64,000 bases of DNA from a virus: the IMG/VR virus record IMGVR_UViG_3300044771_000072. One strand, 5' to 3'. The notes below the pieces were generated by a model, which had not been told where the DNA came from, did no database searches, and saw nothing but the letters and a program-made list of their open reading frames with translations. Positions 1 through 64,000 of this stretch are shown here, piece after piece. Numbering within the stretch: the first letter of the stretch is position 1; each line of letters opens with the position of its first letter. The position numbers and the translations under genes are program-made.

Positions 1-65
1 GAGCGCGACGACGCCCTTCGCGAGCGGGACGCGGCGCGTGAGGCCCACAAAGTGGGACTCTCCTG

Positions 66-3000
66 ATGTCGAAACCTGACGGCGCGTTCGCCCATCTCGA
101 AGACGTGCAGGACGCCACGACACGGGCGGCGTCTACCTGGGCGCGCGCGGATCGTGCCGCCGATGATCGCGCTGCGGATTTGCAGGGTCTCGAGCACGTG
201 ATCGCACTCGCCGCGCGTCCGGTGCCGCGTGAGATCCAGGCCGCGCGGGAGGCGGCGGCGGTCGCGCTGCGCGAGGCGTGTCAGGCGGAAGGGCAGGCGG
301 AGCACGAGTTGAAAGAGGCCGCGAGGCGGCTGCTCGAGACGGAGATCCAGGGTGAGTAGCCAGCCAGGACGCGACGCGGTCAACCACGCCTACAGCGTCT
401 CGCGTGCCTTCGGCGAAGAGACCGTCTGCGAGATGTGTCGGCTGTGCCAGGACGAAAAGGTGGACGCGCACGGACGCCGCTTCCTGGTACCGCCGTGGTG
501 GCAATGGCCCACGTGGCTGGCCGGAGCGCTCATCATCGAGCGCAACCGGATAAAGTTTTCGCGTCCCGAGCCGCTACCAAAGCGCCAGCCCGCGCTCGTA
601 CTTCCGAAACGCCTGCCCTACAAGGATCGCCCATGACCTATAACGACCTCCTCACCCGCGTGATCGATGACGGCATCGCCGCGGCGCGCGTCTCCTACGC
701 GACAAAGCCGGATCACCTGCGTGGATCCGTAGATGGCTTCAACGTGTGCCGCGGCAAGCCGCCGGCCGAGATCGAGGAGCTGTGGCGAACCGCGGGCCGC
801 ACGATCGATCTGGACGGACCTATCGACGAATACTGGTATGGGCGCTGCTTTCAGCTCGAGCTGGAGTGGGTCTTGAACGTGATCTCCATGGCTGTCGTCC
901 AGGCAGGCGGAGATCCACTGCTATCCTGGCTGCCGACCATGCGCGGTGCGATCAAGTACGCGGAGATCGTCGGCGTCCGTGAACAGGTGGCTACGCCATG
1001 ACCAGAAAGACAGTGGCGCGTCGGCGTCGAAAGCGCGTCGACTACAAGGCTGCGTGCGGAAAGCTCGCCGGCTGCGTCTTGTTCGCGCTGCAGAATCGCA
1101 AGCACCTCAGCCACGGCACGGGGGTCCTCGTCCACCTCAAGACGCGCAAGATCACGGGCGAGCGCTGGGAGGACAAGTTCTTCGACGCGCTCGAGGCCGC
1201 CGGTCTCGTCTACGATCGCGAGGCGTACTACGCAAGCAGCGCCGGCAAGCGCCGCGCGGTGAGCGGTTTTTAGTGGCCGCGAAGATCAAACCTGCGCGTG
1301 ACTTCGTGATGCCGACCGCCGTCGTCGAGATCCTGCGTTGCGAGAACCATCCGAAGATTCTCGCGGTCGCAATCGGTGGGGTGCGGCTCTCGCCGAACAA
1401 GTGCTGCGGAGCCTGGACCCGGGCGGCGCACTGGCCGGTGCCGATCTCGGAGTTCGTTGACGTTGTGGGGCGTGCAGCGGTATCTCGGCCCCCGAGAAAG
1501 AGAAAGCCGTGACTCTCCGCGAGGCCCTCGAAGACGCTGCCGAAGGATCCGTCGACGCCACGGCGCGTGCGGTGGGCTGGCTCGTCGGCACCTTGAGCGA
1601 GGCGGCGCCGTGCGGCAACGCCGCCCCGATCGTCACGCCTGGCGATATCGAGCTGGCCGAGAGCGACGGACACTACACGCCGAGTGAACTCCGCGCGATG
1701 TGCGGTGTATGGTTGCGCGCCGCAGATGACGCGGAAAGGATCGAGGAATAGCCCATGTTTGGTATCGAGAGAAAAGTCGAGCGCGTTCGCCAGGCGTTGA
1801 TCCACGGCATGCGCGCGAAGAGCGCGGCGATCATGAAGGTCCACGCCGCCAAGGCGCCCGAGGCGATCCCGAAGTCGGATCTCGCGCGGGCGATGGTGCT
1901 GCAGGATCTCGCCGAGATCCTCGTGCACCTGACCCTCGGAGGCGACGACGCGTGACGGCTGACAAAGCCAGCGACGATCCCGACGACGGGCCCTCACCGG
2001 AGCAGATCGCGCACAGCCTCCGCGCCTTATTTGACGCGGCCCGGGAGACTTACGGCTTTGGGCTGCTCATGATCTTGGAGGAGCACGCGCCAGGCGCGGG
2101 CGCGATACTCACGGCTTGGGGTGCCGAGCAGTCGCTCGAGGCCGTGACGCGAACGGTCGGCCGTCGCGTGAACACCACGATCCTGCTCGATGGAGATCGA
2201 CGCGACATCACCGTGATCGGAGTCGAGACGTGATCGCACCGCACACTTTCGACGGCTCGACACCTGACGGTGGAAGTGACCCCGATTTCGCGTGCTGGAC
2301 CTGCGGGCAGGGACTGGACCACCCTGCGCACGCCGCCGTCGAAGCGCCAGCGCCTGACGGCTGTCCTGCATGCGGCTACTGCGGCAATCGTCCCGAGGAC
2401 TGCTGCGCGATCTGTCGGCCTGCGCTTTCTGATCGCGACGTGGCGTGTGACCTCGTCTACCGCGCGTTCCAGCTCGTGATCGCGATGGAAGAGCCAGAGG
2501 TCACCTTCAGCGACGAGCAGCTCGAGGAGCTGTTCTACTGCCTGACGATGGCGTGCGTGAAGATCAAGAAGCTGCCGGGCGGCACCGCTGCGGCGGCACG
2601 CGTCTACGCGCGTGCGGAGGCCGAGCTCGCGAAGCGTTACCTGCGTCCGACGTGCTCGTGCGGAATCGTGTTCCTCGCGCGCGAGGAGGCGATCGCACAT
2701 GCGAAGGCTACGAAGCACCGGGTGAAGGGACTGCTGAAGGCAGAGACCAGCGACGCATCGGGTTTCGTCATCAAGCGCCAAGAGCCGAGCACCCTAGGTC
2801 AGTGGTGCACAGGCCGGAACACCTGGGCGCCGGACGCGGAGCACGCGATCCACTTCCTTCGCTGGAAGGACGCCGACAGCTACCGCGTGCGTGAGCTCGG
2901 AAATCAGCCGCACACGATCGTCGCGAGGACGACAGGGGCCGACGCCCCGTGATCTCCGGCCCTTGGCGCGAGGTCGTCTACATCCGTACCCTGACGGGCG

Positions 3001-5047
3001 ATCACGGCGCGCCGTTCTGGGTGCTGACCGCCTCCTGTGGCCACACCTCGTCGCGTACGCAACGCGTACCGAGGCCGTCGGATATCGTGCTCGGCGGACT
3101 GCGGCCGGACCGCTACTGCGCTCCAAAGCGCGTGCGTTGCTTGTCGTGCGCCCTTGGCTCGCCGCCGATACCGGTCGTGTTTCCCGAGGAGGCGATCGGC
3201 CATGGCTAGCTCCCTCGAAGATTGGATCGCCGCGTACTTTCTGGACCGCGTAGATCCCGAAGATCCGAACTATCGGCTCGTCGAGATTCGCCTGCCTCAC
3301 GCGGCGAAAGCTCAGCCGAGCTACGGACCTTTCTCGTACGCCGGGCTGCGAGCGCGCGAACGGCTCCGCCGCTTCTGCGCCGGGTTTCTGTCGGGCTTTG
3401 GTGACATCACCGTGCACGAGGCAGAGAAGATCATGCGCAAGTCCCGCGCCGCGGAGGAAAGGTTTCCGTCGTCATGACCTTCGGCAAGGCAGGCCCCTCA
3501 GAGCAAGAGAAAACCATCGGCGTCGAATGTGCGACCTGCGGTGCGACCACGATCCCGGATCACACCGCGGCACGCGCAGGCTGGTGCATCGGCAACCTGA
3601 TTATCACGCCGTTCGGATCAGTCCGTACGTGGCTGTGCCCGAAATGCCGACAGGTGCACGCGTGACCGCTATCGATTACTACCGCACGCTCATGGAGCGT
3701 TTCCCATGCGCCGGCGACAAGGGCTGCGAATCGATCGACGCCGATCGCCTGCCTGCCGTCGTCGGGATGTCAGGCCGCGCGTTAGACAGCGAGCCGTGCG
3801 ATCGCTGCAGGACCGTCGACGAACACATCGCCCGATACAGACTTGAAACGCCCCCATCACGCGATACCCCGAGGTAGCTCATGCAGGTTCAGAACATCAG
3901 CCACATGTTTTCATTCACCTTCGAAAAGACCACGGCCGAAGTGCTCGCCGCATGCAAGGCCAAGGAGATCGCGCTGCGCAGCAAGATCGAAGACCGCGAG
4001 GGCCGCGTCGCGCGCATCCGCGCCGAGTACAAGATCACTGACGCGATCCTGATCGATCTGCTTTCACAAGCCCGCGCCGCGGCCAAGCGCAACGACTCAC
4101 TGATGAATTACTCAAGCTCGGTTCAACCGAACGACAGCGGGGAGCCGCAGACCGTCACGGTCGGCGCGGGCGTAGTCAACATGCTCTTGACGGAGAGGGA
4201 CTTCATCGACGGTGAAAAAGGTCAGGCCGACAAGCTCGCGCTCATCGGGCGCAACCTACGCGACTTCACGGACGATCGTGGTATCGCACGGGCGTCCCAT
4301 CACCTCAGCTACGACGAGCTTCGCTTCCTCGGCCTATAAGCCGTGACGATCCGCTACTGCACGCAATGTGGCACGCCGCAGCCGCTCGAGAACGCGACAT
4401 GCGTTTCGTGCGGCAAGCCGACGTCGTCTCCGATCTCGATCCCGCTCGTGATTCCGCGGCCGCCCATGTTCACGTACTGTGACGGCTGCCGGAGATCTGT
4501 CGACTTCGATGCGATCGCGGCCAGGGCGGTCCGCGAGGTTGGCGGGACGATCCTGTGCGAGCTGTGCAAGCCAGAAGGCGCCGAGCCTTCATGAGACGCC
4601 GCCGGCGATGGCGCCACGGCCAGCGCACCACGCTCGCGCAGCGCCCCGGCAACGAGCGCGCGGTCGAGGCGATCCGCGCCGGCGTGCCGGACATGCAGAC
4701 GCCCGCGTACTGGCGATCCGTCTGGGAGGTTCAACCGCCGCCACGGACTTGCACCTGTCGTCGCTCCGGTCCTGACGATCCCGGGTGTGGCGTCACGCCC
4801 TGCCTCGACGACCAGACACTATATGACCCGTGACGAGCTACGCGCGCGACCCGGCCCCCCTGGCTACGCCCCCGGTGAACTCGTCGAGGTCGACCGGCCA
4901 CGGCCAGATCGCAGCACGGCCCCGTACGCGGCGCGGGTGACCCGGTGCTCGACGACGCACATGCATGTGCGGGTGGTCGGAACCGGCCAGGAGATGGTCT
5001 TGACCCGGTGGGATGTGAAGTTGTTCGTGCGGCGGACGCCGGTGTAG
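66..5047 (+). other. Cluster of ~18 short, overlapping hypothetical phage ORFs (e.g. 66-359, 352-636, 633-1001, 998-1273, 1509-1751, 1755-1955, 1952-2233, 2230-2952, 2949-3209, 3474-3665, 3881-4339, 4343-4594), many with CxxC motifs
   Basis: Co-oriented chain of ORFs with 1-4 nt start/stop overlaps; no recognisable families. Confidence 0.7.
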
Positions 5048-5059
5048 GATAGTCCTTGC

Positions 5060-5563
5060 ATGCCCCGTAAGAAGCTGACTCCGGTACAGGCCAAGGCCCT
5101 GCTCCTCGCGGACGGCATGGACTTCACGCAGGACTTCCACGCGCTCGGATCGTCCGACGTTCAACGCCTGGCTGACGTGGCGAAGCTCGCGGGGTACCGC
5201 AAGAGCAAGAACGCCCCAGGATCGACGGCGCGGATGTACTACCAGTACCTCAGCCGCGTCGCGCCGGTGGCGCGTGCGAGCGGCGAGTTCACGCCAGCAG
5301 AGCGCCGCGGCTACCAGGACCGCGCGCGGAAGAAGAAGACGCCGGCGCAACTCGACGCGGAAATCGCCGCGGTCGTCGGCAAGAAGGTCAGCGTGCGAGG
5401 CGTGTCCGTCGCCGTCAACGGATACGGGCTCACGTACCAGCAGTGGTGCTACGCGGCGGGTCTCGACTCGATGGGCAAGGCGACCGATGCCCACTACGCC
5501 GCGTGGAAGCGGGGCGAAGATCCGAGCGACTGGCGCGCTGAATCGCAGCGGGGCCGATCGTGA
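5060..5563 (+). CDS. Hypothetical protein with internal KTPAQLDAEIAA motif
   Basis: ORF track; motif at ~5336-5371. Confidence 0.85.
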   Translation: MPRKKLTPVQAKALLLADGMDFTQDFHALGSSDVQRLADVAKLAGYRKSKNAPGSTARMYYQYLSRVAPVARASGEFTPAERRGYQDRARKKKTPAQLDAEIAAVVGKKVSVRGVSVAVNGYGLTYQQWCYAAGLDSMGKATDAHYAAWKRGEDPSDWRAESQRGRS

Positions 5564-6027
5564 CCACCGCGTATCGCTTCCACTCGCTCGAGGCAGACGG
5601 CCCCTGGCAGTCGCCTCCCTTCGCGGCGGCGGACAAGCGTCACATCATCCAGGGCGTGGTCGGCGGCTACATCATGGGCCGCCCCCGCTGGGCCGAGGAT
5701 CTGGACGGCAGATTCCTGTACGGGCTCGACGCCAAGGGCAAGGAGATGACGTCGGCACCGACACCGCCAACGCCGCCGGCGAAGCGCCGCACGCGGGGGC
5801 CGAACAAGCCGTACGCGGAACGCAACGCCGCGATCAAGCGCAAAGCGAAGGCTGCGCAAGACAAAGCGCGGAGCGCCGAACGCAAGGAGCGCCTCGACGC
5901 GGCGCTCGCGACGACCCTCGAGACACGACGCCAGGATCCCTACAACCTCGCGGCGTGGGACACCAGGAAGACGCCGGCACAGCTCGACGCGGAGATCGCC
6001 GCGTCGCTTGCGAAAAGGACGCGCTGA
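5560..6027 (+). CDS. Hypothetical protein with C-terminal KTPAQLDAEIAASLAK motif
   Basis: GTGA overlap with upstream gene; motif at ~5968-6015. Confidence 0.85.
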   Translation: MTTAYRFHSLEADGPWQSPPFAAADKRHIIQGVVGGYIMGRPRWAEDLDGRFLYGLDAKGKEMTSAPTPPTPPAKRRTRGPNKPYAERNAAIKRKAKAAQDKARSAERKERLDAALATTLETRRQDPYNLAAWDTRKTPAQLDAEIAASLAKRTR

Positions 6028-6029
6028 CC

Positions 6030-6371
6030 ATGACCCGCTACGAAGTGATCGAATCCAAGTCCTGGAAGCACGACGACGGTCGCAGCGCGAGCCTCTACGG
6101 TGCGGTGCCCTGGACGACGGAACGCGAGAAGTCTCAGTGGAAGATCGTCCCGCGCGGCTACACGGTTCGCGACACCACGAGCGGGACGGTCGGCATCGGG
6201 CGCGTGCCCTGGGCTACGCGCGCGGAAGCGCAAGCCTGGGCAGACGCGGCCAACGCAAAGGACCGCCAGCGTCACGAGGACTTTCGTGCGCGCAAGACCA
6301 AGGCACAGCTCGACGCGGAGATCGCCGCGGCGCTCGCCAACAAGAAGCCCCGCCGTCGCAGGAAGGGGTAG
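6030..6371 (+). CDS. Hypothetical protein with C-terminal KTKAQLDAEIAAALA motif
   Basis: ATG 6030 just after upstream stop; motif at ~6294-6338. Confidence 0.85.
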   Translation: MTRYEVIESKSWKHDDGRSASLYGAVPWTTEREKSQWKIVPRGYTVRDTTSGTVGIGRVPWATRAEAQAWADAANAKDRQRHEDFRARKTKAQLDAEIAAALANKKPRRRRKG

Positions 6372-6587
6372 CCAGATGGCCAAGAAGAAACCCGCCGCCG
6401 TCGACAACGATCCCTACCGCCTGTCACTCGCGCGCCGGCGCAAGCTCGATCACGTGCTGAACCAGGCGCAGAACGTCATCGGGTCGGAGTTCCTCGGCGC
6501 CGATCGTCCGAGCGCCGATCGCAAGCTCGGCAACGACCTGTGGGACGCGCTCGAGAAGTTCCGGCACCAGCTGAGCCGGGGGCCGCG

Positions 6588-6809
6588 ATGAAGCGCAAGG
6601 CAGCCGGCGCGCGCTTCGAAATCCTCCGGGGTCCTACGGGGCTCTACCGCTGGGTCCTCTTCGGCCTCAACGGCGAGCGCCTCGGGCCGAGCGAGCACTA
6701 CACGACCAAGGCCGGCGCCTATAAGGGCGTCGCCGCGGTCATGGCCGCCACGCATGCGATCGATGCCTTCGGTACCAAGATCGTCGACATGACGAAGAAG
6801 AAGGCATGA
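6588..6809 (+). CDS. YegP/DUF1508-like protein
   Basis: RFEI...GLYRWVLFGLNGERLGPSEHYTTKAGA matches the YegP repeat pattern. Confidence 0.7.
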   Translation: MKRKAAGARFEILRGPTGLYRWVLFGLNGERLGPSEHYTTKAGAYKGVAAVMAATHAIDAFGTKIVDMTKKKA

Positions 6810-7001
6810 TCGCCATGGCCGCGTCAAAACCGACGCAACCGAACATGTTTCTGACCGTCGCCGATGTCCACCGGATCGTCAACACGCTCGAAGGTCGCCG
6901 CACAGCGCTCCAGAACATCCGAGGTACAAAGCGCGATCAACGCCACCTCACCAAGCTGATCGACAAGCTCTACGCAGTGACGTGGTAGCGAAGGAAACCC
7001 C

Positions 7002-7265
7002 ATGGCGAGAAAACCAAAGTCCGATCCCCTCGCGTGGCTCTCCACGGCCGCCGGCCAAGCCGCCTACTCGAAGGCTCGCGCCGAAGCGCAGGCGCGCGCC
7101 AACGAGACCGGCTACGACATCGGCCTCGAGCGCAATGATCTGTTCAAGACGTTCCGCACGTTCATGCTGCCGCAGCGGCAGAACCGCTCGGGCCACGAGC
7201 TCCAGTGCGAGGTCGTGTCGTGCGAGAACCTGGATCGCTGCAAGCCGGGGCACGGGCCGCGATGA
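7002..7265 (+). CDS. Hypothetical protein
   Basis: AAGGA RBS upstream; ATGA overlap with next gene. Confidence 0.7.
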   Translation: MARKPKSDPLAWLSTAAGQAAYSKARAEAQARANETGYDIGLERNDLFKTFRTFMLPQRQNRSGHELQCEVVSCENLDRCKPGHGPR

Positions 7266-7471
7266 CCGCCAAGAAGGCGCTGGATCGCGACATCCTCAAA
7301 AGTGAGATCGCCGCGCTGGCCGGCACCGGCCGCGCGATTCGCGTACAGCCCTATACCTTCACGCGTTGGGCGCAGACAGCGCGTTTGCCGGAGATCGCAG
7401 CGTACGCCAGCGCCGGACGCGTGGTGACCATCCAGCCCTACACGTTCGAACGCTGGGCTGCCGCGCTGTGA
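7262..7471 (+). CDS. Hypothetical protein with internal repeat (QPYTFTRWA / QPYTFERWA)
   Basis: Repeat visible in protein and DNA (cagccctataccttc / cagccctacacgttc). Confidence 0.65.
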   Translation: MTAKKALDRDILKSEIAALAGTGRAIRVQPYTFTRWAQTARLPEIAAYASAGRVVTIQPYTFERWAAAL

Positions 7472-7640
7472 CGGCCAAGCAAGCGCGCTGCGGCGGATCC
7501 TTGATCCTTCCCTGGCCAAACACCGCAGCGAACGTTCGCAAGACCGTGCGCGAGCTCCGCGCCGAAGGGTGGACTGCCGAGGTCGAGAAAACGCCCCACG
7601 AGACGTACGTGTGGACGAACCGTATTCTTCAAGGATAGCC

Positions 7641-8000
7641 ATGGCCGGAAAAAGCATCGGGCTCACGAAGAGCGGCAAGACGATCTACGCCCACCAAGCG
7701 TTTCACAAACACTTCGACGACTGGACGTCCGAGGACCACGTCGACGCAGCGGAGGCGCACCGTGACGCCGCGACCGAGGCGCGCTACGGCGCGAACGTCG
7801 CGCACACCGTCGCCTACGATCGCGCGAAGTACACGCCCCCGGTCTCGAGCTGGTCGGGGCACAACAGCTCGGCCGACGAGCATGTGTCGCGCGCCAAGGC
7901 GCTCGATCGCACCGTCGCGGCGCTGGGCCTGGGGCGCAAAACACCGGCGCGGCTCGACGCGGAGATCGCAGCGTCCCTTGCGAAAAGAAAACGGCGATGA
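7641..8000 (+). CDS. Hypothetical protein with C-terminal KTPARLDAEIAASLAK motif
   Basis: AAGGA RBS; motif at ~7938-7985. Confidence 0.85.
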   Translation: MAGKSIGLTKSGKTIYAHQAFHKHFDDWTSEDHVDAAEAHRDAATEARYGANVAHTVAYDRAKYTPPVSSWSGHNSSADEHVSRAKALDRTVAALGLGRKTPARLDAEIAASLAKRKRR

Positions 8001-8190
8001 TGACCGACGCCCTCCGTGCCGCAATTCTTCGCTACCCCTACGTAAAAATAGTCGGCGTTCGCGGAGGAGAAGTGATCGTCTTTGACGCCCGCTTAGACAC
8101 CACGACGGTGTACGGCACCCGTGCGGGTTCGCGAAAAACCGCCTACGCGGCGGCCCTTCGCGAACTGGCAGCAGAGTACGGCGTCCAGTA

Positions 8191-8388
8191 ATGGCGAAGA
8201 CCTCCGCGCAGCTCGACGCCGAAATTGCGGCTACCCTCGCAACCGGACGCAAGCCGACCGGTGATCGACGACGGCGCGCACGGCAACGCGGACGCCTCCC
8301 GATGATCAGCGCGCGCCTTTGCGCCGTGTGCGGAGAAGAAATCGAGCCAGGTCACGAGACAAGCGCGTGGCACCTGGCCCATCTGTAA
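8191..8388 (+). CDS. Small protein: N-terminal KTSAQLDAEIAATLA motif plus C-terminal CxxC...H Zn-finger-like segment
   Basis: ORF track translation. Confidence 0.75.
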   Translation: MAKTSAQLDAEIAATLATGRKPTGDRRRRARQRGRLPMISARLCAVCGEEIEPGHETSAWHLAHL

Positions 8389-8648
8389 CGCTCGCTACGG
8401 CGACATCCGCGAACCGCGTCACGATCGTGATCGGCGCAAGCTCGACGTGTGCCCCTGGAGCATCGCCGCAGAGATCCAAGAAGCGACCACCCCACCGGGT
8501 GGATCCTTGGCACGCCGCACGTCACACGGCTCCGTCACGGACTCCGCTTGCTCGAGCGCCAGCTCCACGGCGCGTAGCACGATCTCGTCTTTCGTCTCGC
8601 TCACGACGAACGCTATACACCAGCGCCTAGACGGATGGCCAATCGGTA

Positions 8649-9098
8649 TCACCCACGCAGCCGCCCCCCGGCGTTTCTCAGCGAGAGCAGCGCCCTCACC
8701 TCGAGCTGACGAGCGCGCTCCCGCGTTACCTGAATACGCTCTCCCATCTCTTCGAGCGTGAGTGCGCCGCCATCGGCGATATCCAAGGAGCACGACGCTT
8801 CGAGCTCATCAGGCTCGATGTCAGGATAGGCGAACTTGATCGATCCGATCGACGTGACATCCAGATACAGGTGGTGCCTGCAGCCTGCCCAGACGCAAGG
8901 CCTGGTACGTCGCAGCATCTCGTCCACCGAGTGGCCGCAGCTCCGTTTCTTCAGAGCACCGTCGCGAACTGCCTGACAGATCGGACACGGTAGGCAGTCG
9001 CCACGGATCTTCGGCCGATCGATCTCCAACGTCTCGCGGATCCGTCCCCTGACTTCTTTGGTCGCCTCGTGCACGCCGCGCCGAACCTCGGATCCCAT
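8649..9098 (-). CDS. Cys-rich protein with sigma-70 region 4 HTH
   Basis: TLEEMGERIQVTRERARQLE is a region 4 motif; RPCVWAGCRHHLYLDV upstream. Confidence 0.8.
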   Translation of the reverse strand: MGSEVRRGVHEATKEVRGRIRETLEIDRPKIRGDCLPCPICQAVRDGALKKRSCGHSVDEMLRRTRPCVWAGCRHHLYLDVTSIGSIKFAYPDIEPDELEASCSLDIADGGALTLEEMGERIQVTRERARQLEVRALLSLRNAGGRLRG

Positions 9099-9188
9099 GG
9101 CCTTGACCGAGATCGTGCGGACGCGTACGTGGTAGCGCTTGGGTCGATGCGGGGACGGAATGGCAGCCAGCCTATCCTGTTCCAGGGG

Positions 9189-9707
9189 TCAGAACGGCAT
9201 GCTGATCTGATCGGGATCGGCAGCCACGACCGTACGCAGATCGAGGTCCAGGCGCGCCTCGCCGCAGACCAGCGACAACGCCTCGAATCGCAGATCCACC
9301 CGATCCGCCGCCGTGAACTCGGCGGGCTCGGAGCGCGGCAGCCGCCGTAGCGTCACGTGCGGGTGGTACCCGAAGCGATCGTCGACGCGGACGCCGCAGG
9401 CGCCGCAGTGCTGGAGGAGCGCCTGGCGGAACTCGAGGAGCGCGGGGCTCTCGAGCAGGAGTGCGATCACCGATCCTGCCTTCTGGTCCATCCGCGCCGT
9501 CGCCCAGGAGCGTGCGGCGAGGGGGCCCGGGGTGGGATCGAGCGTGCGCCGGCACGCCGTCAACACGCGCTCGACCTGTGCCGCAGAGACGCTGCGACCG
9601 AAGTGCGCGAGCGTCGTGTGGGTCTCGGTGTAACCGGGATCCGCAGGGAACAGCCCTGCCCAGAAGCCGCGTCCGGCGGCCGCGTTCTCGAATAGCTTGT
9701 CGATCAT
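9189..9707 (-). CDS. 2H phosphoesterase (2'-5' RNA ligase/Acb1-like)
   Basis: Two HxT motifs: THTTLAHF and HPHVTL. Confidence 0.75.
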   Translation of the reverse strand: MIDKLFENAAAGRGFWAGLFPADPGYTETHTTLAHFGRSVSAAQVERVLTACRRTLDPTPGPLAARSWATARMDQKAGSVIALLLESPALLEFRQALLQHCGACGVRVDDRFGYHPHVTLRRLPRSEPAEFTAADRVDLRFEALSLVCGEARLDLDLRTVVAADPDQISMPF

Positions 9708-9767
9708 GTGCCTGCCTTCGGTTCGTGTCGGTATTACGTTCGTGGGTGCGGACTGCCGTAACAACGC

Positions 9768-10292
9768 CTACCCGATGGGCCGATCATCGAGACATGACGT
9801 CGCTCCCGCCTCCAGCACGTGTTGCGTTGGCCACCACGACGGCCATTCCAGCATCGATTTGCGGAGCTCCAGGTCTTGCCGGAGCACGACCCCAAGGGAC
9901 ACGCCGTGCCGGGATCGGCGCCAGCACGCGATCGGATCGCCGACCAAGGCGATGACGTGCAGCGTCGCCTCACGCGCGAGGCCGAGCGCGATGTACGGTG
10001 AGACCTCCGCGATCGACGTGTTCGTGTTGTCGACGATCAGATCGACGTCGCCAGCGCGCAGCTGATCGTCGAAGAGGCGCAGGCAGCCGCCATGTGCGAC
10101 TCCCAGGAGCTTCACGTCGAAGGGCAACCCGTCGCGGGCCTCGAAGAAAGCGTCCGCGGATACCGCCTCCGTACGCTGGCGATCTTTCCACCAGGACGGC
10201 GGGTACGGATAGTGCCGATATTGATCGGCGATCGCCTTTGTCAGCCAGCTCTTCCCGCTGCCGGAGCAGCCGCGCAACACGAAGACGTTCAC
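9768..10292 (-). CDS. P-loop kinase (AAA_33 / polynucleotide kinase-like)
   Basis: Walker A RGCSGSGKS, VSADAFF, LIVDNTN, RSRHGV. Confidence 0.8.
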   Translation of the reverse strand: MNVFVLRGCSGSGKSWLTKAIADQYRHYPYPPSWWKDRQRTEAVSADAFFEARDGLPFDVKLLGVAHGGCLRLFDDQLRAGDVDLIVDNTNTSIAEVSPYIALGLAREATLHVIALVGDPIACWRRSRHGVSLGVVLRQDLELRKSMLEWPSWWPTQHVLEAGATSCLDDRPIG

Positions 10293-11793
10293 GCGGCTCC
10301 CGGCGGTACCGCGTACGCGGCAGGGCACCCCGCCGGGTGGCCCTCGAGCGCATGCACCTCGAGTGTGACGCCGAGCGCCGAGAGCGCGATCGAAGACAGC
10401 ACGGTCCCGCAATGCGCGCAGCGTGCGTGCCACACCTCCCTCTCGGACCAAAGGTGGAACCACGACCGGTATTCGGGGTACCACGTCGGCGCGTTCACGC
10501 GGACCACCCGTGCGTGTCATCGCCCGCGTCACTCGCCTTGCAATCGCAGTAGAGGCCACCTGGGCGACCTGTACGCGGGAACAGGTTGCATACGGTCTCG
10601 TGAAAGGAGGGCGGTCCGTACGGCCAACGCTCTGCGGGAACGCTCCAGCGAAGCGACTCGCCATCGGCTGCGAGGTCTCGGGCGCGTGGGCCGGTCCAGG
10701 GTCCCGTCACGGGCGCGGATTTCCCTTCGCGATGTTCCACCAGGCGCGCACGATCGGCGGGGTCACTCCAAGCGCCAGCGCGACATCCGCGTGACCGAAC
10801 GCCGGCGCGGCCTCGTAGAACTCGACGACGCGCTGCATGAACGCAGGCGTCACGACGCAGCCCACGTGCCCTTCGAAGCGCGCCGCCTTCCACACCCCGC
10901 GCGCTCGACCGCAATAGCGGCATACCCGCACGTTGGCGTGGGGCGGATGCGTGGCATCTAGCGCGGCGCGATCCTCCTGATACTGCGTGGCCAGCTCCGA
11001 CAGCGTCATCCGTCGAAGCTCTCCGCGAGCGTCGTCCGCACGAGCTCTGTGATGGCGTCGACCGTCCAGCCAAGTTCACGCAGCATCGTGATGCCGAGAC
11101 CGACGTGACAGCCGGCGAGCGTACTGGCATCGTGCCCTTGCGTCGCGAGACGCACGTCGAGCCCCTTGAAGGCCTCCGTGATCACGTGCGGATCACTCAC
11201 GCGGTGATCTCGCGCGCCTCCAGCTTGACCGGACCGCCGTTGAGGTCTCCGATCTCCTTCGCCACGGCCTGCTGCAGCTCACGCAAACGCTTGGCGTGCG
11301 CGACATGGCCGCGCGAGTGCACCTGCTTGAAGACGTAGGATAGCGACTCCGCGGCCTTGTTGAGATCACGGGTCAGCATTGCCTTTTCGGCGGTAGTCCA
11401 TTGGTTCATGTCGTCCTCTTTCGCAAGATCGCCGCTTCGAACGGCTGCAAGCCGCTGCCATCGCACGGAGGCTGATTGTCCCGACGCGGCTGCTCGTAGT
11501 GACGCGCAAGCGCCTGCGTTGCGGCGACCACCACGATCGGCTGCTCACAAAACGCGCAATCAGCGGTCTCGGGATCGTTGATCACGACGCGCGTCGCCCC
11601 ACGTCCCGCCAGCCACGCACCGTCGAGATCGCCACGCCGAGCCGCCGTGCGATCACCTCATCCTCGACGTCCACGCCGGCCGCGAACCGGCAGAACTCGA
11701 GCGACGGCCTGGCCTGACGCGAACGGAAATAGTCGATCGCGAGCTGGTCGAGCGGACCGGGGCGGGAGGCATCGATATCGAGCATGAAAGACA

Positions 11794-12024
11794 TTACGGC
11801 ATCTCCGGCTGCAGACGTTCGCACGCGATCGCGCTCGGTCCGCAGCCCATGCCCGAGGATGCGACACAGCGGTAACGAACCCCGTCAGCAAGGCACAACG
11901 CCTCACCGTTGCTTTCACCTGCGCACGTGACGGTCTTGCTCCCGCGAACGGTCAGATGGTCCATGGCAAGATCGGCGGTCCGATCGCACGCCGCGAGTGT
12001 CAGGCACAGCAGGAGCTTCTTCAT
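11794..12024 (-). CDS. Small Cys-rich lipoprotein
   Basis: MKKLLLCLTLAA-C lipobox. Confidence 0.6.
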   Translation of the reverse strand: MKKLLLCLTLAACDRTADLAMDHLTVRGSKTVTCAGESNGEALCLADGVRYRCVASSGMGCGPSAIACERLQPEMP

Positions 12025-12079
12025 AGGGCCTCGTCGTCTTCCACCAGCGCAGCGCGCTCATCGTCATCGAAGGGCTCGA

Positions 12080-12265
12080 TCATCGCGCCGCCTTCCGGCG
12101 TACAACGGCCGGGCGCGCCTCCAGATCTGCGATCAACTCCGACGCAAGCTGCGCATCGGATACGCGGGTCTGATGAAAATCCTTCGCGGCGCCCTCGCAG
12201 CCGTATCCGGGGCGCGCGGCGCAGGCGCGGCACGGAATCACGATCGGGCCCAGCTGAAGGGTCAC
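12080..12265 (-). CDS. Small Zn-finger protein (CxxC..PG..C..H..R)
   Basis: IPCRACAARPGYGC...FHQTR; GTGA-coupled start. Confidence 0.55.
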   Translation of the reverse strand: MTLQLGPIVIPCRACAARPGYGCEGAAKDFHQTRVSDAQLASELIADLEARPAVVRRKAAR

Positions 12266-12399
12266 GGCTGGCCGCTCCGCGCGATTCGGCGGACGGCTCG
12301 CAGCCGGCGAGCCGCCGGGCGGGTCCACCAACGGATCCACTCGACCCCAAGAAGGGTCGCCACCGCGATCACGAGCACAAACACGACAACCACCCTCCG

Positions 12400-12429
12400 C
12401 GAATAGCAAATTCCTGACGACCTCGTCAA
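12400..12429 (-). promoter_or_regulatory. Candidate sigma70-type promoter TTGACG-N18-TATTCG
   Basis: Sits at a divergence point between gene blocks; same spacing seen at 29776-29805 and 39672-39701. Confidence 0.35.
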
Positions 12430-12467
12430 CGTAGATCTGCAATTTGCGTGGCAGATCCCGACGTGCG

Positions 12468-13091
12468 ATGTTCCGCCCCATGGCAACTCCCGCGACACGA
12501 TCTCTCTTCCTCACCGCTTTGTTCGCGATCGGCATCGCGACGCCTGCTGTGGCCACTGCGCAAGGCAGTGGATCTGCCGCGCTGATCGAACCGGCGGCGC
12601 CGGCAGGCTCCTCGGCAGGATCTGGTTCCGCAGTCGCGGTAGGATCTGGTTCCGCAGCCGCAGGATCTGGTTCCGCGACGGTGCCGCCAGCCGTCGCCAC
12701 CACGATCACGACCACGACGGCCACCACGACCACGACGGCCCCGGCCGTCGTCACCGATCCGGACGTGGATCCCGAGGGCTTCCTCCACAGCCTCCTACGG
12801 GCAGCCACCAGCGGCGCGTGGAAGTCACTGGCGGGCCTCGTGCTGGTCGGACTGGCCTTCGTGACCCGCAAGTGGCTCCTCGGTCGCGTGGCCTGGTTCC
12901 AGACCAAGACCGGCGGAATCACGATCGCGCTGGCGATCTCGCTCTCCACCACCTTCGGTCTCGCGTGGGCAACCGGTGTCGCCATCTCGGCCACCCTGGT
13001 GGCCAACGCCTTCAGTACGGCGATGGCGGGCGCGGGCGCCTGGCAGTGGCTCCAAGCAGCCACGGAGAAGAAGCCGGCGGTGGCGTCGTGA
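12468..13091 (+). CDS. Membrane protein with signal peptide, GSGSA/Thr-rich linker and 2-3 C-terminal TM helices (holin-like?)
   Basis: Hydrophobic segments; AGGATCTGGTTCCGC three times at 12617, 12641, 12662. Confidence 0.7.
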   Translation: MFRPMATPATRSLFLTALFAIGIATPAVATAQGSGSAALIEPAAPAGSSAGSGSAVAVGSGSAAAGSGSATVPPAVATTITTTTATTTTTAPAVVTDPDVDPEGFLHSLLRAATSGAWKSLAGLVLVGLAFVTRKWLLGRVAWFQTKTGGITIALAISLSTTFGLAWATGVAISATLVANAFSTAMAGAGAWQWLQAATEKKPAVAS

Positions 13092-13465
13092 AGTCGCTCG
13101 CGCTCGCGCTGCTCGTCGCATTCGCGACTGCGTGTCCTGGTCCTGGCCCTGTGGTCACGACGGCCATGGTCGATTGCCTCGCCGAGAGCCCGACGGACAT
13201 CAATCTCGTCTACGAGGAGCTCAAGCCTCTGCTCGACTTTGCCAAGCCGGACTGGTCCGCGATCTACCAGCGCGCCAAGCGATCGGGCGTGAAGCTCGGG
13301 GGCTGCGTCATCGCCAAGATCGTCCAGTTCTATCTCGGGGGGCGACGAGCGCCTGCAGTCGACGATAGCTGGGCTGCTCGGGGGCTGCTCGAGGAGTACC
13401 GATCACACGAGCTCGGCAACGCCACGATTCGCGTCGAGGTCGACGGCAAGATCCTCGAACTGTGA
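13088..13465 (+). CDS. Lipoprotein
   Basis: MKSLALALLVAFATA-C lipobox; GTGA overlap. Confidence 0.7.
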   Translation: MKSLALALLVAFATACPGPGPVVTTAMVDCLAESPTDINLVYEELKPLLDFAKPDWSAIYQRAKRSGVKLGGCVIAKIVQFYLGGRRAPAVDDSWAARGLLEEYRSHELGNATIRVEVDGKILEL

Positions 13466-14241
13466 CGCTCGAGATCGGCAAGCTCGGGCGCGTCGAACCT
13501 GCAAGCGACGACGTCCGCACACGGTCTCGCCTCGCCAGGGCGCTCCCCGCCTCGGCGCTGATACCGCCACGGTCGTATCCGGCAGGGCCCCCGGACCGCG
13601 ACTACCTCGGCGACGAGGACTACCCATGGTTCCTCAACGACCGGCTCGGGTGCTGCACGATCACGGGCATCGCGCACTACCTGGTCGCTGCGGCGCGCCA
13701 GCGCGGCGTCACGATCACGATCACCGATGACGACATCCGTACAGCCTATTCCCGAGCCACGGGCTACATCCCAGGGCGCCCTGAGACCGATCGCGGCGGG
13801 CAGTGCATCAACGCACTGGTCGTCGCGCGCAACGAGGGCATCGGCGGCCACAAGATCGGCGGCTTCGCGCGCGTCGACATGACCGACAAGCTCCAAGTCG
13901 AAGCGATGATCAACCTCACGGGTCCCCTGTTCGTCGGATCGGATCTCCCAAAGCGGATCGAATCCCAGCCAGACGAGTGGTTCCGGCCGCCCCTCGAAGA
14001 GCGCACGGTCGCCGACAAGCCGCGATCCCTTGGCGGCCACGCGTACCTGTACGGTGGCTACAACCACCGCAAGATCAAGGCGCTGCCTTGGCGTAAGCGC
14101 GTCGACCAGCGCTGGGATTGGAGCTTCAGCTACACGGACGAGGGCTGGGCGCTGTTCGACAAGCACTGGGTCGACGGCGACTGTCCGACGCCGAGCGGCT
14201 TCCCGCTCGAGCGGCTGCGCCAGTACCTCGCGTCGCTATGA
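13462..14241 (+). CDS. Papain-like cysteine peptidase (candidate endolysin)
   Basis: NDRLGCCT (catalytic Cys), DRGG, GGHAYLYGGY (catalytic His). Confidence 0.65.
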   Translation: MTLEIGKLGRVEPASDDVRTRSRLARALPASALIPPRSYPAGPPDRDYLGDEDYPWFLNDRLGCCTITGIAHYLVAAARQRGVTITITDDDIRTAYSRATGYIPGRPETDRGGQCINALVVARNEGIGGHKIGGFARVDMTDKLQVEAMINLTGPLFVGSDLPKRIESQPDEWFRPPLEERTVADKPRSLGGHAYLYGGYNHRKIKALPWRKRVDQRWDWSFSYTDEGWALFDKHWVDGDCPTPSGFPLERLRQYLASL

Positions 14242-14386
14242 GCGGCGTCTCGGTCATTCTGGACCTCGCCCGGCGCGGCCGGATCACGCCGGTGCAGGGC
14301 GCGACGCTGCTCGAGCTCCGCCGCGAGCTGGCGTGGCGACGTCAGCCGCTGTGGTACCGTGCGCTCGTCGCGCTGTTCCGCGCGCT

Positions 14387-14635
14387 GTGCTGATCCCTCG
14401 GAAGCCGGGACCGGGGACCGACGATCTGCCGCCAGGGCAGTACGCGAAGAGCCTCAAGCCGTCTCGCCATCGCGGTGGCTGGGCGATCATCCGCTGTCCG
14501 CTATGCGGTCAATGCTCGACCCTTGGCGCCAACCACGAGGTCCGCGCGGACGGTACGGTGACGCCGTCGTACGTGTGTCCGTTCGCCTGCACGTGGCACG
14601 TGCACATCCGCCTCGATGCGTGGGGCGCCCCCTAG
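14387..14635 (+). CDS. Small Zn-binding protein
   Basis: IRCPLCG...TVTPSYVC...CTWHVHI. Confidence 0.55.
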   Translation: MLIPRKPGPGTDDLPPGQYAKSLKPSRHRGGWAIIRCPLCGQCSTLGANHEVRADGTVTPSYVCPFACTWHVHIRLDAWGAP

Positions 14636-15222
14636 TCGATCGAAGGCTCGGGACACTCCGGGCGCTTGTGGCCGGGCCGCCCACAGCCTTTGCACAGCGA
14701 CAGCGAACCCTTGGGGCGCCCGATCTTGGCGGGCCGCTCCTCGGAGTCGATCATGAAGGTCGCGATCGGCACCGGCAGCGCACCCTGGTTGTCGAGATAG
14801 AGATCACACGTCGCCGCGCCGTCCTCGACGCGCAGGGGCAGCTTCGCGTAATAGCGCTGCGCGAACGTCGTAGGCACCGCGGTCGCGCGAAAGCACGTAC
14901 GGCGCATGGGGCATTCCTGCGTGTTGTCCAGTGCCTTGCCCCGGCACATCGCGAAGTCCATCACGGGGCTAGCTCAGCATCTCGTCGTGGCCGTGAATCA
15001 CTGCGACCAGCCGCTCGCAGATCTTCGGATCGTCGAGTGCGCTGGCCACGATCTGATCCACGAACGGACCGATTTTCGGTGCGGTGCGCCGCAGCCTTTC
15101 GTACGTGCGCCCGGAGACGCTGATCGTGAATCGCTTGTGAGTGCCCTGCATGACCCGCGTGTTGTACCTGGGACGTGTGACACAAGCGAGCGGCAGGGAT
15201 CTGCTAGGGCCGGCGCCGCCCG

Positions 15223-15630
15223 TCAGCGCAGGTGACTCTCGAGATCCGCCGGATCCTTCACGATCGTCCTCGCGTTCACGCGATGACGATCCACTGTCCC
15301 GCGGCCCACGATCTTGGCCGCGACGTCGCCGTCAAACAGCAGCCAGTCGCCCGCCGCCACGACCTCGAGCAAGAGGTACGTGCGGCCGCCGGCGCGCCAG
15401 CGTCGATACAGCCACACCCTCTGTTGCGGGGTGTACCAAGGCAGGCGCAGAAGATAAGACGGTTTCACTGGATACTTCGCGAGCGCCTTGAGCTCGATCC
15501 AGATCCCATTGGCGAGGTTGACGTCAGGCGTTCCCGGATGGATCGGATTCTCGACACGGATCGGATCGAGCTTCATCCGCAAGAGATGAGGACGAAGCTT
15601 CTTCCACATTGCTGATTCTAGTCGTGGCAT
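15223..15630 (-). CDS. PD-(D/E)xK nuclease (Holliday junction resolvase / VRR-NUC-like)
   Basis: ES.MW, RVEN...GTPDV...WIELK, PQQRVWL. Confidence 0.8.
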   Translation of the reverse strand: MPRLESAMWKKLRPHLLRMKLDPIRVENPIHPGTPDVNLANGIWIELKALAKYPVKPSYLLRLPWYTPQQRVWLYRRWRAGGRTYLLLEVVAAGDWLLFDGDVAAKIVGRGTVDRHRVNARTIVKDPADLESHLR

Positions 15631-15929
15631 CTACTCGACGTGCTTCCACGTTTTTCTGCTGGGCGAGATCCAATAAAAGCCAGAGCGACGAGTTGCCCAA
15701 CATGCTTGGTGCGGCGCTTGCCGTCTAGCCAGACGCTCACTTCGAGATATTTGCCACGCTCGCAGGGACACGGACGCAAAAAACGCGGCTCGCTAAGCGG
15801 CTTTATTCTAGTTTTCCCGGGGGCTCTCCAAGATCGGATACGCCCAAGATTGGACACTTCATAGCGGTCCTCTGACCCTGGCACGAACTTCCAAATTTCC
15901 TCACAGTCTTCGCGGCGATCTTCCTTCAC
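15618..15929 (-). CDS. NUMOD4 domain protein lacking its HNH domain (homing endonuclease remnant)
   Basis: EIWKFVPGSEDRYEVSNLGRIRS...VGQLVALAFIG, then a stop; lower GC. Confidence 0.7.
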   Translation of the reverse strand: MKEDRREDCEEIWKFVPGSEDRYEVSNLGRIRSWRAPGKTRIKPLSEPRFLRPCPCERGKYLEVSVWLDGKRRTKHVGQLVALAFIGSRPAEKRGSTSSRCHD

Positions 15930-16349
15930 GTGCGCACCGTCAACGTGAACGTCGCCCCAGAGAGCCGGCACACCTCTTGGTAATCGAAGAAATGTGGGAT
16001 CGGATTCCCTGGGAGCCTTGCCCATCCGCGCTTCACCGGCTTGCGGTGCGGAGGGATGCGCGTGCGACGCGGCAAGATCGACAGCTCAACGCCGCACTTG
16101 GGACAGATCAACTTCACCAGCACCCCTTCAGCGTGACGATCGCTACGAGCACGATCGTCGTCACGACCTCGACTAGAACCAGCCATGCGATCAGCGCGCC
16201 AAGAAGACCGCGGCTCATCAACGTCGGGGCCGTGATCGGAGGTCCCACGGGCGTAGCGATGACTGATCGCGCGTGCTCCTCGTGGCATCGAGGGCAACGC
16301 AGGCGCTCGCCGAGGATCGTCGTCGCGCAGTCAATACAGGCCGTGACCC

Positions 16350-16547
16350 TCACGCGCGTCGCCGGCTCTTCCGCTCGGGCAGGAGCCCCGCGAACTCCAC
16401 GTGCTTCACCACGCCCTCGCTGATCAGCCGATGCGCGAGCTGGCCGCGCGATCGGCCGAACAGTCCCGTCTCGAGCAACGTGTCGATCGCATCCGCCACC
16501 TGGGGCGTCACCGTCACGACGATCCGCACGGCGGGTCGCTTGCTCAC
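16350..16547 (-). CDS. Ribbon-helix-helix-like regulator
   Basis: IVVTVT..VADAIDTLLETGLFG.SR. Confidence 0.55.
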   Translation of the reverse strand: MSKRPAVRIVVTVTPQVADAIDTLLETGLFGRSRGQLAHRLISEGVVKHVEFAGLLPERKSRRRA

Positions 16548-16933
16548 GTGGCCCTCCGCCGGAATCGCTGACCGTCACGACCATTGCAGCTCCGACACAG
16601 CGCGCGCAGCGCGACGCCTTCCTCGTGTTCGCGCCAGTACCGCGCGGCGCGCCGCCACGCGTTGACCTTGCGCTTGTCCCACGTGCAGCCTGCCTCGTGA
16701 TCGATCTCGAGCCGGTCGAACGACTGGCACGCCCGACACTTCGCGCAGTAGCCGTATCCAAGCCCCGTCACCGGATCCGGTTCCTCGCCAGCGGCCGTAC
16801 GCGCGGTCACATGCGCCTCGTAGTCGCGCGCGCAGAGCAACGCCACGAGCTTCTCGCGGCGATCGGCCGCGTACTGCTGGCGGGTCTTGGGCCGGTTGTA
16901 CGGCCGACGTGCGCTAGGGACGAGATCGATCAC
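16544..16933 (-). CDS. HNH-like protein
   Basis: CAKC...LEIDH...ALCRSCN. Confidence 0.55.
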   Translation of the reverse strand: MIDLVPSARRPYNRPKTRQQYAADRREKLVALLCARDYEAHVTARTAAGEEPDPVTGLGYGYCAKCRACQSFDRLEIDHEAGCTWDKRKVNAWRRAARYWREHEEGVALRALCRSCNGRDGQRFRRRAT

Positions 16934-17341
16934 GAAGCCTTTCCAAGTACAAAGAACCGGCGGCCGTCGTCAAGCGAAGATGGTGCGTCCGACGACGTAC
17001 CGATCAAGATCCAGTGCCGATTTCCGGGTAGCGGATCCGATCCCTTCCGGGTCACGACGATCGGCACCTCCGTGCAGAGAATCCGCAGGATGTCCTCGTC
17101 GCTCACCGGCGGCTCCCAAGGATGGCGTTGAGCGCGTCGCGGATCTTGCGGAGCTCGGCGCGCGACAGCCACGCAATCATCGCAGCCCCGGGACGGCCAC
17201 GGAGGGGATCTGTATCGTCGAAGCCGGCCTGGACGGAAAGTCCCGAGACCCAACCGCGTGGCAGCTTCGCCCAACCGTAGACGTGGACGCGGCGCTTGTG
17301 CTGCGCCTTGACGGTACGCTTGACCTTGCGCGGTTTCTTCG

Positions 17342-17893
17342 TCATGACAAGGCTCCTCGATCGCGTCGCATGTCTGGCGACTTTAGAATCTCTCGGCTTC
17401 CCTTGAACAGCGCCAGCGCCTGATCGACGCACGCCGTAGTCAGCCCTGTAACCGCGTCAGTCAGGTACCAGGCGGGGCGTAACCGCCACCAGTCGGATCC
17501 GTCATCCAGGGCGACGAACTCCTCCACCTCTGGATGCGCTGCCAGGTAGCACCAGACGTCCATCCCGCGCTCGTACTGGCGTGGCAGGATGTCGTCCAGG
17601 CCGTGCCCCAGCTCGAGCAGCCGGCGTCGCGCCTCTTCAGGCCTGGGCGTCTCGCCGATGATCTCCGCCACGACGCCATGGCGTTGCAGCGCCGGACCGA
17701 GATGGGGCCAATGCGCAAACATCCGCCATGACGACGAGATCACGACCTTCGCGCCGGCGCGCACGACCAGATCGTTCAACGCGTGGACGCACGCCTCCTC
17801 CACGGGGACGCGCAAGAGCGTCTCGTCCCCGCGTTCGAACGGCGTGCTGGTCGTGTTGATCACGCCGTCGATGTCCATGAAAAGGATCCTCAT
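17342..17893 (-). CDS. HAD phosphatase (Swiss-army-knife RNA-repair HAD-like)
   Basis: ILFMDIDGV, VVISSSWR, FVALDD. Confidence 0.8.
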   Translation of the reverse strand: MRILFMDIDGVINTTSTPFERGDETLLRVPVEEACVHALNDLVVRAGAKVVISSSWRMFAHWPHLGPALQRHGVVAEIIGETPRPEEARRRLLELGHGLDDILPRQYERGMDVWCYLAAHPEVEEFVALDDGSDWWRLRPAWYLTDAVTGLTTACVDQALALFKGSREILKSPDMRRDRGALS

Positions 17894-18423
17894 GCGGCAG
17901 CTGACTCCTCGCAGTATCCGTGAAGTTGTGACCAGAGACCGAGCTTGAGCTCGCGCCAGATTCCGAGGACGGCGCTGCGACGCTTCTGTCGGAACCACCC
18001 GGGGCGGTTGGGATCCGGCTGATCCCAGAGCATGCGGCGCGCGTCGGCGAACGTCATGCCGGTCTTGAAGTCCTCGTACGTGCAGCCGCACGCGCAGCGG
18101 GATGGGGTGCGTCGGCTAGCCACCGAGTACCTCCTGGACCTGCCGTTGCATCGTCTCCGCATCCGGCAAAGCCTCCGACCATGCCGCGAGCAGTGATTTC
18201 ATCCGCAGCACGTCCGAATGCTCGGCGAGCAGCGCTGCGGTACGTTCGCGATAGGCGGCTTCGATCACTTCCAAGGCTTCGTCGCGCGAATCCACCTCCG
18301 CGAGCCAGCGCGCTGCGTACTGTGCGAGTTCTACGAGCAGTTGAAGCGTCGATGCTTCCGCGATGCGCTGCGTGTGCTGCCGTTGCGCGGGGAGTGTGAT
18401 CGAGAACTTCACGCGATTGTTCG

Positions 18424-18984
18424 TCATGGACTGACCCATTCCACAAGCAGATCCCATGACGACGACACGGCCGCCCCTGTGGGAACAGCTTCCGTCTGGT
18501 TATGCAGCGTTCGCCACAGCACCGCGAGCTTGCCGCGATGTGCTGCGACCCACTCCGCTACGTGGCTTGCCTTGTCATCGACAAAGACGTCTCCGGCAAA
18601 CAGATATTTCGCCGAGCTGTGATGGACGTGCTTGTGATCGATCTCAAAGTTTCGCAGGAGCCAGCGTTCGCGCTCGTACGTCCAGCCGCTATTCGTGTTC
18701 CACGGGCTCGTCACCACGTGAACCTCCGCGATCTCGCGAAGACGTCGAACTCCATCGAGCGCGCCGGGCAGGATCGGCAGATTCACGGCGAAGCTGCGAT
18801 CGTCACTGATCGCCTGCATCACACGGATCCGATCGTTACCGACGATCCCGAGGGCCTTGCAGAAGTCCCAATGCCATATGTCTTCAGGGACGTGACGACG
18901 GCCGAGCGTACGTTCGACGACTGATAGCGCGCCTCGCGTGAAGTCGCTGAGCAGCCCGTCGCAATCGAGCAGAACGCACCTCAT
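18424..18984 (-). CDS. 5'(3')-deoxyribonucleotidase (HAD)
   Basis: LLDCDGLLSDF, VVTSPW, FVDDK. Confidence 0.8.
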   Translation of the reverse strand: MRCVLLDCDGLLSDFTRGALSVVERTLGRRHVPEDIWHWDFCKALGIVGNDRIRVMQAISDDRSFAVNLPILPGALDGVRRLREIAEVHVVTSPWNTNSGWTYERERWLLRNFEIDHKHVHHSSAKYLFAGDVFVDDKASHVAEWVAAHRGKLAVLWRTLHNQTEAVPTGAAVSSSWDLLVEWVSP

Positions 18985-19397
18985 GCCGCTCTGATCGCCG
19001 CCGACTGGAACATCGCCACCACCGCCGCATGAAACGCCGCTGTGCGCGTCTCGATGAAGGTCTCGTACGACAGGATCCCGGGCATGGGCGGTCTCGTCAG
19101 ATCGTAGCGCGTCAGGCCAAGCGCCTCCGCGCGCGACCACTCCGCGCGCATCCCGCGTGAGAACTCACCGCCGACCGCAACTACCGCGTGGCAACGCTCG
19201 AGCATTGCCATGCTGTCACGCAGGCCCCGCTCGCGGGCGACCATCACCTCGGCGTACGCCAGCGCTGGCGCGGCGATCGAGACGTCGGGGAGTGCGTCGA
19301 TCAGCGCGCGCAGCCAGAGCTTGCTCGAGAGCACGTTCATGGTGCGGGTTGGGCCGTCGCCAAGCGGGTGCATCAAAAACACGACGGGCGTCTTCAC
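18981..19397 (-). CDS. Nucleoside 2-deoxyribosyltransferase-like protein
   Basis: VFLMHP...ERCHAVVAVGG..SRGMRAE. Confidence 0.6.
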   Translation of the reverse strand: MKTPVVFLMHPLGDGPTRTMNVLSSKLWLRALIDALPDVSIAAPALAYAEVMVARERGLRDSMAMLERCHAVVAVGGEFSRGMRAEWSRAEALGLTRYDLTRPPMPGILSYETFIETRTAAFHAAVVAMFQSAAIRAA

Positions 19398-20040
19398 GCG
19401 GCCTCCGAAGGCGCGTTGGATTCCGCGTCGGTCGCGCCGTCGAGCACGAGCGCCTCGATCTCCGTACAGCCGGCGTCGACATCGAGCGACGTCAGGCCGC
19501 CGACCCTCGTGCCGCCGTCGTCATCCTGAACGCGAACGATCACCTCCATCGAACCGGCCTTGCCGCGAAAGCCGCCGGTGGCGGTGGAAAGGATCATCAG
19601 GCGCTCGTAAAGCTCGCGTACGGTCATGGTCTTCATGGGATCTCCTTTGCAGGTACCGTCATCGCCACGAACAGCGCGTAGGCGGCCTTCGTAGCTTCTG
19701 GGGACGCCATGTTCACGGACAGCTCCGCCGTGCCGCCGTCCGACGTGCGAATGAACAGGCCCACCTGCGTGGCGCCTGGCGTCCAGTCCTTCCGGCGTGG
19801 CGGAAGGACGCTTCGCCACTTCACGACGAGGCCCTCTGGTGCTCCCATGCCGCACGCGCGAGGTTCAGGTAGTCCTCTTTGGTACCGCCATTGTGAAGCA
19901 CGTACGCCGCAGAGGTGATCGCCAGAGCCATCGCACAGCCTTGCGGCGAAGCTGTCTTCAGCACGGCCACCTCAGCCAGTGCCGCCGTGACGGTATCGAT
20001 GTCTTTCGCGATAACGTCCATGTCGTGTTGGCTCATACGA

Positions 20041-20334
20041 TCAGTCACTGATGGCCTCCGGGTTCGTTGCGTGCCAGTGCTCGAACAGCGCGCGCTTCTG
20101 ATAGACGCGCTTCTGGATGGCGACGTCATCGAGATCGCAGAAGCGGATCACGAAGCTCACCGCCGCGAGGACGTCCGCGCACTCCTCTTGGAGCTTCTCG
20201 CGCAGGTTCGTACCGTCCCAGTGCAAGATCTCGCCGCGTGAACCGATGAGCTTGCCGCAGACCTGCAGTACCTCGCCGCACTCCTCGACGAGCTTGGAGA
20301 TGCCGGGCCAGCGCCGAGAGCCAATGGAGAACAT
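20041..20334 (-). CDS. MazG-like NTP pyrophosphohydrolase
   Basis: KLVEECGEV...LQEECADV. Confidence 0.75.
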   Translation of the reverse strand: MFSIGSRRWPGISKLVEECGEVLQVCGKLIGSRGEILHWDGTNLREKLQEECADVLAAVSFVIRFCDLDDVAIQKRVYQKRALFEHWHATNPEAISD

Positions 20335-21133
20335 CTAGACCAGCTCCTGCACACGCATGTTCGCGCGATGGGCCTGCGCGGCGTTCACGCTCTCCTCGCG
20401 GATGCCCCTCGGATCCGAGCGCCAGGTGCACAAGCAGCTTGCGGTGTAGGGGCCGGCGCCGGGACGATCCGGCGAGGACTGGGTGCCCTCACCACCCAAG
20501 ATCTTCGTCACGTGCGACGACGAGGGGGACATCTACTTCACCACCTTCAGCGCATTCGCGGACGTGGGCAACTTCTTCGCAGGCGGCTCCGCCAGGTCGG
20601 GCAGCGGATCGCCATGCGCGATCGCGACCATGCCGGCGTGCAGCGCGTCGATCACAGCCACGTACTTTGCCGGGACGCGGACGAGCCCCAGCGACTGATC
20701 GTGGAAGCGCACGGTCTCGATCTTCGCGGCGGTCAGCACGCGGCGGATCCACCTGTCGATCTTGTCAGCCGTTGGGGGTTTCTTCTTCATCGCGGCATCT
20801 CCGTCTCTGTAGATTCTCGCGCCTTCCGTAGATCCGCGCCCATCGGCAGGCGGCGTGCGTACCAGGCGATCGGCACCGCGGCCCAGGACATGACCGCCTC
20901 CCAGGGCGAGAGCGGCTTGAACTTGCGACGGTCGTGGCGAATCAGCTTCGCGGTACGGCTGCCGATCTTCGACGCGCACGTTCTACGGATCACGCGGCGC
21001 GCTTCGCTGAGGCTGCGAAGCCGATACGCCTTGACCGGTACGCCGTGCACGAAGGTGACGACGACCCAGCGGCCACCGGGCTTGCGCGGGAAGCGGCCGC
21101 GGCGCGACTGCCATGCTTCTGGGGTGGACGTGT

Positions 21134-21991
21134 TCATGCGGCCTCCAGTTTCAAACGCGCCGCCTTGCGCGTTCTATATTTTCTGACCGCCTCCGGGTGG
21201 TGCCTCTGTTTCAGCATCCCCACCAAAATTGGATTGAAATTGTAGCCCCTCGCAATATCCGCTGGTCGCTCGCCGCGATCGATCGCCGCGATCAGCGCGA
21301 CGGCGATCTTCGGGTCGTACTTACGCTTGTCCCGAGGATCTTTCGGGATCGGCGTGTAGACCTCCTTCATATCCGGCCGATGGCGCTTTTTGAAATGCCA
21401 CAAGAGAGTCGGATCGTAGTCGTAGCGTCGTGCGATATCGGCTAGCGCTTCCCCTCCATCAACTGCCCTGAGCAGCTGTCTTTGGACAGCAGCCGCGAAT
21501 CTATTTTTCCTCTTCGGATCTCGAGGAATAGGTGTGTACACACGGTCATGGACGCGCTTCTTTGCCGTAGAGCGTCGGCACTCACGACAGAACGACTGCT
21601 GCTTTACGGTAACCAGATTAGTGGCCGTCATGGGGTGGCCGCGTTTGCACGTCCTCTTTCGCGCAAGACTCTTTGCGCGTCTGACATTTTCTTCTTGGGT
21701 CACAGGCTCTAAATGATCAGGATTCACACACCGTGAATTTCGGCACAGGTGATCGATGGTCAACCCCGGCGGTATCGGCCCTCTGAGCACCGTGTACGTC
21801 ATACGGTGCGCACCGATCATACGGGTCCAGGTCTCTCCGTCGATCACGCGCTTTAGCGTGTAGACGCCGTAGCCATTGTCATAATGTTTTCGGTTGAGTT
21901 TCCTATTCCAGACCCAACAGCCGGACGCCGGATCCTTCGTGCAAAGGGTCCTGATCTCTTGCGGCGTAGGCCATTGCACTTCCCCGATCAC
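21134..21991 (-). CDS. HNH homing endonuclease with duplicated C-terminal HTH-like repeats
   Basis: GCWVW, NGYG, AHR, IDHLCRNSRCVNPDHLE; VYTPIP(R/K)DP twice. Confidence 0.85.
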   Translation of the reverse strand: MIGEVQWPTPQEIRTLCTKDPASGCWVWNRKLNRKHYDNGYGVYTLKRVIDGETWTRMIGAHRMTYTVLRGPIPPGLTIDHLCRNSRCVNPDHLEPVTQEENVRRAKSLARKRTCKRGHPMTATNLVTVKQQSFCRECRRSTAKKRVHDRVYTPIPRDPKRKNRFAAAVQRQLLRAVDGGEALADIARRYDYDPTLLWHFKKRHRPDMKEVYTPIPKDPRDKRKYDPKIAVALIAAIDRGERPADIARGYNFNPILVGMLKQRHHPEAVRKYRTRKAARLKLEAA

Positions 21992-23916
21992 GCGGCCTCC
22001 AGCTTTGTCATCTCGCCGTAGTTGTCTCCCTTGGACACATCCACCCGATTCGGCACTCGCAGCTTGACCACGCTCTTCATGATCTCTCCCATCTCGAGCG
22101 CCTCTTTATCGTCATCACCGCAGTACCCGAATTCGTCATGCACGGTCAGATCGAGCGGGTATCCCGCATCGTCGAGTGCGACGAGCGCCATCTTGGTCTG
22201 CCCTGCTGCGGATCCCTGCACCAGCTTCGAGATCCCTTTGTGCTCCTCCCGGATGTTTCCACTCTCATCCAGCTCGAACCGTACGTGACGGCCACCGAGC
22301 GCGATGATGTACTTCCGTGCTTTGGCCGTGGCCGTGCACCGCTTCGCCAACAGCTTCACGTACGGCACGGCCTTGTCGAACTTGTCCAGGATTGCCTGAG
22401 CCTCCGGGCCCGCCGCTTCGTACGTCCGGCCGTCGAACTTGTTCGTGCGCCACTCCGTGGGCAACTTCAGTTTCTTCGCCAGTTTCCCGCCGCCGAGGCC
22501 GTAGCAGCGTCCGAGGTACAGCTCCTTCACCTCGTCACGCGGCAATTGGCACAGGTCAACCATCAAGTCGTAAGAGTCCTGGTTCGGATTCTCCCGGAAG
22601 CGATCTCCTGCCTCGCGTGCGCCTGGAAGCCGGCACAGCTCCGCAAAATGCACTGTAATTCTAGGCTCTTGCTGACTGTAATCGGCCGCGTAGCGCTTCT
22701 TGCCAGAGGGCGCGCAAAGTACCTTGCGCCACCGCTTCTTGATCTCCTTGCTACGCTTCATCGACGCCTGCACGTTCGGATGCTTCGCTGCGCACCGCCC
22801 AAAGCGCGCCCCGTCATCCTCGTCTTCGGCGTCGTCCGAAGCGCCCCGGAGCTGCTTGAACGACGGATGGATCCGGTCCCCGATCATGTGCTTGCGATAG
22901 CCGGCGACGTACGTGCCAAGCAGCTTGACGAATTCGCGGCCGGACACGACGGCCTTCGCAACTTCATCGTTCTGCTGTTCTAGCCACAGCTTCGTGATCG
23001 ACGGCGTCGGCTTCCCCGTACCCCCGTGAATCGGCGTTGGGACATCGAGGCCACGCTTCTTGAGCGCTGGGTACAGCTCATTCGCGTTCGAGATCGATCC
23101 CACGCGAATGCCAGTCAGGTGATGGATCTGCTCGAGGTAGTCCTGCAATCGTTGCGTTGCCCACGCCTCCACGCGATCCAGCTCGTCTAGATCCACGGGA
23201 AGCCCACGGCGGGTCATTCGCACCAACGCTGGCGTTACACGCGACTCGAGGTTGTACACCTCCTGCAAATTTTGTTCGTCGATCTCCCTCTCCTGCCTCC
23301 GCAGCACCTGCAGCGGCAGCCGCACGTCCTGCTCGGCGTAGCGCCCGACTGCGCCGGCGTGGAGCCGCCACAGTCCCTTCTTGGGATGGATGCCCCACGC
23401 CTTGGCGTGCGCCATCAGCTCGGTCTCGTCCTTCCCGGGCAGGCCGCGCCGGGCAGCGATCGCGTCGAGGCCGTAGGTCAGCTGGAGCTCGTCGAGCAAC
23501 GGCTCGGCGACCTGGACGTCGCGGTGAAACTTGACGTTGAGGAAGAAGACGCCGTTCTCCCAGAGGTAGTCGAGGTCGTACGGCGCCGAGTTGAAGACGA
23601 TCTCCCCCGTGAACAGCAGCGCTTGTTCGCGCAGATAGGCCCAGACGCCAGCCTCGGGGAGATTGCCGCCGCCCTGATGGCGGATCGGCAAGTAGTGCGC
23701 AGGGCCATCCTCGATCGCGAAGCCGATACCGCAGACGTAACCGCCACGGCGCACGCCGGGGCCGAGGAGGTGCAGATCATCGTCGCGACACTCGACGTCG
23801 ATGCACACGCGCTTGGCGTCGATCCACGAGGGGAGCGTGGATAGCTCGGGCGCCACCCACGTGATCGGTGGCGCCGTGAGAGGCACTTGAAGCCAGCCTG
23901 CATCCCGCGCTTTCAT
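21988..23916 (-). CDS. DNA polymerase family A with 3'-5' exonuclease domain
   Basis: CIDVEC, YAEQD, ADYSQQEPR, KELYLGRCYG, TVHDE. Confidence 0.95.
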   Translation of the reverse strand: MKARDAGWLQVPLTAPPITWVAPELSTLPSWIDAKRVCIDVECRDDDLHLLGPGVRRGGYVCGIGFAIEDGPAHYLPIRHQGGGNLPEAGVWAYLREQALLFTGEIVFNSAPYDLDYLWENGVFFLNVKFHRDVQVAEPLLDELQLTYGLDAIAARRGLPGKDETELMAHAKAWGIHPKKGLWRLHAGAVGRYAEQDVRLPLQVLRRQEREIDEQNLQEVYNLESRVTPALVRMTRRGLPVDLDELDRVEAWATQRLQDYLEQIHHLTGIRVGSISNANELYPALKKRGLDVPTPIHGGTGKPTPSITKLWLEQQNDEVAKAVVSGREFVKLLGTYVAGYRKHMIGDRIHPSFKQLRGASDDAEDEDDGARFGRCAAKHPNVQASMKRSKEIKKRWRKVLCAPSGKKRYAADYSQQEPRITVHFAELCRLPGAREAGDRFRENPNQDSYDLMVDLCQLPRDEVKELYLGRCYGLGGGKLAKKLKLPTEWRTNKFDGRTYEAAGPEAQAILDKFDKAVPYVKLLAKRCTATAKARKYIIALGGRHVRFELDESGNIREEHKGISKLVQGSAAGQTKMALVALDDAGYPLDLTVHDEFGYCGDDDKEALEMGEIMKSVVKLRVPNRVDVSKGDNYGEMTKLEAA

Positions 23917-24149
23917 GTGGCGTCCTTGGTGAGCTGCCCGATGTCGTGCTGCAGTTTCTCGAGCGCCTTGCGGCACACGATCAGCGCCTCGCCAGGGCGA
24001 AGGCGCGTCTCCGTGGCGATCTCGAGGGTCGTCACTCTGCCGGGGCAGAGACCGATCTTGGCGCAGCGCCGGCGGCGGCGCGTGCCTGCACCGACGGATC
24101 GCGTCTCAACCACCTCGGTCGGACCACTACAGAGCGGGCACGCGATCAC
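23913..24149 (-). CDS. NrdR-like N-terminal Zn-ribbon protein
   Basis: CPLC...VVETR...TRRRRRC...RVTTLE. Confidence 0.7.
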
Positions 24150-24379
24150 CGGATCCCTCCGATCCGCACGCTGTCCAGATCGAGCTTGTCCAGGGCGATT
24201 CGAATCAGCTCCGACTTGTTTGCCTTGGTCCAGCCGCGGCGCTTGAGCTCGGCGACCTTGGCTGCCAGCTCTTCGAGGTCTCGCGTGTAGAGCGAGATGC
24301 AGATCACCTTGTAGTGGGACGGACGTTTCTTGCCGGTGGCGGCAAAAACATCAACTTCTAGTTGACCTTTTTTGGTCAT
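24146..24379 (-). CDS. RHH-like DNA-binding protein
   Basis: YKVICISLY...[17 protein letters not shown]. Confidence 0.6.
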
Positions 24380-24569
24380 CGGGATTCCGTGGCGCGGATC
24401 AGCTTCAACAGCCGAGACTCCGCCTTCTGAAAGTTGTCCTGTCGCTCGGGCAGCAACGCGCCGCGATCTGCCGTATCAGCGATGTGCTCACGCAGAGCGC
24501 TGAGCATCCACAGCAGCTCGCCACGATCGAGGAACACGGTGCGCCGCACCGGCCGCTTGGGAATGCGCG

Positions 24570-24869
24570 TCACGGGCGCGCCTCCGTGCCGAGCAGTCCT
24601 CGTCGCGTCAGCCCGTCGTAGTTCCGCCGCACCAGCTCGCGCGACGTCACCTCAAGCGCACCAAGCTTCACGGCAAGCACGCGCTTGGGCGGCGTGACGT
24701 CGTAGTGGTGTGCGCTTGCGACGGGACGCTCTTGCGACCACGACCGCTTGAGACCGAGACGCACCGCGAACGCGTGCAGCTCGTCCGCGCCGACGTCCGA
24801 GACCAGGTGGGACCAGCGCTTGTAGCGCAAGGACGTCGCGTGCTCGGTGATGCCGTCGACGTAGATCAT
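24570..24869 (-). CDS. DUF4031-like protein
   Basis: MIYVD...WSHLVSD...ELHAFA..LGLKRSW.Q...HYD. Confidence 0.8.
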   Translation of the reverse strand: MIYVDGITEHATSLRYKRWSHLVSDVGADELHAFAVRLGLKRSWSQERPVASAHHYDVTPPKRVLAVKLGALEVTSRELVRRNYDGLTRRGLLGTEARP

Positions 24870-25378
24870 GCGGCGCCCCAGGCGATGTCAGGCGCGAGAT
24901 CGCGGAGGATCGCGCGCGCGCGCGTTCGCAGCTCAGGCTTCCAGATATGGGCGTTCCGGCCGCTCGGATGCGGCAGGCTGACGAGCGTGATCGGCACGGC
25001 CCAGGCGGCGGTCACCGGCTCGATCCCGCTGGTAAAGAAGGGCTGCGTATACTCGAACGCATCAGCGACCTTGCGGCCGAGCAGGACGATCGTGCGCCAC
25101 GGCGCCGAAGGATCCGCGGACAAGAGGGCCGCGCGGCGGCGCGCCTCCTTCATCGACCACGCGTCGCAGGAGCAGAGGTTCGTGCGATGGATCGCGACGT
25201 ACGTATCCTCGTGCATGCCGAGGATCTGCATCAGGCGGTGACCCGAACAGCCGCGCGGCGCAGGGTAGAGTGCGAACTGCGGATCGGATCCGTACGGGTT
25301 ATCCTCTGCGCACAGAAGTACGGAGCACCCACGATCGCGCTCCGGTATTTCGCGATGCGCGAGCGTCGTGGCCGTCAC
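24866..25378 (-). CDS. Uracil-DNA glycosylase-like superfamily protein
   Basis: AEDNP, SGHRL, TNL, VLLGRKV, LPHPSGRN. Confidence 0.7.
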   Translation of the reverse strand: MTATTLAHREIPERDRGCSVLLCAEDNPYGSDPQFALYPAPRGCSGHRLMQILGMHEDTYVAIHRTNLCSCDAWSMKEARRRAALLSADPSAPWRTIVLLGRKVADAFEYTQPFFTSGIEPVTAAWAVPITLVSLPHPSGRNAHIWKPELRTRARAILRDLAPDIAWGAA

Positions 25379-25760
25379 GCGTGCGGCCCCTGGGTAGCGA
25401 GCATGTCTTCACTTGGCGCGGCCCACGTAGATCCGTGCTGCCGGCACAGCTCCAAGGCCTCATCGAGCTGGCTTGCCGGGACATCGCCCTCGAGCCACTC
25501 CCCGTCAGACGATCGGGCACGCCGCAGCCGGCCGCCAAGCACGGCGATCGCCATCTGGAGGATCTGCCACTGCGGCACGAGCGCCGCGCAGAACGCACGC
25601 GCCGCGCGATCCTCGCCGGGGATGTAGACCCATCCGGGGATCGACTTCGCGCGGTACGTCGGCACGTGATCGAACTGCGCCGCGGCGAGGCCGTTCGTGA
25701 TCAGGTGGTCCTGGTACGCGCGGTACGAGATGCGGAGCTGATCGAGGGCTTCGCGCTCGG

Positions 25761-26993
25761 TCATTGGACCACCGTCAGCTTGTGGGATGCACGCGTGATG
25801 CCGGTGTAGAGGTGTTTGCGCGCGTCGGCGCCGAACTGGCGCGATTCGTCAAACAGCAGCACGTCGCGGAATTGACTTCCTTGTGATTTATGCGTCGTAA
25901 TCGCCCATCCGTAGCCGACTTCGTTGTACTCGCGCTGCTTGAATCCCTTGAGCTCGTCTTCACGCGCCATGAAGTGGTGCAGCCACGCGTGGCACGTAAC
26001 ACGCTCGGCTTCATCGTCCGCGCTCGTCATCTCGAGCAGCGCCGTCATCTTGTCGAGATCAGGAACGCAGCGATCGATGATCCACGTCGACCCATTGAGG
26101 ATCCCGATGTCGTGGTTGTTGCGCAGACAGATCGCTCGATCACCGGCGACCGGTGCTGCCTCATGGTCCCGACCCAAAAGGCGCCGGATCTTCGCATTGC
26201 ACGCATGACGTGTCCTGTTGCGACCCACGAGGATCATCTCTGCGGACATGGCGCGCTCTTCGAGCGAAGGATCACCATGGCGCAACACCTCACAAGCGTC
26301 CCCGTGCGGACCGTACGGCAGACGCTCACCGCGGCGAGCCAGATCCGCAAGGTACAAGATCGGGCTGCCAAGCGCCTGACGGTGAATCTCTTCGAGCCGC
26401 GCATCGGGCTCGCGGCTGGTGAAGTAGCCCGTGCCGTAGACCGGCGGGAGCTGGTTCGAATCTCCGATGACGAGCAGCTTGGTACCGAACGACTCCAGAT
26501 CTTCGCCGAGGCGCCGATCGATCATGGAGCACTCGTCGATGACGCCAAGCTTGGCGTACTTCAGCGCAGCGTCCGTGTTGAGCGAAAACCGCGGTCCCTT
26601 GCGGGCGCCATCTTCCTCAGCGCGCGCGAGCTGCAGTGCGATCGCCTGCGCCTTCGCATCTTTGGCGGCCTGCAGGCGCTTGAGCTCGACCCGCATCTTC
26701 TCGATCGCCTCCGGCGACGGTGGATCGCCGGCAGGCCTGTAGATTGCGGAGTGAATCGTCGTGGCCTCGGGGCAGCCCTTCCGCTGCATGACCAGTGCTG
26801 CCTTGCCCGTCGGGGCGCAATAGACCACCTGGCTCGGCGCAAGATCCTGCACGGCGTGCTTGAGCAGCGTCGACTTGCCGCTACCTGCGGGGCCGTCGAG
26901 GTAGAACGTCGGCTTGCCGTTCGGATCGGCCAGCCAGCGTGCGATGGCATCGAGCGCAGCGGCCTGCTTTGGCGACCACGTAGGCGTCGTCAT
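25761..26993 (-). CDS. SF1B helicase (Dda/RecD-like)
   Basis: GPAGSGKS, APTGKAA, IDECSM, GDSNQLPPV, TTHKSQGSQF, YTGITRA. Confidence 0.92.
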   Translation of the reverse strand: MTTPTWSPKQAAALDAIARWLADPNGKPTFYLDGPAGSGKSTLLKHAVQDLAPSQVVYCAPTGKAALVMQRKGCPEATTIHSAIYRPAGDPPSPEAIEKMRVELKRLQAAKDAKAQAIALQLARAEEDGARKGPRFSLNTDAALKYAKLGVIDECSMIDRRLGEDLESFGTKLLVIGDSNQLPPVYGTGYFTSREPDARLEEIHRQALGSPILYLADLARRGERLPYGPHGDACEVLRHGDPSLEERAMSAEMILVGRNRTRHACNAKIRRLLGRDHEAAPVAGDRAICLRNNHDIGILNGSTWIIDRCVPDLDKMTALLEMTSADDEAERVTCHAWLHHFMAREDELKGFKQREYNEVGYGWAITTHKSQGSQFRDVLLFDESRQFGADARKHLYTGITRASHKLTVVQ

Positions 26994-27773
26994 CGCTGCT
27001 CCTTCCACACCCGTCGAAGATCAAAGATCGTCTCCGCGACGCCACGTACCGGATGCGTGATCAGCGTCGAGTACGCGTCCGCGATTCCGGCGAGCTCCAT
27101 CGCATCGCGCGGTGTCAACGTCTGCGGGGCGTAGCGCGCCTTCCACGCTGCGTCCTGGTGCTCTGATCCAAAGGGCCACGGCCAGGTCGTGCCATCCGCG
27201 CCGGAGCGCAGACGCACGTGGCGATCGTCAATCTTGTAGTCGAGCGCTTTCACGAGGACGCGGACTCCGCCGTCCGCAACCGCACAACCTCGATCCGCTC
27301 GAGGTGCAGGCCGCTGATCGTCACGCCTGCGCCGACGCACGTTCCGGGCATCGCCCCCGTGCTCACGCACGGCTTCCCGACGTGCGCCTCGCAGCGCGGG
27401 CACGCGACGCTCTCGGCGAGATGCTTCTCGCCAAACCAGGCCGTCTGCATGACGGCTCCTACGCCGCCAGCTTCGCGACTTCGGCGGCGTCGACGCCCTT
27501 GGAGATCAGCTCCTTCGAGAGCTTGTCGATCGTCGCGTTGCGCTCGCGGAGCTTGGTCTCCAGCGCTTCACGCTCCTTGGCGCTGCGCTGCTGGAGATCG
27601 CGATACGCGTCGGTGCGCTGATCACGCTTGGCGGTCTTGCGCTGGGAGTGGTCGTACTTCGAGGTGTTCACTCGGTTCCTTCATCGACAGCTGTGTTGAG
27701 AGAAAAGCCGGCGGCGCGTCGCCCCTGTCAAAGCGGCGGCCACCGGTGCGCTATCGGCGTGAGCCTACGGCGC

Positions 27774-27818
27774 AAAAAAGAAGTCAGGCCGGCGCTAGGG
27801 AGGCGCCGCCGGCCTGAC
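27774..27818 (-). terminator. Intrinsic terminator downstream of SSB-like gene
   Basis: 12-bp stem GTCAGGCCGGCG/CGCCGGCCTGAC followed by TTCTTTTTT on the minus strand. Confidence 0.75.
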
Positions 27819-27827
27819 GAAGCAGCA

Positions 27828-28769
27828 TCAGAAAGGGACGCCAGCTTCGGGATCGGGGCCCTCGTCTTGCGACATCGTCTCGTACGCCGCCTTCGCGAAG
27901 CCCTTGCGCACGTCGTCGCGAAGCTTCTTCGCGGCCTGGTAGCGCGGATCCGTCTTCTTGATCATCGACGGGATCAGATCATCGCCGCCGGCCGCCGGCG
28001 TCAGCACGGGAATCATGAACGTGCCCTTGGCGTTGGTGTCACTGACCGCCGTCATCTTCACGCGGTGCGCGAACAGCGGGACGTCGCCGATCTTGAGCTG
28101 CTTACCGATGAGCTTGGGCGCGAACATCGAGAGCTGGGTGTTCCAGCCGCGGTACGCCTTGATCTTCGTGCTCGAGAACGGGATCACGCCGAAGCCGGTG
28201 ACGTCGCCGGCCTTGCCGTACGTGATCGCGTACACCTCGAAGGTCTCGACCAGCTCGTTCGTCGGCTGCGGCTTCTGCGTCTTCGGGTCGGGCGGCATCG
28301 GCAGCGGGATCTTACCGATCGACTTGCCGTCGTTCTTGGCGATCGCGTCGAGCACGATCTTCGAGTTCGGCGCGTGTCGGCCGCGAAACCCACCACCGTC
28401 ATCGCGGGGGATGAACTGCAGCACGCAGTGATCGGTGATCGCGGCGACGAACTCGATCTCCTCGAACGCCTCCTTGGTCACCGTGTTGTAGATCATGCCC
28501 GCCCACATCTTGCCCTTGCTCTCGGCGACCTGCGGGCTGTTCGACTGCAGGATCACGAGCATCGGCAGCTTGCGATCGGCCATCGACTGCTGCTCGAAGC
28601 CGCCGCCTTCGTCGCCCTCATACTCGAACACCTCGATCGCCGTGCCCTCGGCCGGCGGAGGCGTGAGCGCGGCGCCCTTGCCGCCCTTCACGGCCGCGGC
28701 GTTGATCGCCGCGACATCTTCGGGGCGGATCGTCTGCTTCTCGGTACCCTGCGTGGTTGCTTTCGCCAT
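27828..28769 (-). CDS. Phage replication protein, SSB-like
   Basis: GFEQ...LPMLVILQSNSPQ; acidic tail ending in PF; strong AAGGA RBS. Confidence 0.6.
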   Translation of the reverse strand: MAKATTQGTEKQTIRPEDVAAINAAAVKGGKGAALTPPPAEGTAIEVFEYEGDEGGGFEQQSMADRKLPMLVILQSNSPQVAESKGKMWAGMIYNTVTKEAFEEIEFVAAITDHCVLQFIPRDDGGGFRGRHAPNSKIVLDAIAKNDGKSIGKIPLPMPPDPKTQKPQPTNELVETFEVYAITYGKAGDVTGFGVIPFSSTKIKAYRGWNTQLSMFAPKLIGKQLKIGDVPLFAHRVKMTAVSDTNAKGTFMIPVLTPAAGGDDLIPSMIKKTDPRYQAAKKLRDDVRKGFAKAAYETMSQDEGPDPEAGVPF

Positions 28770-29024
28770 CGCTTCCTTCTTCCTTCGTTGGTTGGTTACC
28801 GGCCGCGCGGAGGCGCCGCCGAACTTGTCAGGCGCCCCGAGGCGCCGATCGCTGTGCTGCGTGGCCAGCAGATGGACGGCGGTTCCGCCGTGGTGCCGGC
28901 TTCGACGCACCTCGAAGCTGCTCGCGCGATGGGGGCGCGGTGACGCCGGTACCGTGAACGTCAGCAGCCCCGACGTCAGCATCGCCACGAGCGCGAAGCG
29001 AAGGCGCGTGAACCGCATCACGCG

Positions 29025-29768
29025 TCACTTTCGCCTCAGCGCGGCGACCTTGAGGTCGTACAGGTTGAAATATTCCTTGGGGACGATCGTCCCTGCGCTC
29101 ATGAGCTCGCGCGCAAGCTTGCTGAGCGTTCCTGCGTGGACGTCCTTCTTTGCCTGCGGATCGAAGCCCTTGCCACGCAGCTCGAGCACCAGCTCGTCCG
29201 CGCGTGCATCGTCCCCGCGATCCAGATCCACGGTCACGACGTTCTTGATCACGCCCCCGTGGCCGCGCTCGATCAGCCAGCGCAACGCCCCCATACGCGC
29301 CTCGATGCGCTCGAGACCTGGGAGCGACGCCTTGATGTCCCGCTTGACGGAGACCTCGATGCCAGACGACGTCGTGCACTTGTCGTGGCGCATGAGCAGC
29401 ATCAGCGCCGGGATCTCGCGCTCGAGCAGGTTGCGCTCGACGTCCTTCGCCTTCTGCAAGACGTCCTCGGCGGCCTGTCGCGCGACGGTCGCGCGCTCGG
29501 CGGCGAGGGTCAGCCGATCGAGATCAGCGAAGGCTTTGGCGACCGCGGCGCCATCGGCTTCGCCATCGGTGCCGTAATCGTAGTCATCCGACGTATCGCC
29601 GTCGGTTCCGTAGTCGTCTCGATCGTCGACTGATCGAGCAGGTTTTGCAGAACTGACATGGTCCGTTCGATCTTCTGATCGAATCAGTTCCTTGGGCGTG
29701 ACAGCGCTCATGTCAAGCACCTTCTCAGAAGGCTCTGACACTGAGCCGGGCGCGGACAGGTCGGTCAC
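29025..29768 (-). CDS. Conserved phage replication-module protein (coiled coil, EIPALM...WL...GHG..IK)
   Basis: Motif pattern and position between helicase and SSB-like gene; start uncertain. Confidence 0.6.
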   Translation of the reverse strand: MTDLSAPGSVSEPSEKVLDMSAVTPKELIRSEDRTDHVSSAKPARSVDDRDDYGTDGDTSDDYDYGTDGEADGAAVAKAFADLDRLTLAAERATVARQAAEDVLQKAKDVERNLLEREIPALMLLMRHDKCTTSSGIEVSVKRDIKASLPGLERIEARMGALRWLIERGHGGVIKNVVTVDLDRGDDARADELVLELRGKGFDPQAKKDVHAGTLSKLARELMSAGTIVPKEYFNLYDLKVAALRRK

Positions 29769-29775
29769 GAACGAC

Positions 29776-29940
29776 CTTCTACGGAATTTTCCAGCTGTCC
29801 GTCAAGCGGGAGTGTGCGCCGGGATCTCGCCGCGCGCCCGAGCACGCCCCAGCCGCGCAAGGGCGCTGCGCGTTGTCCACAGGCGAAAGCTCGTCGGCCG
29901 CACCGCATTTGGTCACAGCCCTATCCACAAGTTGCTCACA
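29776..29940. promoter_or_regulatory. Intergenic region with leftward promoter-like TTGACG-N18-TAGAAG and DnaA-box-like 9-mers
   Basis: TTGTCCACA 29873, TTGGTCACA 29909, CTATCCACA 29921, TTGCTCACA 29932. Confidence 0.45.
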
Positions 29941-30018
29941 CGAGAGCTGGGATCTAACTTTCTCAGCCGATCCCGTTCGGCCAGTAACAATCTCGACCGC
30001 CTCGCGACGATCAGCCGC

Positions 30019-30402
30019 TTAGCAATTCGCCCCGTGGTTGGCGCCCCGACACCGGCAATCGCAGTTGGGTCCCGTCGCGTTCGTACAGCGCGCCCCGCAC
30101 GCGTGCTTGCTCTTCTTGGTCCCCTCCATCACACGTGCGAGTGCGCACGTGTGATCGCCGCATGGCACGCGCACAGCGGACGTGTCCGATCCGTGTGCCG
30201 CCATCGTGTACACGTTGCCGTCATGCGCCGCGATCACGTAGTCGTGGCGACCTGGCGCGTGCGCTGTCGTGAGCCGTCCCTCGATCTTGTGGGTCTGGCC
30301 ACAATGCTTGCAGCGTCCGATCCAGCGGTTGTCGGTGAGCCCCGCGACGCTGCCGGTGTCGATCCGATCGTACGCGGTACCCGTGTTCAACGCGACGGCC
30401 AT
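30019..30402 (-). CDS. Cys-rich phage protein
   Basis: CGARCTNATGPNCDCRCRGANHG. Confidence 0.7.
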   Translation of the reverse strand: MAVALNTGTAYDRIDTGSVAGLTDNRWIGRCKHCGQTHKIEGRLTTAHAPGRHDYVIAAHDGNVYTMAAHGSDTSAVRVPCGDHTCALARVMEGTKKSKHACGARCTNATGPNCDCRCRGANHGANC

Positions 30403-30412
30403 CGGGCAGACG

Positions 30413-30853
30413 CTAGCACGCGACACGCGACGAGAGCCACGAAAGGCGCTGGCCAATCTGCATCTGCGCCAACGGCTGCGCGAACGTGGCGCCTCGAGCG
30501 CCGTATGGCGCCGCGCGCAGGATCGGCTCCGCGTACTCCTTGCCTGCGTAGATCACGACGTGGCGTGTGACGGTCGGATGGCGCGCGACGATCGCATCCC
30601 AGACACGCGAGCCCCAGATCGGTCGCCACTCCTTCGCCAGATCGGTCAGCGTCTTATCGTACGGCGCGATCACCTGGTCCAGCTCGACGAGCGCGTACTC
30701 CGCGCTGATCACGTAGACGACGTCGCACGCGCGGTGCGCCTCGGCCAGCGAGAGCCGGAACAGCCGCGACAGGTAGAGATCGCGCGCCGGCGCGGCGTGC
30801 GCGAGCTTGGGCTTGCAGCAGCCGACGAGGCCGATCGCCACGCGAGGCGTCAC
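30413..30853 (-). CDS. DUF6884-like protein
   Basis: LVGCCKPK...PARDLY.S.LF...ISAEY.L...PYD. Confidence 0.65.
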   Translation of the reverse strand: MTPRVAIGLVGCCKPKLAHAAPARDLYLSRLFRLSLAEAHRACDVVYVISAEYALVELDQVIAPYDKTLTDLAKEWRPIWGSRVWDAIVARHPTVTRHVVIYAGKEYAEPILRAAPYGARGATFAQPLAQMQIGQRLSWLSSRVAC

Positions 30854-31071
30854 GCCGGCACCCAGATCGGACGCGGGACGTCGATCCAAACCGTCGTCCA
30901 GAAGTCCAACGTCGGCGGCAGTTCGTCCCCCGTGTTCGCAAAGATCACGTGGACGTTCGACGGCAATACGCCGCCGTGCGCGTCCAAGATCTTGCGCAGC
31001 ATGTAGCCGCTCGTCCGGCCGCCGGAGAACGAGACGTAAGCCGGGCCGTCGATTGCAAATGCGCTAGCCAC
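30850..31071 (-). pseudogene. Truncated PAPS-reductase-family (PP-loop) N-terminus
   Basis: VSFSGGRTSGYML...FANTG.E...TLDF, then a stop after ~73 aa. Confidence 0.65.
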
Positions 31072-31212
31072 CGCGTGGAGCCTTACCACGTCGGCGACGA
31101 CGACAGCGCGCCCATCGCACGAGGTCGCATGGTTGAGGGACACGCTTGCCTGTTGTGGTGTCGTACCAGCGCGCGTCGCTGCCGTCTTCGCGACGGCCAG
31201 GAACGCAGACGA

Positions 31213-32823
31213 TCACGAGAGCCACTCCTTGTACTGATCTCCCGTTACTCGAGCCGCGATGTCGTGACGTTCCCGCAGTGACTTCAAGATCTTCTCGTCC
31301 ACCGTGTTCTCCGCCACCGAATCCACATACGTCACGGCGTGGTGCTGCCCCGGGCGGTGCTGCCGATCTTCGCTCTGCAGCCGCTCGAGCAGCGAGAACG
31401 TGTTCGAGTAGTAGTAGGACAGCGAGCTGTTGACCATCGTCAGCCCCATGCCCATCGATGACGCCTTCGCGACGCAGAACTGACGATCGCCCCCGCGGAA
31501 CTGATCTAGCGCCTTCGCCTTGTCCTTCTCGTTGACCTTGCCATCGTAGCGCACGCACTTCGCGGGTCCGAGCTGGCGGCAGATCGAATCGACGTCGTGC
31601 GTGAACCGAGCCCAGACGATTGCCTGCTGCTTGCCGATGTCTTCGCCCCACTCCAGAAACTGCGTGAGCCGCGGATTCTTGAGTCCTGGGATCAAGATCG
31701 GCTCGCCTTCGAGATCATCGGGGTTCGGCAGGTAGCCGCACGCGATCTGCTGCAGCCGCATGATGCGCACCATCGCGATCGGTGCCGTGATGAGCGCGCC
31801 CGAGGCCAGCTCGACCATGAACTCCTTGCGCATGGTGTCGTAGATGCGGCGCTGCTCCGGCGCCAACTCGAACACGATCCGCTGGTAGAGCTTGGCCGGC
31901 AGGTTGAGTCCTGCCTGCTCCTTGGTCAACCGCGTCGACATCGGCTGGATCATCGCGTGGAGTTTATCGAGCTCGCGGTAGCCGACGATGACCTCGATCG
32001 TCCGTCCCGTCGTCGCCGGAGTCGCGGTCAGCGTCGGTGCCTTCGTGATCGCAGCGATCTCGGCGGGCTTGAGGATCTCACGCAGGTCGAGCTGCTCGTA
32101 CGCGTCACCATCCACGTCGAGCGGCACGATCGGTACACGCGTCAGCCGCGCACCGTCTGGCGCCTTGCTGTCGTCCTCACCGCCGACCACGATCTTTCGG
32201 GTGACCGTGAACCGCGCCTGAAAGGCCGTATACGATCCGATGCCGTGACGGAGCCAGAACCGCTCGTCGAGCAATTTCATCTGCGCGTACAGATCGCATG
32301 GACTGTTGGAAACCGGCGTGCCGTTGAGCAGCCGCGCGTACGCCGCGAGCTGCCGCAATGCCGACACCTTCTTCGTCCGCTCAGCCGTCGGATTCTTGAC
32401 GCGGCTGCCCTCGTCGACGATCAGCAGAAATTTGTGCCCCGTGATCAGGGCAAGCACCGCCTTGCGGCCCCGCGGCGTAACCAGCGCGTCGTAGCTGATC
32501 GCGAACCATCGAAGCGGCGTAGCCGCGCACAGCGCCGCGTGCGCGCGATCTTGCGCCTTCGCGCGCGAGGAATGCCAGTCCAGGCCGCGCCACGGGATGG
32601 CACAGTGGAGCGGAACCTCATCCGTGATCCAGTTGCGGTGGACCCCTCCGGGTGCCACGACGATGACGGTATCGATCCGCGCCAGCTCGAAGAGGCGGAC
32701 GGCCGTGTGGATCGCCGGTGCGCTTTTCCCTGCACCGGTCTCCAAAAAGTATGCCCAGCTCGGCAACTCCCACGTCTCATCGAAGAGCTTCTGCTGGTGT
32801 TTGAACAGCGGCGGTGGCGTCAT
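31213..32823 (-). CDS. SNF2-like SF2 helicase
   Basis: ETGAGKS, IVDEGS, LNGTP, GMGLT, QSEDRQHRPGQ. Confidence 0.92.
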   Translation of the reverse strand: MTPPPLFKHQQKLFDETWELPSWAYFLETGAGKSAPAIHTAVRLFELARIDTVIVVAPGGVHRNWITDEVPLHCAIPWRGLDWHSSRAKAQDRAHAALCAATPLRWFAISYDALVTPRGRKAVLALITGHKFLLIVDEGSRVKNPTAERTKKVSALRQLAAYARLLNGTPVSNSPCDLYAQMKLLDERFWLRHGIGSYTAFQARFTVTRKIVVGGEDDSKAPDGARLTRVPIVPLDVDGDAYEQLDLREILKPAEIAAITKAPTLTATPATTGRTIEVIVGYRELDKLHAMIQPMSTRLTKEQAGLNLPAKLYQRIVFELAPEQRRIYDTMRKEFMVELASGALITAPIAMVRIMRLQQIACGYLPNPDDLEGEPILIPGLKNPRLTQFLEWGEDIGKQQAIVWARFTHDVDSICRQLGPAKCVRYDGKVNEKDKAKALDQFRGGDRQFCVAKASSMGMGLTMVNSSLSYYYSNTFSLLERLQSEDRQHRPGQHHAVTYVDSVAENTVDEKILKSLRERHDIAARVTGDQYKEWLS

Positions 32824-33282
32824 CGGTGGCGCAACGCTTTCGGGGACACCCGCCGCTGGACGTAACACCCCTCGCGCTTCGAGTAGACCTCGACGCGAAT
32901 ACGCACGCCGCCCTTGCTAATCACCTTCGCGTTCGTCGGAACGCGAAACCCGTAGCCGCCACGCGGCTCGTGCAGCCACGTCACGAGCATGCCGGGCGCC
33001 AGCTCTTCCATCGTCATCGCAGCTTCAGTGCCTCGTGCAGCAGCAACGCGGCCTCTTGTAGCGGATGCAACGGCGGCGGCGCGGCCGGCTGCCCGTGCGA
33101 CGCCTCATGGAGCAGACGCACTTTCGCGCGCGTGAGCGGCTCGAGCGTCAGCCGATCGCCATGTTCGTCGATCAGCGTGAACACCCCCTTGTCCTCGATC
33201 GCCACGTGGCGCCGTGTGCCGCGGCCGTCGGTGATCCGCAGCGTCAGCTGATTGCCCTCGAGCGTACAGTGGTAGATCGGCG

Positions 33283-33939
33283 TCATGCTCTACGTCCCAT
33301 CGCCTCGAGCGCCTCATCATGAAACCCGTGGGCCTCATAATACGCGGTCAGCCACTGCTCGGCCGTCGCGTCCTCGACCGTCGGCTTGCTCTCGGATCGC
33401 ATCCACCGCCAGAACGTCTTGCGCCGCTTCCCTAGCTCGACGCGGACCTTCACGCCCCATGTGTTCGGATTGTGCGTGGCGTGGTCCGGGTGGGGCTGGA
33501 TATCGAGAACCGTGATCGCGAGCGTCATAGAAGCTGTCCGCCGTGCTGTGCAACGTACGCGGCGAGCATGGCTCCCGTGGTCAGCGGTACCACGCACGAG
33601 CGCCTTGAAAATTCGTGGCGCGTCGCTCGTGTTGCGAACCGAGAACACGACATCTTGCCAGGGCTGGATCACGCGAGGGCGCGCGATTCGATACCCGTGG
33701 ATCTCTCGCAGATTCACGCCGGGCACCCCGTCCTGCGTGCCCTCGCTCGGACTGAAGATGCTGATGTTCCCAAGCTTGATGTCGTTCACGTGGAAGTGCT
33801 GCGCGCACTCGTCAAGGACCACGACCGAATCGACGCGCATCGTATCCTCGGGACGCCGCGTGATCGTCGCCTCCTGGCCGGGATCGATCGGGAAGTCGTG
33901 GCTGTCGATGCGTACGAGGACCGGGATATACTTCTTCAC
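33283..33939 (-). CDS. Protein whose N-terminal ~120 aa is paralogous to the putative capsid domain at 49-50 kb; possible internal start at 33528
   Basis: ITRRPE, VNDIKLGNISIF, GVPG, DVVFSV, VRGTA align with ITARPQ, VNDIKIGNRSQF, DVPG, DVVMVV, IVGTA. Confidence 0.7.
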   Translation of the reverse strand: MKKYIPVLVRIDSHDFPIDPGQEATITRRPEDTMRVDSVVVLDECAQHFHVNDIKLGNISIFSPSEGTQDGVPGVNLREIHGYRIARPRVIQPWQDVVFSVRNTSDAPRIFKALVRGTADHGSHARRVRCTARRTASMTLAITVLDIQPHPDHATHNPNTWGVKVRVELGKRRKTFWRWMRSESKPTVEDATAEQWLTAYYEAHGFHDEALEAMGRRA

Positions 33940-34728
33940 GGTGGCGGCTCCTCGTAGGAATTCCAAAACTCGCCAGCTGCCCCGCGAATCGGCAGCGCGT
34001 GCCAGAACCGGGTGTCCGCGACGTCGGCATCGAGATCCTTGTCGCGCGCGGCCTTCGCGCCCTGCGTGACGAACTCGATCCAGACCTCCGCGTGAAGGCG
34101 CGACGCAAATGCCGCGATCAGCGTCGCTGAGTACGGCTCCGCGACGTTGAACACCCCGTACATCTCGCGCGGCGCGTCGAAGGGTTCCCAGGTCACGTGC
34201 GGTACCTCGTGCCTGTGATCGCCGCATCGAAGTCCCAGGATGGGTCGTCCTGCCATTCGTCAAGCGCGTCTCCGCAGTCGTCCGCCCAGGTGAAAGGCTT
34301 GCCGTCAGCCCAGCGCTTGATGTCCTCCACGACCTCGATCAGATACGTGTCGCCGTCCAGGCCCCAGCCATCCTCGTCGCACGCATCCCGCAGCTCACGG
34401 ACGATCTGCTCCGTAGGCCGATCGATGGTCTTCAACGGCGCCTCCCAGTCAGCAGTGTGCTTGCCGAGCTCGTAGAACGTCCGGTTGTCCGCGCGCTTGA
34501 GGTAATAGCAGATGCCCATCGTTCACTTCCCCAGGAGCCTCTGAACAGGACCGACCAGCATCTCGAGCGGCTGTTGCGTCTCGTACGCGATCCGCAGCTC
34601 CTGGCGAACCTCGTGCTCCTCGTCAAACTCGGCGGCGAAAAAGCTGTTCCCGCCGTTCGCGTGCCTTCGATTGGCGTGCCCCCACGGCAAGTCGCACGGC
34701 GGAAGCGTTCTCGCAGGAATCCGGCACT

Positions 34729-36531
34729 TCACGAGAACAGCTCCTCGGCCGCCCGGGTTCCGCCAGGCGCCTTGTGGACGTAGCCCATCGTGATCAGCTT
34801 CGCGAACGCAGCTCCAACCGTGCCGCTGTTCGCGTACTTGCCCCTGGCCGTCGTTCGATCGATCACGTTCGGATACGCCGCACACACGTTGCCAAGGATT
34901 TCCTTCTCGAGCGCCGACAGCGAGCTGTTCCCGTGCAGCAGCGACGCCCGGAGCTCGTCACCGAGCGGCAGCGGCTCGTAACCGCCGAGCACACTCACGC
35001 CGGACGCCGTGATGGCCAGCTGGCCGTTCCGTGACTCGGCGTGGCCTCCTGCGATCAGCTTTGCGAATGCCGCCCCGACCGTCCCGCTGTTGGCATAGCC
35101 CGTGAAGACCAGCACCTGCTTGCGGGTCAAGCCGTCAGGATGCTGCGCGAGCGCGATCATGATCGCGCGCTCGAGCCTGGAGAACGCGCCCTCCGTGGTG
35201 GGGAGCGCCAGCTGCGGGCCGCGCACGACGCGGTTCGGACGCTCTGCGTGCGCGCGCTCCGCGGCGCCAGCCTTCAGCGCGGCTCCCACGTCCCGAGTCG
35301 TGAGCGGCGTCAGCACGTCCGCGGTCGCCTTCGCGAGAGCTGTGCGAAGCAGCGCCGCCTCTTCGCGGAACGCGGTCGCCTGCGCCGAGACGCGATCGAG
35401 CAGCGCCGGCAGAGAGGCGGCGGCGCGCTGCGCCACCTCGAGCCAGTCCGCGACGGCCCCTTCAGACTTCTGGATCAGTGCCTCGACGCGCTTGATCTGC
35501 GCATCCTTGACGACCATCTTCTCGACGATCTTGACCTTGCCGAGCTTCGTGGCCGGCGCTGGCGTCGAGCTCGTGGCGCGGGCCGCGAGCGCCTTGGTCA
35601 GCTCGGCGACCTTCACCTTCAGGGCCTTCGGATCGTTCTCCTTCTGGCGTTGCACTGCGTCTGCCATCGATTGCCCCAGGCGCGCGATGTCGACCGGCGC
35701 CAAGATCTTCGGCTCGCGCTTCTTCTCGCCGGCCTTTGGTGTCGCACCGGAATCGAACGTGCGGCGCTGGCGAATCGCGATCCGCTTGAACAGGTTCGCC
35801 GAGGGGTTCCAGGCCCAGGCTTCGCCGCGCGGGAGCGACGGGAGCGACTGCATCATCTCCGTGGCGAGCTTGGGATCCGCGTTGCGGCGCACCCACTTCT
35901 CGATCGCATCCAGATCGAGCGGATGCGAGCACCCAAGCGCGACCAACATGTCCGCCTGGGAAAGCACGTTCTTGTTGAGCACCGATGCACGCTGCGTGAC
36001 GAGCGTGCAGCCGATGCCCTTCTTTCGGCCGCGACGCACGATGTCATCGGTCGCCCCGCACGTCTTCATCTCGCCGCCGAATGGGTTCTGGGGCGCGAAC
36101 AAATCCGCTTCGTCGATGAACAAGTGCATCGCCTCGCGGTTCTTGCGATAGAGCGTCTCGAGAAAATCGCCAATGAATCGCAGCTCTTCGCCCTTGGTCA
36201 AGGTCTCCGTGCAGACGATCACCGAGAACCGCTCACGTACGATCGCTTCGGCCAGCACCACGCCCCCACCGGGCTCGAGCTGGACATCCCCGTGATCGCC
36301 ACCGAACACCGCGATCGGGTAGCCGGTGGAACGTCCATTGGGCGAGCTCCGTAGACCGTAGTGCGCGTCGGTCGGATCGATGATCACGACGACCTGATGG
36401 GCCTCGAGCAGCTCCTCGGCCTCGACCGCGACTAGGTAGCTCTTGCCCTTACCCTTTTGCGCGAGGATTGCCTGCGTCGACGTGACGAAGTCCGCGGCAA
36501 GCGTGAGGTTGTCGGCGATGCGGAGCTTCAT
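34729..36531 (-). CDS. HerA/FtsK-superfamily ATPase (DUF87-like) with coiled coil and duplicated C-terminal domain
   Basis: AQKGKGKS, IIDPT, LFIDEAD, RRGRKKG, TQR; YANSGTVGAAFAKLI twice. Confidence 0.85.
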   Translation of the reverse strand: MKLRIADNLTLAADFVTSTQAILAQKGKGKSYLVAVEAEELLEAHQVVVIIDPTDAHYGLRSSPNGRSTGYPIAVFGGDHGDVQLEPGGGVVLAEAIVRERFSVIVCTETLTKGEELRFIGDFLETLYRKNREAMHLFIDEADLFAPQNPFGGEMKTCGATDDIVRRGRKKGIGCTLVTQRASVLNKNVLSQADMLVALGCSHPLDLDAIEKWVRRNADPKLATEMMQSLPSLPRGEAWAWNPSANLFKRIAIRQRRTFDSGATPKAGEKKREPKILAPVDIARLGQSMADAVQRQKENDPKALKVKVAELTKALAARATSSTPAPATKLGKVKIVEKMVVKDAQIKRVEALIQKSEGAVADWLEVAQRAAASLPALLDRVSAQATAFREEAALLRTALAKATADVLTPLTTRDVGAALKAGAAERAHAERPNRVVRGPQLALPTTEGAFSRLERAIMIALAQHPDGLTRKQVLVFTGYANSGTVGAAFAKLIAGGHAESRNGQLAITASGVSVLGGYEPLPLGDELRASLLHGNSSLSALEKEILGNVCAAYPNVIDRTTARGKYANSGTVGAAFAKLITMGYVHKAPGGTRAAEELFS

Positions 36532-37079
36532 GACCCCTCGACAGCGGCCAGCCGTTGCTCGAGCTCCGCGCGATACTTCTCATCGGTCGCGCGAAGATCC
36601 TCGATGCGGCGCTGCAGCTCTGCGAACGCCTCGTCATACGCGTCGAGCAGCTCCAGCACCGTCTCGCGATCGAGCGCAGCGAACAGATCGAGCACGCCCC
36701 GCGCCGCATGCAGATCCGGCTGCCGGTCCGATCGCTGCGCGATCGCACACAGGATGTCGCCGTCCCCGCGCGACGTGCCGATGCGTCGGAACGAGTTGCT
36801 GGTCTGGACCTGGTACGGGCCGGGAGGAACTGCCGAGGCGAGCGCTCGGAGTTGCTGGCGGCGCTCGTCCGTCAGGGGCGGACGGATGTACGATTCGACG
36901 GCAGGTGCCACGGTCCCACGACGAACGTACGCCTCTGCTTCCTCTTCTTCCTTCGTGCGCTCCGGCAAGGACGACAAGAAATCTCGATCCTGTGCAGGCT
37001 CGACGTATTTGAAACCGATCGCGATGTGCATCATGTCGTTTTCTCCCCTCGCAACGCCTTCCCGAAGACCTCCACCCAT
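36528..37079 (-). CDS. Ead/Ea22-like phage protein
   Basis: PGPY...FAAL..ETVLELLD; start uncertain. Confidence 0.45.
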   Translation of the reverse strand: MGGGLREGVARGENDMMHIAIGFKYVEPAQDRDFLSSLPERTKEEEEAEAYVRRGTVAPAVESYIRPPLTDERRQQLRALASAVPPGPYQVQTSNSFRRIGTSRGDGDILCAIAQRSDRQPDLHAARGVLDLFAALDRETVLELLDAYDEAFAELQRRIEDLRATDEKYRAELEQRLAAVEGS

Positions 37080-37224
37080 TCCTCGAGCTGGGCGCGCGGC
37101 AGCGTGAGAATGACGATCGCCGAGGTCTCCGTCGCGTCATCGAACGAATCAAGCAGCAGCATGAATTCGCCCCTGTCCACGAGGAGAAGCTTGGCGCGCG
37201 GACCGTACATCTCGATCGATGGCA

Positions 37225-37575
37225 TCAGTCCGCTCCTGGCAGCGCCATCTGGCGATCCGGCTCCGCCGCACGCTCCACCGGCGTAACGTCATACAGACCA
37301 TCGGCCATCCGCGCGAGCACGTCGCCGTGACACGCGTGTGACGGGCGACAGTAACAGCCAAGGATCTTCCCCTTCAGCGTCGGCAGCTCCGCGAGGAGCT
37401 CGGGCTGCTGGAGGATCCAGGTCGCATACGCGGCGATCGCCTCCTCGCGCGTCCGTACACGAAACATCGCGAGCGCGCTGGTCTGATGCGAGTACGGATT
37501 TCCCCAGCGTGACGGGCGGCCGATGAAGACATCGAACTTCTCCGTGCGGCAATTGACAACGCGGGTCTCGCTCAT
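37225..37575 (-). CDS. DUF4326-like protein
   Basis: DVFIGRPSRWGNPY...LKGKILGCYC....CHGDVL. Confidence 0.85.
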   Translation of the reverse strand: MSETRVVNCRTEKFDVFIGRPSRWGNPYSHQTSALAMFRVRTREEAIAAYATWILQQPELLAELPTLKGKILGCYCRPSHACHGDVLARMADGLYDVTPVERAAEPDRQMALPGAD

Positions 37576-38187
37576 GTGCGAGGCCCCGGCCTGTAGTTGT
37601 GCAAGCTGAATGCCTGGACGTCCGTGCGCACGTGCCTGACCGTGCGCGCGAGCACGTACACAGTGGGCCAGGGTACATCCGTGTCGCGCATGCCGAGGAC
37701 GTCCGCACCCTTGTACACGCCAACGTCATCAAGGTCGCACGCGTAACCCGATCCATTGGCGCGCCACCACAGGCCGCAGTTGCCGACGCACGTCCGCGAG
37801 TCGAGCACGTAGTAGTCGCCGGTCGGATCGATCGCGTTGCCAAGACCGTCGGACTTTGGCTCCGTCACCGCAAGATCTCCGTCGGCTTGCCGCCGATCAG
37901 CGCCTCGACACGGATCTGCACCTTGCCCTCGACGGCCTCGACGGCGACGATCGCCTTCTCGTCGCCGAGCTCCTTGGCGATCATACCCTCGAGTAGATCG
38001 AACGTGCTCCGATCAAACGGCAGCCGCCACGGTTTCTCGAGCAACGCGATCGCGCGCTCCGTCGCTTCGCGCAGGCGCTCGAAGCGGGGGTTGAACCACG
38101 CCCCGCCGACCACCCTCCCGGACGGATCGACAACCGCCGCGTCCGCAGGGCCCAGCTGAGATTCGACGAGATCCTGGTCGCGATACG

Positions 38188-38430
38188 TCATGCGTCACCT
38201 TCCGTCTTCGGATCGCTCGCCTCGCCCCAGCAGATCGCCAGTCGCGCAAGCTCCACGTTGTTCTTGGTCTTGAGTCGCTTCATCACCATCAGTCGATGCG
38301 AATCGATCGTCTTGACGCTCGAGCCACGTCGCTTGGCGATCTGGCCGTTAGTCAGGCCCTCGGCAAGCAGACGTGCGATCTCGAGCTGCACCGGAGAGAG
38401 GCTGGTGAACGGGTTGATCGGGGGCGTCAC
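38188..38430 (-). CDS. LuxR-type HTH regulator
   Basis: LSPVQLEIARLLAEGLTNGQIA...SVKTIDSHR..VMKRL. Confidence 0.85.
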   Translation of the reverse strand: MTPPINPFTSLSPVQLEIARLLAEGLTNGQIAKRRGSSVKTIDSHRLMVMKRLKTKNNVELARLAICWGEASDPKTEGDA

Positions 38431-38668
38431 TTCGCCGCCGTCTTTCTCTTGCGCGGCTCGAGCTTGGACCAGCCCCCGTCGCGGACGCAGAAGAACCCGA
38501 CGGCGTTCGCGAGATCGCGACCACACTCCTCGCACAGCACGAGCTTGACGGGCTTCGACATCACAGCGCGGCTGTCGACCCAGACGACCGCCGCGAGGGG
38601 CGCGCCCTTCGTGCCAGCACAGCCGGTGCACGGCTCCGTGCAGTCGATCGCTGTTTCCGCGGTGATGC

Positions 38669-39466
38669 TCATATCGAAATGTCCCCGATGATCGCGACCT
38701 CTTGCAGCAGCGACTTCGATTGCTCCATCTGTGCCTTGAGGAATTGCCGCGTCGCGGCCATCTGCCGCTTTCGCACCGCGCGCTCCTTCGCGTACAAGAT
38801 CGTCAAATAGCTGCTATGGGGCGGCGCATCTCCCGCGATCGGCGAATCGTCCGATCGCTGGCGTAGCGTCTCGATCTTCCGCCCCATCGCATTCCACTCG
38901 GCGCTACCGACGACCCGTCGGGACATCTTCTTCTCGATCAGGCCGATGATCGTCTCGGGGTGCGCGAGGTACCGCGCGCGGCGGCTTGGAACGATCGTCA
39001 CGATCCCTTCGGAGAGCGGATGTCGATCGGTGACCCCTTGCAGCGAGCTGAACTGCTCGAGCGAGTAGCCGACCCAGAAGCCGCTCACGAGCCAGCCGTG
39101 GCGGTGGTCTTCCTCGAACACCTTCCAGCAGTCCTGCAGCATCTGGCCGCCGTTGAGCCCGGGGGCGTTCAAGAACCCCGCGCCGCATGTCGTCGCCTTG
39201 ACCGCAGCGCAGCGATCCGCGGCGATCAGGACGTCGCGCCCTTCAGAACCGTCGAGATACGCGGCCGGCGGGGAGCTCGGCCACGCGAGTTGCCAGTAGG
39301 AACTCGAGGCGTAGTCGAGATCGATCGCACCGGAGAACGACGCGGCCCTCAGCACAGCCTCAGCGAACCGGCGCAAAAGGATCGGCGTGCCCCAGTCCGG
39401 GGACCCCGCCGAGTGCTGGGCGAGCGGAATGTGGTCGACGGCGGCCGGCGCTCCGAGATCGATCAC
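38669..39466 (-). CDS. Phage N6-adenine DNA methyltransferase-like protein (variant motif NAPG)
   Basis: DWGTP, IDLDYASS, FLNAPG. Confidence 0.55.
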   Translation of the reverse strand: MIDLGAPAAVDHIPLAQHSAGSPDWGTPILLRRFAEAVLRAASFSGAIDLDYASSSYWQLAWPSSPPAAYLDGSEGRDVLIAADRCAAVKATTCGAGFLNAPGLNGGQMLQDCWKVFEEDHRHGWLVSGFWVGYSLEQFSSLQGVTDRHPLSEGIVTIVPSRRARYLAHPETIIGLIEKKMSRRVVGSAEWNAMGRKIETLRQRSDDSPIAGDAPPHSSYLTILYAKERAVRKRQMAATRQFLKAQMEQSKSLLQEVAIIGDISI

Positions 39467-39663
39467 GCCGACTCCTTCGAAGTGAGGGTCGCCAACGCGT
39501 CGTTCGCGGCCTTGCGCAAGAACGACGACGCACCACTCATCCCCTGCGATCGGGCGTATTTGAACCAGCGATCGTACTCCTTCGGGGAGCAGCGGACGCT
39601 GAGCGCGCGCGTCAGCTCGCGCGGAAGCGTGCGGGGACGGCCACGGCCTCGTTTCTTCGACAT
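39463..39663 (-). CDS. Small DNA-binding protein (AT-hook-like GRGRPR plus RHH)
   Basis: KKRGRGRPR...SVRCS..EY..W...A......SSFLR. Confidence 0.6.
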   Translation of the reverse strand: MSKKRGRGRPRTLPRELTRALSVRCSPKEYDRWFKYARSQGMSGASSFLRKAANDALATLTSKESA

Positions 39664-39671
39664 GGACGATG

Positions 39672-39931
39672 TGCGTACAGGATTGCCGAGGACGAGGTCA
39701 AGTTAAAATAGGCCGCTTATGCGGCCTGGGCAGATCTCGGCCTGGGCAAAACGCAAGGGCGAAATTATTTTGCGACCACCGATCCACGCTAGTGCTTACT
39801 TGTCCACAGGGGCGCTAGTCCGACGACGATTCTCACGCTGTCCACAGGTTTCTCACCGGGAGTGCGCCGTGCGGACGGGCACGGTGAGATCCCAGGGCAC
39901 GCTCCCGACTTGCTCCCGGGCATGTGGATTG
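39672..39931. promoter_or_regulatory. Divergent control region with DnaA-box-like 9-mers and a short direct repeat
   Basis: TTGTCCACA 39800, CTGTCCACA 39838, TGTGGATTG 39923; GGCCTGGGCA at 39723 and 39739. Confidence 0.45.
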
Positions 39932-39994
39932 TGTAGAAGGGGCCGTGTCTTCTGTCACCGACGCAGCCCTGACGTGTGACCAAAGGGGCGGTGG

Positions 39995-40621
39995 ATGAAG
40001 CACGACGCGGACCTCGCGATCGACTTCCTCACCTGGGCCTATCCCGAAGGTCCTTGGTGTCTGACCGCGATCGAGGTGGACGCCCCGGGCATCGATACCG
40101 AGACGTTCTACCCGGAGACCTCCGACCAGCTCCGTGCGTTCCTGGACCGCTTCGCGCGGCGCAACCTGTACTGGAGCGCGAACCGGCCGATGTACGCGGT
40201 CTCGAAGAAGACCGAGAAGACCGACATCGCTGCGGCCCATTTTCTTCACGTAGATATCGACCCCCGCGTCGATCTATCACTCAAGACCCCTGAAGATCTC
40301 GCGACGCATATCGCGCGCGAGCGCGTACGCATCCTCGCACTGCTGACCCATCCTCCGGCGCCGGTTCCACGTCCAACGATCGTGGTGTTCTCGGGAGGCG
40401 GCTACCAAGCACTGTGGCGCCTCAGCGAGCCCTTCGTGATTGACGGCGACCTGGCGCGTGCCGAGGAGCTCGAGAGCTACAACCGGCAGCTCGAGATCGT
40501 GTTCGGTGCCGATGCTTGTCACAACGTGGACCGGATCCTGAGACTCGTCGGATCCGCCAATTTTCCGAATGCCAAGAAGCGCCTGAAGGGCCGGACTGTC
40601 GAGCGTGCTGTCGTCGTCTAA
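39995..40621 (+). CDS. RepB-like (AEP) primase domain, N-terminal part of frameshifted primase-helicase
   Basis: LHVDIDP, VVFSGGGYQALW, DACHNVDRILRL.GS.N. Confidence 0.85.
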   Translation: MKHDADLAIDFLTWAYPEGPWCLTAIEVDAPGIDTETFYPETSDQLRAFLDRFARRNLYWSANRPMYAVSKKTEKTDIAAAHFLHVDIDPRVDLSLKTPEDLATHIARERVRILALLTHPPAPVPRPTIVVFSGGGYQALWRLSEPFVIDGDLARAEELESYNRQLEIVFGADACHNVDRILRLVGSANFPNAKKRLKGRTVERAVVV

Positions 40622-42401
40622 GTTCGACCTGACAGCGACGTTCGAGCTGTCTGCGTTCACGCGCGCGCAGCCCGTCCAGTCCGCCAAGCCCCGGGGCTTC
40701 GACGCCGCGATCGGATCCAAATCTCCGACGGTGCCGAAGATTCCGGGCAACGTCGCGCGCCTCGCGAGCCTCGACGAATTGCCGGACGCGGTCCGCGCCA
40801 AGACAAAGATCCTGATCGCGCAAGGCAAGGATCCTGACGATCTGCTCAGCGTGGATCGCTCGCGCCTGCTCCTCCGCGTGTGCTGCGAGCTGGTCCGCGC
40901 CGGCGTCGATGACGGCGTCATCTACTCGATCATCACCGATGCCGAGTACGGCATCAGCGCCCACGTCCTGGCGCAGAAGTCAGGCAAGGATCGCTGCGCC
41001 CGTCGCGCGATCGAACACGCCAAAGAGATCGCGATCGATCCGCACCTGCGCGAGCTCAACGAGATCCACGCCGTCGTCGAGAACCACGGCGGCAAGTGCC
41101 GCGTGATCGAAGAGGTCAAAGATCCGGCATTCGGAGGTCGCACCACCTTGACCTTCCAGGCGTTCGACGATTTCCGAAATCGCTACGGCAACCAGCGTGT
41201 CTCCTGCGGCTTCGACGCCAAGGGTCGAGCTCTCGAGGCCCCACTCGGCAAGTGGTGGCTCGATCAGCCGGGGCGCCGTCAGTATCGATCGATCGTGTTC
41301 TCGCCAGGACACGAGATCGAAGGCGTCTACAACCTGTGGCGCGGCTTCGCCGTCGAGCCTTCTCCCGGCACCAAGCACCACTCCTTCCTCGCGCACATCC
41401 GCGAAGATCTGTGCCTCGACGATGCCGTCTCGTACGAATACCTCCTCAACTGGATGGCGCTTGCGATCCAGAAGCCGGACGCACCGGGCCAGGTCGCGAT
41501 CGTGCTGCGTGGTCGAAAGGGCACCGGCAAAACCTTCTTCGCGAAGGCGTTCGGTTCGTTGTTCGGTCGCCACTACTGGCCGGTCTCCGATGCCAAGCAC
41601 ATCGTCGGCAACTTCAACGCGCACCTGCGTGACTGCGTCGTGCTGTTCGGTGACGAAGCGTTCTGGGCCGGCGACAAGAAGCACGAGAGCGTGCTCAAGA
41701 CGCTGATCACCGAAGACACGCTCGTCATCGAGCGCAAGGGCATCGACGCCGAGGCCGCGCCGAACTACGTCCACCTGATCATGGCCTCCAACGCGCAGTG
41801 GGTCGTGCCGGCCTCCTACGATGAGCGCCGGTTTCTGGTGCTCGACGTCAGCGACGCGCACATCCAGGACATCCCATACTTCGCGGCCCTCGACGCCGAT
41901 CTCAAGAGCGGTGGACTCTCGAACCTGCTGCACGATCTGCAGACACGCGATCTCTCGAGCTTCAACGTGCGAACAGTCCCGAAGACCGAAGCGCTGCAGG
42001 AGCAGAAGGTTCACTCGATGGATTCCCACGAGGAGTGGTGGTACCGCAAGCTCTCCGACGGCAACCTCCTGCCGACGCACGTCGGTTGGGAAGAACCCGT
42101 GTTGAAGGACGCGTTGATCGAGGACTACTTGATCTACGCGCAGCGCCTGGGCCACGGCAAGCGCGCCTCGGCGACCACTCTTAGCCAGTTCCTCGAACGG
42201 TGCGCCCCCGGGATGAAGCGGTTCCAGGCGCAGTTCCGGGGCAAGGACGATAGCGGTGAGCCGGTGATCGGTCGTGCGCTGTGGTGGGAATTCCCGACGA
42301 TCGTAACGTGCCGCCAGGCGTTCTCGAAGGAGTGCGGCGGGCCGTTCAAATGGCCGGAGATCGAGGTTCACGGGAAAGCCGCGAACCCGGATCCGTTCTG
42401 A
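40605..42401 (+). CDS. Primase C-terminal region plus SF3/D5-like helicase
   Basis: DRS motif, YNLWRGF, GRKGTGKT, FGDEA, IERKG, MASN, ERRF. Confidence 0.88.
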   Translation: MLSSSKFDLTATFELSAFTRAQPVQSAKPRGFDAAIGSKSPTVPKIPGNVARLASLDELPDAVRAKTKILIAQGKDPDDLLSVDRSRLLLRVCCELVRAGVDDGVIYSIITDAEYGISAHVLAQKSGKDRCARRAIEHAKEIAIDPHLRELNEIHAVVENHGGKCRVIEEVKDPAFGGRTTLTFQAFDDFRNRYGNQRVSCGFDAKGRALEAPLGKWWLDQPGRRQYRSIVFSPGHEIEGVYNLWRGFAVEPSPGTKHHSFLAHIREDLCLDDAVSYEYLLNWMALAIQKPDAPGQVAIVLRGRKGTGKTFFAKAFGSLFGRHYWPVSDAKHIVGNFNAHLRDCVVLFGDEAFWAGDKKHESVLKTLITEDTLVIERKGIDAEAAPNYVHLIMASNAQWVVPASYDERRFLVLDVSDAHIQDIPYFAALDADLKSGGLSNLLHDLQTRDLSSFNVRTVPKTEALQEQKVHSMDSHEEWWYRKLSDGNLLPTHVGWEEPVLKDALIEDYLIYAQRLGHGKRASATTLSQFLERCAPGMKRFQAQFRGKDDSGEPVIGRALWWEFPTIVTCRQAFSKECGGPFKWPEIEVHGKAANPDPF

Positions 42402-42420
42402 GCTGACTGCGCTCAGACGT

Positions 42421-43080
42421 TCAGAGCTTCCATTCTCGGGCTTTCTGGTAATTCACGTGCCAGCGACCTGGGGCTAGGTACAGCCGGTCTTGAAAGGTCT
42501 CCCCTGTATAAAAGACCACGTGGGCAACACGCGAAATCCAGCGCTCTTGATCTGCCATCACTGCAGCCGCGAGGGCGAGACCGTAGGCCAGCGTCTCTGT
42601 GCCTTTATTCAGCACGCGCAGAAGTTCTAAATGAGTGAAGCCGCCAACGCATTTTGATTCCACAGACCCTTCACGAAGTATGTAAGTTACGTGCGCCTTG
42701 GTTTTGATTTCAGCTTGTCGCGCTCGTCGAGCTTCTCTCTCATTTGCGATCTGTAGCGGTTCGACGATCCAGCTTGAAGCTGCTTGATCACGCTCTGCTT
42801 CGAGAAATTGAAGATCTTGTCGCGCGCGCAAGATCCAGCTTGTCACTTCATCCGTACAGCGAAACACCTCGCCCCATACGCGCAAATGCTGAAAGCGCTT
42901 GTGTAGATATCGCTCCAATCGAAAATCTCCGGGCACTGCGACAAGAACCTCGAGTGCGCCGAGGGTCGGGTAGGCACGCTGAATTTCATAGTGCCGCATC
43001 TCGATCGGTCTTTCAGTAGCGCCGATCTTCACAAGGACGCGGTCTCGCGTCGCAAAAAAATAGACCTTGCTTGCCTTCAC
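42421..43080 (-). CDS. GIY-YIG / T5orf172-like protein
   Basis: VYFF...VKIGAT...LERYLHKRF....GEVF; lower GC. Confidence 0.75.
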   Translation of the reverse strand: MKASKVYFFATRDRVLVKIGATERPIEMRHYEIQRAYPTLGALEVLVAVPGDFRLERYLHKRFQHLRVWGEVFRCTDEVTSWILRARQDLQFLEAERDQAASSWIVEPLQIANEREARRARQAEIKTKAHVTYILREGSVESKCVGGFTHLELLRVLNKGTETLAYGLALAAAVMADQERWISRVAHVVFYTGETFQDRLYLAPGRWHVNYQKAREWKL

Positions 43081-43521
43081 AGCAGCTCCCTCACGTTCCC
43101 GGGCTGCGACCAGCCGGGGCACTACCGCATCGCTGCTGTTCTAGCTCCGCGCTGGCCACGCCTATCACGTAGGCGCCTCGGGCGCTCCACTTCTCCTTCG
43201 GGGACATCGCCACCCAGGCGAGTCCTAGCGCATAGGCGAGGACGGCCAGGCCAGGCTCGAGCTGATCGCAGATCTGTTCGTGTCGGTACAGCACGCCATT
43301 CGCCTTCGCCTTCATTGACGCGCCAGCGAGCAGCTGCGCGATCGGCGAGTGGCCTCGTCGATCAGGCCGCGCGACACCTCCTTCGATCACCAGGCGACCA
43401 GGCGCCACTTCGACGATCGGCTGCGCGTCCTCGCGTGCGATCGGTTCGACGTCCGCCGGTACAGGCACCATCGGACCGACGATCTGCACCGTGCTCCACA
43501 CGATCTTCGGCTTGCGTTTGC

Positions 43522-43968
43522 TCATGGCGTGCGCTCTGAGCTCGCTGCTGCAGGCTCCGCGGCGAGGCGGCTGCGAATCGTCACCGCCACCCATTCGCTC
43601 ACGGTCAATTTTTCGGCAGCCGCCCTCTGCATGATCTCGAGCAGCTCGCCGCGACGCATCGACGTGCTGACACTGATCGGTCGATCCTCCTGGGCAACCT
43701 CCTTCCGCGGGCGCCCCACCGCGCGCACCACCGGAATCGATCCGGGCCAGCAGCTGTGCGTTCCAAAGGGTGGTGCCACGGCCGTTGCGCCGGCAGTGCC
43801 GTCGGTATGGGGCGTCCGGCGCTCCCAGCCATGGGGCTCGTTTGGCCACCGAAATAGCACCGTCGTGTCTTGAAGCACCGGGTCGGTCCCAATGAGCCAT
43901 GATTTTCCGTCCGCGTCTTTTTCGACTAGGAGCTGGGCGCTCGGGCTGTATTCACGTTGTTTTGTCAT
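43522..43968 (-). CDS. Protein with C-terminal GRPR + RHH-like DNA-binding module
   Basis: VGRPRK...AAAEKLTVSEWV. Confidence 0.5.
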   Translation of the reverse strand: MTKQREYSPSAQLLVEKDADGKSWLIGTDPVLQDTTVLFRWPNEPHGWERRTPHTDGTAGATAVAPPFGTHSCWPGSIPVVRAVGRPRKEVAQEDRPISVSTSMRRGELLEIMQRAAAEKLTVSEWVAVTIRSRLAAEPAAASSERTP

Positions 43969-43969
43969 C

Positions 43970-44320
43970 GGACGACATCTTACCAGGCGTCAGCACCGGC
44001 CTGCCAAAGTAAAGGTCTGGCATCCGCAGTGAGCGCTCTTCATCCTAAAATCAGATAGTTACCACCTTAAACTAGTGATCCGGTACCTGCGCACCGATCG
44101 CGATCGCTGGCGGCGCGACCCGGCGGGTTTGTTTGCCGGGTCGCACTAACAAACCGCCCACTGGCGCTGCCCGGTGGCTGTGACTGCACGGTCCACCTTT
44201 AATACCTTTATACCCTCCTTTAGAATCAAGGGGATAGCTGTAGTAGTGTTAAAGGTGCCGCCAGCCCACTGGGCAAGGGGCTGCCGCCATACACGCACAC
44301 ACACACGCGCGCGCGTTCAG
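43970..44320. other. Relatively AT-rich non-coding region with CCTTTA repeats and inverted repeats (origin-like)
   Basis: CCTTTA at 44196, 44205, 44217; CACCTTTAA/TTAAAGGTG; palindrome CGATCGCGATCG 44095-44106; hairpin 44115-44144. Confidence 0.45.
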
Positions 44321-44555
44321 GGCAGTGACGGCGCCCGGACCGGATCAGCGCGAAGAGGCCCGCGCAGCCGCCGAGGCTTCCGCGCAGTCGCTCGAGCGGC
44401 CGTAAACGAACGAGTTCCCCATCGCCCAGGTCGCGTGCGCGAAGCACACGCGCCGGCATCCGCGTTGATCGTGCACGGTGAAGATCGTGGGGCCGCTGCA
44501 GGGCGCGCGCGTGTGATCCGCGTACGCGCAGACCGGCGAGAGCGGATGGGTCTCC

Positions 44556-44595
44556 GCAGGCGCAGGCGCAGGCGCAGGCGCAGGCGCAGGCGCAG
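44556..44595. repeat. (GCAGGC)n tandem repeat encoding an Ala-Pro linker on the minus strand
   Basis: Direct reading. Confidence 0.9.
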
Positions 44596-46422
44596 CTGCG
44601 AGCTCGAGCACGCCGCGCGCCAGCTCGATCGCGTTCGCGCGCCACCACGCCGCGGAGCCGAAGACATTCGGACCGCTCTGCTCCGGCAAGGTGAGCTTGC
44701 GCGCGAGGGCGATGATCTTTTCGAAAGGGCTCATCGGATCCGCGCGACGGGCAGCGATGCGTGTTTGCGCGGCTGCCGGATTCGCCAACGCAACGCCGGC
44801 AGGGCTGGCCAGACCAGAGCTAGCAGGATCATCGTGAATCCGATCATCTCTTTGCTCGCTTCGCCACGGCCGGGTCGCGATCCTTCTGCGGGACCTCGTC
44901 GTGATCCCAGATCGCGATCAGCGCCCTGTCCGCGAGCTCGACCAGGGCGGCGACGAACGCGATCTTGCTCTGGTTCCCGCGCGCCGCCTCGGCATGGTCG
45001 ATCGCGCAGCCGAGAGCGCTGTGATAGGCGCCGAGCTGCTCGCGCGTGAGCTTGATCGTGATTTCGTCGTTCATGCTCTCGGTCTTGGTCCCGCCGCGCG
45101 GGCTGAGCCAACGGCGCGTCACGCGAGGGCCTCTTCACCAATCGTCTGACACGCGGCGCACTCGCGAAACGTCTCCTCGTGCGCGCTGCCGTAGCCGCAC
45201 CCGATCACACTCTTGAGCACCGGCTTCAAAATGATCGATCCTTCGGCATGGACGTCTTTCCGCGTTGCACGACACAGCGCGATCGGCGGCGTAGTGGCGG
45301 TCCGCTTGAACTTCCAGTGAACGCGATCTGCTGTACCGATCCGAGGTTTACTCATCGATCTTGACCCACGCGCCTGATAGGCGACATTGCTTCCTGACCT
45401 CAATGGAGATGGTGCGCATCTGGCCGCCCGGAAATTCAGCGAGCACGCCGATCGTGTCAGGTGCCCCCATGCGCGGCGGCACCGGGTGAATAGGTACGGT
45501 TCCAGTGAACTTCGCCGATGGAAAACCAACGTCGGAGCCACATTTCGGGCAGCGGATGAGGATCTGGTGGGTACCCCCAACCGGGATACGACCTGCACTC
45601 ATCGCGACCGCCACGCGGCCATGGTGACGGTGACGCCGTTGACCTGCCGCATGTCGGCATCGACGCCCGCAGCCAGGTGCCCAAGGCAGACGTAGCGGAT
45701 CGTCTTGGTACCACCCATGGAAGGCGACTCGATCACGTAGAGCGCTGGCGCAGGACACGAGACGTTCCCTGGGAGATGAATCGCGCAGGTCTTCATAGGG
45801 GCAGACATTGGCGCGCGTGGCTCTTCTTCGACGTGATCTCGAATTCGCCCGCCAGCAGTCGCTGCGTGGCTGACACGAACGGAACGAACACGATGCCGGT
45901 GGTGTTGCCATGCACCGCGTAGAGCCACCCTCCAGGGATCGCGAGACGCTCGGTTCGGAACGAGCCCGAACCTTCGACGTGCTCCCAACGCGTTTTCTTC
46001 TGCCGCTTCGCCTTCGCCATCACTGACCTACCTTTGCGAGCAACCGCTTGAGCCGCCGTGCGAAGTGCACGACACCCGGCGAGAGATCACGACATGGCTT
46101 CCCGATCGGCGAGCTGCACTTCGTCGCGGGGCAGGGGATCGTGAGATCGGCGCGGTACATCGAAAAATCCGGCGCCGTGGAGTGACTCATCTCGAGTCGC
46201 TCGCTACTCGGCGTGCTACGTCTGCGGGGAGGCATCACGCCGCCTTCACCAGAGCGCTGAGCTTCTTGATCACGTCTGCAAGTTCCGCGTCTGACATGAG
46301 GATCCGAAGGCCGCACCCCTTGGTGTTGAGGTTCTCGAGATACGCACGGCCGTCGTCCTCATCGCGTCCCGCGTGAAGCGTGCCTCCAAGCAGGGTGCAG
46401 TAGCATTCGCGCTTCTTCCGCA

Positions 46423-46923
46423 TCACGCCGCCTTCAACCGCTCGCCGATCCGCTCGATCATCTCGGTGACGTTCGCGAAGGGCCCCAGCATCTTCTCGAG
46501 GGCTTCCTTCGCGCCGGAGGTGATCGTGAAGTTCGCGCCGCCCATGTCGAGATAGCTCTCGTGGAGCTCGTGCACCTTCGCCGGCGGCTCGCGCAGGGCC
46601 ATCACCACTTCGGGCAGCGGCCTGCCGGTAGAGAACAGCTCGAACGCGCGCGCGGCGGTCTCGCCCGGATCTCGCGTGGTCGAGATCCGGTTGCGCTGCG
46701 TGATCGTTGCCAGCTCCTTCGGATCGTACAGCCAGACGAGCCGGCCGCTGTCGGCGCAGATCACGCGCCGAGGATGGAGCCATCCGCGGCGCTCGAAGTT
46801 GAGGATCGTGTTGACTGAAACGCCCAGCAGATCGGCGGAAGCCTCTCGCCGCATCCACGTATCGGTTTCTGGGGGCGCGGCCTTTCTAGCGCCGGATTTG
46901 GGTCGAGTGGAGGGGGCAAGCAT
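46423..46923 (-). CDS. MerR/excisionase-like HTH regulator at the early/late divergence
   Basis: EASADLLGVSVNTILNFERRGWL.P....WLYD. Confidence 0.7.
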   Translation of the reverse strand: MLAPSTRPKSGARKAAPPETDTWMRREASADLLGVSVNTILNFERRGWLHPRRVICADSGRLVWLYDPKELATITQRNRISTTRDPGETAARAFELFSTGRPLPEVVMALREPPAKVHELHESYLDMGGANFTITSGAKEALEKMLGPFANVTEMIERIGERLKAA

Positions 46924-48166
46924 CGATTTCTTCTTGGCGCGTCGGGGCGTTTCCACGGCAGATCTCAAGAGTAACACAGTGTTGGGGCGGGAGTGCAATT
47001 TAGTAGAGCGCTGCTGGATCTTGTACAGCTACCAACGGTGGCGGATTCACTCCTCGACGGCATCGACCGTTTCTTCGACCGACTCGACAACGGGATCGAT
47101 GGGGTCCATCGCGTCGTGAATCGGCACAAGATCGCCGAGGGGAAGATCAAGGCGGTTCCGACGACCGAACCGTCGCCAGCCGCTGCCGCGCAGGGGCGGA
47201 AGCACCTCGCGCTCGTCTCGAGCTTCCACATCATGGAAGTCGCTGACGCGGTGACCGGCGAGGCGTCCTTTATCGTCACCGACGGCCGTGATGCGAAGTG
47301 CGAATGCACGTCGCGTGAAATGGCCGAGCGAATCCTTCGAGCCCTGGAGACGAGTCCATGAGCACTCCCCGTCGCGCCCCCATCGATACCACGAAGGTCA
47401 CGACGCGCGTCGCGCGCGGCGGCGCCGATCACGCGGCGCGTCCGAGCGTCGTGCACAAGGTGCAGACGACCGCGACCCCCGTGAAGAAGACCACGCCCAC
47501 CACGCAGACGCGGATGACGGCACCCCCGCTGCGTAGAGGTCCACGATGAGCGAAGGCGCGAGCCCGATCGTTGTGCTGGGGCCGGTCGTTCCTACGACGG
47601 AGATGCCGGCGCATGTGACGCTGCCGGCGCAACCGATCGCCGGCGGCAGTCCGCGATCCGCGGCAGCTCCGGCCCCGGTGACGGTGATGCAGGCGTACGC
47701 GACGTTCCCGCGCGTGACGTATCGCGTACAACCCACGGTCTCGATCGGAGGCGCGTGATGAACGCGATCGATCTTGGTCATCTACGTCACGTGGCGCTCA
47801 CCGCCTTCGAGGTCAAGACGCTCACGCTGCTCGCGAGCTCCGGCGGTGAGGTCAAGTGGTATCCCCACATCGTCAAGCCACTGACCGCGCAGTGCATGGA
47901 TCAGCTGATCGAGAAGAGGCTGGTGATGATCGTCGATCGCAGCGGCGTCGATGCCGTGCGCCTGACGGAGGAAGGCCGCAAGGTCGTGGCTCAGCTCGAC
48001 GCGATGGCGGTGAAGCCGAAGATCGAGGTCGCGAGCGGCTAGCCACAAGCTTCGCAGCGTTCGGCCCGTACCGCGTAGCCCGCGGTCGGGCCTTCGGTGA
48101 TCAAACACAGACTGGCCCCCTCGGGCACAACTCTTTTTGAACTCTCGCACGCAAAGAAGGACAGGT

Positions 48167-48640
48167 ATGGCGAACATCACGGAAGAGCACCTCCACCACA
48201 TGGCCAAGCGTCATCACACGACGCTGAAGAAGTTCGACGCGCTGAAGGACAAGTTCAGCGGCATGACCGAGCGCGCGGTGCGCACGGTCGAGGTTGGCGC
48301 CGGCGCGTGGGCTGGCGGCATCGTCGAGGGCCGCACCGGCGGCGGCACGGTGATGCACGTCCCGATCAACCTCGGTGTCGGTGTCGCGCTCGCGGCGGCC
48401 GGCTACCTCGATCTGGCGGGCGACGAGTACAGCCCGCACCTCAACGCGTTCGGCGATGGCTTCATCGCCTCGTACGTCGCGGCGACCGGCTACGCGTTCG
48501 GCAAGCGCTGGCGCGACACCGGCAAGGTGTTCGGCGCCAAGGCCGACGCGGCGCTGCCGAGCGCGGCGGCGGCCGGCGATCTGTCCGAGGGACAGATGGC
48601 CGAGATCGTCGCGCGGATGCAGGCGGCTGCTGCCGGCTGA
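48167..48640 (+). CDS. Gly/Ala-rich membrane protein upstream of putative capsid genes
   Basis: AAGGA RBS; hydrophobic helices. Confidence 0.75.
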   Translation: MANITEEHLHHMAKRHHTTLKKFDALKDKFSGMTERAVRTVEVGAGAWAGGIVEGRTGGGTVMHVPINLGVGVALAAAGYLDLAGDEYSPHLNAFGDGFIASYVAATGYAFGKRWRDTGKVFGAKADAALPSAAAAGDLSEGQMAEIVARMQAAAAG

Positions 48641-48851
48641 GCTCGAGCGCACAGTGACCCCGTGAAAGTGGGGCGTACGACCGCATCACGCGGTTTGACG
48701 GTAAGGGCATCGAGGTCTTCCCTCCGTGTCTTTACCGCCCGACCGCGGGCCGACCTCGAGCGCGAGGATTCGATCACGACAACCACGTTTCTTCTCAACG
48801 CGGCGCAGGTGCGCGCCCGAAGCGGCCTATCACGGCCAAAAAGGGTTTCCC

Positions 48852-49454
48852 ATGTCTCGTCCCACGTATCTTTCCGGTCGCCAGCAGCAGGCGCTTCTCG
48901 GCGCCTGGTACTCCATCGTCGGCGCCGATCCGGCCGCAGGGCCGCTCTGTGCCCCCGACGACGATCAGCAGTCGGGCGTCCCGACCAACCACTACCACGG
49001 CGGCTACGGCGGCTACCGCGGCCGCGGCCGTCGCGACGGCTACGAGATCCCGCCGCGCAACGCGATGATCGAGGATCGCGGCCCGACGCGTGCGGACCGC
49101 GAGGTTCTGCCGATGTCGACGGGCGTGGCGATCCTGCCGACGCAGTCGGCGCAGATCACGGCGCGCCCGCAGCGCGTCGCGTTCCGCCCGGAGCGGGTGT
49201 TCATCTCGAGCGCGGGGACGACCGGCGGCGCGGCCGACTGGATCGTCAACGACATCAAGATCGGCAACCGGAGCCAGTTCTCGCAGAGCGGTGACGTGCC
49301 CGGCGACATGTTCGCGACCAACGCCATCGACGGCTTCGTCTCGTTCGAGACGGCGCAGACGGCGATGGACGTGGTCATGGTCGTGACGTACATCGGCACG
49401 AACGAGTCCGGCACGCCGTTCTACGCGTCGATCGTCGGAACGGCGGCGATCTGA
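48852..49454 (+). CDS. Putative major capsid protein 1 (short N-arm + ~140-aa beta-rich, candidate single jelly-roll domain)
   Basis: About eight alternating-hydrophobic beta segments; strongly biased codons; late-block position. The fold is inferred. Confidence 0.55.
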   Translation: MSRPTYLSGRQQQALLGAWYSIVGADPAAGPLCAPDDDQQSGVPTNHYHGGYGGYRGRGRRDGYEIPPRNAMIEDRGPTRADREVLPMSTGVAILPTQSAQITARPQRVAFRPERVFISSAGTTGGAADWIVNDIKIGNRSQFSQSGDVPGDMFATNAIDGFVSFETAQTAMDVVMVVTYIGTNESGTPFYASIVGTAAI

Positions 49455-50428
49455 GCCATGGCGGGTAACGCCTACATGGGCGCGGATGAAGTCCAGGCGC
49501 TGGTCGGCGCCTGGAAGCAGATCATCGGCGCCGACGTGCAGCTCGGACCGACTCCGGGGCGGGGGACCTATCGTCCGCCGAACCGGCCGTACCAACCGCC
49601 GTACCAACCGCCGTACCAGCCGCATCATGGCGGCGGCTACGGCGGCGGCTACGGCGGCGGCTTTGGCGGTGGCTACCCGTTCACGGGAGTGCCGCAGCCG
49701 GCGTACTGGCGCGACGCGCGCGGTACGCAGTTCCGTCGCGACGCGCGCGGCACGTTCTGGCGCGATCGGCGCGGCGTGTGGCGACCGGTGCAGGCTCCGG
49801 CGGCGGTGCCGTACCGTCCGCACGGGGTGGCTCCTGCTCCGTACATCCGTCCGACGGGTGGGGTCGTTCGCGACCATCGCACGAAGGTCGGCATGCCGTG
49901 GTGGGGAGTGCCCGCCGGCGCGGCGGCGCTGCTCGCCTACGGCGCGTCGAACCCGGCGCCTCGCGCCTCGCTCGGCGGCGAGCCGTGGCAGACGATCATC
50001 GGCTGCGAAGGGGAGGAAGCCGGCGACGGCTACGAGATCCCGCCGCGCAACGCGATGATCGAGGATCGCGGCCCGACGCGTGCGGACCGCGAGGTTCTGC
50101 CGATGTCGACGGGCGTGGCGATCCTGCCGACGCAGTCGGCGCAGATCACGGCGCGCCCGCAGCGCGTCGCGTTCCGCCCGGAGCGGGTGTTCATCTCGAG
50201 CGCGGGGACGACCGGCGGCGCGGCCGACTGGATCGTCAACGACATCAAGATCGGCAACCGGAGCCAGTTCTCGCAGAGCGGTGACGTGCCCGGCGACATG
50301 TTCGCGACCAACGCCATCGACGGCTTCGTCTCGTTCGAGACGGCGCAGACGGCGATGGACGTGGTCATGGTCGTGACGTACATCGGCACGAACGAGTCCG
50401 GCACGCCGTTCTACGCGTCGATCGTCGG
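49033..50428 (+). repeat. 406-bp identical direct repeat (49033-49438 and 50023-50428)
   Basis: Base-by-base reading; alternative-frame ORFs of the two copies are also identical. Confidence 0.95.
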
Positions 50429-50444
50429 CACCGCCGCGATCTGA
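49458..50444 (+). CDS. Putative capsid protein 2 (long Pro/Tyr/Gly/Arg-rich N-arm + identical C-terminal domain)
   Basis: PYQP x3, GGGY repeats, RDARG repeats; C-terminal domain same as 48852-49454. Confidence 0.55.
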   Translation: MAGNAYMGADEVQALVGAWKQIIGADVQLGPTPGRGTYRPPNRPYQPPYQPPYQPHHGGGYGGGYGGGFGGGYPFTGVPQPAYWRDARGTQFRRDARGTFWRDRRGVWRPVQAPAAVPYRPHGVAPAPYIRPTGGVVRDHRTKVGMPWWGVPAGAAALLAYGASNPAPRASLGGEPWQTIIGCEGEEAGDGYEIPPRNAMIEDRGPTRADREVLPMSTGVAILPTQSAQITARPQRVAFRPERVFISSAGTTGGAADWIVNDIKIGNRSQFSQSGDVPGDMFATNAIDGFVSFETAQTAMDVVMVVTYIGTNESGTPFYASIVGTAAI

Positions 50445-50539
50445 TCGACGTCCGTTGGAGACCACCGCCTCGCACTTGCTCGGGTGCACCAGGGGCGGTG
50501 GGCTGTTACGGGCACCGATCGCCAACTGGAGCTGTACCC

Positions 50540-51067
50540 ATGTCGACCGATGACGATACGACCCCCAAGCTTGCAGCCACGCCAGCGCGGCGGGTTCAAT
50601 CCCAGACCGAGCGAGACGCTTCGGGCCTCGCGGCGCGACGCGAGCGTGAAGGGCGCGTGATGGCGTTAGCGGACGAAGAAGTCACGGGCAACCATCAAGG
50701 AGACGAGCTGCGTGCCCTCCGATCGCGGAGACCGACGCCGCAACGGATCGCGCACATCGAGGAGCGCGTGGATGGCGTCATCACGACGATCAGTGAATGG
50801 CGGGGTGAGGTGTCCAAACAGATGGGCGAGCTCACCGGCGAGGTCAAGGGCCTGGCGGGCGAGGTCAAGGGCCTGGCCACGGTGGTTCAGAACTCGGGGC
50901 AGCGCGACCATGTGACCTTCAAGGCCACCGTGGACGTGGATACGGCGCAGAAGATCGATCAAGTGGACGCAGGGAAGACGAAGCGCGCGTGGATCACGCA
51001 AGTGCTGACGCTCGTCGGATCTGCGCTCGCGCTCGCCACGGCCGCGTTCGCTGCCGGCAGGTGTTAA
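50540..51067 (+). CDS. Coiled-coil protein with C-terminal TM helix
   Basis: GEVKGLA x2; hydrophobic C-terminus. Confidence 0.7.
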   Translation: MSTDDDTTPKLAATPARRVQSQTERDASGLAARREREGRVMALADEEVTGNHQGDELRALRSRRPTPQRIAHIEERVDGVITTISEWRGEVSKQMGELTGEVKGLAGEVKGLATVVQNSGQRDHVTFKATVDVDTAQKIDQVDAGKTKRAWITQVLTLVGSALALATAAFAAGRC

Positions 51068-51331
51068 ATGGCAGACGATCCACAGTTCGTCGGAGCCGGC
51101 GACCTGGACGATTGGAAGATCCTCCCGCGGCGCTTCGAAGCGTTCATGGTCGAGGTTCGTACGTCGTTCGATGTCCTCGGCAACAAGATCTTGCCGTCGC
51201 TCGAACGTATCGAGCACGCGATCGGTGATCTTGCGGATCGGGTGACCCGGCTGGAAGCAGCGCGGCACCGCGCCGAGGATCGGCTTGCGGTGCTCGAACA
51301 GCGTTCGAAGCCAAAACGAAAGGCCAGCTAA
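51068..51331 (+). CDS. Small coiled-coil protein
   Basis: Heptad pattern; abuts both neighbours. Confidence 0.7.
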   Translation: MADDPQFVGAGDLDDWKILPRRFEAFMVEVRTSFDVLGNKILPSLERIEHAIGDLADRVTRLEAARHRAEDRLAVLEQRSKPKRKAS

Positions 51332-52794
51332 TGTTCACCCCGCTGCTTCACATCACGCTTCCTGAAGACGACGGCGAAGATCGTCACTTCGCGCCGATCT
51401 TGCTCGCGCTCGAGGCCATGTGCGCGATCAACAAGTGGCACATCCAGCGCGCGCTCAAGCGCGCGGAGAAGGGGCAGGGCGTTCCGTTCCCACCGCTCTA
51501 CGCGTCTGGTGTTCGCTACAAGGAGGATCCGGCGGGGCGTGAGGATTGGCGCGACTGCTACGTGGTGCTCAAGCGCGGATGGGGGGACTGCCTTCCGCTT
51601 TCGACGCTGGTGCTACGTGATGACTATACGCTGGCGCCGCTTGTCGCGTTGCGCCCCGGCGATCGAATCATGGGCGCGAATGCCTGGACGCAGGTGCAGG
51701 AGAACGTCGTGACCGGCGAAAAGCCGATCCTGATGTTCCGTTTGTCGAATGGCTGCACGCTTCGATGCTCGCCCGAGCATCGGCTGTTCCGCGATGTGGA
51801 AGGTACGATCGAAGAAATTCGAGCGAGCGACGCTCGGATCGGCGACGATCTGCTGACGTCACAATCGATTCCGCGCGCAGCCACTGAAGATCTCGGCTGG
51901 CCGGAGTCACTGGCGAAGCTGTCTGAAACGGATCGCGCCTGGCTGCTTGGCGTTTTCGTGGCGGATGGCTGGACGGAGGACTATCGCGCGGCGATCTCGG
52001 GGCGTGATGGCAAGCCCAAGGAAGCGCAGAAGCGCCGCGTCGAGACACTGATGAAAGACGTTGGCGTCGCGACGCGTTGGCATGAGAAGTACATCGCGAT
52101 CAACGATCGGGCCGTGGCCGAATTCTTTGCGAAGTGCGGTCGGCTCGCGCCCAACAAGCATCTCGACTCACTTCGTTTCGGCACGGACGCTTCTGTGCGC
52201 GCCGCGCTTGACGGGCTGGCCGCAGACGCGGGTCATACGAAAACGGGTGACCCGGAATCGGCGCTCGTCTACACCACGACATCGCAGGTGCTAGCGCTGC
52301 AGCTTCGCGTGCTGTACCGCATGCTGGGGCACAGCGTGTCGATTCAGCGCGTTGACGACCATGGCGGCCTAGGCGAGAATCCGATCTATCGTCTGGTTCC
52401 GCGGCTGAAGACGCGAGAAGGGTACGCCGAACGGCGCGAGAAGAAGTTCGCCCGTGTTCGTGCGATCGCAGACGGCGGTGTCGAGCTGTGCGGTGACATC
52501 ACGACTGACGCGGGTCGGTTCTGGCTGCCGGAGTCGGACGTGCTAGTGCACAATTGCGACAACCTCGTCGCGTGGCGTGTCGGAGAGCTTCGTGCCGCCG
52601 GCATCGATGCGCAGCCTGCCGTCAAGTGGCAGCAGGTTCCCAAGGACATGATGATCAAGATGGGGCACCCCGCAGACAAGATCCCCGAGAGTGGTATTTC
52701 AATGGTTCATTGCTCTGTGAAGTATCCCGACGGGCGGATCGAAGACGTCTCGAAGAACCTCGGCATGGGCGGCGCGTACACGAACAAGCTCTGA
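51331..52794 (+). CDS. Transglutaminase-like cysteine protease (165-aa extein) interrupted by an intein
   Basis: Spliced product reads RGWGD-CDNL...MVHC...IEDVS (Cys-His-Asp). Confidence 0.75.
   Translation: MFTPLLHITLPEDDGEDRHFAPILLALEAMCAINKWHIQRALKRAEKGQGVPFPPLYASGVRYKEDPAGREDWRDCYVVLKRGWGDCLPLSTLVLRDDYTLAPLVALRPGDRIMGANAWTQVQENVVTGEKPILMFRLSNGCTLRCSPEHRLFRDVEGTIEEIRASDARIGDDLLTSQSIPRAATEDLGWPESLAKLSETDRAWLLGVFVADGWTEDYRAAISGRDGKPKEAQKRRVETLMKDVGVATRWHEKYIAINDRAVAEFFAKCGRLAPNKHLDSLRFGTDASVRAALDGLAADAGHTKTGDPESALVYTTTSQVLALQLRVLYRMLGHSVSIQRVDDHGGLGENPIYRLVPRLKTREGYAERREKKFARVRAIADGGVELCGDITTDAGRFWLPESDVLVHNCDNLVAWRVGELRAAGIDAQPAVKWQQVPKDMMIKMGHPADKIPESGISMVHCSVKYPDGRIEDVSKNLGMGGAYTNKL
51589..52554 (+). 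mobile_element. Intein (322 aa) with LAGLIDADG endonuclease domain
   Basis: Starts CLPLST, block B CSPEHRL, LLGVFVADG, ends VLVHN followed by +1 Cys. Confidence 0.93.
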
Positions 52795-52848
52795 GTGCTC
52801 GACGCGTTATTGTACTTCCGGCATCCAGACGAGGTAATAATCGCACCC

Positions 52849-53280
52849 ATGAGCAGCCACGAAGCGACGGAGCTGAGGCTCTACATCGCCAATGCCGCGG
52901 ACTTGCATCGGCAGCAAGGCACGGCGATCCTGCGGAACCTCGCGACCAAGAAGGCGCGTGGCGACTACAAGCACGATCTCGCGGTGAAGCTGTACATGTA
53001 CCTCGTCGAGAGTGGCGCGAAGAAGTACGTCAAGCAGTTCGGCACGCCGGATCAACCGTGGCACAAGCTGTTCAGCATGGCGGATCGCAAGGCCGTCGCT
53101 GAGGATCTGACGCGGAGCTTCGAAGAAGAGTACGGCTACGGCAATTACGACAGCCTGTTGCCGAAGAAGTACCAAGCCGCGGGAACGCCGGCAGGCGCAC
53201 GGCTCAAGAAGTCGGCCGCGCGTCTTCAGCGCGAGATCGACGAGTCGCTCGCGTCCGCGAAGAAGGGTGCGCGCCGGTGA
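52849..53280 (+). CDS. Helical phage protein with C-terminal variant tag KSAARLQREIDESLA
   Basis: ORF translation; motif at ~53206-53253. Confidence 0.8.
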   Translation: MSSHEATELRLYIANAADLHRQQGTAILRNLATKKARGDYKHDLAVKLYMYLVESGAKKYVKQFGTPDQPWHKLFSMADRKAVAEDLTRSFEEEYGYGNYDSLLPKKYQAAGTPAGARLKKSAARLQREIDESLASAKKGARR

Positions 53281-54266
53281 TTCCGATTTTGCTGGTCGCG
53301 ATCGTCTTCGCCGTCGTCGCTTCGGCTTCTCACGCACGCGGCGAAGCCACGTGGGCACCGACGCGCCCCGCGTTACCTCCGAGTCCGATCGCCGTGCTTG
53401 GCCAGTACGCACGCGTCGGCGCAATGCCTCCGCCACCGGTGATCATCTGCGCGATCGCCGAGGCCGAGTCGATCGGCCGCAACGATCTCGCGAGTGACAT
53501 CGTGCGCGTGTTCGTCGCGCCGGTGGTCGCACAGCATCACGGCCTGCAGACGCCGCGGCCTTCGGCGGCCCAGCGCCGCGCAGCGCCACGGCACGTGATC
53601 GATGTCGAGGCGGAAGAGGAACCAGAACCTGTGCGTGCTCCGCGCGCGCCGCGCGGCACGGCACTGTCTGATGAGCAGCTCCGCGCGGCGCTCAACGCGA
53701 ATCCCGAGCGCTTCGTGCGCGAGGCGGCATCCGCCTCGGGTCTGAACGATCTCGCGGATGCCGCTGGCATCGATCGGAGCGTGCTGCCGGCAGCGGCAGC
53801 CGTCATGGCCGCGACGGCGGCGGCGCACGCGCTGTCCTCTCCGATCAAGGGCGTCGATCCGATCGACTGGTCCAGGTTCTGCGACAAGCTCGAGCGCGAG
53901 CCGGCCGAGTACGTGTCTGCGCGTCACGTTGGTCGCTATCGCCAGCGCAAGGAGCGCCTGCAGGAGCTCGGGATCGATCCGCGCAGCGTGATCGGATCGC
54001 CAGACGCGCAGCGCGCCGCTCTCGATACTGATCTCGCGGACGCCCATCACCACGCGAGCGCCTCTGGGCTCGCCGACGATCACGTGGGACGCAAGATCGC
54101 GCTTCCCGGCGGCGAGGCAGCTACGGAGGTCACGCTCTCCGGCGTGCTCGGTGTGATCCAGGCGGCAGGTCTTGACGGCGCAGCGGGATGGTTCGAGCGC
54201 CAAGGGGATCGGAAGAAGTATCCCCACACGACGGTCGCGTTCACGCGAACCAACGGGGTGTTCTAA
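53277..54266 (+). CDS. Membrane-anchored protein with C-terminal lysozyme-like domain (candidate virion muramidase)
   Basis: N-terminal hydrophobic helix; LERE...GRYRQ...AQ...TLSGVLGVIQAAG..GA. Confidence 0.5.
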   Translation: MIPILLVAIVFAVVASASHARGEATWAPTRPALPPSPIAVLGQYARVGAMPPPPVIICAIAEAESIGRNDLASDIVRVFVAPVVAQHHGLQTPRPSAAQRRAAPRHVIDVEAEEEPEPVRAPRAPRGTALSDEQLRAALNANPERFVREAASASGLNDLADAAGIDRSVLPAAAAVMAATAAAHALSSPIKGVDPIDWSRFCDKLEREPAEYVSARHVGRYRQRKERLQELGIDPRSVIGSPDAQRAALDTDLADAHHHASASGLADDHVGRKIALPGGEAATEVTLSGVLGVIQAAGLDGAAGWFERQGDRKKYPHTTVAFTRTNGVF

Positions 54267-54267
54267 A

Positions 54268-54681
54268 ATGGCGAAGCGCCCGACGTACATTCGCGGAGCT
54301 TCTGCCATCGCCAGGAACGCGATGGCGGCTGAGACCGTGAAGCTCAAAGATCGCAACAGCGGCAACCAGGTTTGGCTGACGGTCCGCGATGGCGTGGTGG
54401 TCGGCTGCATGGGATCGGATCCCAAGCGCTACGTCGGGCTGACGATCGAGATGGCCAAGCACCATGCGCGCCACGGCGGTGACGTGAAGAAGGTGCTCTC
54501 GAAGTACGAGAAGAGTCGACTCGCCACGCTCGAGCTCCGACCCCAGGTGCTGCCGGAGTTCCTGCCGCTGTTCGATCATTGCGTGAACCTCGCGGCAGAT
54601 GCGCATCGCCGTGGCTCCGCGGCGCGCGCAGGGCTTGATCTGCTTCACGCGCGGCGGCTGCTCAGGCACGGCAGCCGATGA
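54268..54681 (+). CDS. Hypothetical protein
   Basis: ATG directly after upstream stop; ATGA overlap downstream. Confidence 0.6.
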   Translation: MAKRPTYIRGASAIARNAMAAETVKLKDRNSGNQVWLTVRDGVVVGCMGSDPKRYVGLTIEMAKHHARHGGDVKKVLSKYEKSRLATLELRPQVLPEFLPLFDHCVNLAADAHRRGSAARAGLDLLHARRLLRHGSR

Positions 54682-54964
54682 CGCGCGGCACGCGCCAGAC
54701 GCTTGGTATCGCGGCGATCGCTCTCGGCCTCGGTCTGGCAGCATCCTACGCCTTTGACCCACACAGCCATGTCTGCGACGCCTGTGGGCATCGCTGGCGG
54801 CATTTCGGCGCGTTCAACGGCAACAACACGGCCGCCCATACCTGCGCCAAGTGCGGGGCGCTTCAATGGTGGAAACACCCTGCGCCCTCAAGAGAATTGC
54901 GCGCTGCCCACGATCACGCGACAATGACCCCCCACGCTACCCGCCCCCGAGGAGCCTACGTACC

Positions 54965-57900
54965 ATGATGACCATCGGCGAAATCACGAAGGCTGTACTC
55001 GCGCAAGACACGCGATGGGCGGAGATCCTCCAGCGTGCGCGCGCGGCAAAGCATCCCGCCTCCGTTTCGGCGGAGCGCTGGTACAAGACGGCGTGGAGCC
55101 CGCGCCTCAGCAGCTTCCTGCAGGCGGCCTCCGATCTGGATCCTGCGGCCAGGATTTCTGATGCCGTGGACGAGTATCTGACGTTCGTGAATGAGAGGCT
55201 GTACCCCGGCGCTCGCCAGGCCGGCTTCCCCGAGTCCTCGTTCATTCTCGAGGACATCACGCTCGAAGAAGCGGGTCCGCTCGAGGACGTCAATGTCAGT
55301 GGCAGCAGCCGCGGCGGTCACGGCGGCGGTCACTACCATGGCGGCAGCCACAACGATCACGGCCACCACGGAGGTCGCGGAGGGGCAAGCCGTTCCGATT
55401 GGGGCTTGATGGAAGACGTGCTCGTCGGTCGCGGCGGCGGCGGCGGTCGTGGCGGTCGTGGCGGCGGCGGCGGCGGCGGCGGTCGTGGCGGTCGTGGTGG
55501 TGGTGGTGGTGGTGGTGGTGGTGGTGGCGGCGGCGGTCATCACGGTCACCATGGCCACCATGGTCAGCACGGCGGTCGCCGTTTCTTTGGCGGCGGCTGG
55601 GGCTATCCGTACTACGACTATTCCCGCCCGCTCCTTGTCGAAGAAGACGACGACAGCGCGGATGCGGCGGCGGCGGCGGAAGATGCGGCAGCCGCAGCGC
55701 GCGAAGCGGCCGCTGCCGCGAAGGCGGCAGCCGCGGCGCTGGCCATTCCGGCGGTAGCCGAAGCCGTGCAGAAGGCAGCGGCAACGGCGATGGATCCGGC
55801 TGCGGCGCCGGTCGCGGTCGGCATGAACAGCTACGATCCGTGGCGCGTGATGGAGAGCTCGCCGCCGGCGCGCTATCCGATCGTGCCCGACGAGTATCTG
55901 CCCGTGCGGCGCTCGGTGTACCTGGCTGGCGTGGCGACGCCTCCGACCAGCGGCGTCAACGTGGCGTTCGACCTGGATGCCTCGAATCGACTGCACGTGA
56001 AGATCTGCGTCGACGGGCAGTGCTACCAGCGCGAGACGGATCTGGCAGAGGTGATCGAGGCGCTTTACGCGCATCTTCATGCGCAGCGCGTGCCGCCACT
56101 CGAGGACACGTTCGCGTCCGAGCTGGCGCCCGAAGCGGTGGTCGATGAGGCTGTCGCGACGGTCGGCAAGCTTTTGGTCGGCTGCATGCTCGAAGAGCAC
56201 GGCGACACGATCGTCGGCGGCTGGTGGAGCACGGTCAAGAAGGGGATCAAGAAGGCGACCTACGGCGTGCACCACGCGGCGTCGAAGGCGGCGGCGAAGT
56301 ACCTCAAGGTCCCCGCCACGATGGTGGTGACCGCAGTGGCGACGGTATATGGCGGTCCCGCCGCCGGTGCCGCCGCGGCGAAGTACACGGGACCCCTGAT
56401 GGACGCCGTGGCGAACGACTTCAAGAAGGGCAAGGGCACCGCCATCATCAAGGCCGCCGAAGAAGAGGCGAAGACCAATCCCAAGGTCAAGGAAGCCCTG
56501 GACGTCGCCAAGGCCGCGGTGGTGGACGCGACGGTGGCGTACACGTTGACCGATCTGCAGAAGAAGGCACAGGCCGGCGACAAGGAGGCGCAGAAGAAGA
56601 TCGAAGACATTCACCTCGCGGCCAATGCAGGCGATCTGGCTGCCGCGCAATCGGTGGCGATGCTCGCAGACGCGCGCGAGAAGTCGGCGGCGAATGACGC
56701 TGCGAAGGCGGCCGGTGCGAAGGTCGGCCATTGGGCGTTGCCACTCGCGCTCGGTGCCGGTGCCGGTGCGGCAGGGCTGGCCGGCTACCAGGCATGGAAC
56801 CGGAAGCATCCCGGCGCGTTCGCGAAGTTCTTCGCGCCCAAGACGCCGGCGCTCGAGATCGATACGGTGGAGGTCGCTACGGTCACGCCGGAGCAGCAGG
56901 AGGCGGTGGCTTCTGGCGTCCTGCCCGTGGTGGCACTCGTGGCGGCCGCGCTCGCGGGCTACGCATGGTGGCGGAACCGCGCCAGCAAGCAGCTCGCGGA
57001 TCAGGCGATGCTGACGGCGGCCGAAGCAGACGCCTCCGCGGATTCGAAGGTGAAGACGGCGCTGGCGGAGCAGGCCGTGGACCTGGCGGAACAGGCGAAG
57101 GAATCGGCTCCGCCGACGGAGCCCACGCCCGGGTGGGAAGATCCGAACGATCCGAGCAGCGCCTTCTACCAATCGGTGTACGGCCCGCAAGGAGACGCGT
57201 CCACGGCGGGTGAGATTGTCGGCGCGCGCCAGGTGCTCGCGACCGGGAAGCCGATCACGATTCCGGTGATCACGGAAGACGGTGAGCCCACGGATCGCGC
57301 GGTGATGTGGCACCCAACGATCGATCAGATCAAGCGGTTCGGGAAGAAGATCCCGGCGTACTACACCGAAGATGAGGGTGGCCTCTTCCTGTTCGCGGAT
57401 CCGAAGGGTTTCGAGATCGATCAAGGGCCCCTCATGGGGCGGCGCGTCCTGCGCTACGCGCCGACGTGGAACGTGCGCTACATCGGAACGGCGCTCGCCG
57501 AGCGCGTGCGGCGCGGCGCAGCCCCTTCGCATGAAGGGCTGACGGAAGAGACCAATGCGCGCTTCTGGGAGCAGACGGGCTACAAGCCCGGCCAGAAGCT
57601 CGATCCGCGCAACCCGAAGGACAAGGCCATGGCCAAGGTGTGGCTGGCGATCCACAACCGGATCAAGGCGGAAGAGCTGGGGCGTCGCTATGCGAACGTG
57701 CAGTACGGGCAGCCGGTCACCAGCGGGCGTGCGCAGGTCGTCGGCGCTACCGCGGGGCTCGCGGCGCTGCAGCAGATGGCGTCCAATGTGGCGTCACGAT
57801 CGGAAAAGCGCGTCGTTGGCGTGGTTCGGTTGCCGAACGGCAAATGGCTGACGCCGTCATTCGCGGATGCCGATGACGCTGACGACTGGTTCGGTCGCGT

Positions 57901-58054
57901 CATGGGCGTCAAGCACGCGTTCACGTACGCCGCGTACTTCGATCGTGAGGATCCGATGTGGCCGCGTCCGCTCAACGAGACGATCGGCAAGGCGCGCCCG
58001 GCTCCGGTGGCGCAGAAGCCACGGATCCAGCGGGAGATCGCGACGGCGGCATAG
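54965..58054 (+). CDS. Large modular virion protein (~1029 aa) with Gly/His-rich tract, TM segments and repeated xVG junctions
   Basis: ORF track; ATGA coupling; internal modules shared with 62311-63792. Confidence 0.8.
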   Translation: MMTIGEITKAVLAQDTRWAEILQRARAAKHPASVSAERWYKTAWSPRLSSFLQAASDLDPAARISDAVDEYLTFVNERLYPGARQAGFPESSFILEDITLEEAGPLEDVNVSGSSRGGHGGGHYHGGSHNDHGHHGGRGGASRSDWGLMEDVLVGRGGGGGRGGRGGGGGGGGRGGRGGGGGGGGGGGGGGHHGHHGHHGQHGGRRFFGGGWGYPYYDYSRPLLVEEDDDSADAAAAAEDAAAAAREAAAAAKAAAAALAIPAVAEAVQKAAATAMDPAAAPVAVGMNSYDPWRVMESSPPARYPIVPDEYLPVRRSVYLAGVATPPTSGVNVAFDLDASNRLHVKICVDGQCYQRETDLAEVIEALYAHLHAQRVPPLEDTFASELAPEAVVDEAVATVGKLLVGCMLEEHGDTIVGGWWSTVKKGIKKATYGVHHAASKAAAKYLKVPATMVVTAVATVYGGPAAGAAAAKYTGPLMDAVANDFKKGKGTAIIKAAEEEAKTNPKVKEALDVAKAAVVDATVAYTLTDLQKKAQAGDKEAQKKIEDIHLAANAGDLAAAQSVAMLADAREKSAANDAAKAAGAKVGHWALPLALGAGAGAAGLAGYQAWNRKHPGAFAKFFAPKTPALEIDTVEVATVTPEQQEAVASGVLPVVALVAAALAGYAWWRNRASKQLADQAMLTAAEADASADSKVKTALAEQAVDLAEQAKESAPPTEPTPGWEDPNDPSSAFYQSVYGPQGDASTAGEIVGARQVLATGKPITIPVITEDGEPTDRAVMWHPTIDQIKRFGKKIPAYYTEDEGGLFLFADPKGFEIDQGPLMGRRVLRYAPTWNVRYIGTALAERVRRGAAPSHEGLTEETNARFWEQTGYKPGQKLDPRNPKDKAMAKVWLAIHNRIKAEELGRRYANVQYGQPVTSGRAQVVGATAGLAALQQMASNVASRSEKRVVGVVRLPNGKWLTPSFADADDADDWFGRVMGVKHAFTYAAYFDREDPMWPRPLNETIGKARPAPVAQKPRIQREIATAA

Positions 58055-58299
58055 ATGTGGACGGTGGCCGAATACATGACGCGGGTGTGTCGCTGCGGGA
58101 AGCCTCGCAGCGAGCATGCCCATGCATGGACGCAACGGGGCGCCGAGTGGGCTGATCCTTCGTCACGCGATCCCAAGGATCTTCATGTGGTCGGGATGAC
58201 CGTCGCGTGCGAAGGCTTCCTCGACGCGATCGAGCTGGAGCTCGGCGGGATGCCCCTCGCCAACAAGCATCTTCGGCCGTTGATGATCGAGGGGGATTG

Positions 58300-58524
58300 A
58301 TGAGCTCGACACTGACCACGATCAGCGACGGCATCAAGGAAGGTACCCAGACCTTCGCCGAGGACGCGCGCGTCGCGATGGAGGCGAGCCCCGGTTACTT
58401 CACGACCTGGTACACGGTGAAGTCGATCGCCCTGGTTGGCGCGATCGCCACGGCCGCGTACTACCTCGGCAAGAGCCGAGGCACCATGGCGGCCGTGAAG
58501 GCCGCGAAAGGGCGAGGCGAATGA
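58300..58524 (+). CDS. Small single-TM protein
   Basis: SIALVGAIATAAYYLGK. Confidence 0.65.
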   Translation: MSSTLTTISDGIKEGTQTFAEDARVAMEASPGYFTTWYTVKSIALVGAIATAAYYLGKSRGTMAAVKAAKGRGE

Positions 58525-59180
58525 CGCGCGGAATGTACAGCGGGACCTACCGCGGATCGCCCCGGGTCGGTAACGTCCTCTATCACACCGTCGGTGATCG
58601 CGAAGAGGTCGTGAAGAAGCTCGGCCTCGACTACGGCCAGGCATTCCAAGAGATTTCACGCCAGGTCGGCGTGATTCCCTACGAAGGGGCTGCCGAGCGC
58701 GTCAAGAAGATCAACCGTCCCATGTGGCTCGCGTGGTGGCAGGGAGTCGCGACGCCCCTGTTCGCGGCGTGGTCCAAGTTCAAGGCGGAGCAGCTCACCG
58801 GGGACACGACCGGGCCCGGCGGCGATTGGATCGCCTACGCGGAGCGCTGGGAGACGGATTGGCCGATCTACGAGGACTGGCGCCGTCGGCTCGTCGAGCT
58901 ACGTGCAGGCGCAAAGAGCCTGGGCATGACGATCAGAACGCCTGCGCCTGTGGCACTGCCGGTGACGCTGCCCGGCAAGATCGCGGATTGGGCATCAGAG
59001 CAGGCCTGCGACGTCAAAGAAGCGGCCGGCAGCGCCTGGACGATGGCCAAGATCGGCGTCTACGGTGCCCTGGGTCTTGGCGCGATCATCGCGCTCTCGA
59101 GCGTCGTCCAGAGCGTCCGCCACAACGAAGATCCGCTCGAGAAGTACCACGGCATGGCGAAGGAATGGCGTCGCCGATGA
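58521..59180 (+). CDS. C-terminally anchored membrane protein, paralogue of 59714-60433
   Basis: Shared H..DRE, W..F, W..W...L, P.ALP.T motifs. Confidence 0.8.
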   Translation: MTRGMYSGTYRGSPRVGNVLYHTVGDREEVVKKLGLDYGQAFQEISRQVGVIPYEGAAERVKKINRPMWLAWWQGVATPLFAAWSKFKAEQLTGDTTGPGGDWIAYAERWETDWPIYEDWRRRLVELRAGAKSLGMTIRTPAPVALPVTLPGKIADWASEQACDVKEAAGSAWTMAKIGVYGALGLGAIIALSSVVQSVRHNEDPLEKYHGMAKEWRRR

Positions 59181-59504
59181 TCGCGCGGTTCCTCATGCCC
59201 TTCATGACGCTCGTGACGGTCGTCAAGGCGCGCCAGCGCTGCGTGCCGATCAGCGTCGTGTCTGTGCGCGGGATCTATCGATGAGCAGAGAAAGCCTGGA
59301 CTTCATCGTCGAGATCCGTGATCCGTCGGGTGTCCTTCGAAGCACACTGGACTCCGATCAATTTCGCACGGCCTCTGGTTGCCCTCGGACGATGTTTCTC
59401 GGCGATTGCATCGAGCGCTGGAACGCGTCCCAGCTTCAGCGCGGTGCAGAAGATCGCGCGTACCTTCGCATGGACATCAAGCGCGCCACGCGCCGGAGGC
59501 GGCG

Positions 59505-59714
59505 ATGAGCCGCGGTACGTACGGTCTTCGCGTCGGCGCTGATCCCGAGCCAGGGGCTTCGCGCACGGGGGCACTGATCGGAATCGGCGCGACGCTGCTG
59601 CTCTTCGTCGGGATCTGGCGGCTCGATCGATCCGCCGATCACCAGAGCACATTCATGCCGGATCTCGAGGCGCGCTATCGAGCGCGCGGCATCGATCCGC
59701 GCACGGTGTTCTGA
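59505..59714 (+). CDS. Small single-TM protein (MSRGTYGLRVG|AD)
   Basis: GGAGG RBS; TM helix. Confidence 0.7.
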   Translation: MSRGTYGLRVGADPEPGASRTGALIGIGATLLLFVGIWRLDRSADHQSTFMPDLEARYRARGIDPRTVF

Positions 59715-60433
59715 TGGCGCGTGGCTCTTACGATCGTCCCTCGGAGGGCCGTGGTGCGTACGCAAAGCAAGATCCACTGCTCGTCCGCTGGACCGTCGGC
59801 CGTACGGTCGACAAGCACATCGATCCGATCCGTAGTCGGCTTGCAGGGGGCGCGCTCGACGCGCTTGACGCCGGTCGTGCCGCCGAGAGGATCTGGCGCG
59901 GATCACAAGCGTTTCGCGATCACGGGGAGACGTCGACGGCGCAGGTAGGCGCCGAGTGGTTCCACGACCTCGCCGATCGGGAGCGCGCGCTCGTGCAGCT
60001 CTCTGCCGGTTATAACGCGCTCCTGTCAGAGACCGCGCTCGAGGCGCGCCGTGACCCCACGGATCGCGCGTGGTTTTTGTCGGATGTCGTGCCGACCGTC
60101 GCGCGGTGGCAGGCGTTCGCGCAGAACCAGCGATCCTCGCGGTGGACGCGCACCGCGACGAACTGGAAGGCGTTTGGAGCGTGGCGCGATGGACTTCAGC
60201 GAATGCGCGAGCTCGGACGCGCGCGCGGCATCACGTTCGTGAGTCAGGATCCGCCGGCGTTGCCCAAGACCGTGTGGGAGAAGATCGATAGCGGCCAGGG
60301 TACGCAGCTGATGTCCTGGTTCGGGGTCGGAAAGCTCGTGTTTTTCGGTGGGATGACAGTCCTCGGGATCGGCTCGCTGTACAGCAAGCTGCGTGGACGA
60401 TCGAAGGACGCGCATGGTACGAACGGCGGATGA
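59714..60433 (+). CDS. C-terminally anchored membrane protein, paralogue of 58521-59180
   Basis: As above. Confidence 0.8.
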   Translation: MARGSYDRPSEGRGAYAKQDPLLVRWTVGRTVDKHIDPIRSRLAGGALDALDAGRAAERIWRGSQAFRDHGETSTAQVGAEWFHDLADRERALVQLSAGYNALLSETALEARRDPTDRAWFLSDVVPTVARWQAFAQNQRSSRWTRTATNWKAFGAWRDGLQRMRELGRARGITFVSQDPPALPKTVWEKIDSGQGTQLMSWFGVGKLVFFGGMTVLGIGSLYSKLRGRSKDAHGTNGG

Positions 60434-60462
60434 AGTCTACTGATCACGTGGAGAGCTGACGA

Positions 60463-61353
60463 GTGAGCGCGGATCTACATGCGAAGCTCCTCGCATTCAT
60501 CAGCGGCGAATTCGAGCGCAAAGAAGGCCGCCAGTGCGTCAAGCTCGAGCTGGTCTACTCGCAGCAGGGTTTTCGCGACGAGATGCTGCAATCGTGGATT
60601 CGCATCGACGAGCCCGAAGTCTTCGAGAGCCGAGCGCTGACCGAGAAGTTGGTGTCCGACATCATCGAGCGTACCGAGGGGCACGCGGATACCTTCGGCC
60701 AAGGCACGCACCGCTTCACGCTGCGCACGCACCAACACCTCGGCGGACGCGCGGTGTACGCGTTCAAGGTCGCGCCGTCCGCTTCGACAGGCGGCGCCGG
60801 CGAAGATCCTCCCGAGCTGGCGATGACCAAGTCGCAAGGGGACATGGGTATCGTGGCGCAGCACGCCTCGCAGCTGATGCGCAACAACACGATGATGTAC
60901 CAGGGCACGATCGGCGTGCTCGGAGCGACGAATCGCCAGCTCTCCGAAGAGAACACGGAGATTCGCGCGCGGATGCGCGTGCTCGAGAAGGAGCTCGACG
61001 AGGCGCGCTCGAACAACCTGACGCGTGAATTCGAGCTCTCCGTGCAGATGCGTAAACACGCACGCACCGACGCTGGGTTCAACAAGCTCATGCAGTTCGG
61101 GACCATCGCGATGGCGAAGATGTCCGCCGGAGGCGAGAAGACAGGCCCGGGCGCAGCCACTGGATTGGCGATGATGGTCTTCGAGTTCGGGAAGAGCCTG
61201 CAGGCTCACCAGCAGAAGGAGCTGTTTGCGATCCTCGATTTTGCGCAGCGCGCGATGCTCATGGAGATCTTGACGTCGGTGGCACCACCGCCAGAGGAAG
61301 CGCCGCAGCCGTCGAAGCCTGAACCGCCTCCGAACGGCGCACCGACTTCCTGA
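60463..61353 (+). CDS. Hypothetical protein with coiled coil
   Basis: GGAGA RBS; 296-aa ORF with typical codon usage. Confidence 0.75.
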   Translation: MSADLHAKLLAFISGEFERKEGRQCVKLELVYSQQGFRDEMLQSWIRIDEPEVFESRALTEKLVSDIIERTEGHADTFGQGTHRFTLRTHQHLGGRAVYAFKVAPSASTGGAGEDPPELAMTKSQGDMGIVAQHASQLMRNNTMMYQGTIGVLGATNRQLSEENTEIRARMRVLEKELDEARSNNLTREFELSVQMRKHARTDAGFNKLMQFGTIAMAKMSAGGEKTGPGAATGLAMMVFEFGKSLQAHQQKELFAILDFAQRAMLMEILTSVAPPPEEAPQPSKPEPPPNGAPTS

Positions 61354-61427
61354 AATTTGGCTTTCGTTCTCGACTTCCGATACCCTCCCGACTTCCACAC
61401 CGCACCCCATAAAGGGAGGTTTTCGCT

Positions 61428-61850
61428 ATGGCTGATTTCGCACAAACTGCAGGTTCCGCTCCCACGCTGGCTCACCCCAGCACCTTCGCGCCGGTAGCTG
61501 GTATCGGCTTCCCCGTCGGCACGCCCGTCTACACCAGCAGCGCAGGCGTGGCCGGCAAGGCCGCCGCGACCTTGGTGGGCGGCGCAGCGTTCTGCACGGG
61601 TCTTGCGCGATCGCAAGGGATCGTGACGGAGCGCTTTCTTGCGCAGTACGCCGACGTGCTCGAGCTCACCGCAGCAGAATGGGATGCGGTCGCTGGCACC
61701 GCCGGGGGCCTCACGCCCGGCGCTCCCTACTACCTGTCGGACACGCCGGGGCAGATCACGGGCGTGTCTCCGGTGGTCAAGGCGCCGATCGGCACCGCGA
61801 TCTCGGCCACGGAGCTGCTGATCCAGATCACGTTCCCGCTCAACGCGTAA
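61428..61850 (+). CDS. Beta-rich virion decoration/cement-like protein
   Basis: GGLTPGAPYYLSDTPGQIT...IGTAISATELLI; GGGAGG RBS. Confidence 0.6.
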   Translation: MADFAQTAGSAPTLAHPSTFAPVAGIGFPVGTPVYTSSAGVAGKAAATLVGGAAFCTGLARSQGIVTERFLAQYADVLELTAAEWDAVAGTAGGLTPGAPYYLSDTPGQITGVSPVVKAPIGTAISATELLIQITFPLNA

Positions 61851-61876
61851 GGCACCTTCGCCCGAAAAGAGATCCC

Positions 61877-62311
61877 ATGGCCGATCACAACACGCCTGCA
61901 GGCCCCGGCGTCAAGGCGCACCCGAGCACCTTCTCGCCGGTGGCAGCCTTTGATTATCCTGTCGGCACGCCCGTCGCCATCGATGATGACGGCGGCCTGG
62001 CCGGACCGGCCAATGCTGCGAATGAGCCCACCTGCGTGGGGCTCGCGCGCACGCGCGGTGTCACGGGCGAGCGCACGATCACCCAGTACGGGGACGTGCT
62101 GCAGCTGACGGCCGCCGAGTGGAACACGGTGGGCACGGGTGCCGGTGGCCTCCTGGACGGGCTGGCCTACTACCTGTCCGAGACCCCTGGGCAGATCACT
62201 GCCACCCCCCCGGTCACCGCGCAGTCGTGGGTAGTCCCCCTAGGGATCGCTGTCTCGAACACCGAGCTGCTGATCTTGCTCGGCATTGGCACCCTGGTTC
62301 CGATCGGCTGA
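61877..62311 (+). CDS. Tandem paralogue of 61428-61850
   Basis: AHPSTFSPVA, PVGTPV, GLAR, LTAAEW, YYLSETPGQIT. Confidence 0.65.
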   Translation: MADHNTPAGPGVKAHPSTFSPVAAFDYPVGTPVAIDDDGGLAGPANAANEPTCVGLARTRGVTGERTITQYGDVLQLTAAEWNTVGTGAGGLLDGLAYYLSETPGQITATPPVTAQSWVVPLGIAVSNTELLILLGIGTLVPIG

Positions 62312-63792
62312 TGCCCGCCATCCCCGACATCACGGCACTTCGCTACGCGCTTGATGGCGCGCGCGCGAATCGCGAGTCGTTCGCGCTAGCGCTCGCGGAT
62401 CTGCAACAGCGTGGTGCTGCGATCGCAGAAGTGGCCGCGTCCCAGCTGCGGCTCTCCGCGGCCGAGGCGAAAGTGGCGTTGGCCGAGGCGGCGGTTGCAC
62501 GCGCCATTGAAGGATCACCCACCGTGACAATGGACGCAACGCCCGAGGTGCTGAACCAGGAGACGAACGCACGCTTCTGGGCGCAGACGAACTACAAGCC
62601 TGGCAAGAAGCTCGACATGGCGGATCCGCACGACAAGGCGATGGCCAAGGTGTGGAAGACCATCTACGCGGCGGTCAAGGAGGAGGCCGCCGCAGGGCGC
62701 CTCGTGACGACGTACGATCATCCGCAGGTCGCGCAACATCTCGAGGATGCGTCCGTGGCCAGTCAGGCGGCGGAGATCCATCGGGAGGCCGCGGTCAAGG
62801 CACCATCGCCACAAGCCGCTGCAGAGCACACTGCGGCCGCGGAGATGGCGAAGCAGATTGGCGAGCAGCGCGCGCAGGCAGCCTCTGAGCTGCAGCCCGC
62901 TGCCGCGCAGCCGCAGCTCACGCCATCGCAGCGCGTGGCACCCCCCGACAAGAACGTGGCTGAGCTCCGCACGAAGATCACGAAGCTCGTGCAATCGAGG
63001 TTCGGCGGGTCGTACAAGAACTTGTTCGATCACTACGGCAAGGGCGGCGCGGCCGACAAGGTGGCGCTGACCAAGTTGTTCGAGGACGCAGACATCGGCA
63101 ACGTGCTCACGCGAGGAATGTGGGCCGATGGCGTGATGGGCCGCGTGGACGCGAACCACGACGGTCGGATCTCGTGGGACGAGTTCGCGGCCGTCGTCGA
63201 TCCGCAGCCCGGCGCGCCGGTACGTCCGGTTCCGACGCGTACTGTGCCGCGTCCGAGCGCGTCGCCGCGCGCCTCCGTGACGCCACCGAAGGTGTCCCCG
63301 CGCGCCGACGTGGATACACGAAAGGTCATCGTGCCGACGTTCACGCCGCCCCGCGGTGAGTGGCAGCTCTCGGACTTCGAGCGTGCCGGCGATCAGGCAT
63401 TTGCCGCCTCGGGGGCGACATCGGCCGTCGTCGCATTCGATCGTAACGGCGAAGCACCGTCGACGACGACGTTCCCCGCGTACGAGGATGCCTCGGCCGC
63501 CTACGACATGGCAGTCGCCGATCCGGGCCAGCGCTGGTACCTCGCGCTGTACGGTCAAGGCGGGCGACGAGATCAGACGTACATCGGTCCAGTGCACACC
63601 GAGCATACGAGCCTCGTGGAGCGCCCCGTGGCACGGATCGTCGAGCGCGAGCGGATCGTGCGCGAGAAGACGGGCCTGTCCGGGGGCGCCAAGATCGCGC
63701 TCGGAGTGGCAGGCCTCGCGGCCGCGCTGGGGATCGGATACGCGATCTCTCGTGGCGGCACTACGCCTCCCCGGAGTAAACTACGTCGATGA
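62311..63792 (+). CDS. Modular membrane-anchored protein with ETNARFW domain and EF-hand
   Basis: DANHDGRISWDE loop; C-terminal TM plus basic tail. Confidence 0.8.
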   Translation: MPAIPDITALRYALDGARANRESFALALADLQQRGAAIAEVAASQLRLSAAEAKVALAEAAVARAIEGSPTVTMDATPEVLNQETNARFWAQTNYKPGKKLDMADPHDKAMAKVWKTIYAAVKEEAAAGRLVTTYDHPQVAQHLEDASVASQAAEIHREAAVKAPSPQAAAEHTAAAEMAKQIGEQRAQAASELQPAAAQPQLTPSQRVAPPDKNVAELRTKITKLVQSRFGGSYKNLFDHYGKGGAADKVALTKLFEDADIGNVLTRGMWADGVMGRVDANHDGRISWDEFAAVVDPQPGAPVRPVPTRTVPRPSASPRASVTPPKVSPRADVDTRKVIVPTFTPPRGEWQLSDFERAGDQAFAASGATSAVVAFDRNGEAPSTTTFPAYEDASAAYDMAVADPGQRWYLALYGQGGRRDQTYIGPVHTEHTSLVERPVARIVERERIVREKTGLSGGAKIALGVAGLAAALGIGYAISRGGTTPPRSKLRR

Positions 63793-64000
63793 GCAGGGGC
63801 TACTCGAATCGTTTTCCGCGTACGGGAGCCCTCGCCAATCGTCCGATCTATCCCGGCGACGGATATCCGCCCAACCCGGGCGAAGATCGCGAAGGGCTCT
63901 CGCCCTTCGGGCGGCTTGCAAAGGGACAGCCGCTCGGCAAGTCGTCGATCTTGATCTACAACGGCTCCGGCGCCGATCGGCAACCCTCTGCCGTGGACAT
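63789..64000 (+). CDS. Partial ORF (MSRGYSNRF...), runs off window end
   Basis: ATGA overlap; frame open to 64000. Confidence 0.6.
   Translation, partial: MSRGYSNRFPRTGALANRPIYPGDGYPPNPGEDREGLSPFGRLAKGQPLGKSSILIYNGSGADRQPSAVD

Follow-up and report, generated by a model that had tools for sequence, protein, structure and literature searches.

A short portable tag, predicted to form a helix, on more than 250 mostly unrelated small basic proteins of a large uncultured virus from sediment and of related viruses

Introduction

Encapsulins are loaded by short terminal docking peptides on varied cargo proteins. In jelly-roll viruses such as adenovirus and ASFV, basic core polyproteins are cut at short motifs by a viral protease.

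The capsid-targeting sequence (CTS) of phage T4 is, in the parts of the sources considered here, a 10-residue N-terminal propeptide on the internal proteins IPI-III, which is removed after L/I-X-E and has been proposed as a route for varied proteins into the capsid (PMC3012670, PMC9026906, PMC5694885). L/I-X-E is also the site at which the T4 prohead protease gp21 cuts (PMC9026906). In phage P1, a stretch of at most 30 residues of DarB suffices for capsid loading of a foreign protein (PMC9024508). Polyvalent proteins of phages and conjugative elements are large, comprise 2-15 domains, often with built-in metallopeptidases, and are predicted to be packaged and delivered early, release by the peptidase having been suggested (PMC5512222).

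One predicted helix recurs on over 250 small proteins of positive charge, most of them unrelated to each other, in a large uncultured virus from sediment and in related viruses. The analysis started from a stretch of 64,000 nucleotides, referred to here as the window. Neither the motif nor the virus group was found described in literature searches.

Tag copies in the window

The tag comprises 16 residues with the consensus (K)K-[ST]-P-A-Q-L-[DQ]-[RA]-E-I-x-x-x-L and occurs in six in-frame copies, all on the plus strand and in the ORFs named by a preceding sequence-only reading (Table 1). The copies reached scores of 37-43 with a profile trained partly on these six copies themselves, compared to a maximum of 6.1 in 20 shuffles of the 18,607 predicted residues of the window. 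A seventh copy scoring at least 10 was not found in the predicted proteins of the window.

Table 1. Tag copies, tagged genes and candidate capsid genes in the window
Feature	Position	Strand	Basis
167-aa basic protein, internal tag; portable module at residues 5-80	5060..5563	+	ORF, profile
Tag copy 1, internal, ORF 5060	5333..5380	+	profile, codon comparison
155-aa basic protein, C-terminal tag	5560..6027	+	ORF, profile
Tag copy 2, C-terminal, 4 aa before stop of ORF 5560	5965..6012	+	profile, codon comparison
113-aa basic protein, C-terminal tag; payload is a widespread stand-alone phage protein	6030..6371	+	family members
Tag copy 3, C-terminal, 10 aa before stop of ORF 6030	6291..6338	+	profile, codon comparison
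Six untagged small ORFs, tightly packed run, net positive 6/6	6376..7638	+	ORF list, charge
119-aa basic protein, C-terminal tag	7641..8000	+	ORF, profile
Tag copy 4, C-terminal, Gln to Arg, 5 aa before stop of ORF 7641	7935..7982	+	profile, codon comparison
65-aa ORF, N-terminal tag copy 5 (8194-8241, residue 2); payload doubtful	8191..8388	+	profile, codon signal
Two genes with a common C-terminal 135-aa jelly-roll-type domain; candidate capsid proteins	48852..50444	+	domain comparison, model
143-aa protein, C-terminal tag variant; residues 4-105 are a module common to polyproteins of other viruses	52849..53280	+	homologs
Tag copy 6, Gln to Arg, 8 aa before stop of ORF 52849	53206-53253	+	profile

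Some details of the earlier reading had to be revised. The copy in ORF 52849, which had been singled out as a variant, does deviate, but so does that in ORF 7641, with Arg for Gln in both. Five copies indeed lie between 5060 and 8388, but just 5 of the 12 ORFs of this run are tagged; ORF 6588, one of the untagged ones, belongs to DUF1508. In ORF 8191 the tag is in frame, but the codon log-odds beyond it (-0.40 and -0.02) are low in comparison to the other tagged ORFs (0.15-0.31), and no relatives were present among the collected proteins. This ORF is possibly a decayed gene.

The claim that the tag is conserved at the protein level was borne out. Among 162 codon pairs for the same amino acid, the codon was identical in 87, whereas 82.9 were expected from codon usage, and the identity per codon position was 0.78/0.80/0.49. 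Since the similarity of synonymous codons hardly exceeds that expected from codon usage, the constraint acts on the tag as a protein, and a DNA-level repeat was ruled out. An assembly artefact was ruled out as well, because contigs from independent runs cover the region of the tagged ORFs without a single differing letter.

The carriers are otherwise dissimilar, as had been noted: with the motif masked, the six proteins yielded no mutual BLASTP match at E ≤ 1e-5. A single homologous family was therefore ruled out, also in view of the flanking segments described below. Searches with the six proteins against Pfam, PHROG, NCBIfam and PDB gave no match over the motif (best PDB E 0.73), and the single PHROG match (E 0.004) was restricted to the payload of ORF 5060, outside the motif. 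In the ESM Atlas, only viral clusters without names were found. The three relatives of ORF 5560 are all tagged, although the tag itself was how they were found.

The tag among relatives

A profile of the motif alone, built from eight sequences, retrieved 182 protein clusters; the 260 matches listed contained 258 tagged proteins with 267 tag copies. These counts are minimum values, favour close variants and include related, not independent, proteins. The 346 flanking segments fell into 195 families by single linkage, and 80 different segment combinations occurred in the 89 proteins with segments on both sides of the tag. The portable label proposed for the window thus extends well beyond it. 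The same applies to its varying position: 122 copies are N-terminal, 111 internal and 34 C-terminal. Comparison of the proteins shows that the tag has been gained, lost and moved between payloads. In copies found via payload homology, Gln6, Leu7, Glu10 and Ile11 are kept in 91-98%.

Two profile matches (P0279 and P0315) resemble translated repeat arrays and were left out of the joint, BLASTP, breakpoint and membrane-stretch counts. Matches to the motif pattern in IMG/VR (3 and 0) and six in species genomes were lone copies in unrelated proteins and were taken as chance.

The tagged proteins have a median length of 163 aa (longest 552), and none of the 258 contains a membrane-spanning stretch. 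With the tag masked, 87% of them carry a net positive charge, compared to 62% among the 107 window proteins without a tag (p 5e-6), and their Lys+Arg content is 16.6% versus 13.6%. Credible Pfam domains were detected in 3 of the 99 tagged proteins scanned (GNAT and DUF6496 above the cut-off, ParB_N below it); metallopeptidase and LPD domains were absent from these 99. The shuffling of unrelated domains in one chain and the GNAT and ParB-like payloads are reminiscent of polyvalent proteins. However, large proteins with conflict domains (metallopeptidase, ART, LPD) were not found among the tagged proteins, which are small, nearly all without Pfam matches and unified by a short tag; no such common tag is described for polyvalent proteins in the part of the source considered (PMC5512222). 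The DarB signal of P1 differs in being N-terminal only, and the Dar proteins have no consensus according to the part of the source considered, whereas the tag has a strong, widely copied one (PMC9024508).

Joints between modules

In the relatives, modules meet at His-[Ala/Ser]-[Thr/Arg] joints. His-[AS]-[TRK] directly precedes 57 of the 111 internal tags (background 1.5%), and His-Ala-Thr is enriched 12.7-fold. Homology breakpoints fell at the joint in 20 of 38 cases (5.5 expected) and in 88 of 244 (30.4 expected), with control triplets at expectation. The joint is present in 108 of the 258 tagged proteins and absent from all six in the window. Tag and joint can occur apart, since locus L005 possesses joints and common modules, whereas its 20 kb lack a tag. 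A joint follows within 20 aa after 12 of the 122 N-terminal tags. Since this candidate cut site seldom follows N-terminal tags, the tag would stay on the protein.

The analogy to the T4 CTS, drawn by the sequence-only reading, therefore holds in part. A short conserved peptide carried by diverse small proteins and a three-residue protease motif in the T4 core proteins are, as far as the sources considered go, functional likenesses. However, the tag is longer than the CTS, occurs at either end or internally and is thus not confined to the N-terminus, the joint candidate is His-[AS]-[TR], and the window has candidate jelly-roll and membrane-anchor genes but, among the 53 proteins scanned, no T4-type head protein. 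Judged by this analogy, the tag seems to work like a CTS, but is not one.

Payload modules in other viruses

The 5060 module (E 2e-15) and the 52849 module both occur inside one 530-aa protein of locus L044, with [LI]-x-E-[AS] sites between modules (7 seen, 1.1 expected), which resemble the kind of site described for T4 gp21 in the part of the source considered (PMC9026906). The 5060 module is stand-alone in two of three loci (L042, L043).

For the 52849 protein, 119 homologs were listed, of which 107 are tagged, 105 of these at the C-terminus. Its module was also found, without this tag, in 12 IMG/VR loci. In L019 it is separated by 3.4 kb from a head-maturation protease gene and a major head gene, and in L018 genes for head closure and scaffolding are nearby. 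In L014, L015 and L017 it is part of polyproteins of 791-1213 aa with Asn-Pro joints (11-16 seen, 2-3 expected), and in L025 it is stand-alone. A major-head match was absent in L024 and L044, both fragments, whose T4-like nature is presumed. The tag is absent from loci L014-L044 (best profile score 3), and its profile gave zero matches in five virus records, some of them from the Asn-Pro group.

In the family of the 6030 payload, 24 of 38 members are tagged. In all 16 IMG/VR loci it stands alone without a tag, with a length of about 70-90 aa, and it is likewise untagged in a Brevundimonas jumbo phage. The three of these loci with genes listed (L027, L032, L036) are small-gene regions; in L036 an anti-restriction gene lies 3 kb away.

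Function of the tag

The most probable reading, with a probability of about one half, is that the tag is a retained putative docking helix loading cargo into the virion core and that the His joint is a likely maturation-protease site. Such a label would bring small basic proteins to one common site in the assembling particle, where they would be packed with the DNA. The Ser/Thr-Pro cap would start an amphipathic helix, whose Leu7/Ile11/Leu15 face may fit into a groove of a capsid or core protein; contacts to DNA may be made by the basic flanks. A viral maturation protease would cut after the His joint and free the modules, and internal tags would thereby obtain a new N-terminus resembling that of Met-started copies. 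Unlike the T4 propeptide, the tag would remain on the mature piece. Fusion to the tag could turn an ordinary early gene into pre-loaded cargo that is delivered at infection.

Portability, the cargo-like make-up, the joints, the context of the payloads in other lineages and the position of ORF 52849 among jelly-roll and membrane-anchor genes of the window favour this reading. It is weakened by the 6030 payload, by the stand-alone occurrence of the 5060 and 52849 modules, by the lack of joints in the tagged window proteins, by the separability of tag and joint in L005 and by the distance of 40 kb between the jelly-roll genes and all window copies but one, with no shared (late) promoter motif found. 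The idea of virion cargo, put forward earlier, is indirectly supported by two payloads in head-type regions or jointed polyproteins elsewhere, but not by the third.

The basic character of the tagged proteins and of the runs flanking the tag would also be expected if the tag condensed DNA or self-associated. S/T-P-K-K motifs bind the DNA minor groove, and the basic Lys-[Ser/Thr]-Pro start might do so while helices pair, coating the genome in the particle or the cell without a dedicated receptor. Two or more tag copies in 9 of the 258 proteins and the match of Leu7/Ile11/Ala14 to a short heptad pattern are in line with this. It is nevertheless unlikely: the helix itself is neutral to acidic, its four strongly kept residues fit a specific partner better than charge, and two heptads are short for a stable coiled coil. 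It is quite unlikely that, during takeover, early non-virion proteins dock via the tag on a single partner of the host (e.g. a nucleoid protein, a protease or RNA polymerase). The untagged small 6030 gene in non-structural regions, the distance of the run 5060-8388 from structural genes, a weak -10-like hexamer 9 nt before 5060 and the GNAT or ParB-like payloads would agree with it, but a promoter scan gave 0 sites. Furthermore, the presence of two payloads in unrelated viruses, within head-type or jointed polyproteins, argues against it, and bulk loading explains 195 segment families more easily than one host site.

It is very improbable that the tag is mainly a recombination hub, i.e. a short tolerated coding repeat for part-swapping that is kept by copying. 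Homology breakpoints do cluster at tag and joint (near the tag inflated by masking in one version), the DNA identity between copies is 73-87% over 45 nt, and copies 2 and 4 agree in 15 of 16 residues and have similar tails. As a sole cause, however, it is largely refuted by synonymous positions at codon-usage expectation while amino acids are kept, by the in-frame position on the coding strand of the six window copies and of both strong copies in locus L004, and by the 122 copies at the very N-terminus, which join nothing.

If the docking reading is true, the tag gives access by sequence to the proteins that an unstudied group of large viruses packages and delivers first, and the segment families, nearly all without known domains, are a candidate set for anti-defence or genome-protecting factors. 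A maturation protease that, unusually, prefers His-x-Thr would also be predicted, the T4 principle would extend to a label working at either end of or inside a protein, and cargo modules may move between very different viruses via a change of label.

Candidate structural genes

In the region around 52849, labelled "structural block" earlier, none of the genes had a capsid, portal or tail family match. Jelly-roll and membrane-anchor genes are located there, with a hydrophobic stretch in 7 of 21 proteins compared to 3 of 68 elsewhere, and the window also contains a HerA-like gene. For the 135-aa jelly-roll-type domain, the model had a pLDDT of 78 and matched jelly-rolls at Z 6-7, no higher than unrelated rows did; the single-sequence fold had a pLDDT of 38, and Foldseek against PDB gave a best E of 0.01. 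The jelly-roll profile matched neither a 215-aa gene of L014 (probability 0.3%) nor five records, and had no relative in IMG/VR. The tag was also modelled in complex with the jelly-roll domain and the 48167 protein; the score was 0.00, which carries no weight either way. Among 53 proteins scanned in the window, which covers about a third of the 187,844-base contig, neither an HK97-fold T4-type head protein nor a gp21 protease was detected. A family match to a protease of the adenovirus or ASFV kind was not found in the window, and no sequence likeness to these systems or to encapsulin cargo peptides was seen. Candidate proteases are 51331, after removal of an intein, and 13462.

It is conceivable, though rather doubtful, that a group of large, probably tailless, membrane-containing jelly-roll viruses has its own cargo code of a retained 16-residue docking helix and a His-Ala-Thr protease joint. 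This group would draw on a pool of core modules common to T4-like tailed phages and Asn-Pro-jointed viruses, with each lineage giving these modules its own tag and cut site.

Beside this, a Val/Ile/Met-Gly motif was mildly enriched in the proteins of the region around 52849 (29 versus 20.4).

Recurrence of the tag in the viral genome

The profile scan detected a 16-residue helix motif, (K)K-[ST]-P-A-Q-L-[DQ]-[RA]-E-I-x-x-x-L (the tag), on six ORFs of the window, named here by their start positions (5060, 5560, 6030, 7641, 8191 and 52849), with scores of 37-43 versus a best shuffled score of 6.1. When the motif was masked, the six proteins did not match one another. Between the tag copies, 87 of 162 codon pairs were identical (82.9 expected from codon usage), and third codon positions were 49% alike versus 78-80% for the first two. 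The tag is therefore real, and the sequence-only reading, which had described one motif on six dissimilar ORFs and placed its conservation at the protein level, is borne out on both points. Contigs of other sediment runs cover the region with zero differences. Downstream of its tag, ORF 8191 is doubtful. Net charge was positive in all 11 ORFs measured of the 12 in the packed run. The window makes up about a third of a 187,844-base contig; family scans identified genes for DNA polymerase A, helicases and primase.

Beside the tagged genes, an untagged 69-aa ORF contains an internal stretch of 29 aa duplicated in tandem (68-nt repeat, spacing 87) and, close to its start, a faint likeness to the tag (score <10). 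An identical 9-nt word with a -10-like hexamer occurs twice, once 9 nt upstream of ORF 5060. Genes for a 2H phosphoesterase, an AAA_33 kinase-like protein and sigma-70 region 4 face the tagged run.

Coordinates of features in the window and in loci of other viruses
Feature	Location	Strand	Remark
Packed run of 12 small ORFs	5060-8388	+	five tagged
Sixth tag copy	at end of ORF 52849-53280		profile scan of the window
9-nt word	5045-5053; 11336-11344
Tag matched by separate contig	5977-6014
Untagged 69-aa ORF	7262-7471
Phosphoesterase, kinase-like and sigma-70 genes	9189-10292; 8649-9098	other strand
259-aa protein	13462-14241
Paralog of shared C-terminal domain	33283-33939	opposite
Genes 48852 and 49458	48852-50444
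487-aa protein	51331-52794
Membrane-anchored proteins	54965-58054; 62311-63792
Asn-Pro-jointed polyprotein and Arg-rich neighbour	L014 9126-13259; L015 8460-13508; L017 9279-13049		71-73-kb virus records
Proteins with common N-terminal motif	L019 348-11997

Distribution and composition of tagged proteins

The motif-profile search that the earlier reading had proposed was performed with eight tag copies. Among 7,994 candidates it yielded 189 proteins at E ≤ 10 (120 of them among the matches listed), and among 1.84 billion it yielded 182 clusters at E ≤ 0.001 (150 listed). The tag was confirmed in 258 of 260 distinct proteins among the matches listed. Two profile matches were dropped as translations of repeat arrays. 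Within the listed set, the tag is portable: 346 flanking segments formed 195 single-linkage families, and the 267 copies were N-terminal (122), internal (111) or C-terminal (34), as expected from the claim that its position varies.

The listed tagged proteins are small and basic, with a median length of 163 aa, and no membrane-spanning stretch was found in them. A Pfam scan of 99 revealed three credible domains, GNAT, DUF6496 and ParB_N (the last under cut-off). Judged from its residues, the helix appears moderately amphipathic, because its mean hydrophobic moment (100 degrees) of 1.22, versus 0.81 for shuffled copies, lies below the shuffles' 95th percentile of 1.54.

Homologs found via the payload, the non-tag part, either retain or lack the tag. 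It was present in 24 of 38 homologs of 6030 and in 107 of 119 of 52849, C-terminally in 105 (120 of 193 matches listed). In the 52849 set, Gln6 (93%), Leu7 (97%), Glu10 (91%) and Ile11 (98%) of the tag were conserved. Two further tagged proteins, P0200 and P0249, are encoded outside the window and probably share its genome; together with the six window copies, this virus probably possesses at least eight tagged genes. In locus L004, two adjacent ORFs are tagged and a third carries a weak form. A separate contig in three runs (X2-X4) matches the window only in a tag and reads as another gene, which opens with Met followed by the tag; this points to further tagged genes in the same samples.

The histidine joint

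Modules of the relatives connect at His-[Ala/Ser]-[Thr/Arg], the joint. His-Ala-Thr was seen 109 times (8.6 expected), and Lys, Met, Val, Arg or Ile followed His-[AS]-Thr in 191 of 219 cases. The joint directly precedes 57 of 111 internal tags versus 1.5% of background windows; with the 122 N-terminal copies, 179 of 267 tags thus start at the protein start or right behind a joint. Homology breakpoints away from the tag also fell at the joint (20 of 38, 5.5 expected; 88 of 244, 30.4 expected), and two control triplets showed no enrichment in the same test. Tag and joint are linked yet separable: the joint occurs in none of the six tagged window proteins and is missing from 150 of 258 tagged proteins, and locus L005 contains both joints and shared modules but lacks the tag. 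The pattern suggests that the joint may be cleaved. Since only 12 of 122 N-terminal tags have a joint behind them (background 3.7%), such a cut would leave the tag in place.

A candidate maturation protease of 487 aa is encoded immediately upstream of 52849. Directly behind a Cys it carries an intein-like insert (E 0.004 in Pfam, under cut-off for the intein models of NCBIfam), and its remainder, without a family match, looks transglutaminase-like. A second candidate protease of 259 aa (phrog_19005) has what we take to be a papain-like Cys/His arrangement.

Proposed function of the tag

As the most likely reading, with a probability of about one half, we infer that the helix docks cargo on a single core or capsid partner, while its basic flanks would contact DNA and a maturation protease would cut at the His joint. 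A free early gene that gained the tag, e.g. one of the 6030 family, would become pre-loaded cargo that is packaged and delivered; PMC9026906 holds a similar proposal for T4. Portability, composition, the joints and the cross-lineage setting of the payloads were observed directly, and docking, packaging, cleavage and delivery form the inferred part of this reading. Receptor-free coating of DNA or self-association by the tagged proteins, which overlaps with the docking reading on a place in the particle, is unlikely. Somewhat less probable still is binding of the tag to a partner in the host early in infection, and it is improbable that the tag serves as a recombination hub only.

The likeness to the T4 capsid-targeting sequence (CTS) suggested by the sequence-only reading holds for the proposed way of working and fails for position: the CTS is defined by its N-terminal place (PMC3012670, PMC9026906, PMC5694885), whereas the tag also lies internally or C-terminally. 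Polyvalent proteins, as PMC5512222 describes them, have module shuffling in common with the tagged proteins, but their size and domains were not found here. PMC9024508 describes a packaging signal of phage P1 DarB, within 30 residues, that suffices to bring a foreign protein into the capsid; it is N-terminal, and no consensus among Dar proteins is reported there. A full-text literature search with three spellings of the motif core, with most subscription journals outside its coverage, returned no papers.

Payload modules in other viruses

The 52849 module was found untagged in all 12 IMG/VR loci that contain it (neighbour genes from eight). In L014, L015 and L017 it is one unit of polyproteins of 791-1213 aa punctuated by Asn-Pro (11, 16 and 13 occurrences; 2.0-2.8 expected). 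The Arg-rich gene that follows the polyprotein is punctuated likewise, and Asn-Pro forms a parallel system. Genes of these polyprotein regions gave no family matches, and Terminase_6N was not matched in four records of this type. In L019, the module lies 3.4 kb upstream of genes for a head-maturation protease and a major head protein; L018 encodes head closure, scaffolding and major head proteins. Furthermore, four unrelated proteins near the T4-type head module of L019 share the motif L-[IV]-x-Q-x-[LIVM]-x-G-x-x-P at the N-terminus, a further lineage-specific tag.

In L044, a single 530-aa protein combines the 52849 and 5060 modules, with [LI]-x-E-[AS] sites around them (7 where 1.1 were expected). 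These sites match the L/I-X-E specificity of gp21, the T4 prohead protease (PMC9026906). No major-head gene was matched in L044 or L024, both fragments. A uniform payload context is disfavoured, because modules also stand alone: 6030 in 16 of 16 loci, all untagged, and, again untagged, in seven records of Brevundimonas jumbo phages (one inspected), 5060 in L042 and L043, and 52849 in L025.

Type of virus particle

The adjacent genes 48852 and 49458 share an identical C-terminal domain of ~137 aa, preceded by differing Gly/Pro/Tyr-rich N-termini; beside the paralog in the window, three more occur in L005. The predicted all-beta model (pLDDT 78, 5-row alignment) resembled jelly-roll proteins with Z 6-7.2, viral and non-viral ones tied, including a scaffold of Orf virus (Z 7.2; 118 residues aligned at rmsd 3.7), a chain of HHIV-2 (Z 7.1; 117 at rmsd 4.9) and satellite-virus capsids. 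Of the 21 genes beyond 48 kb, 7 encode a hydrophobic stretch; among genes of the replication region it is 3 of 68. Model and hydrophobic stretches suggest a tailless, membrane-containing particle, as read from a third of the contig. The two membrane-anchored proteins have a segment of ~40 aa in common, and the second also showed EF-hand-like matches under cut-off.
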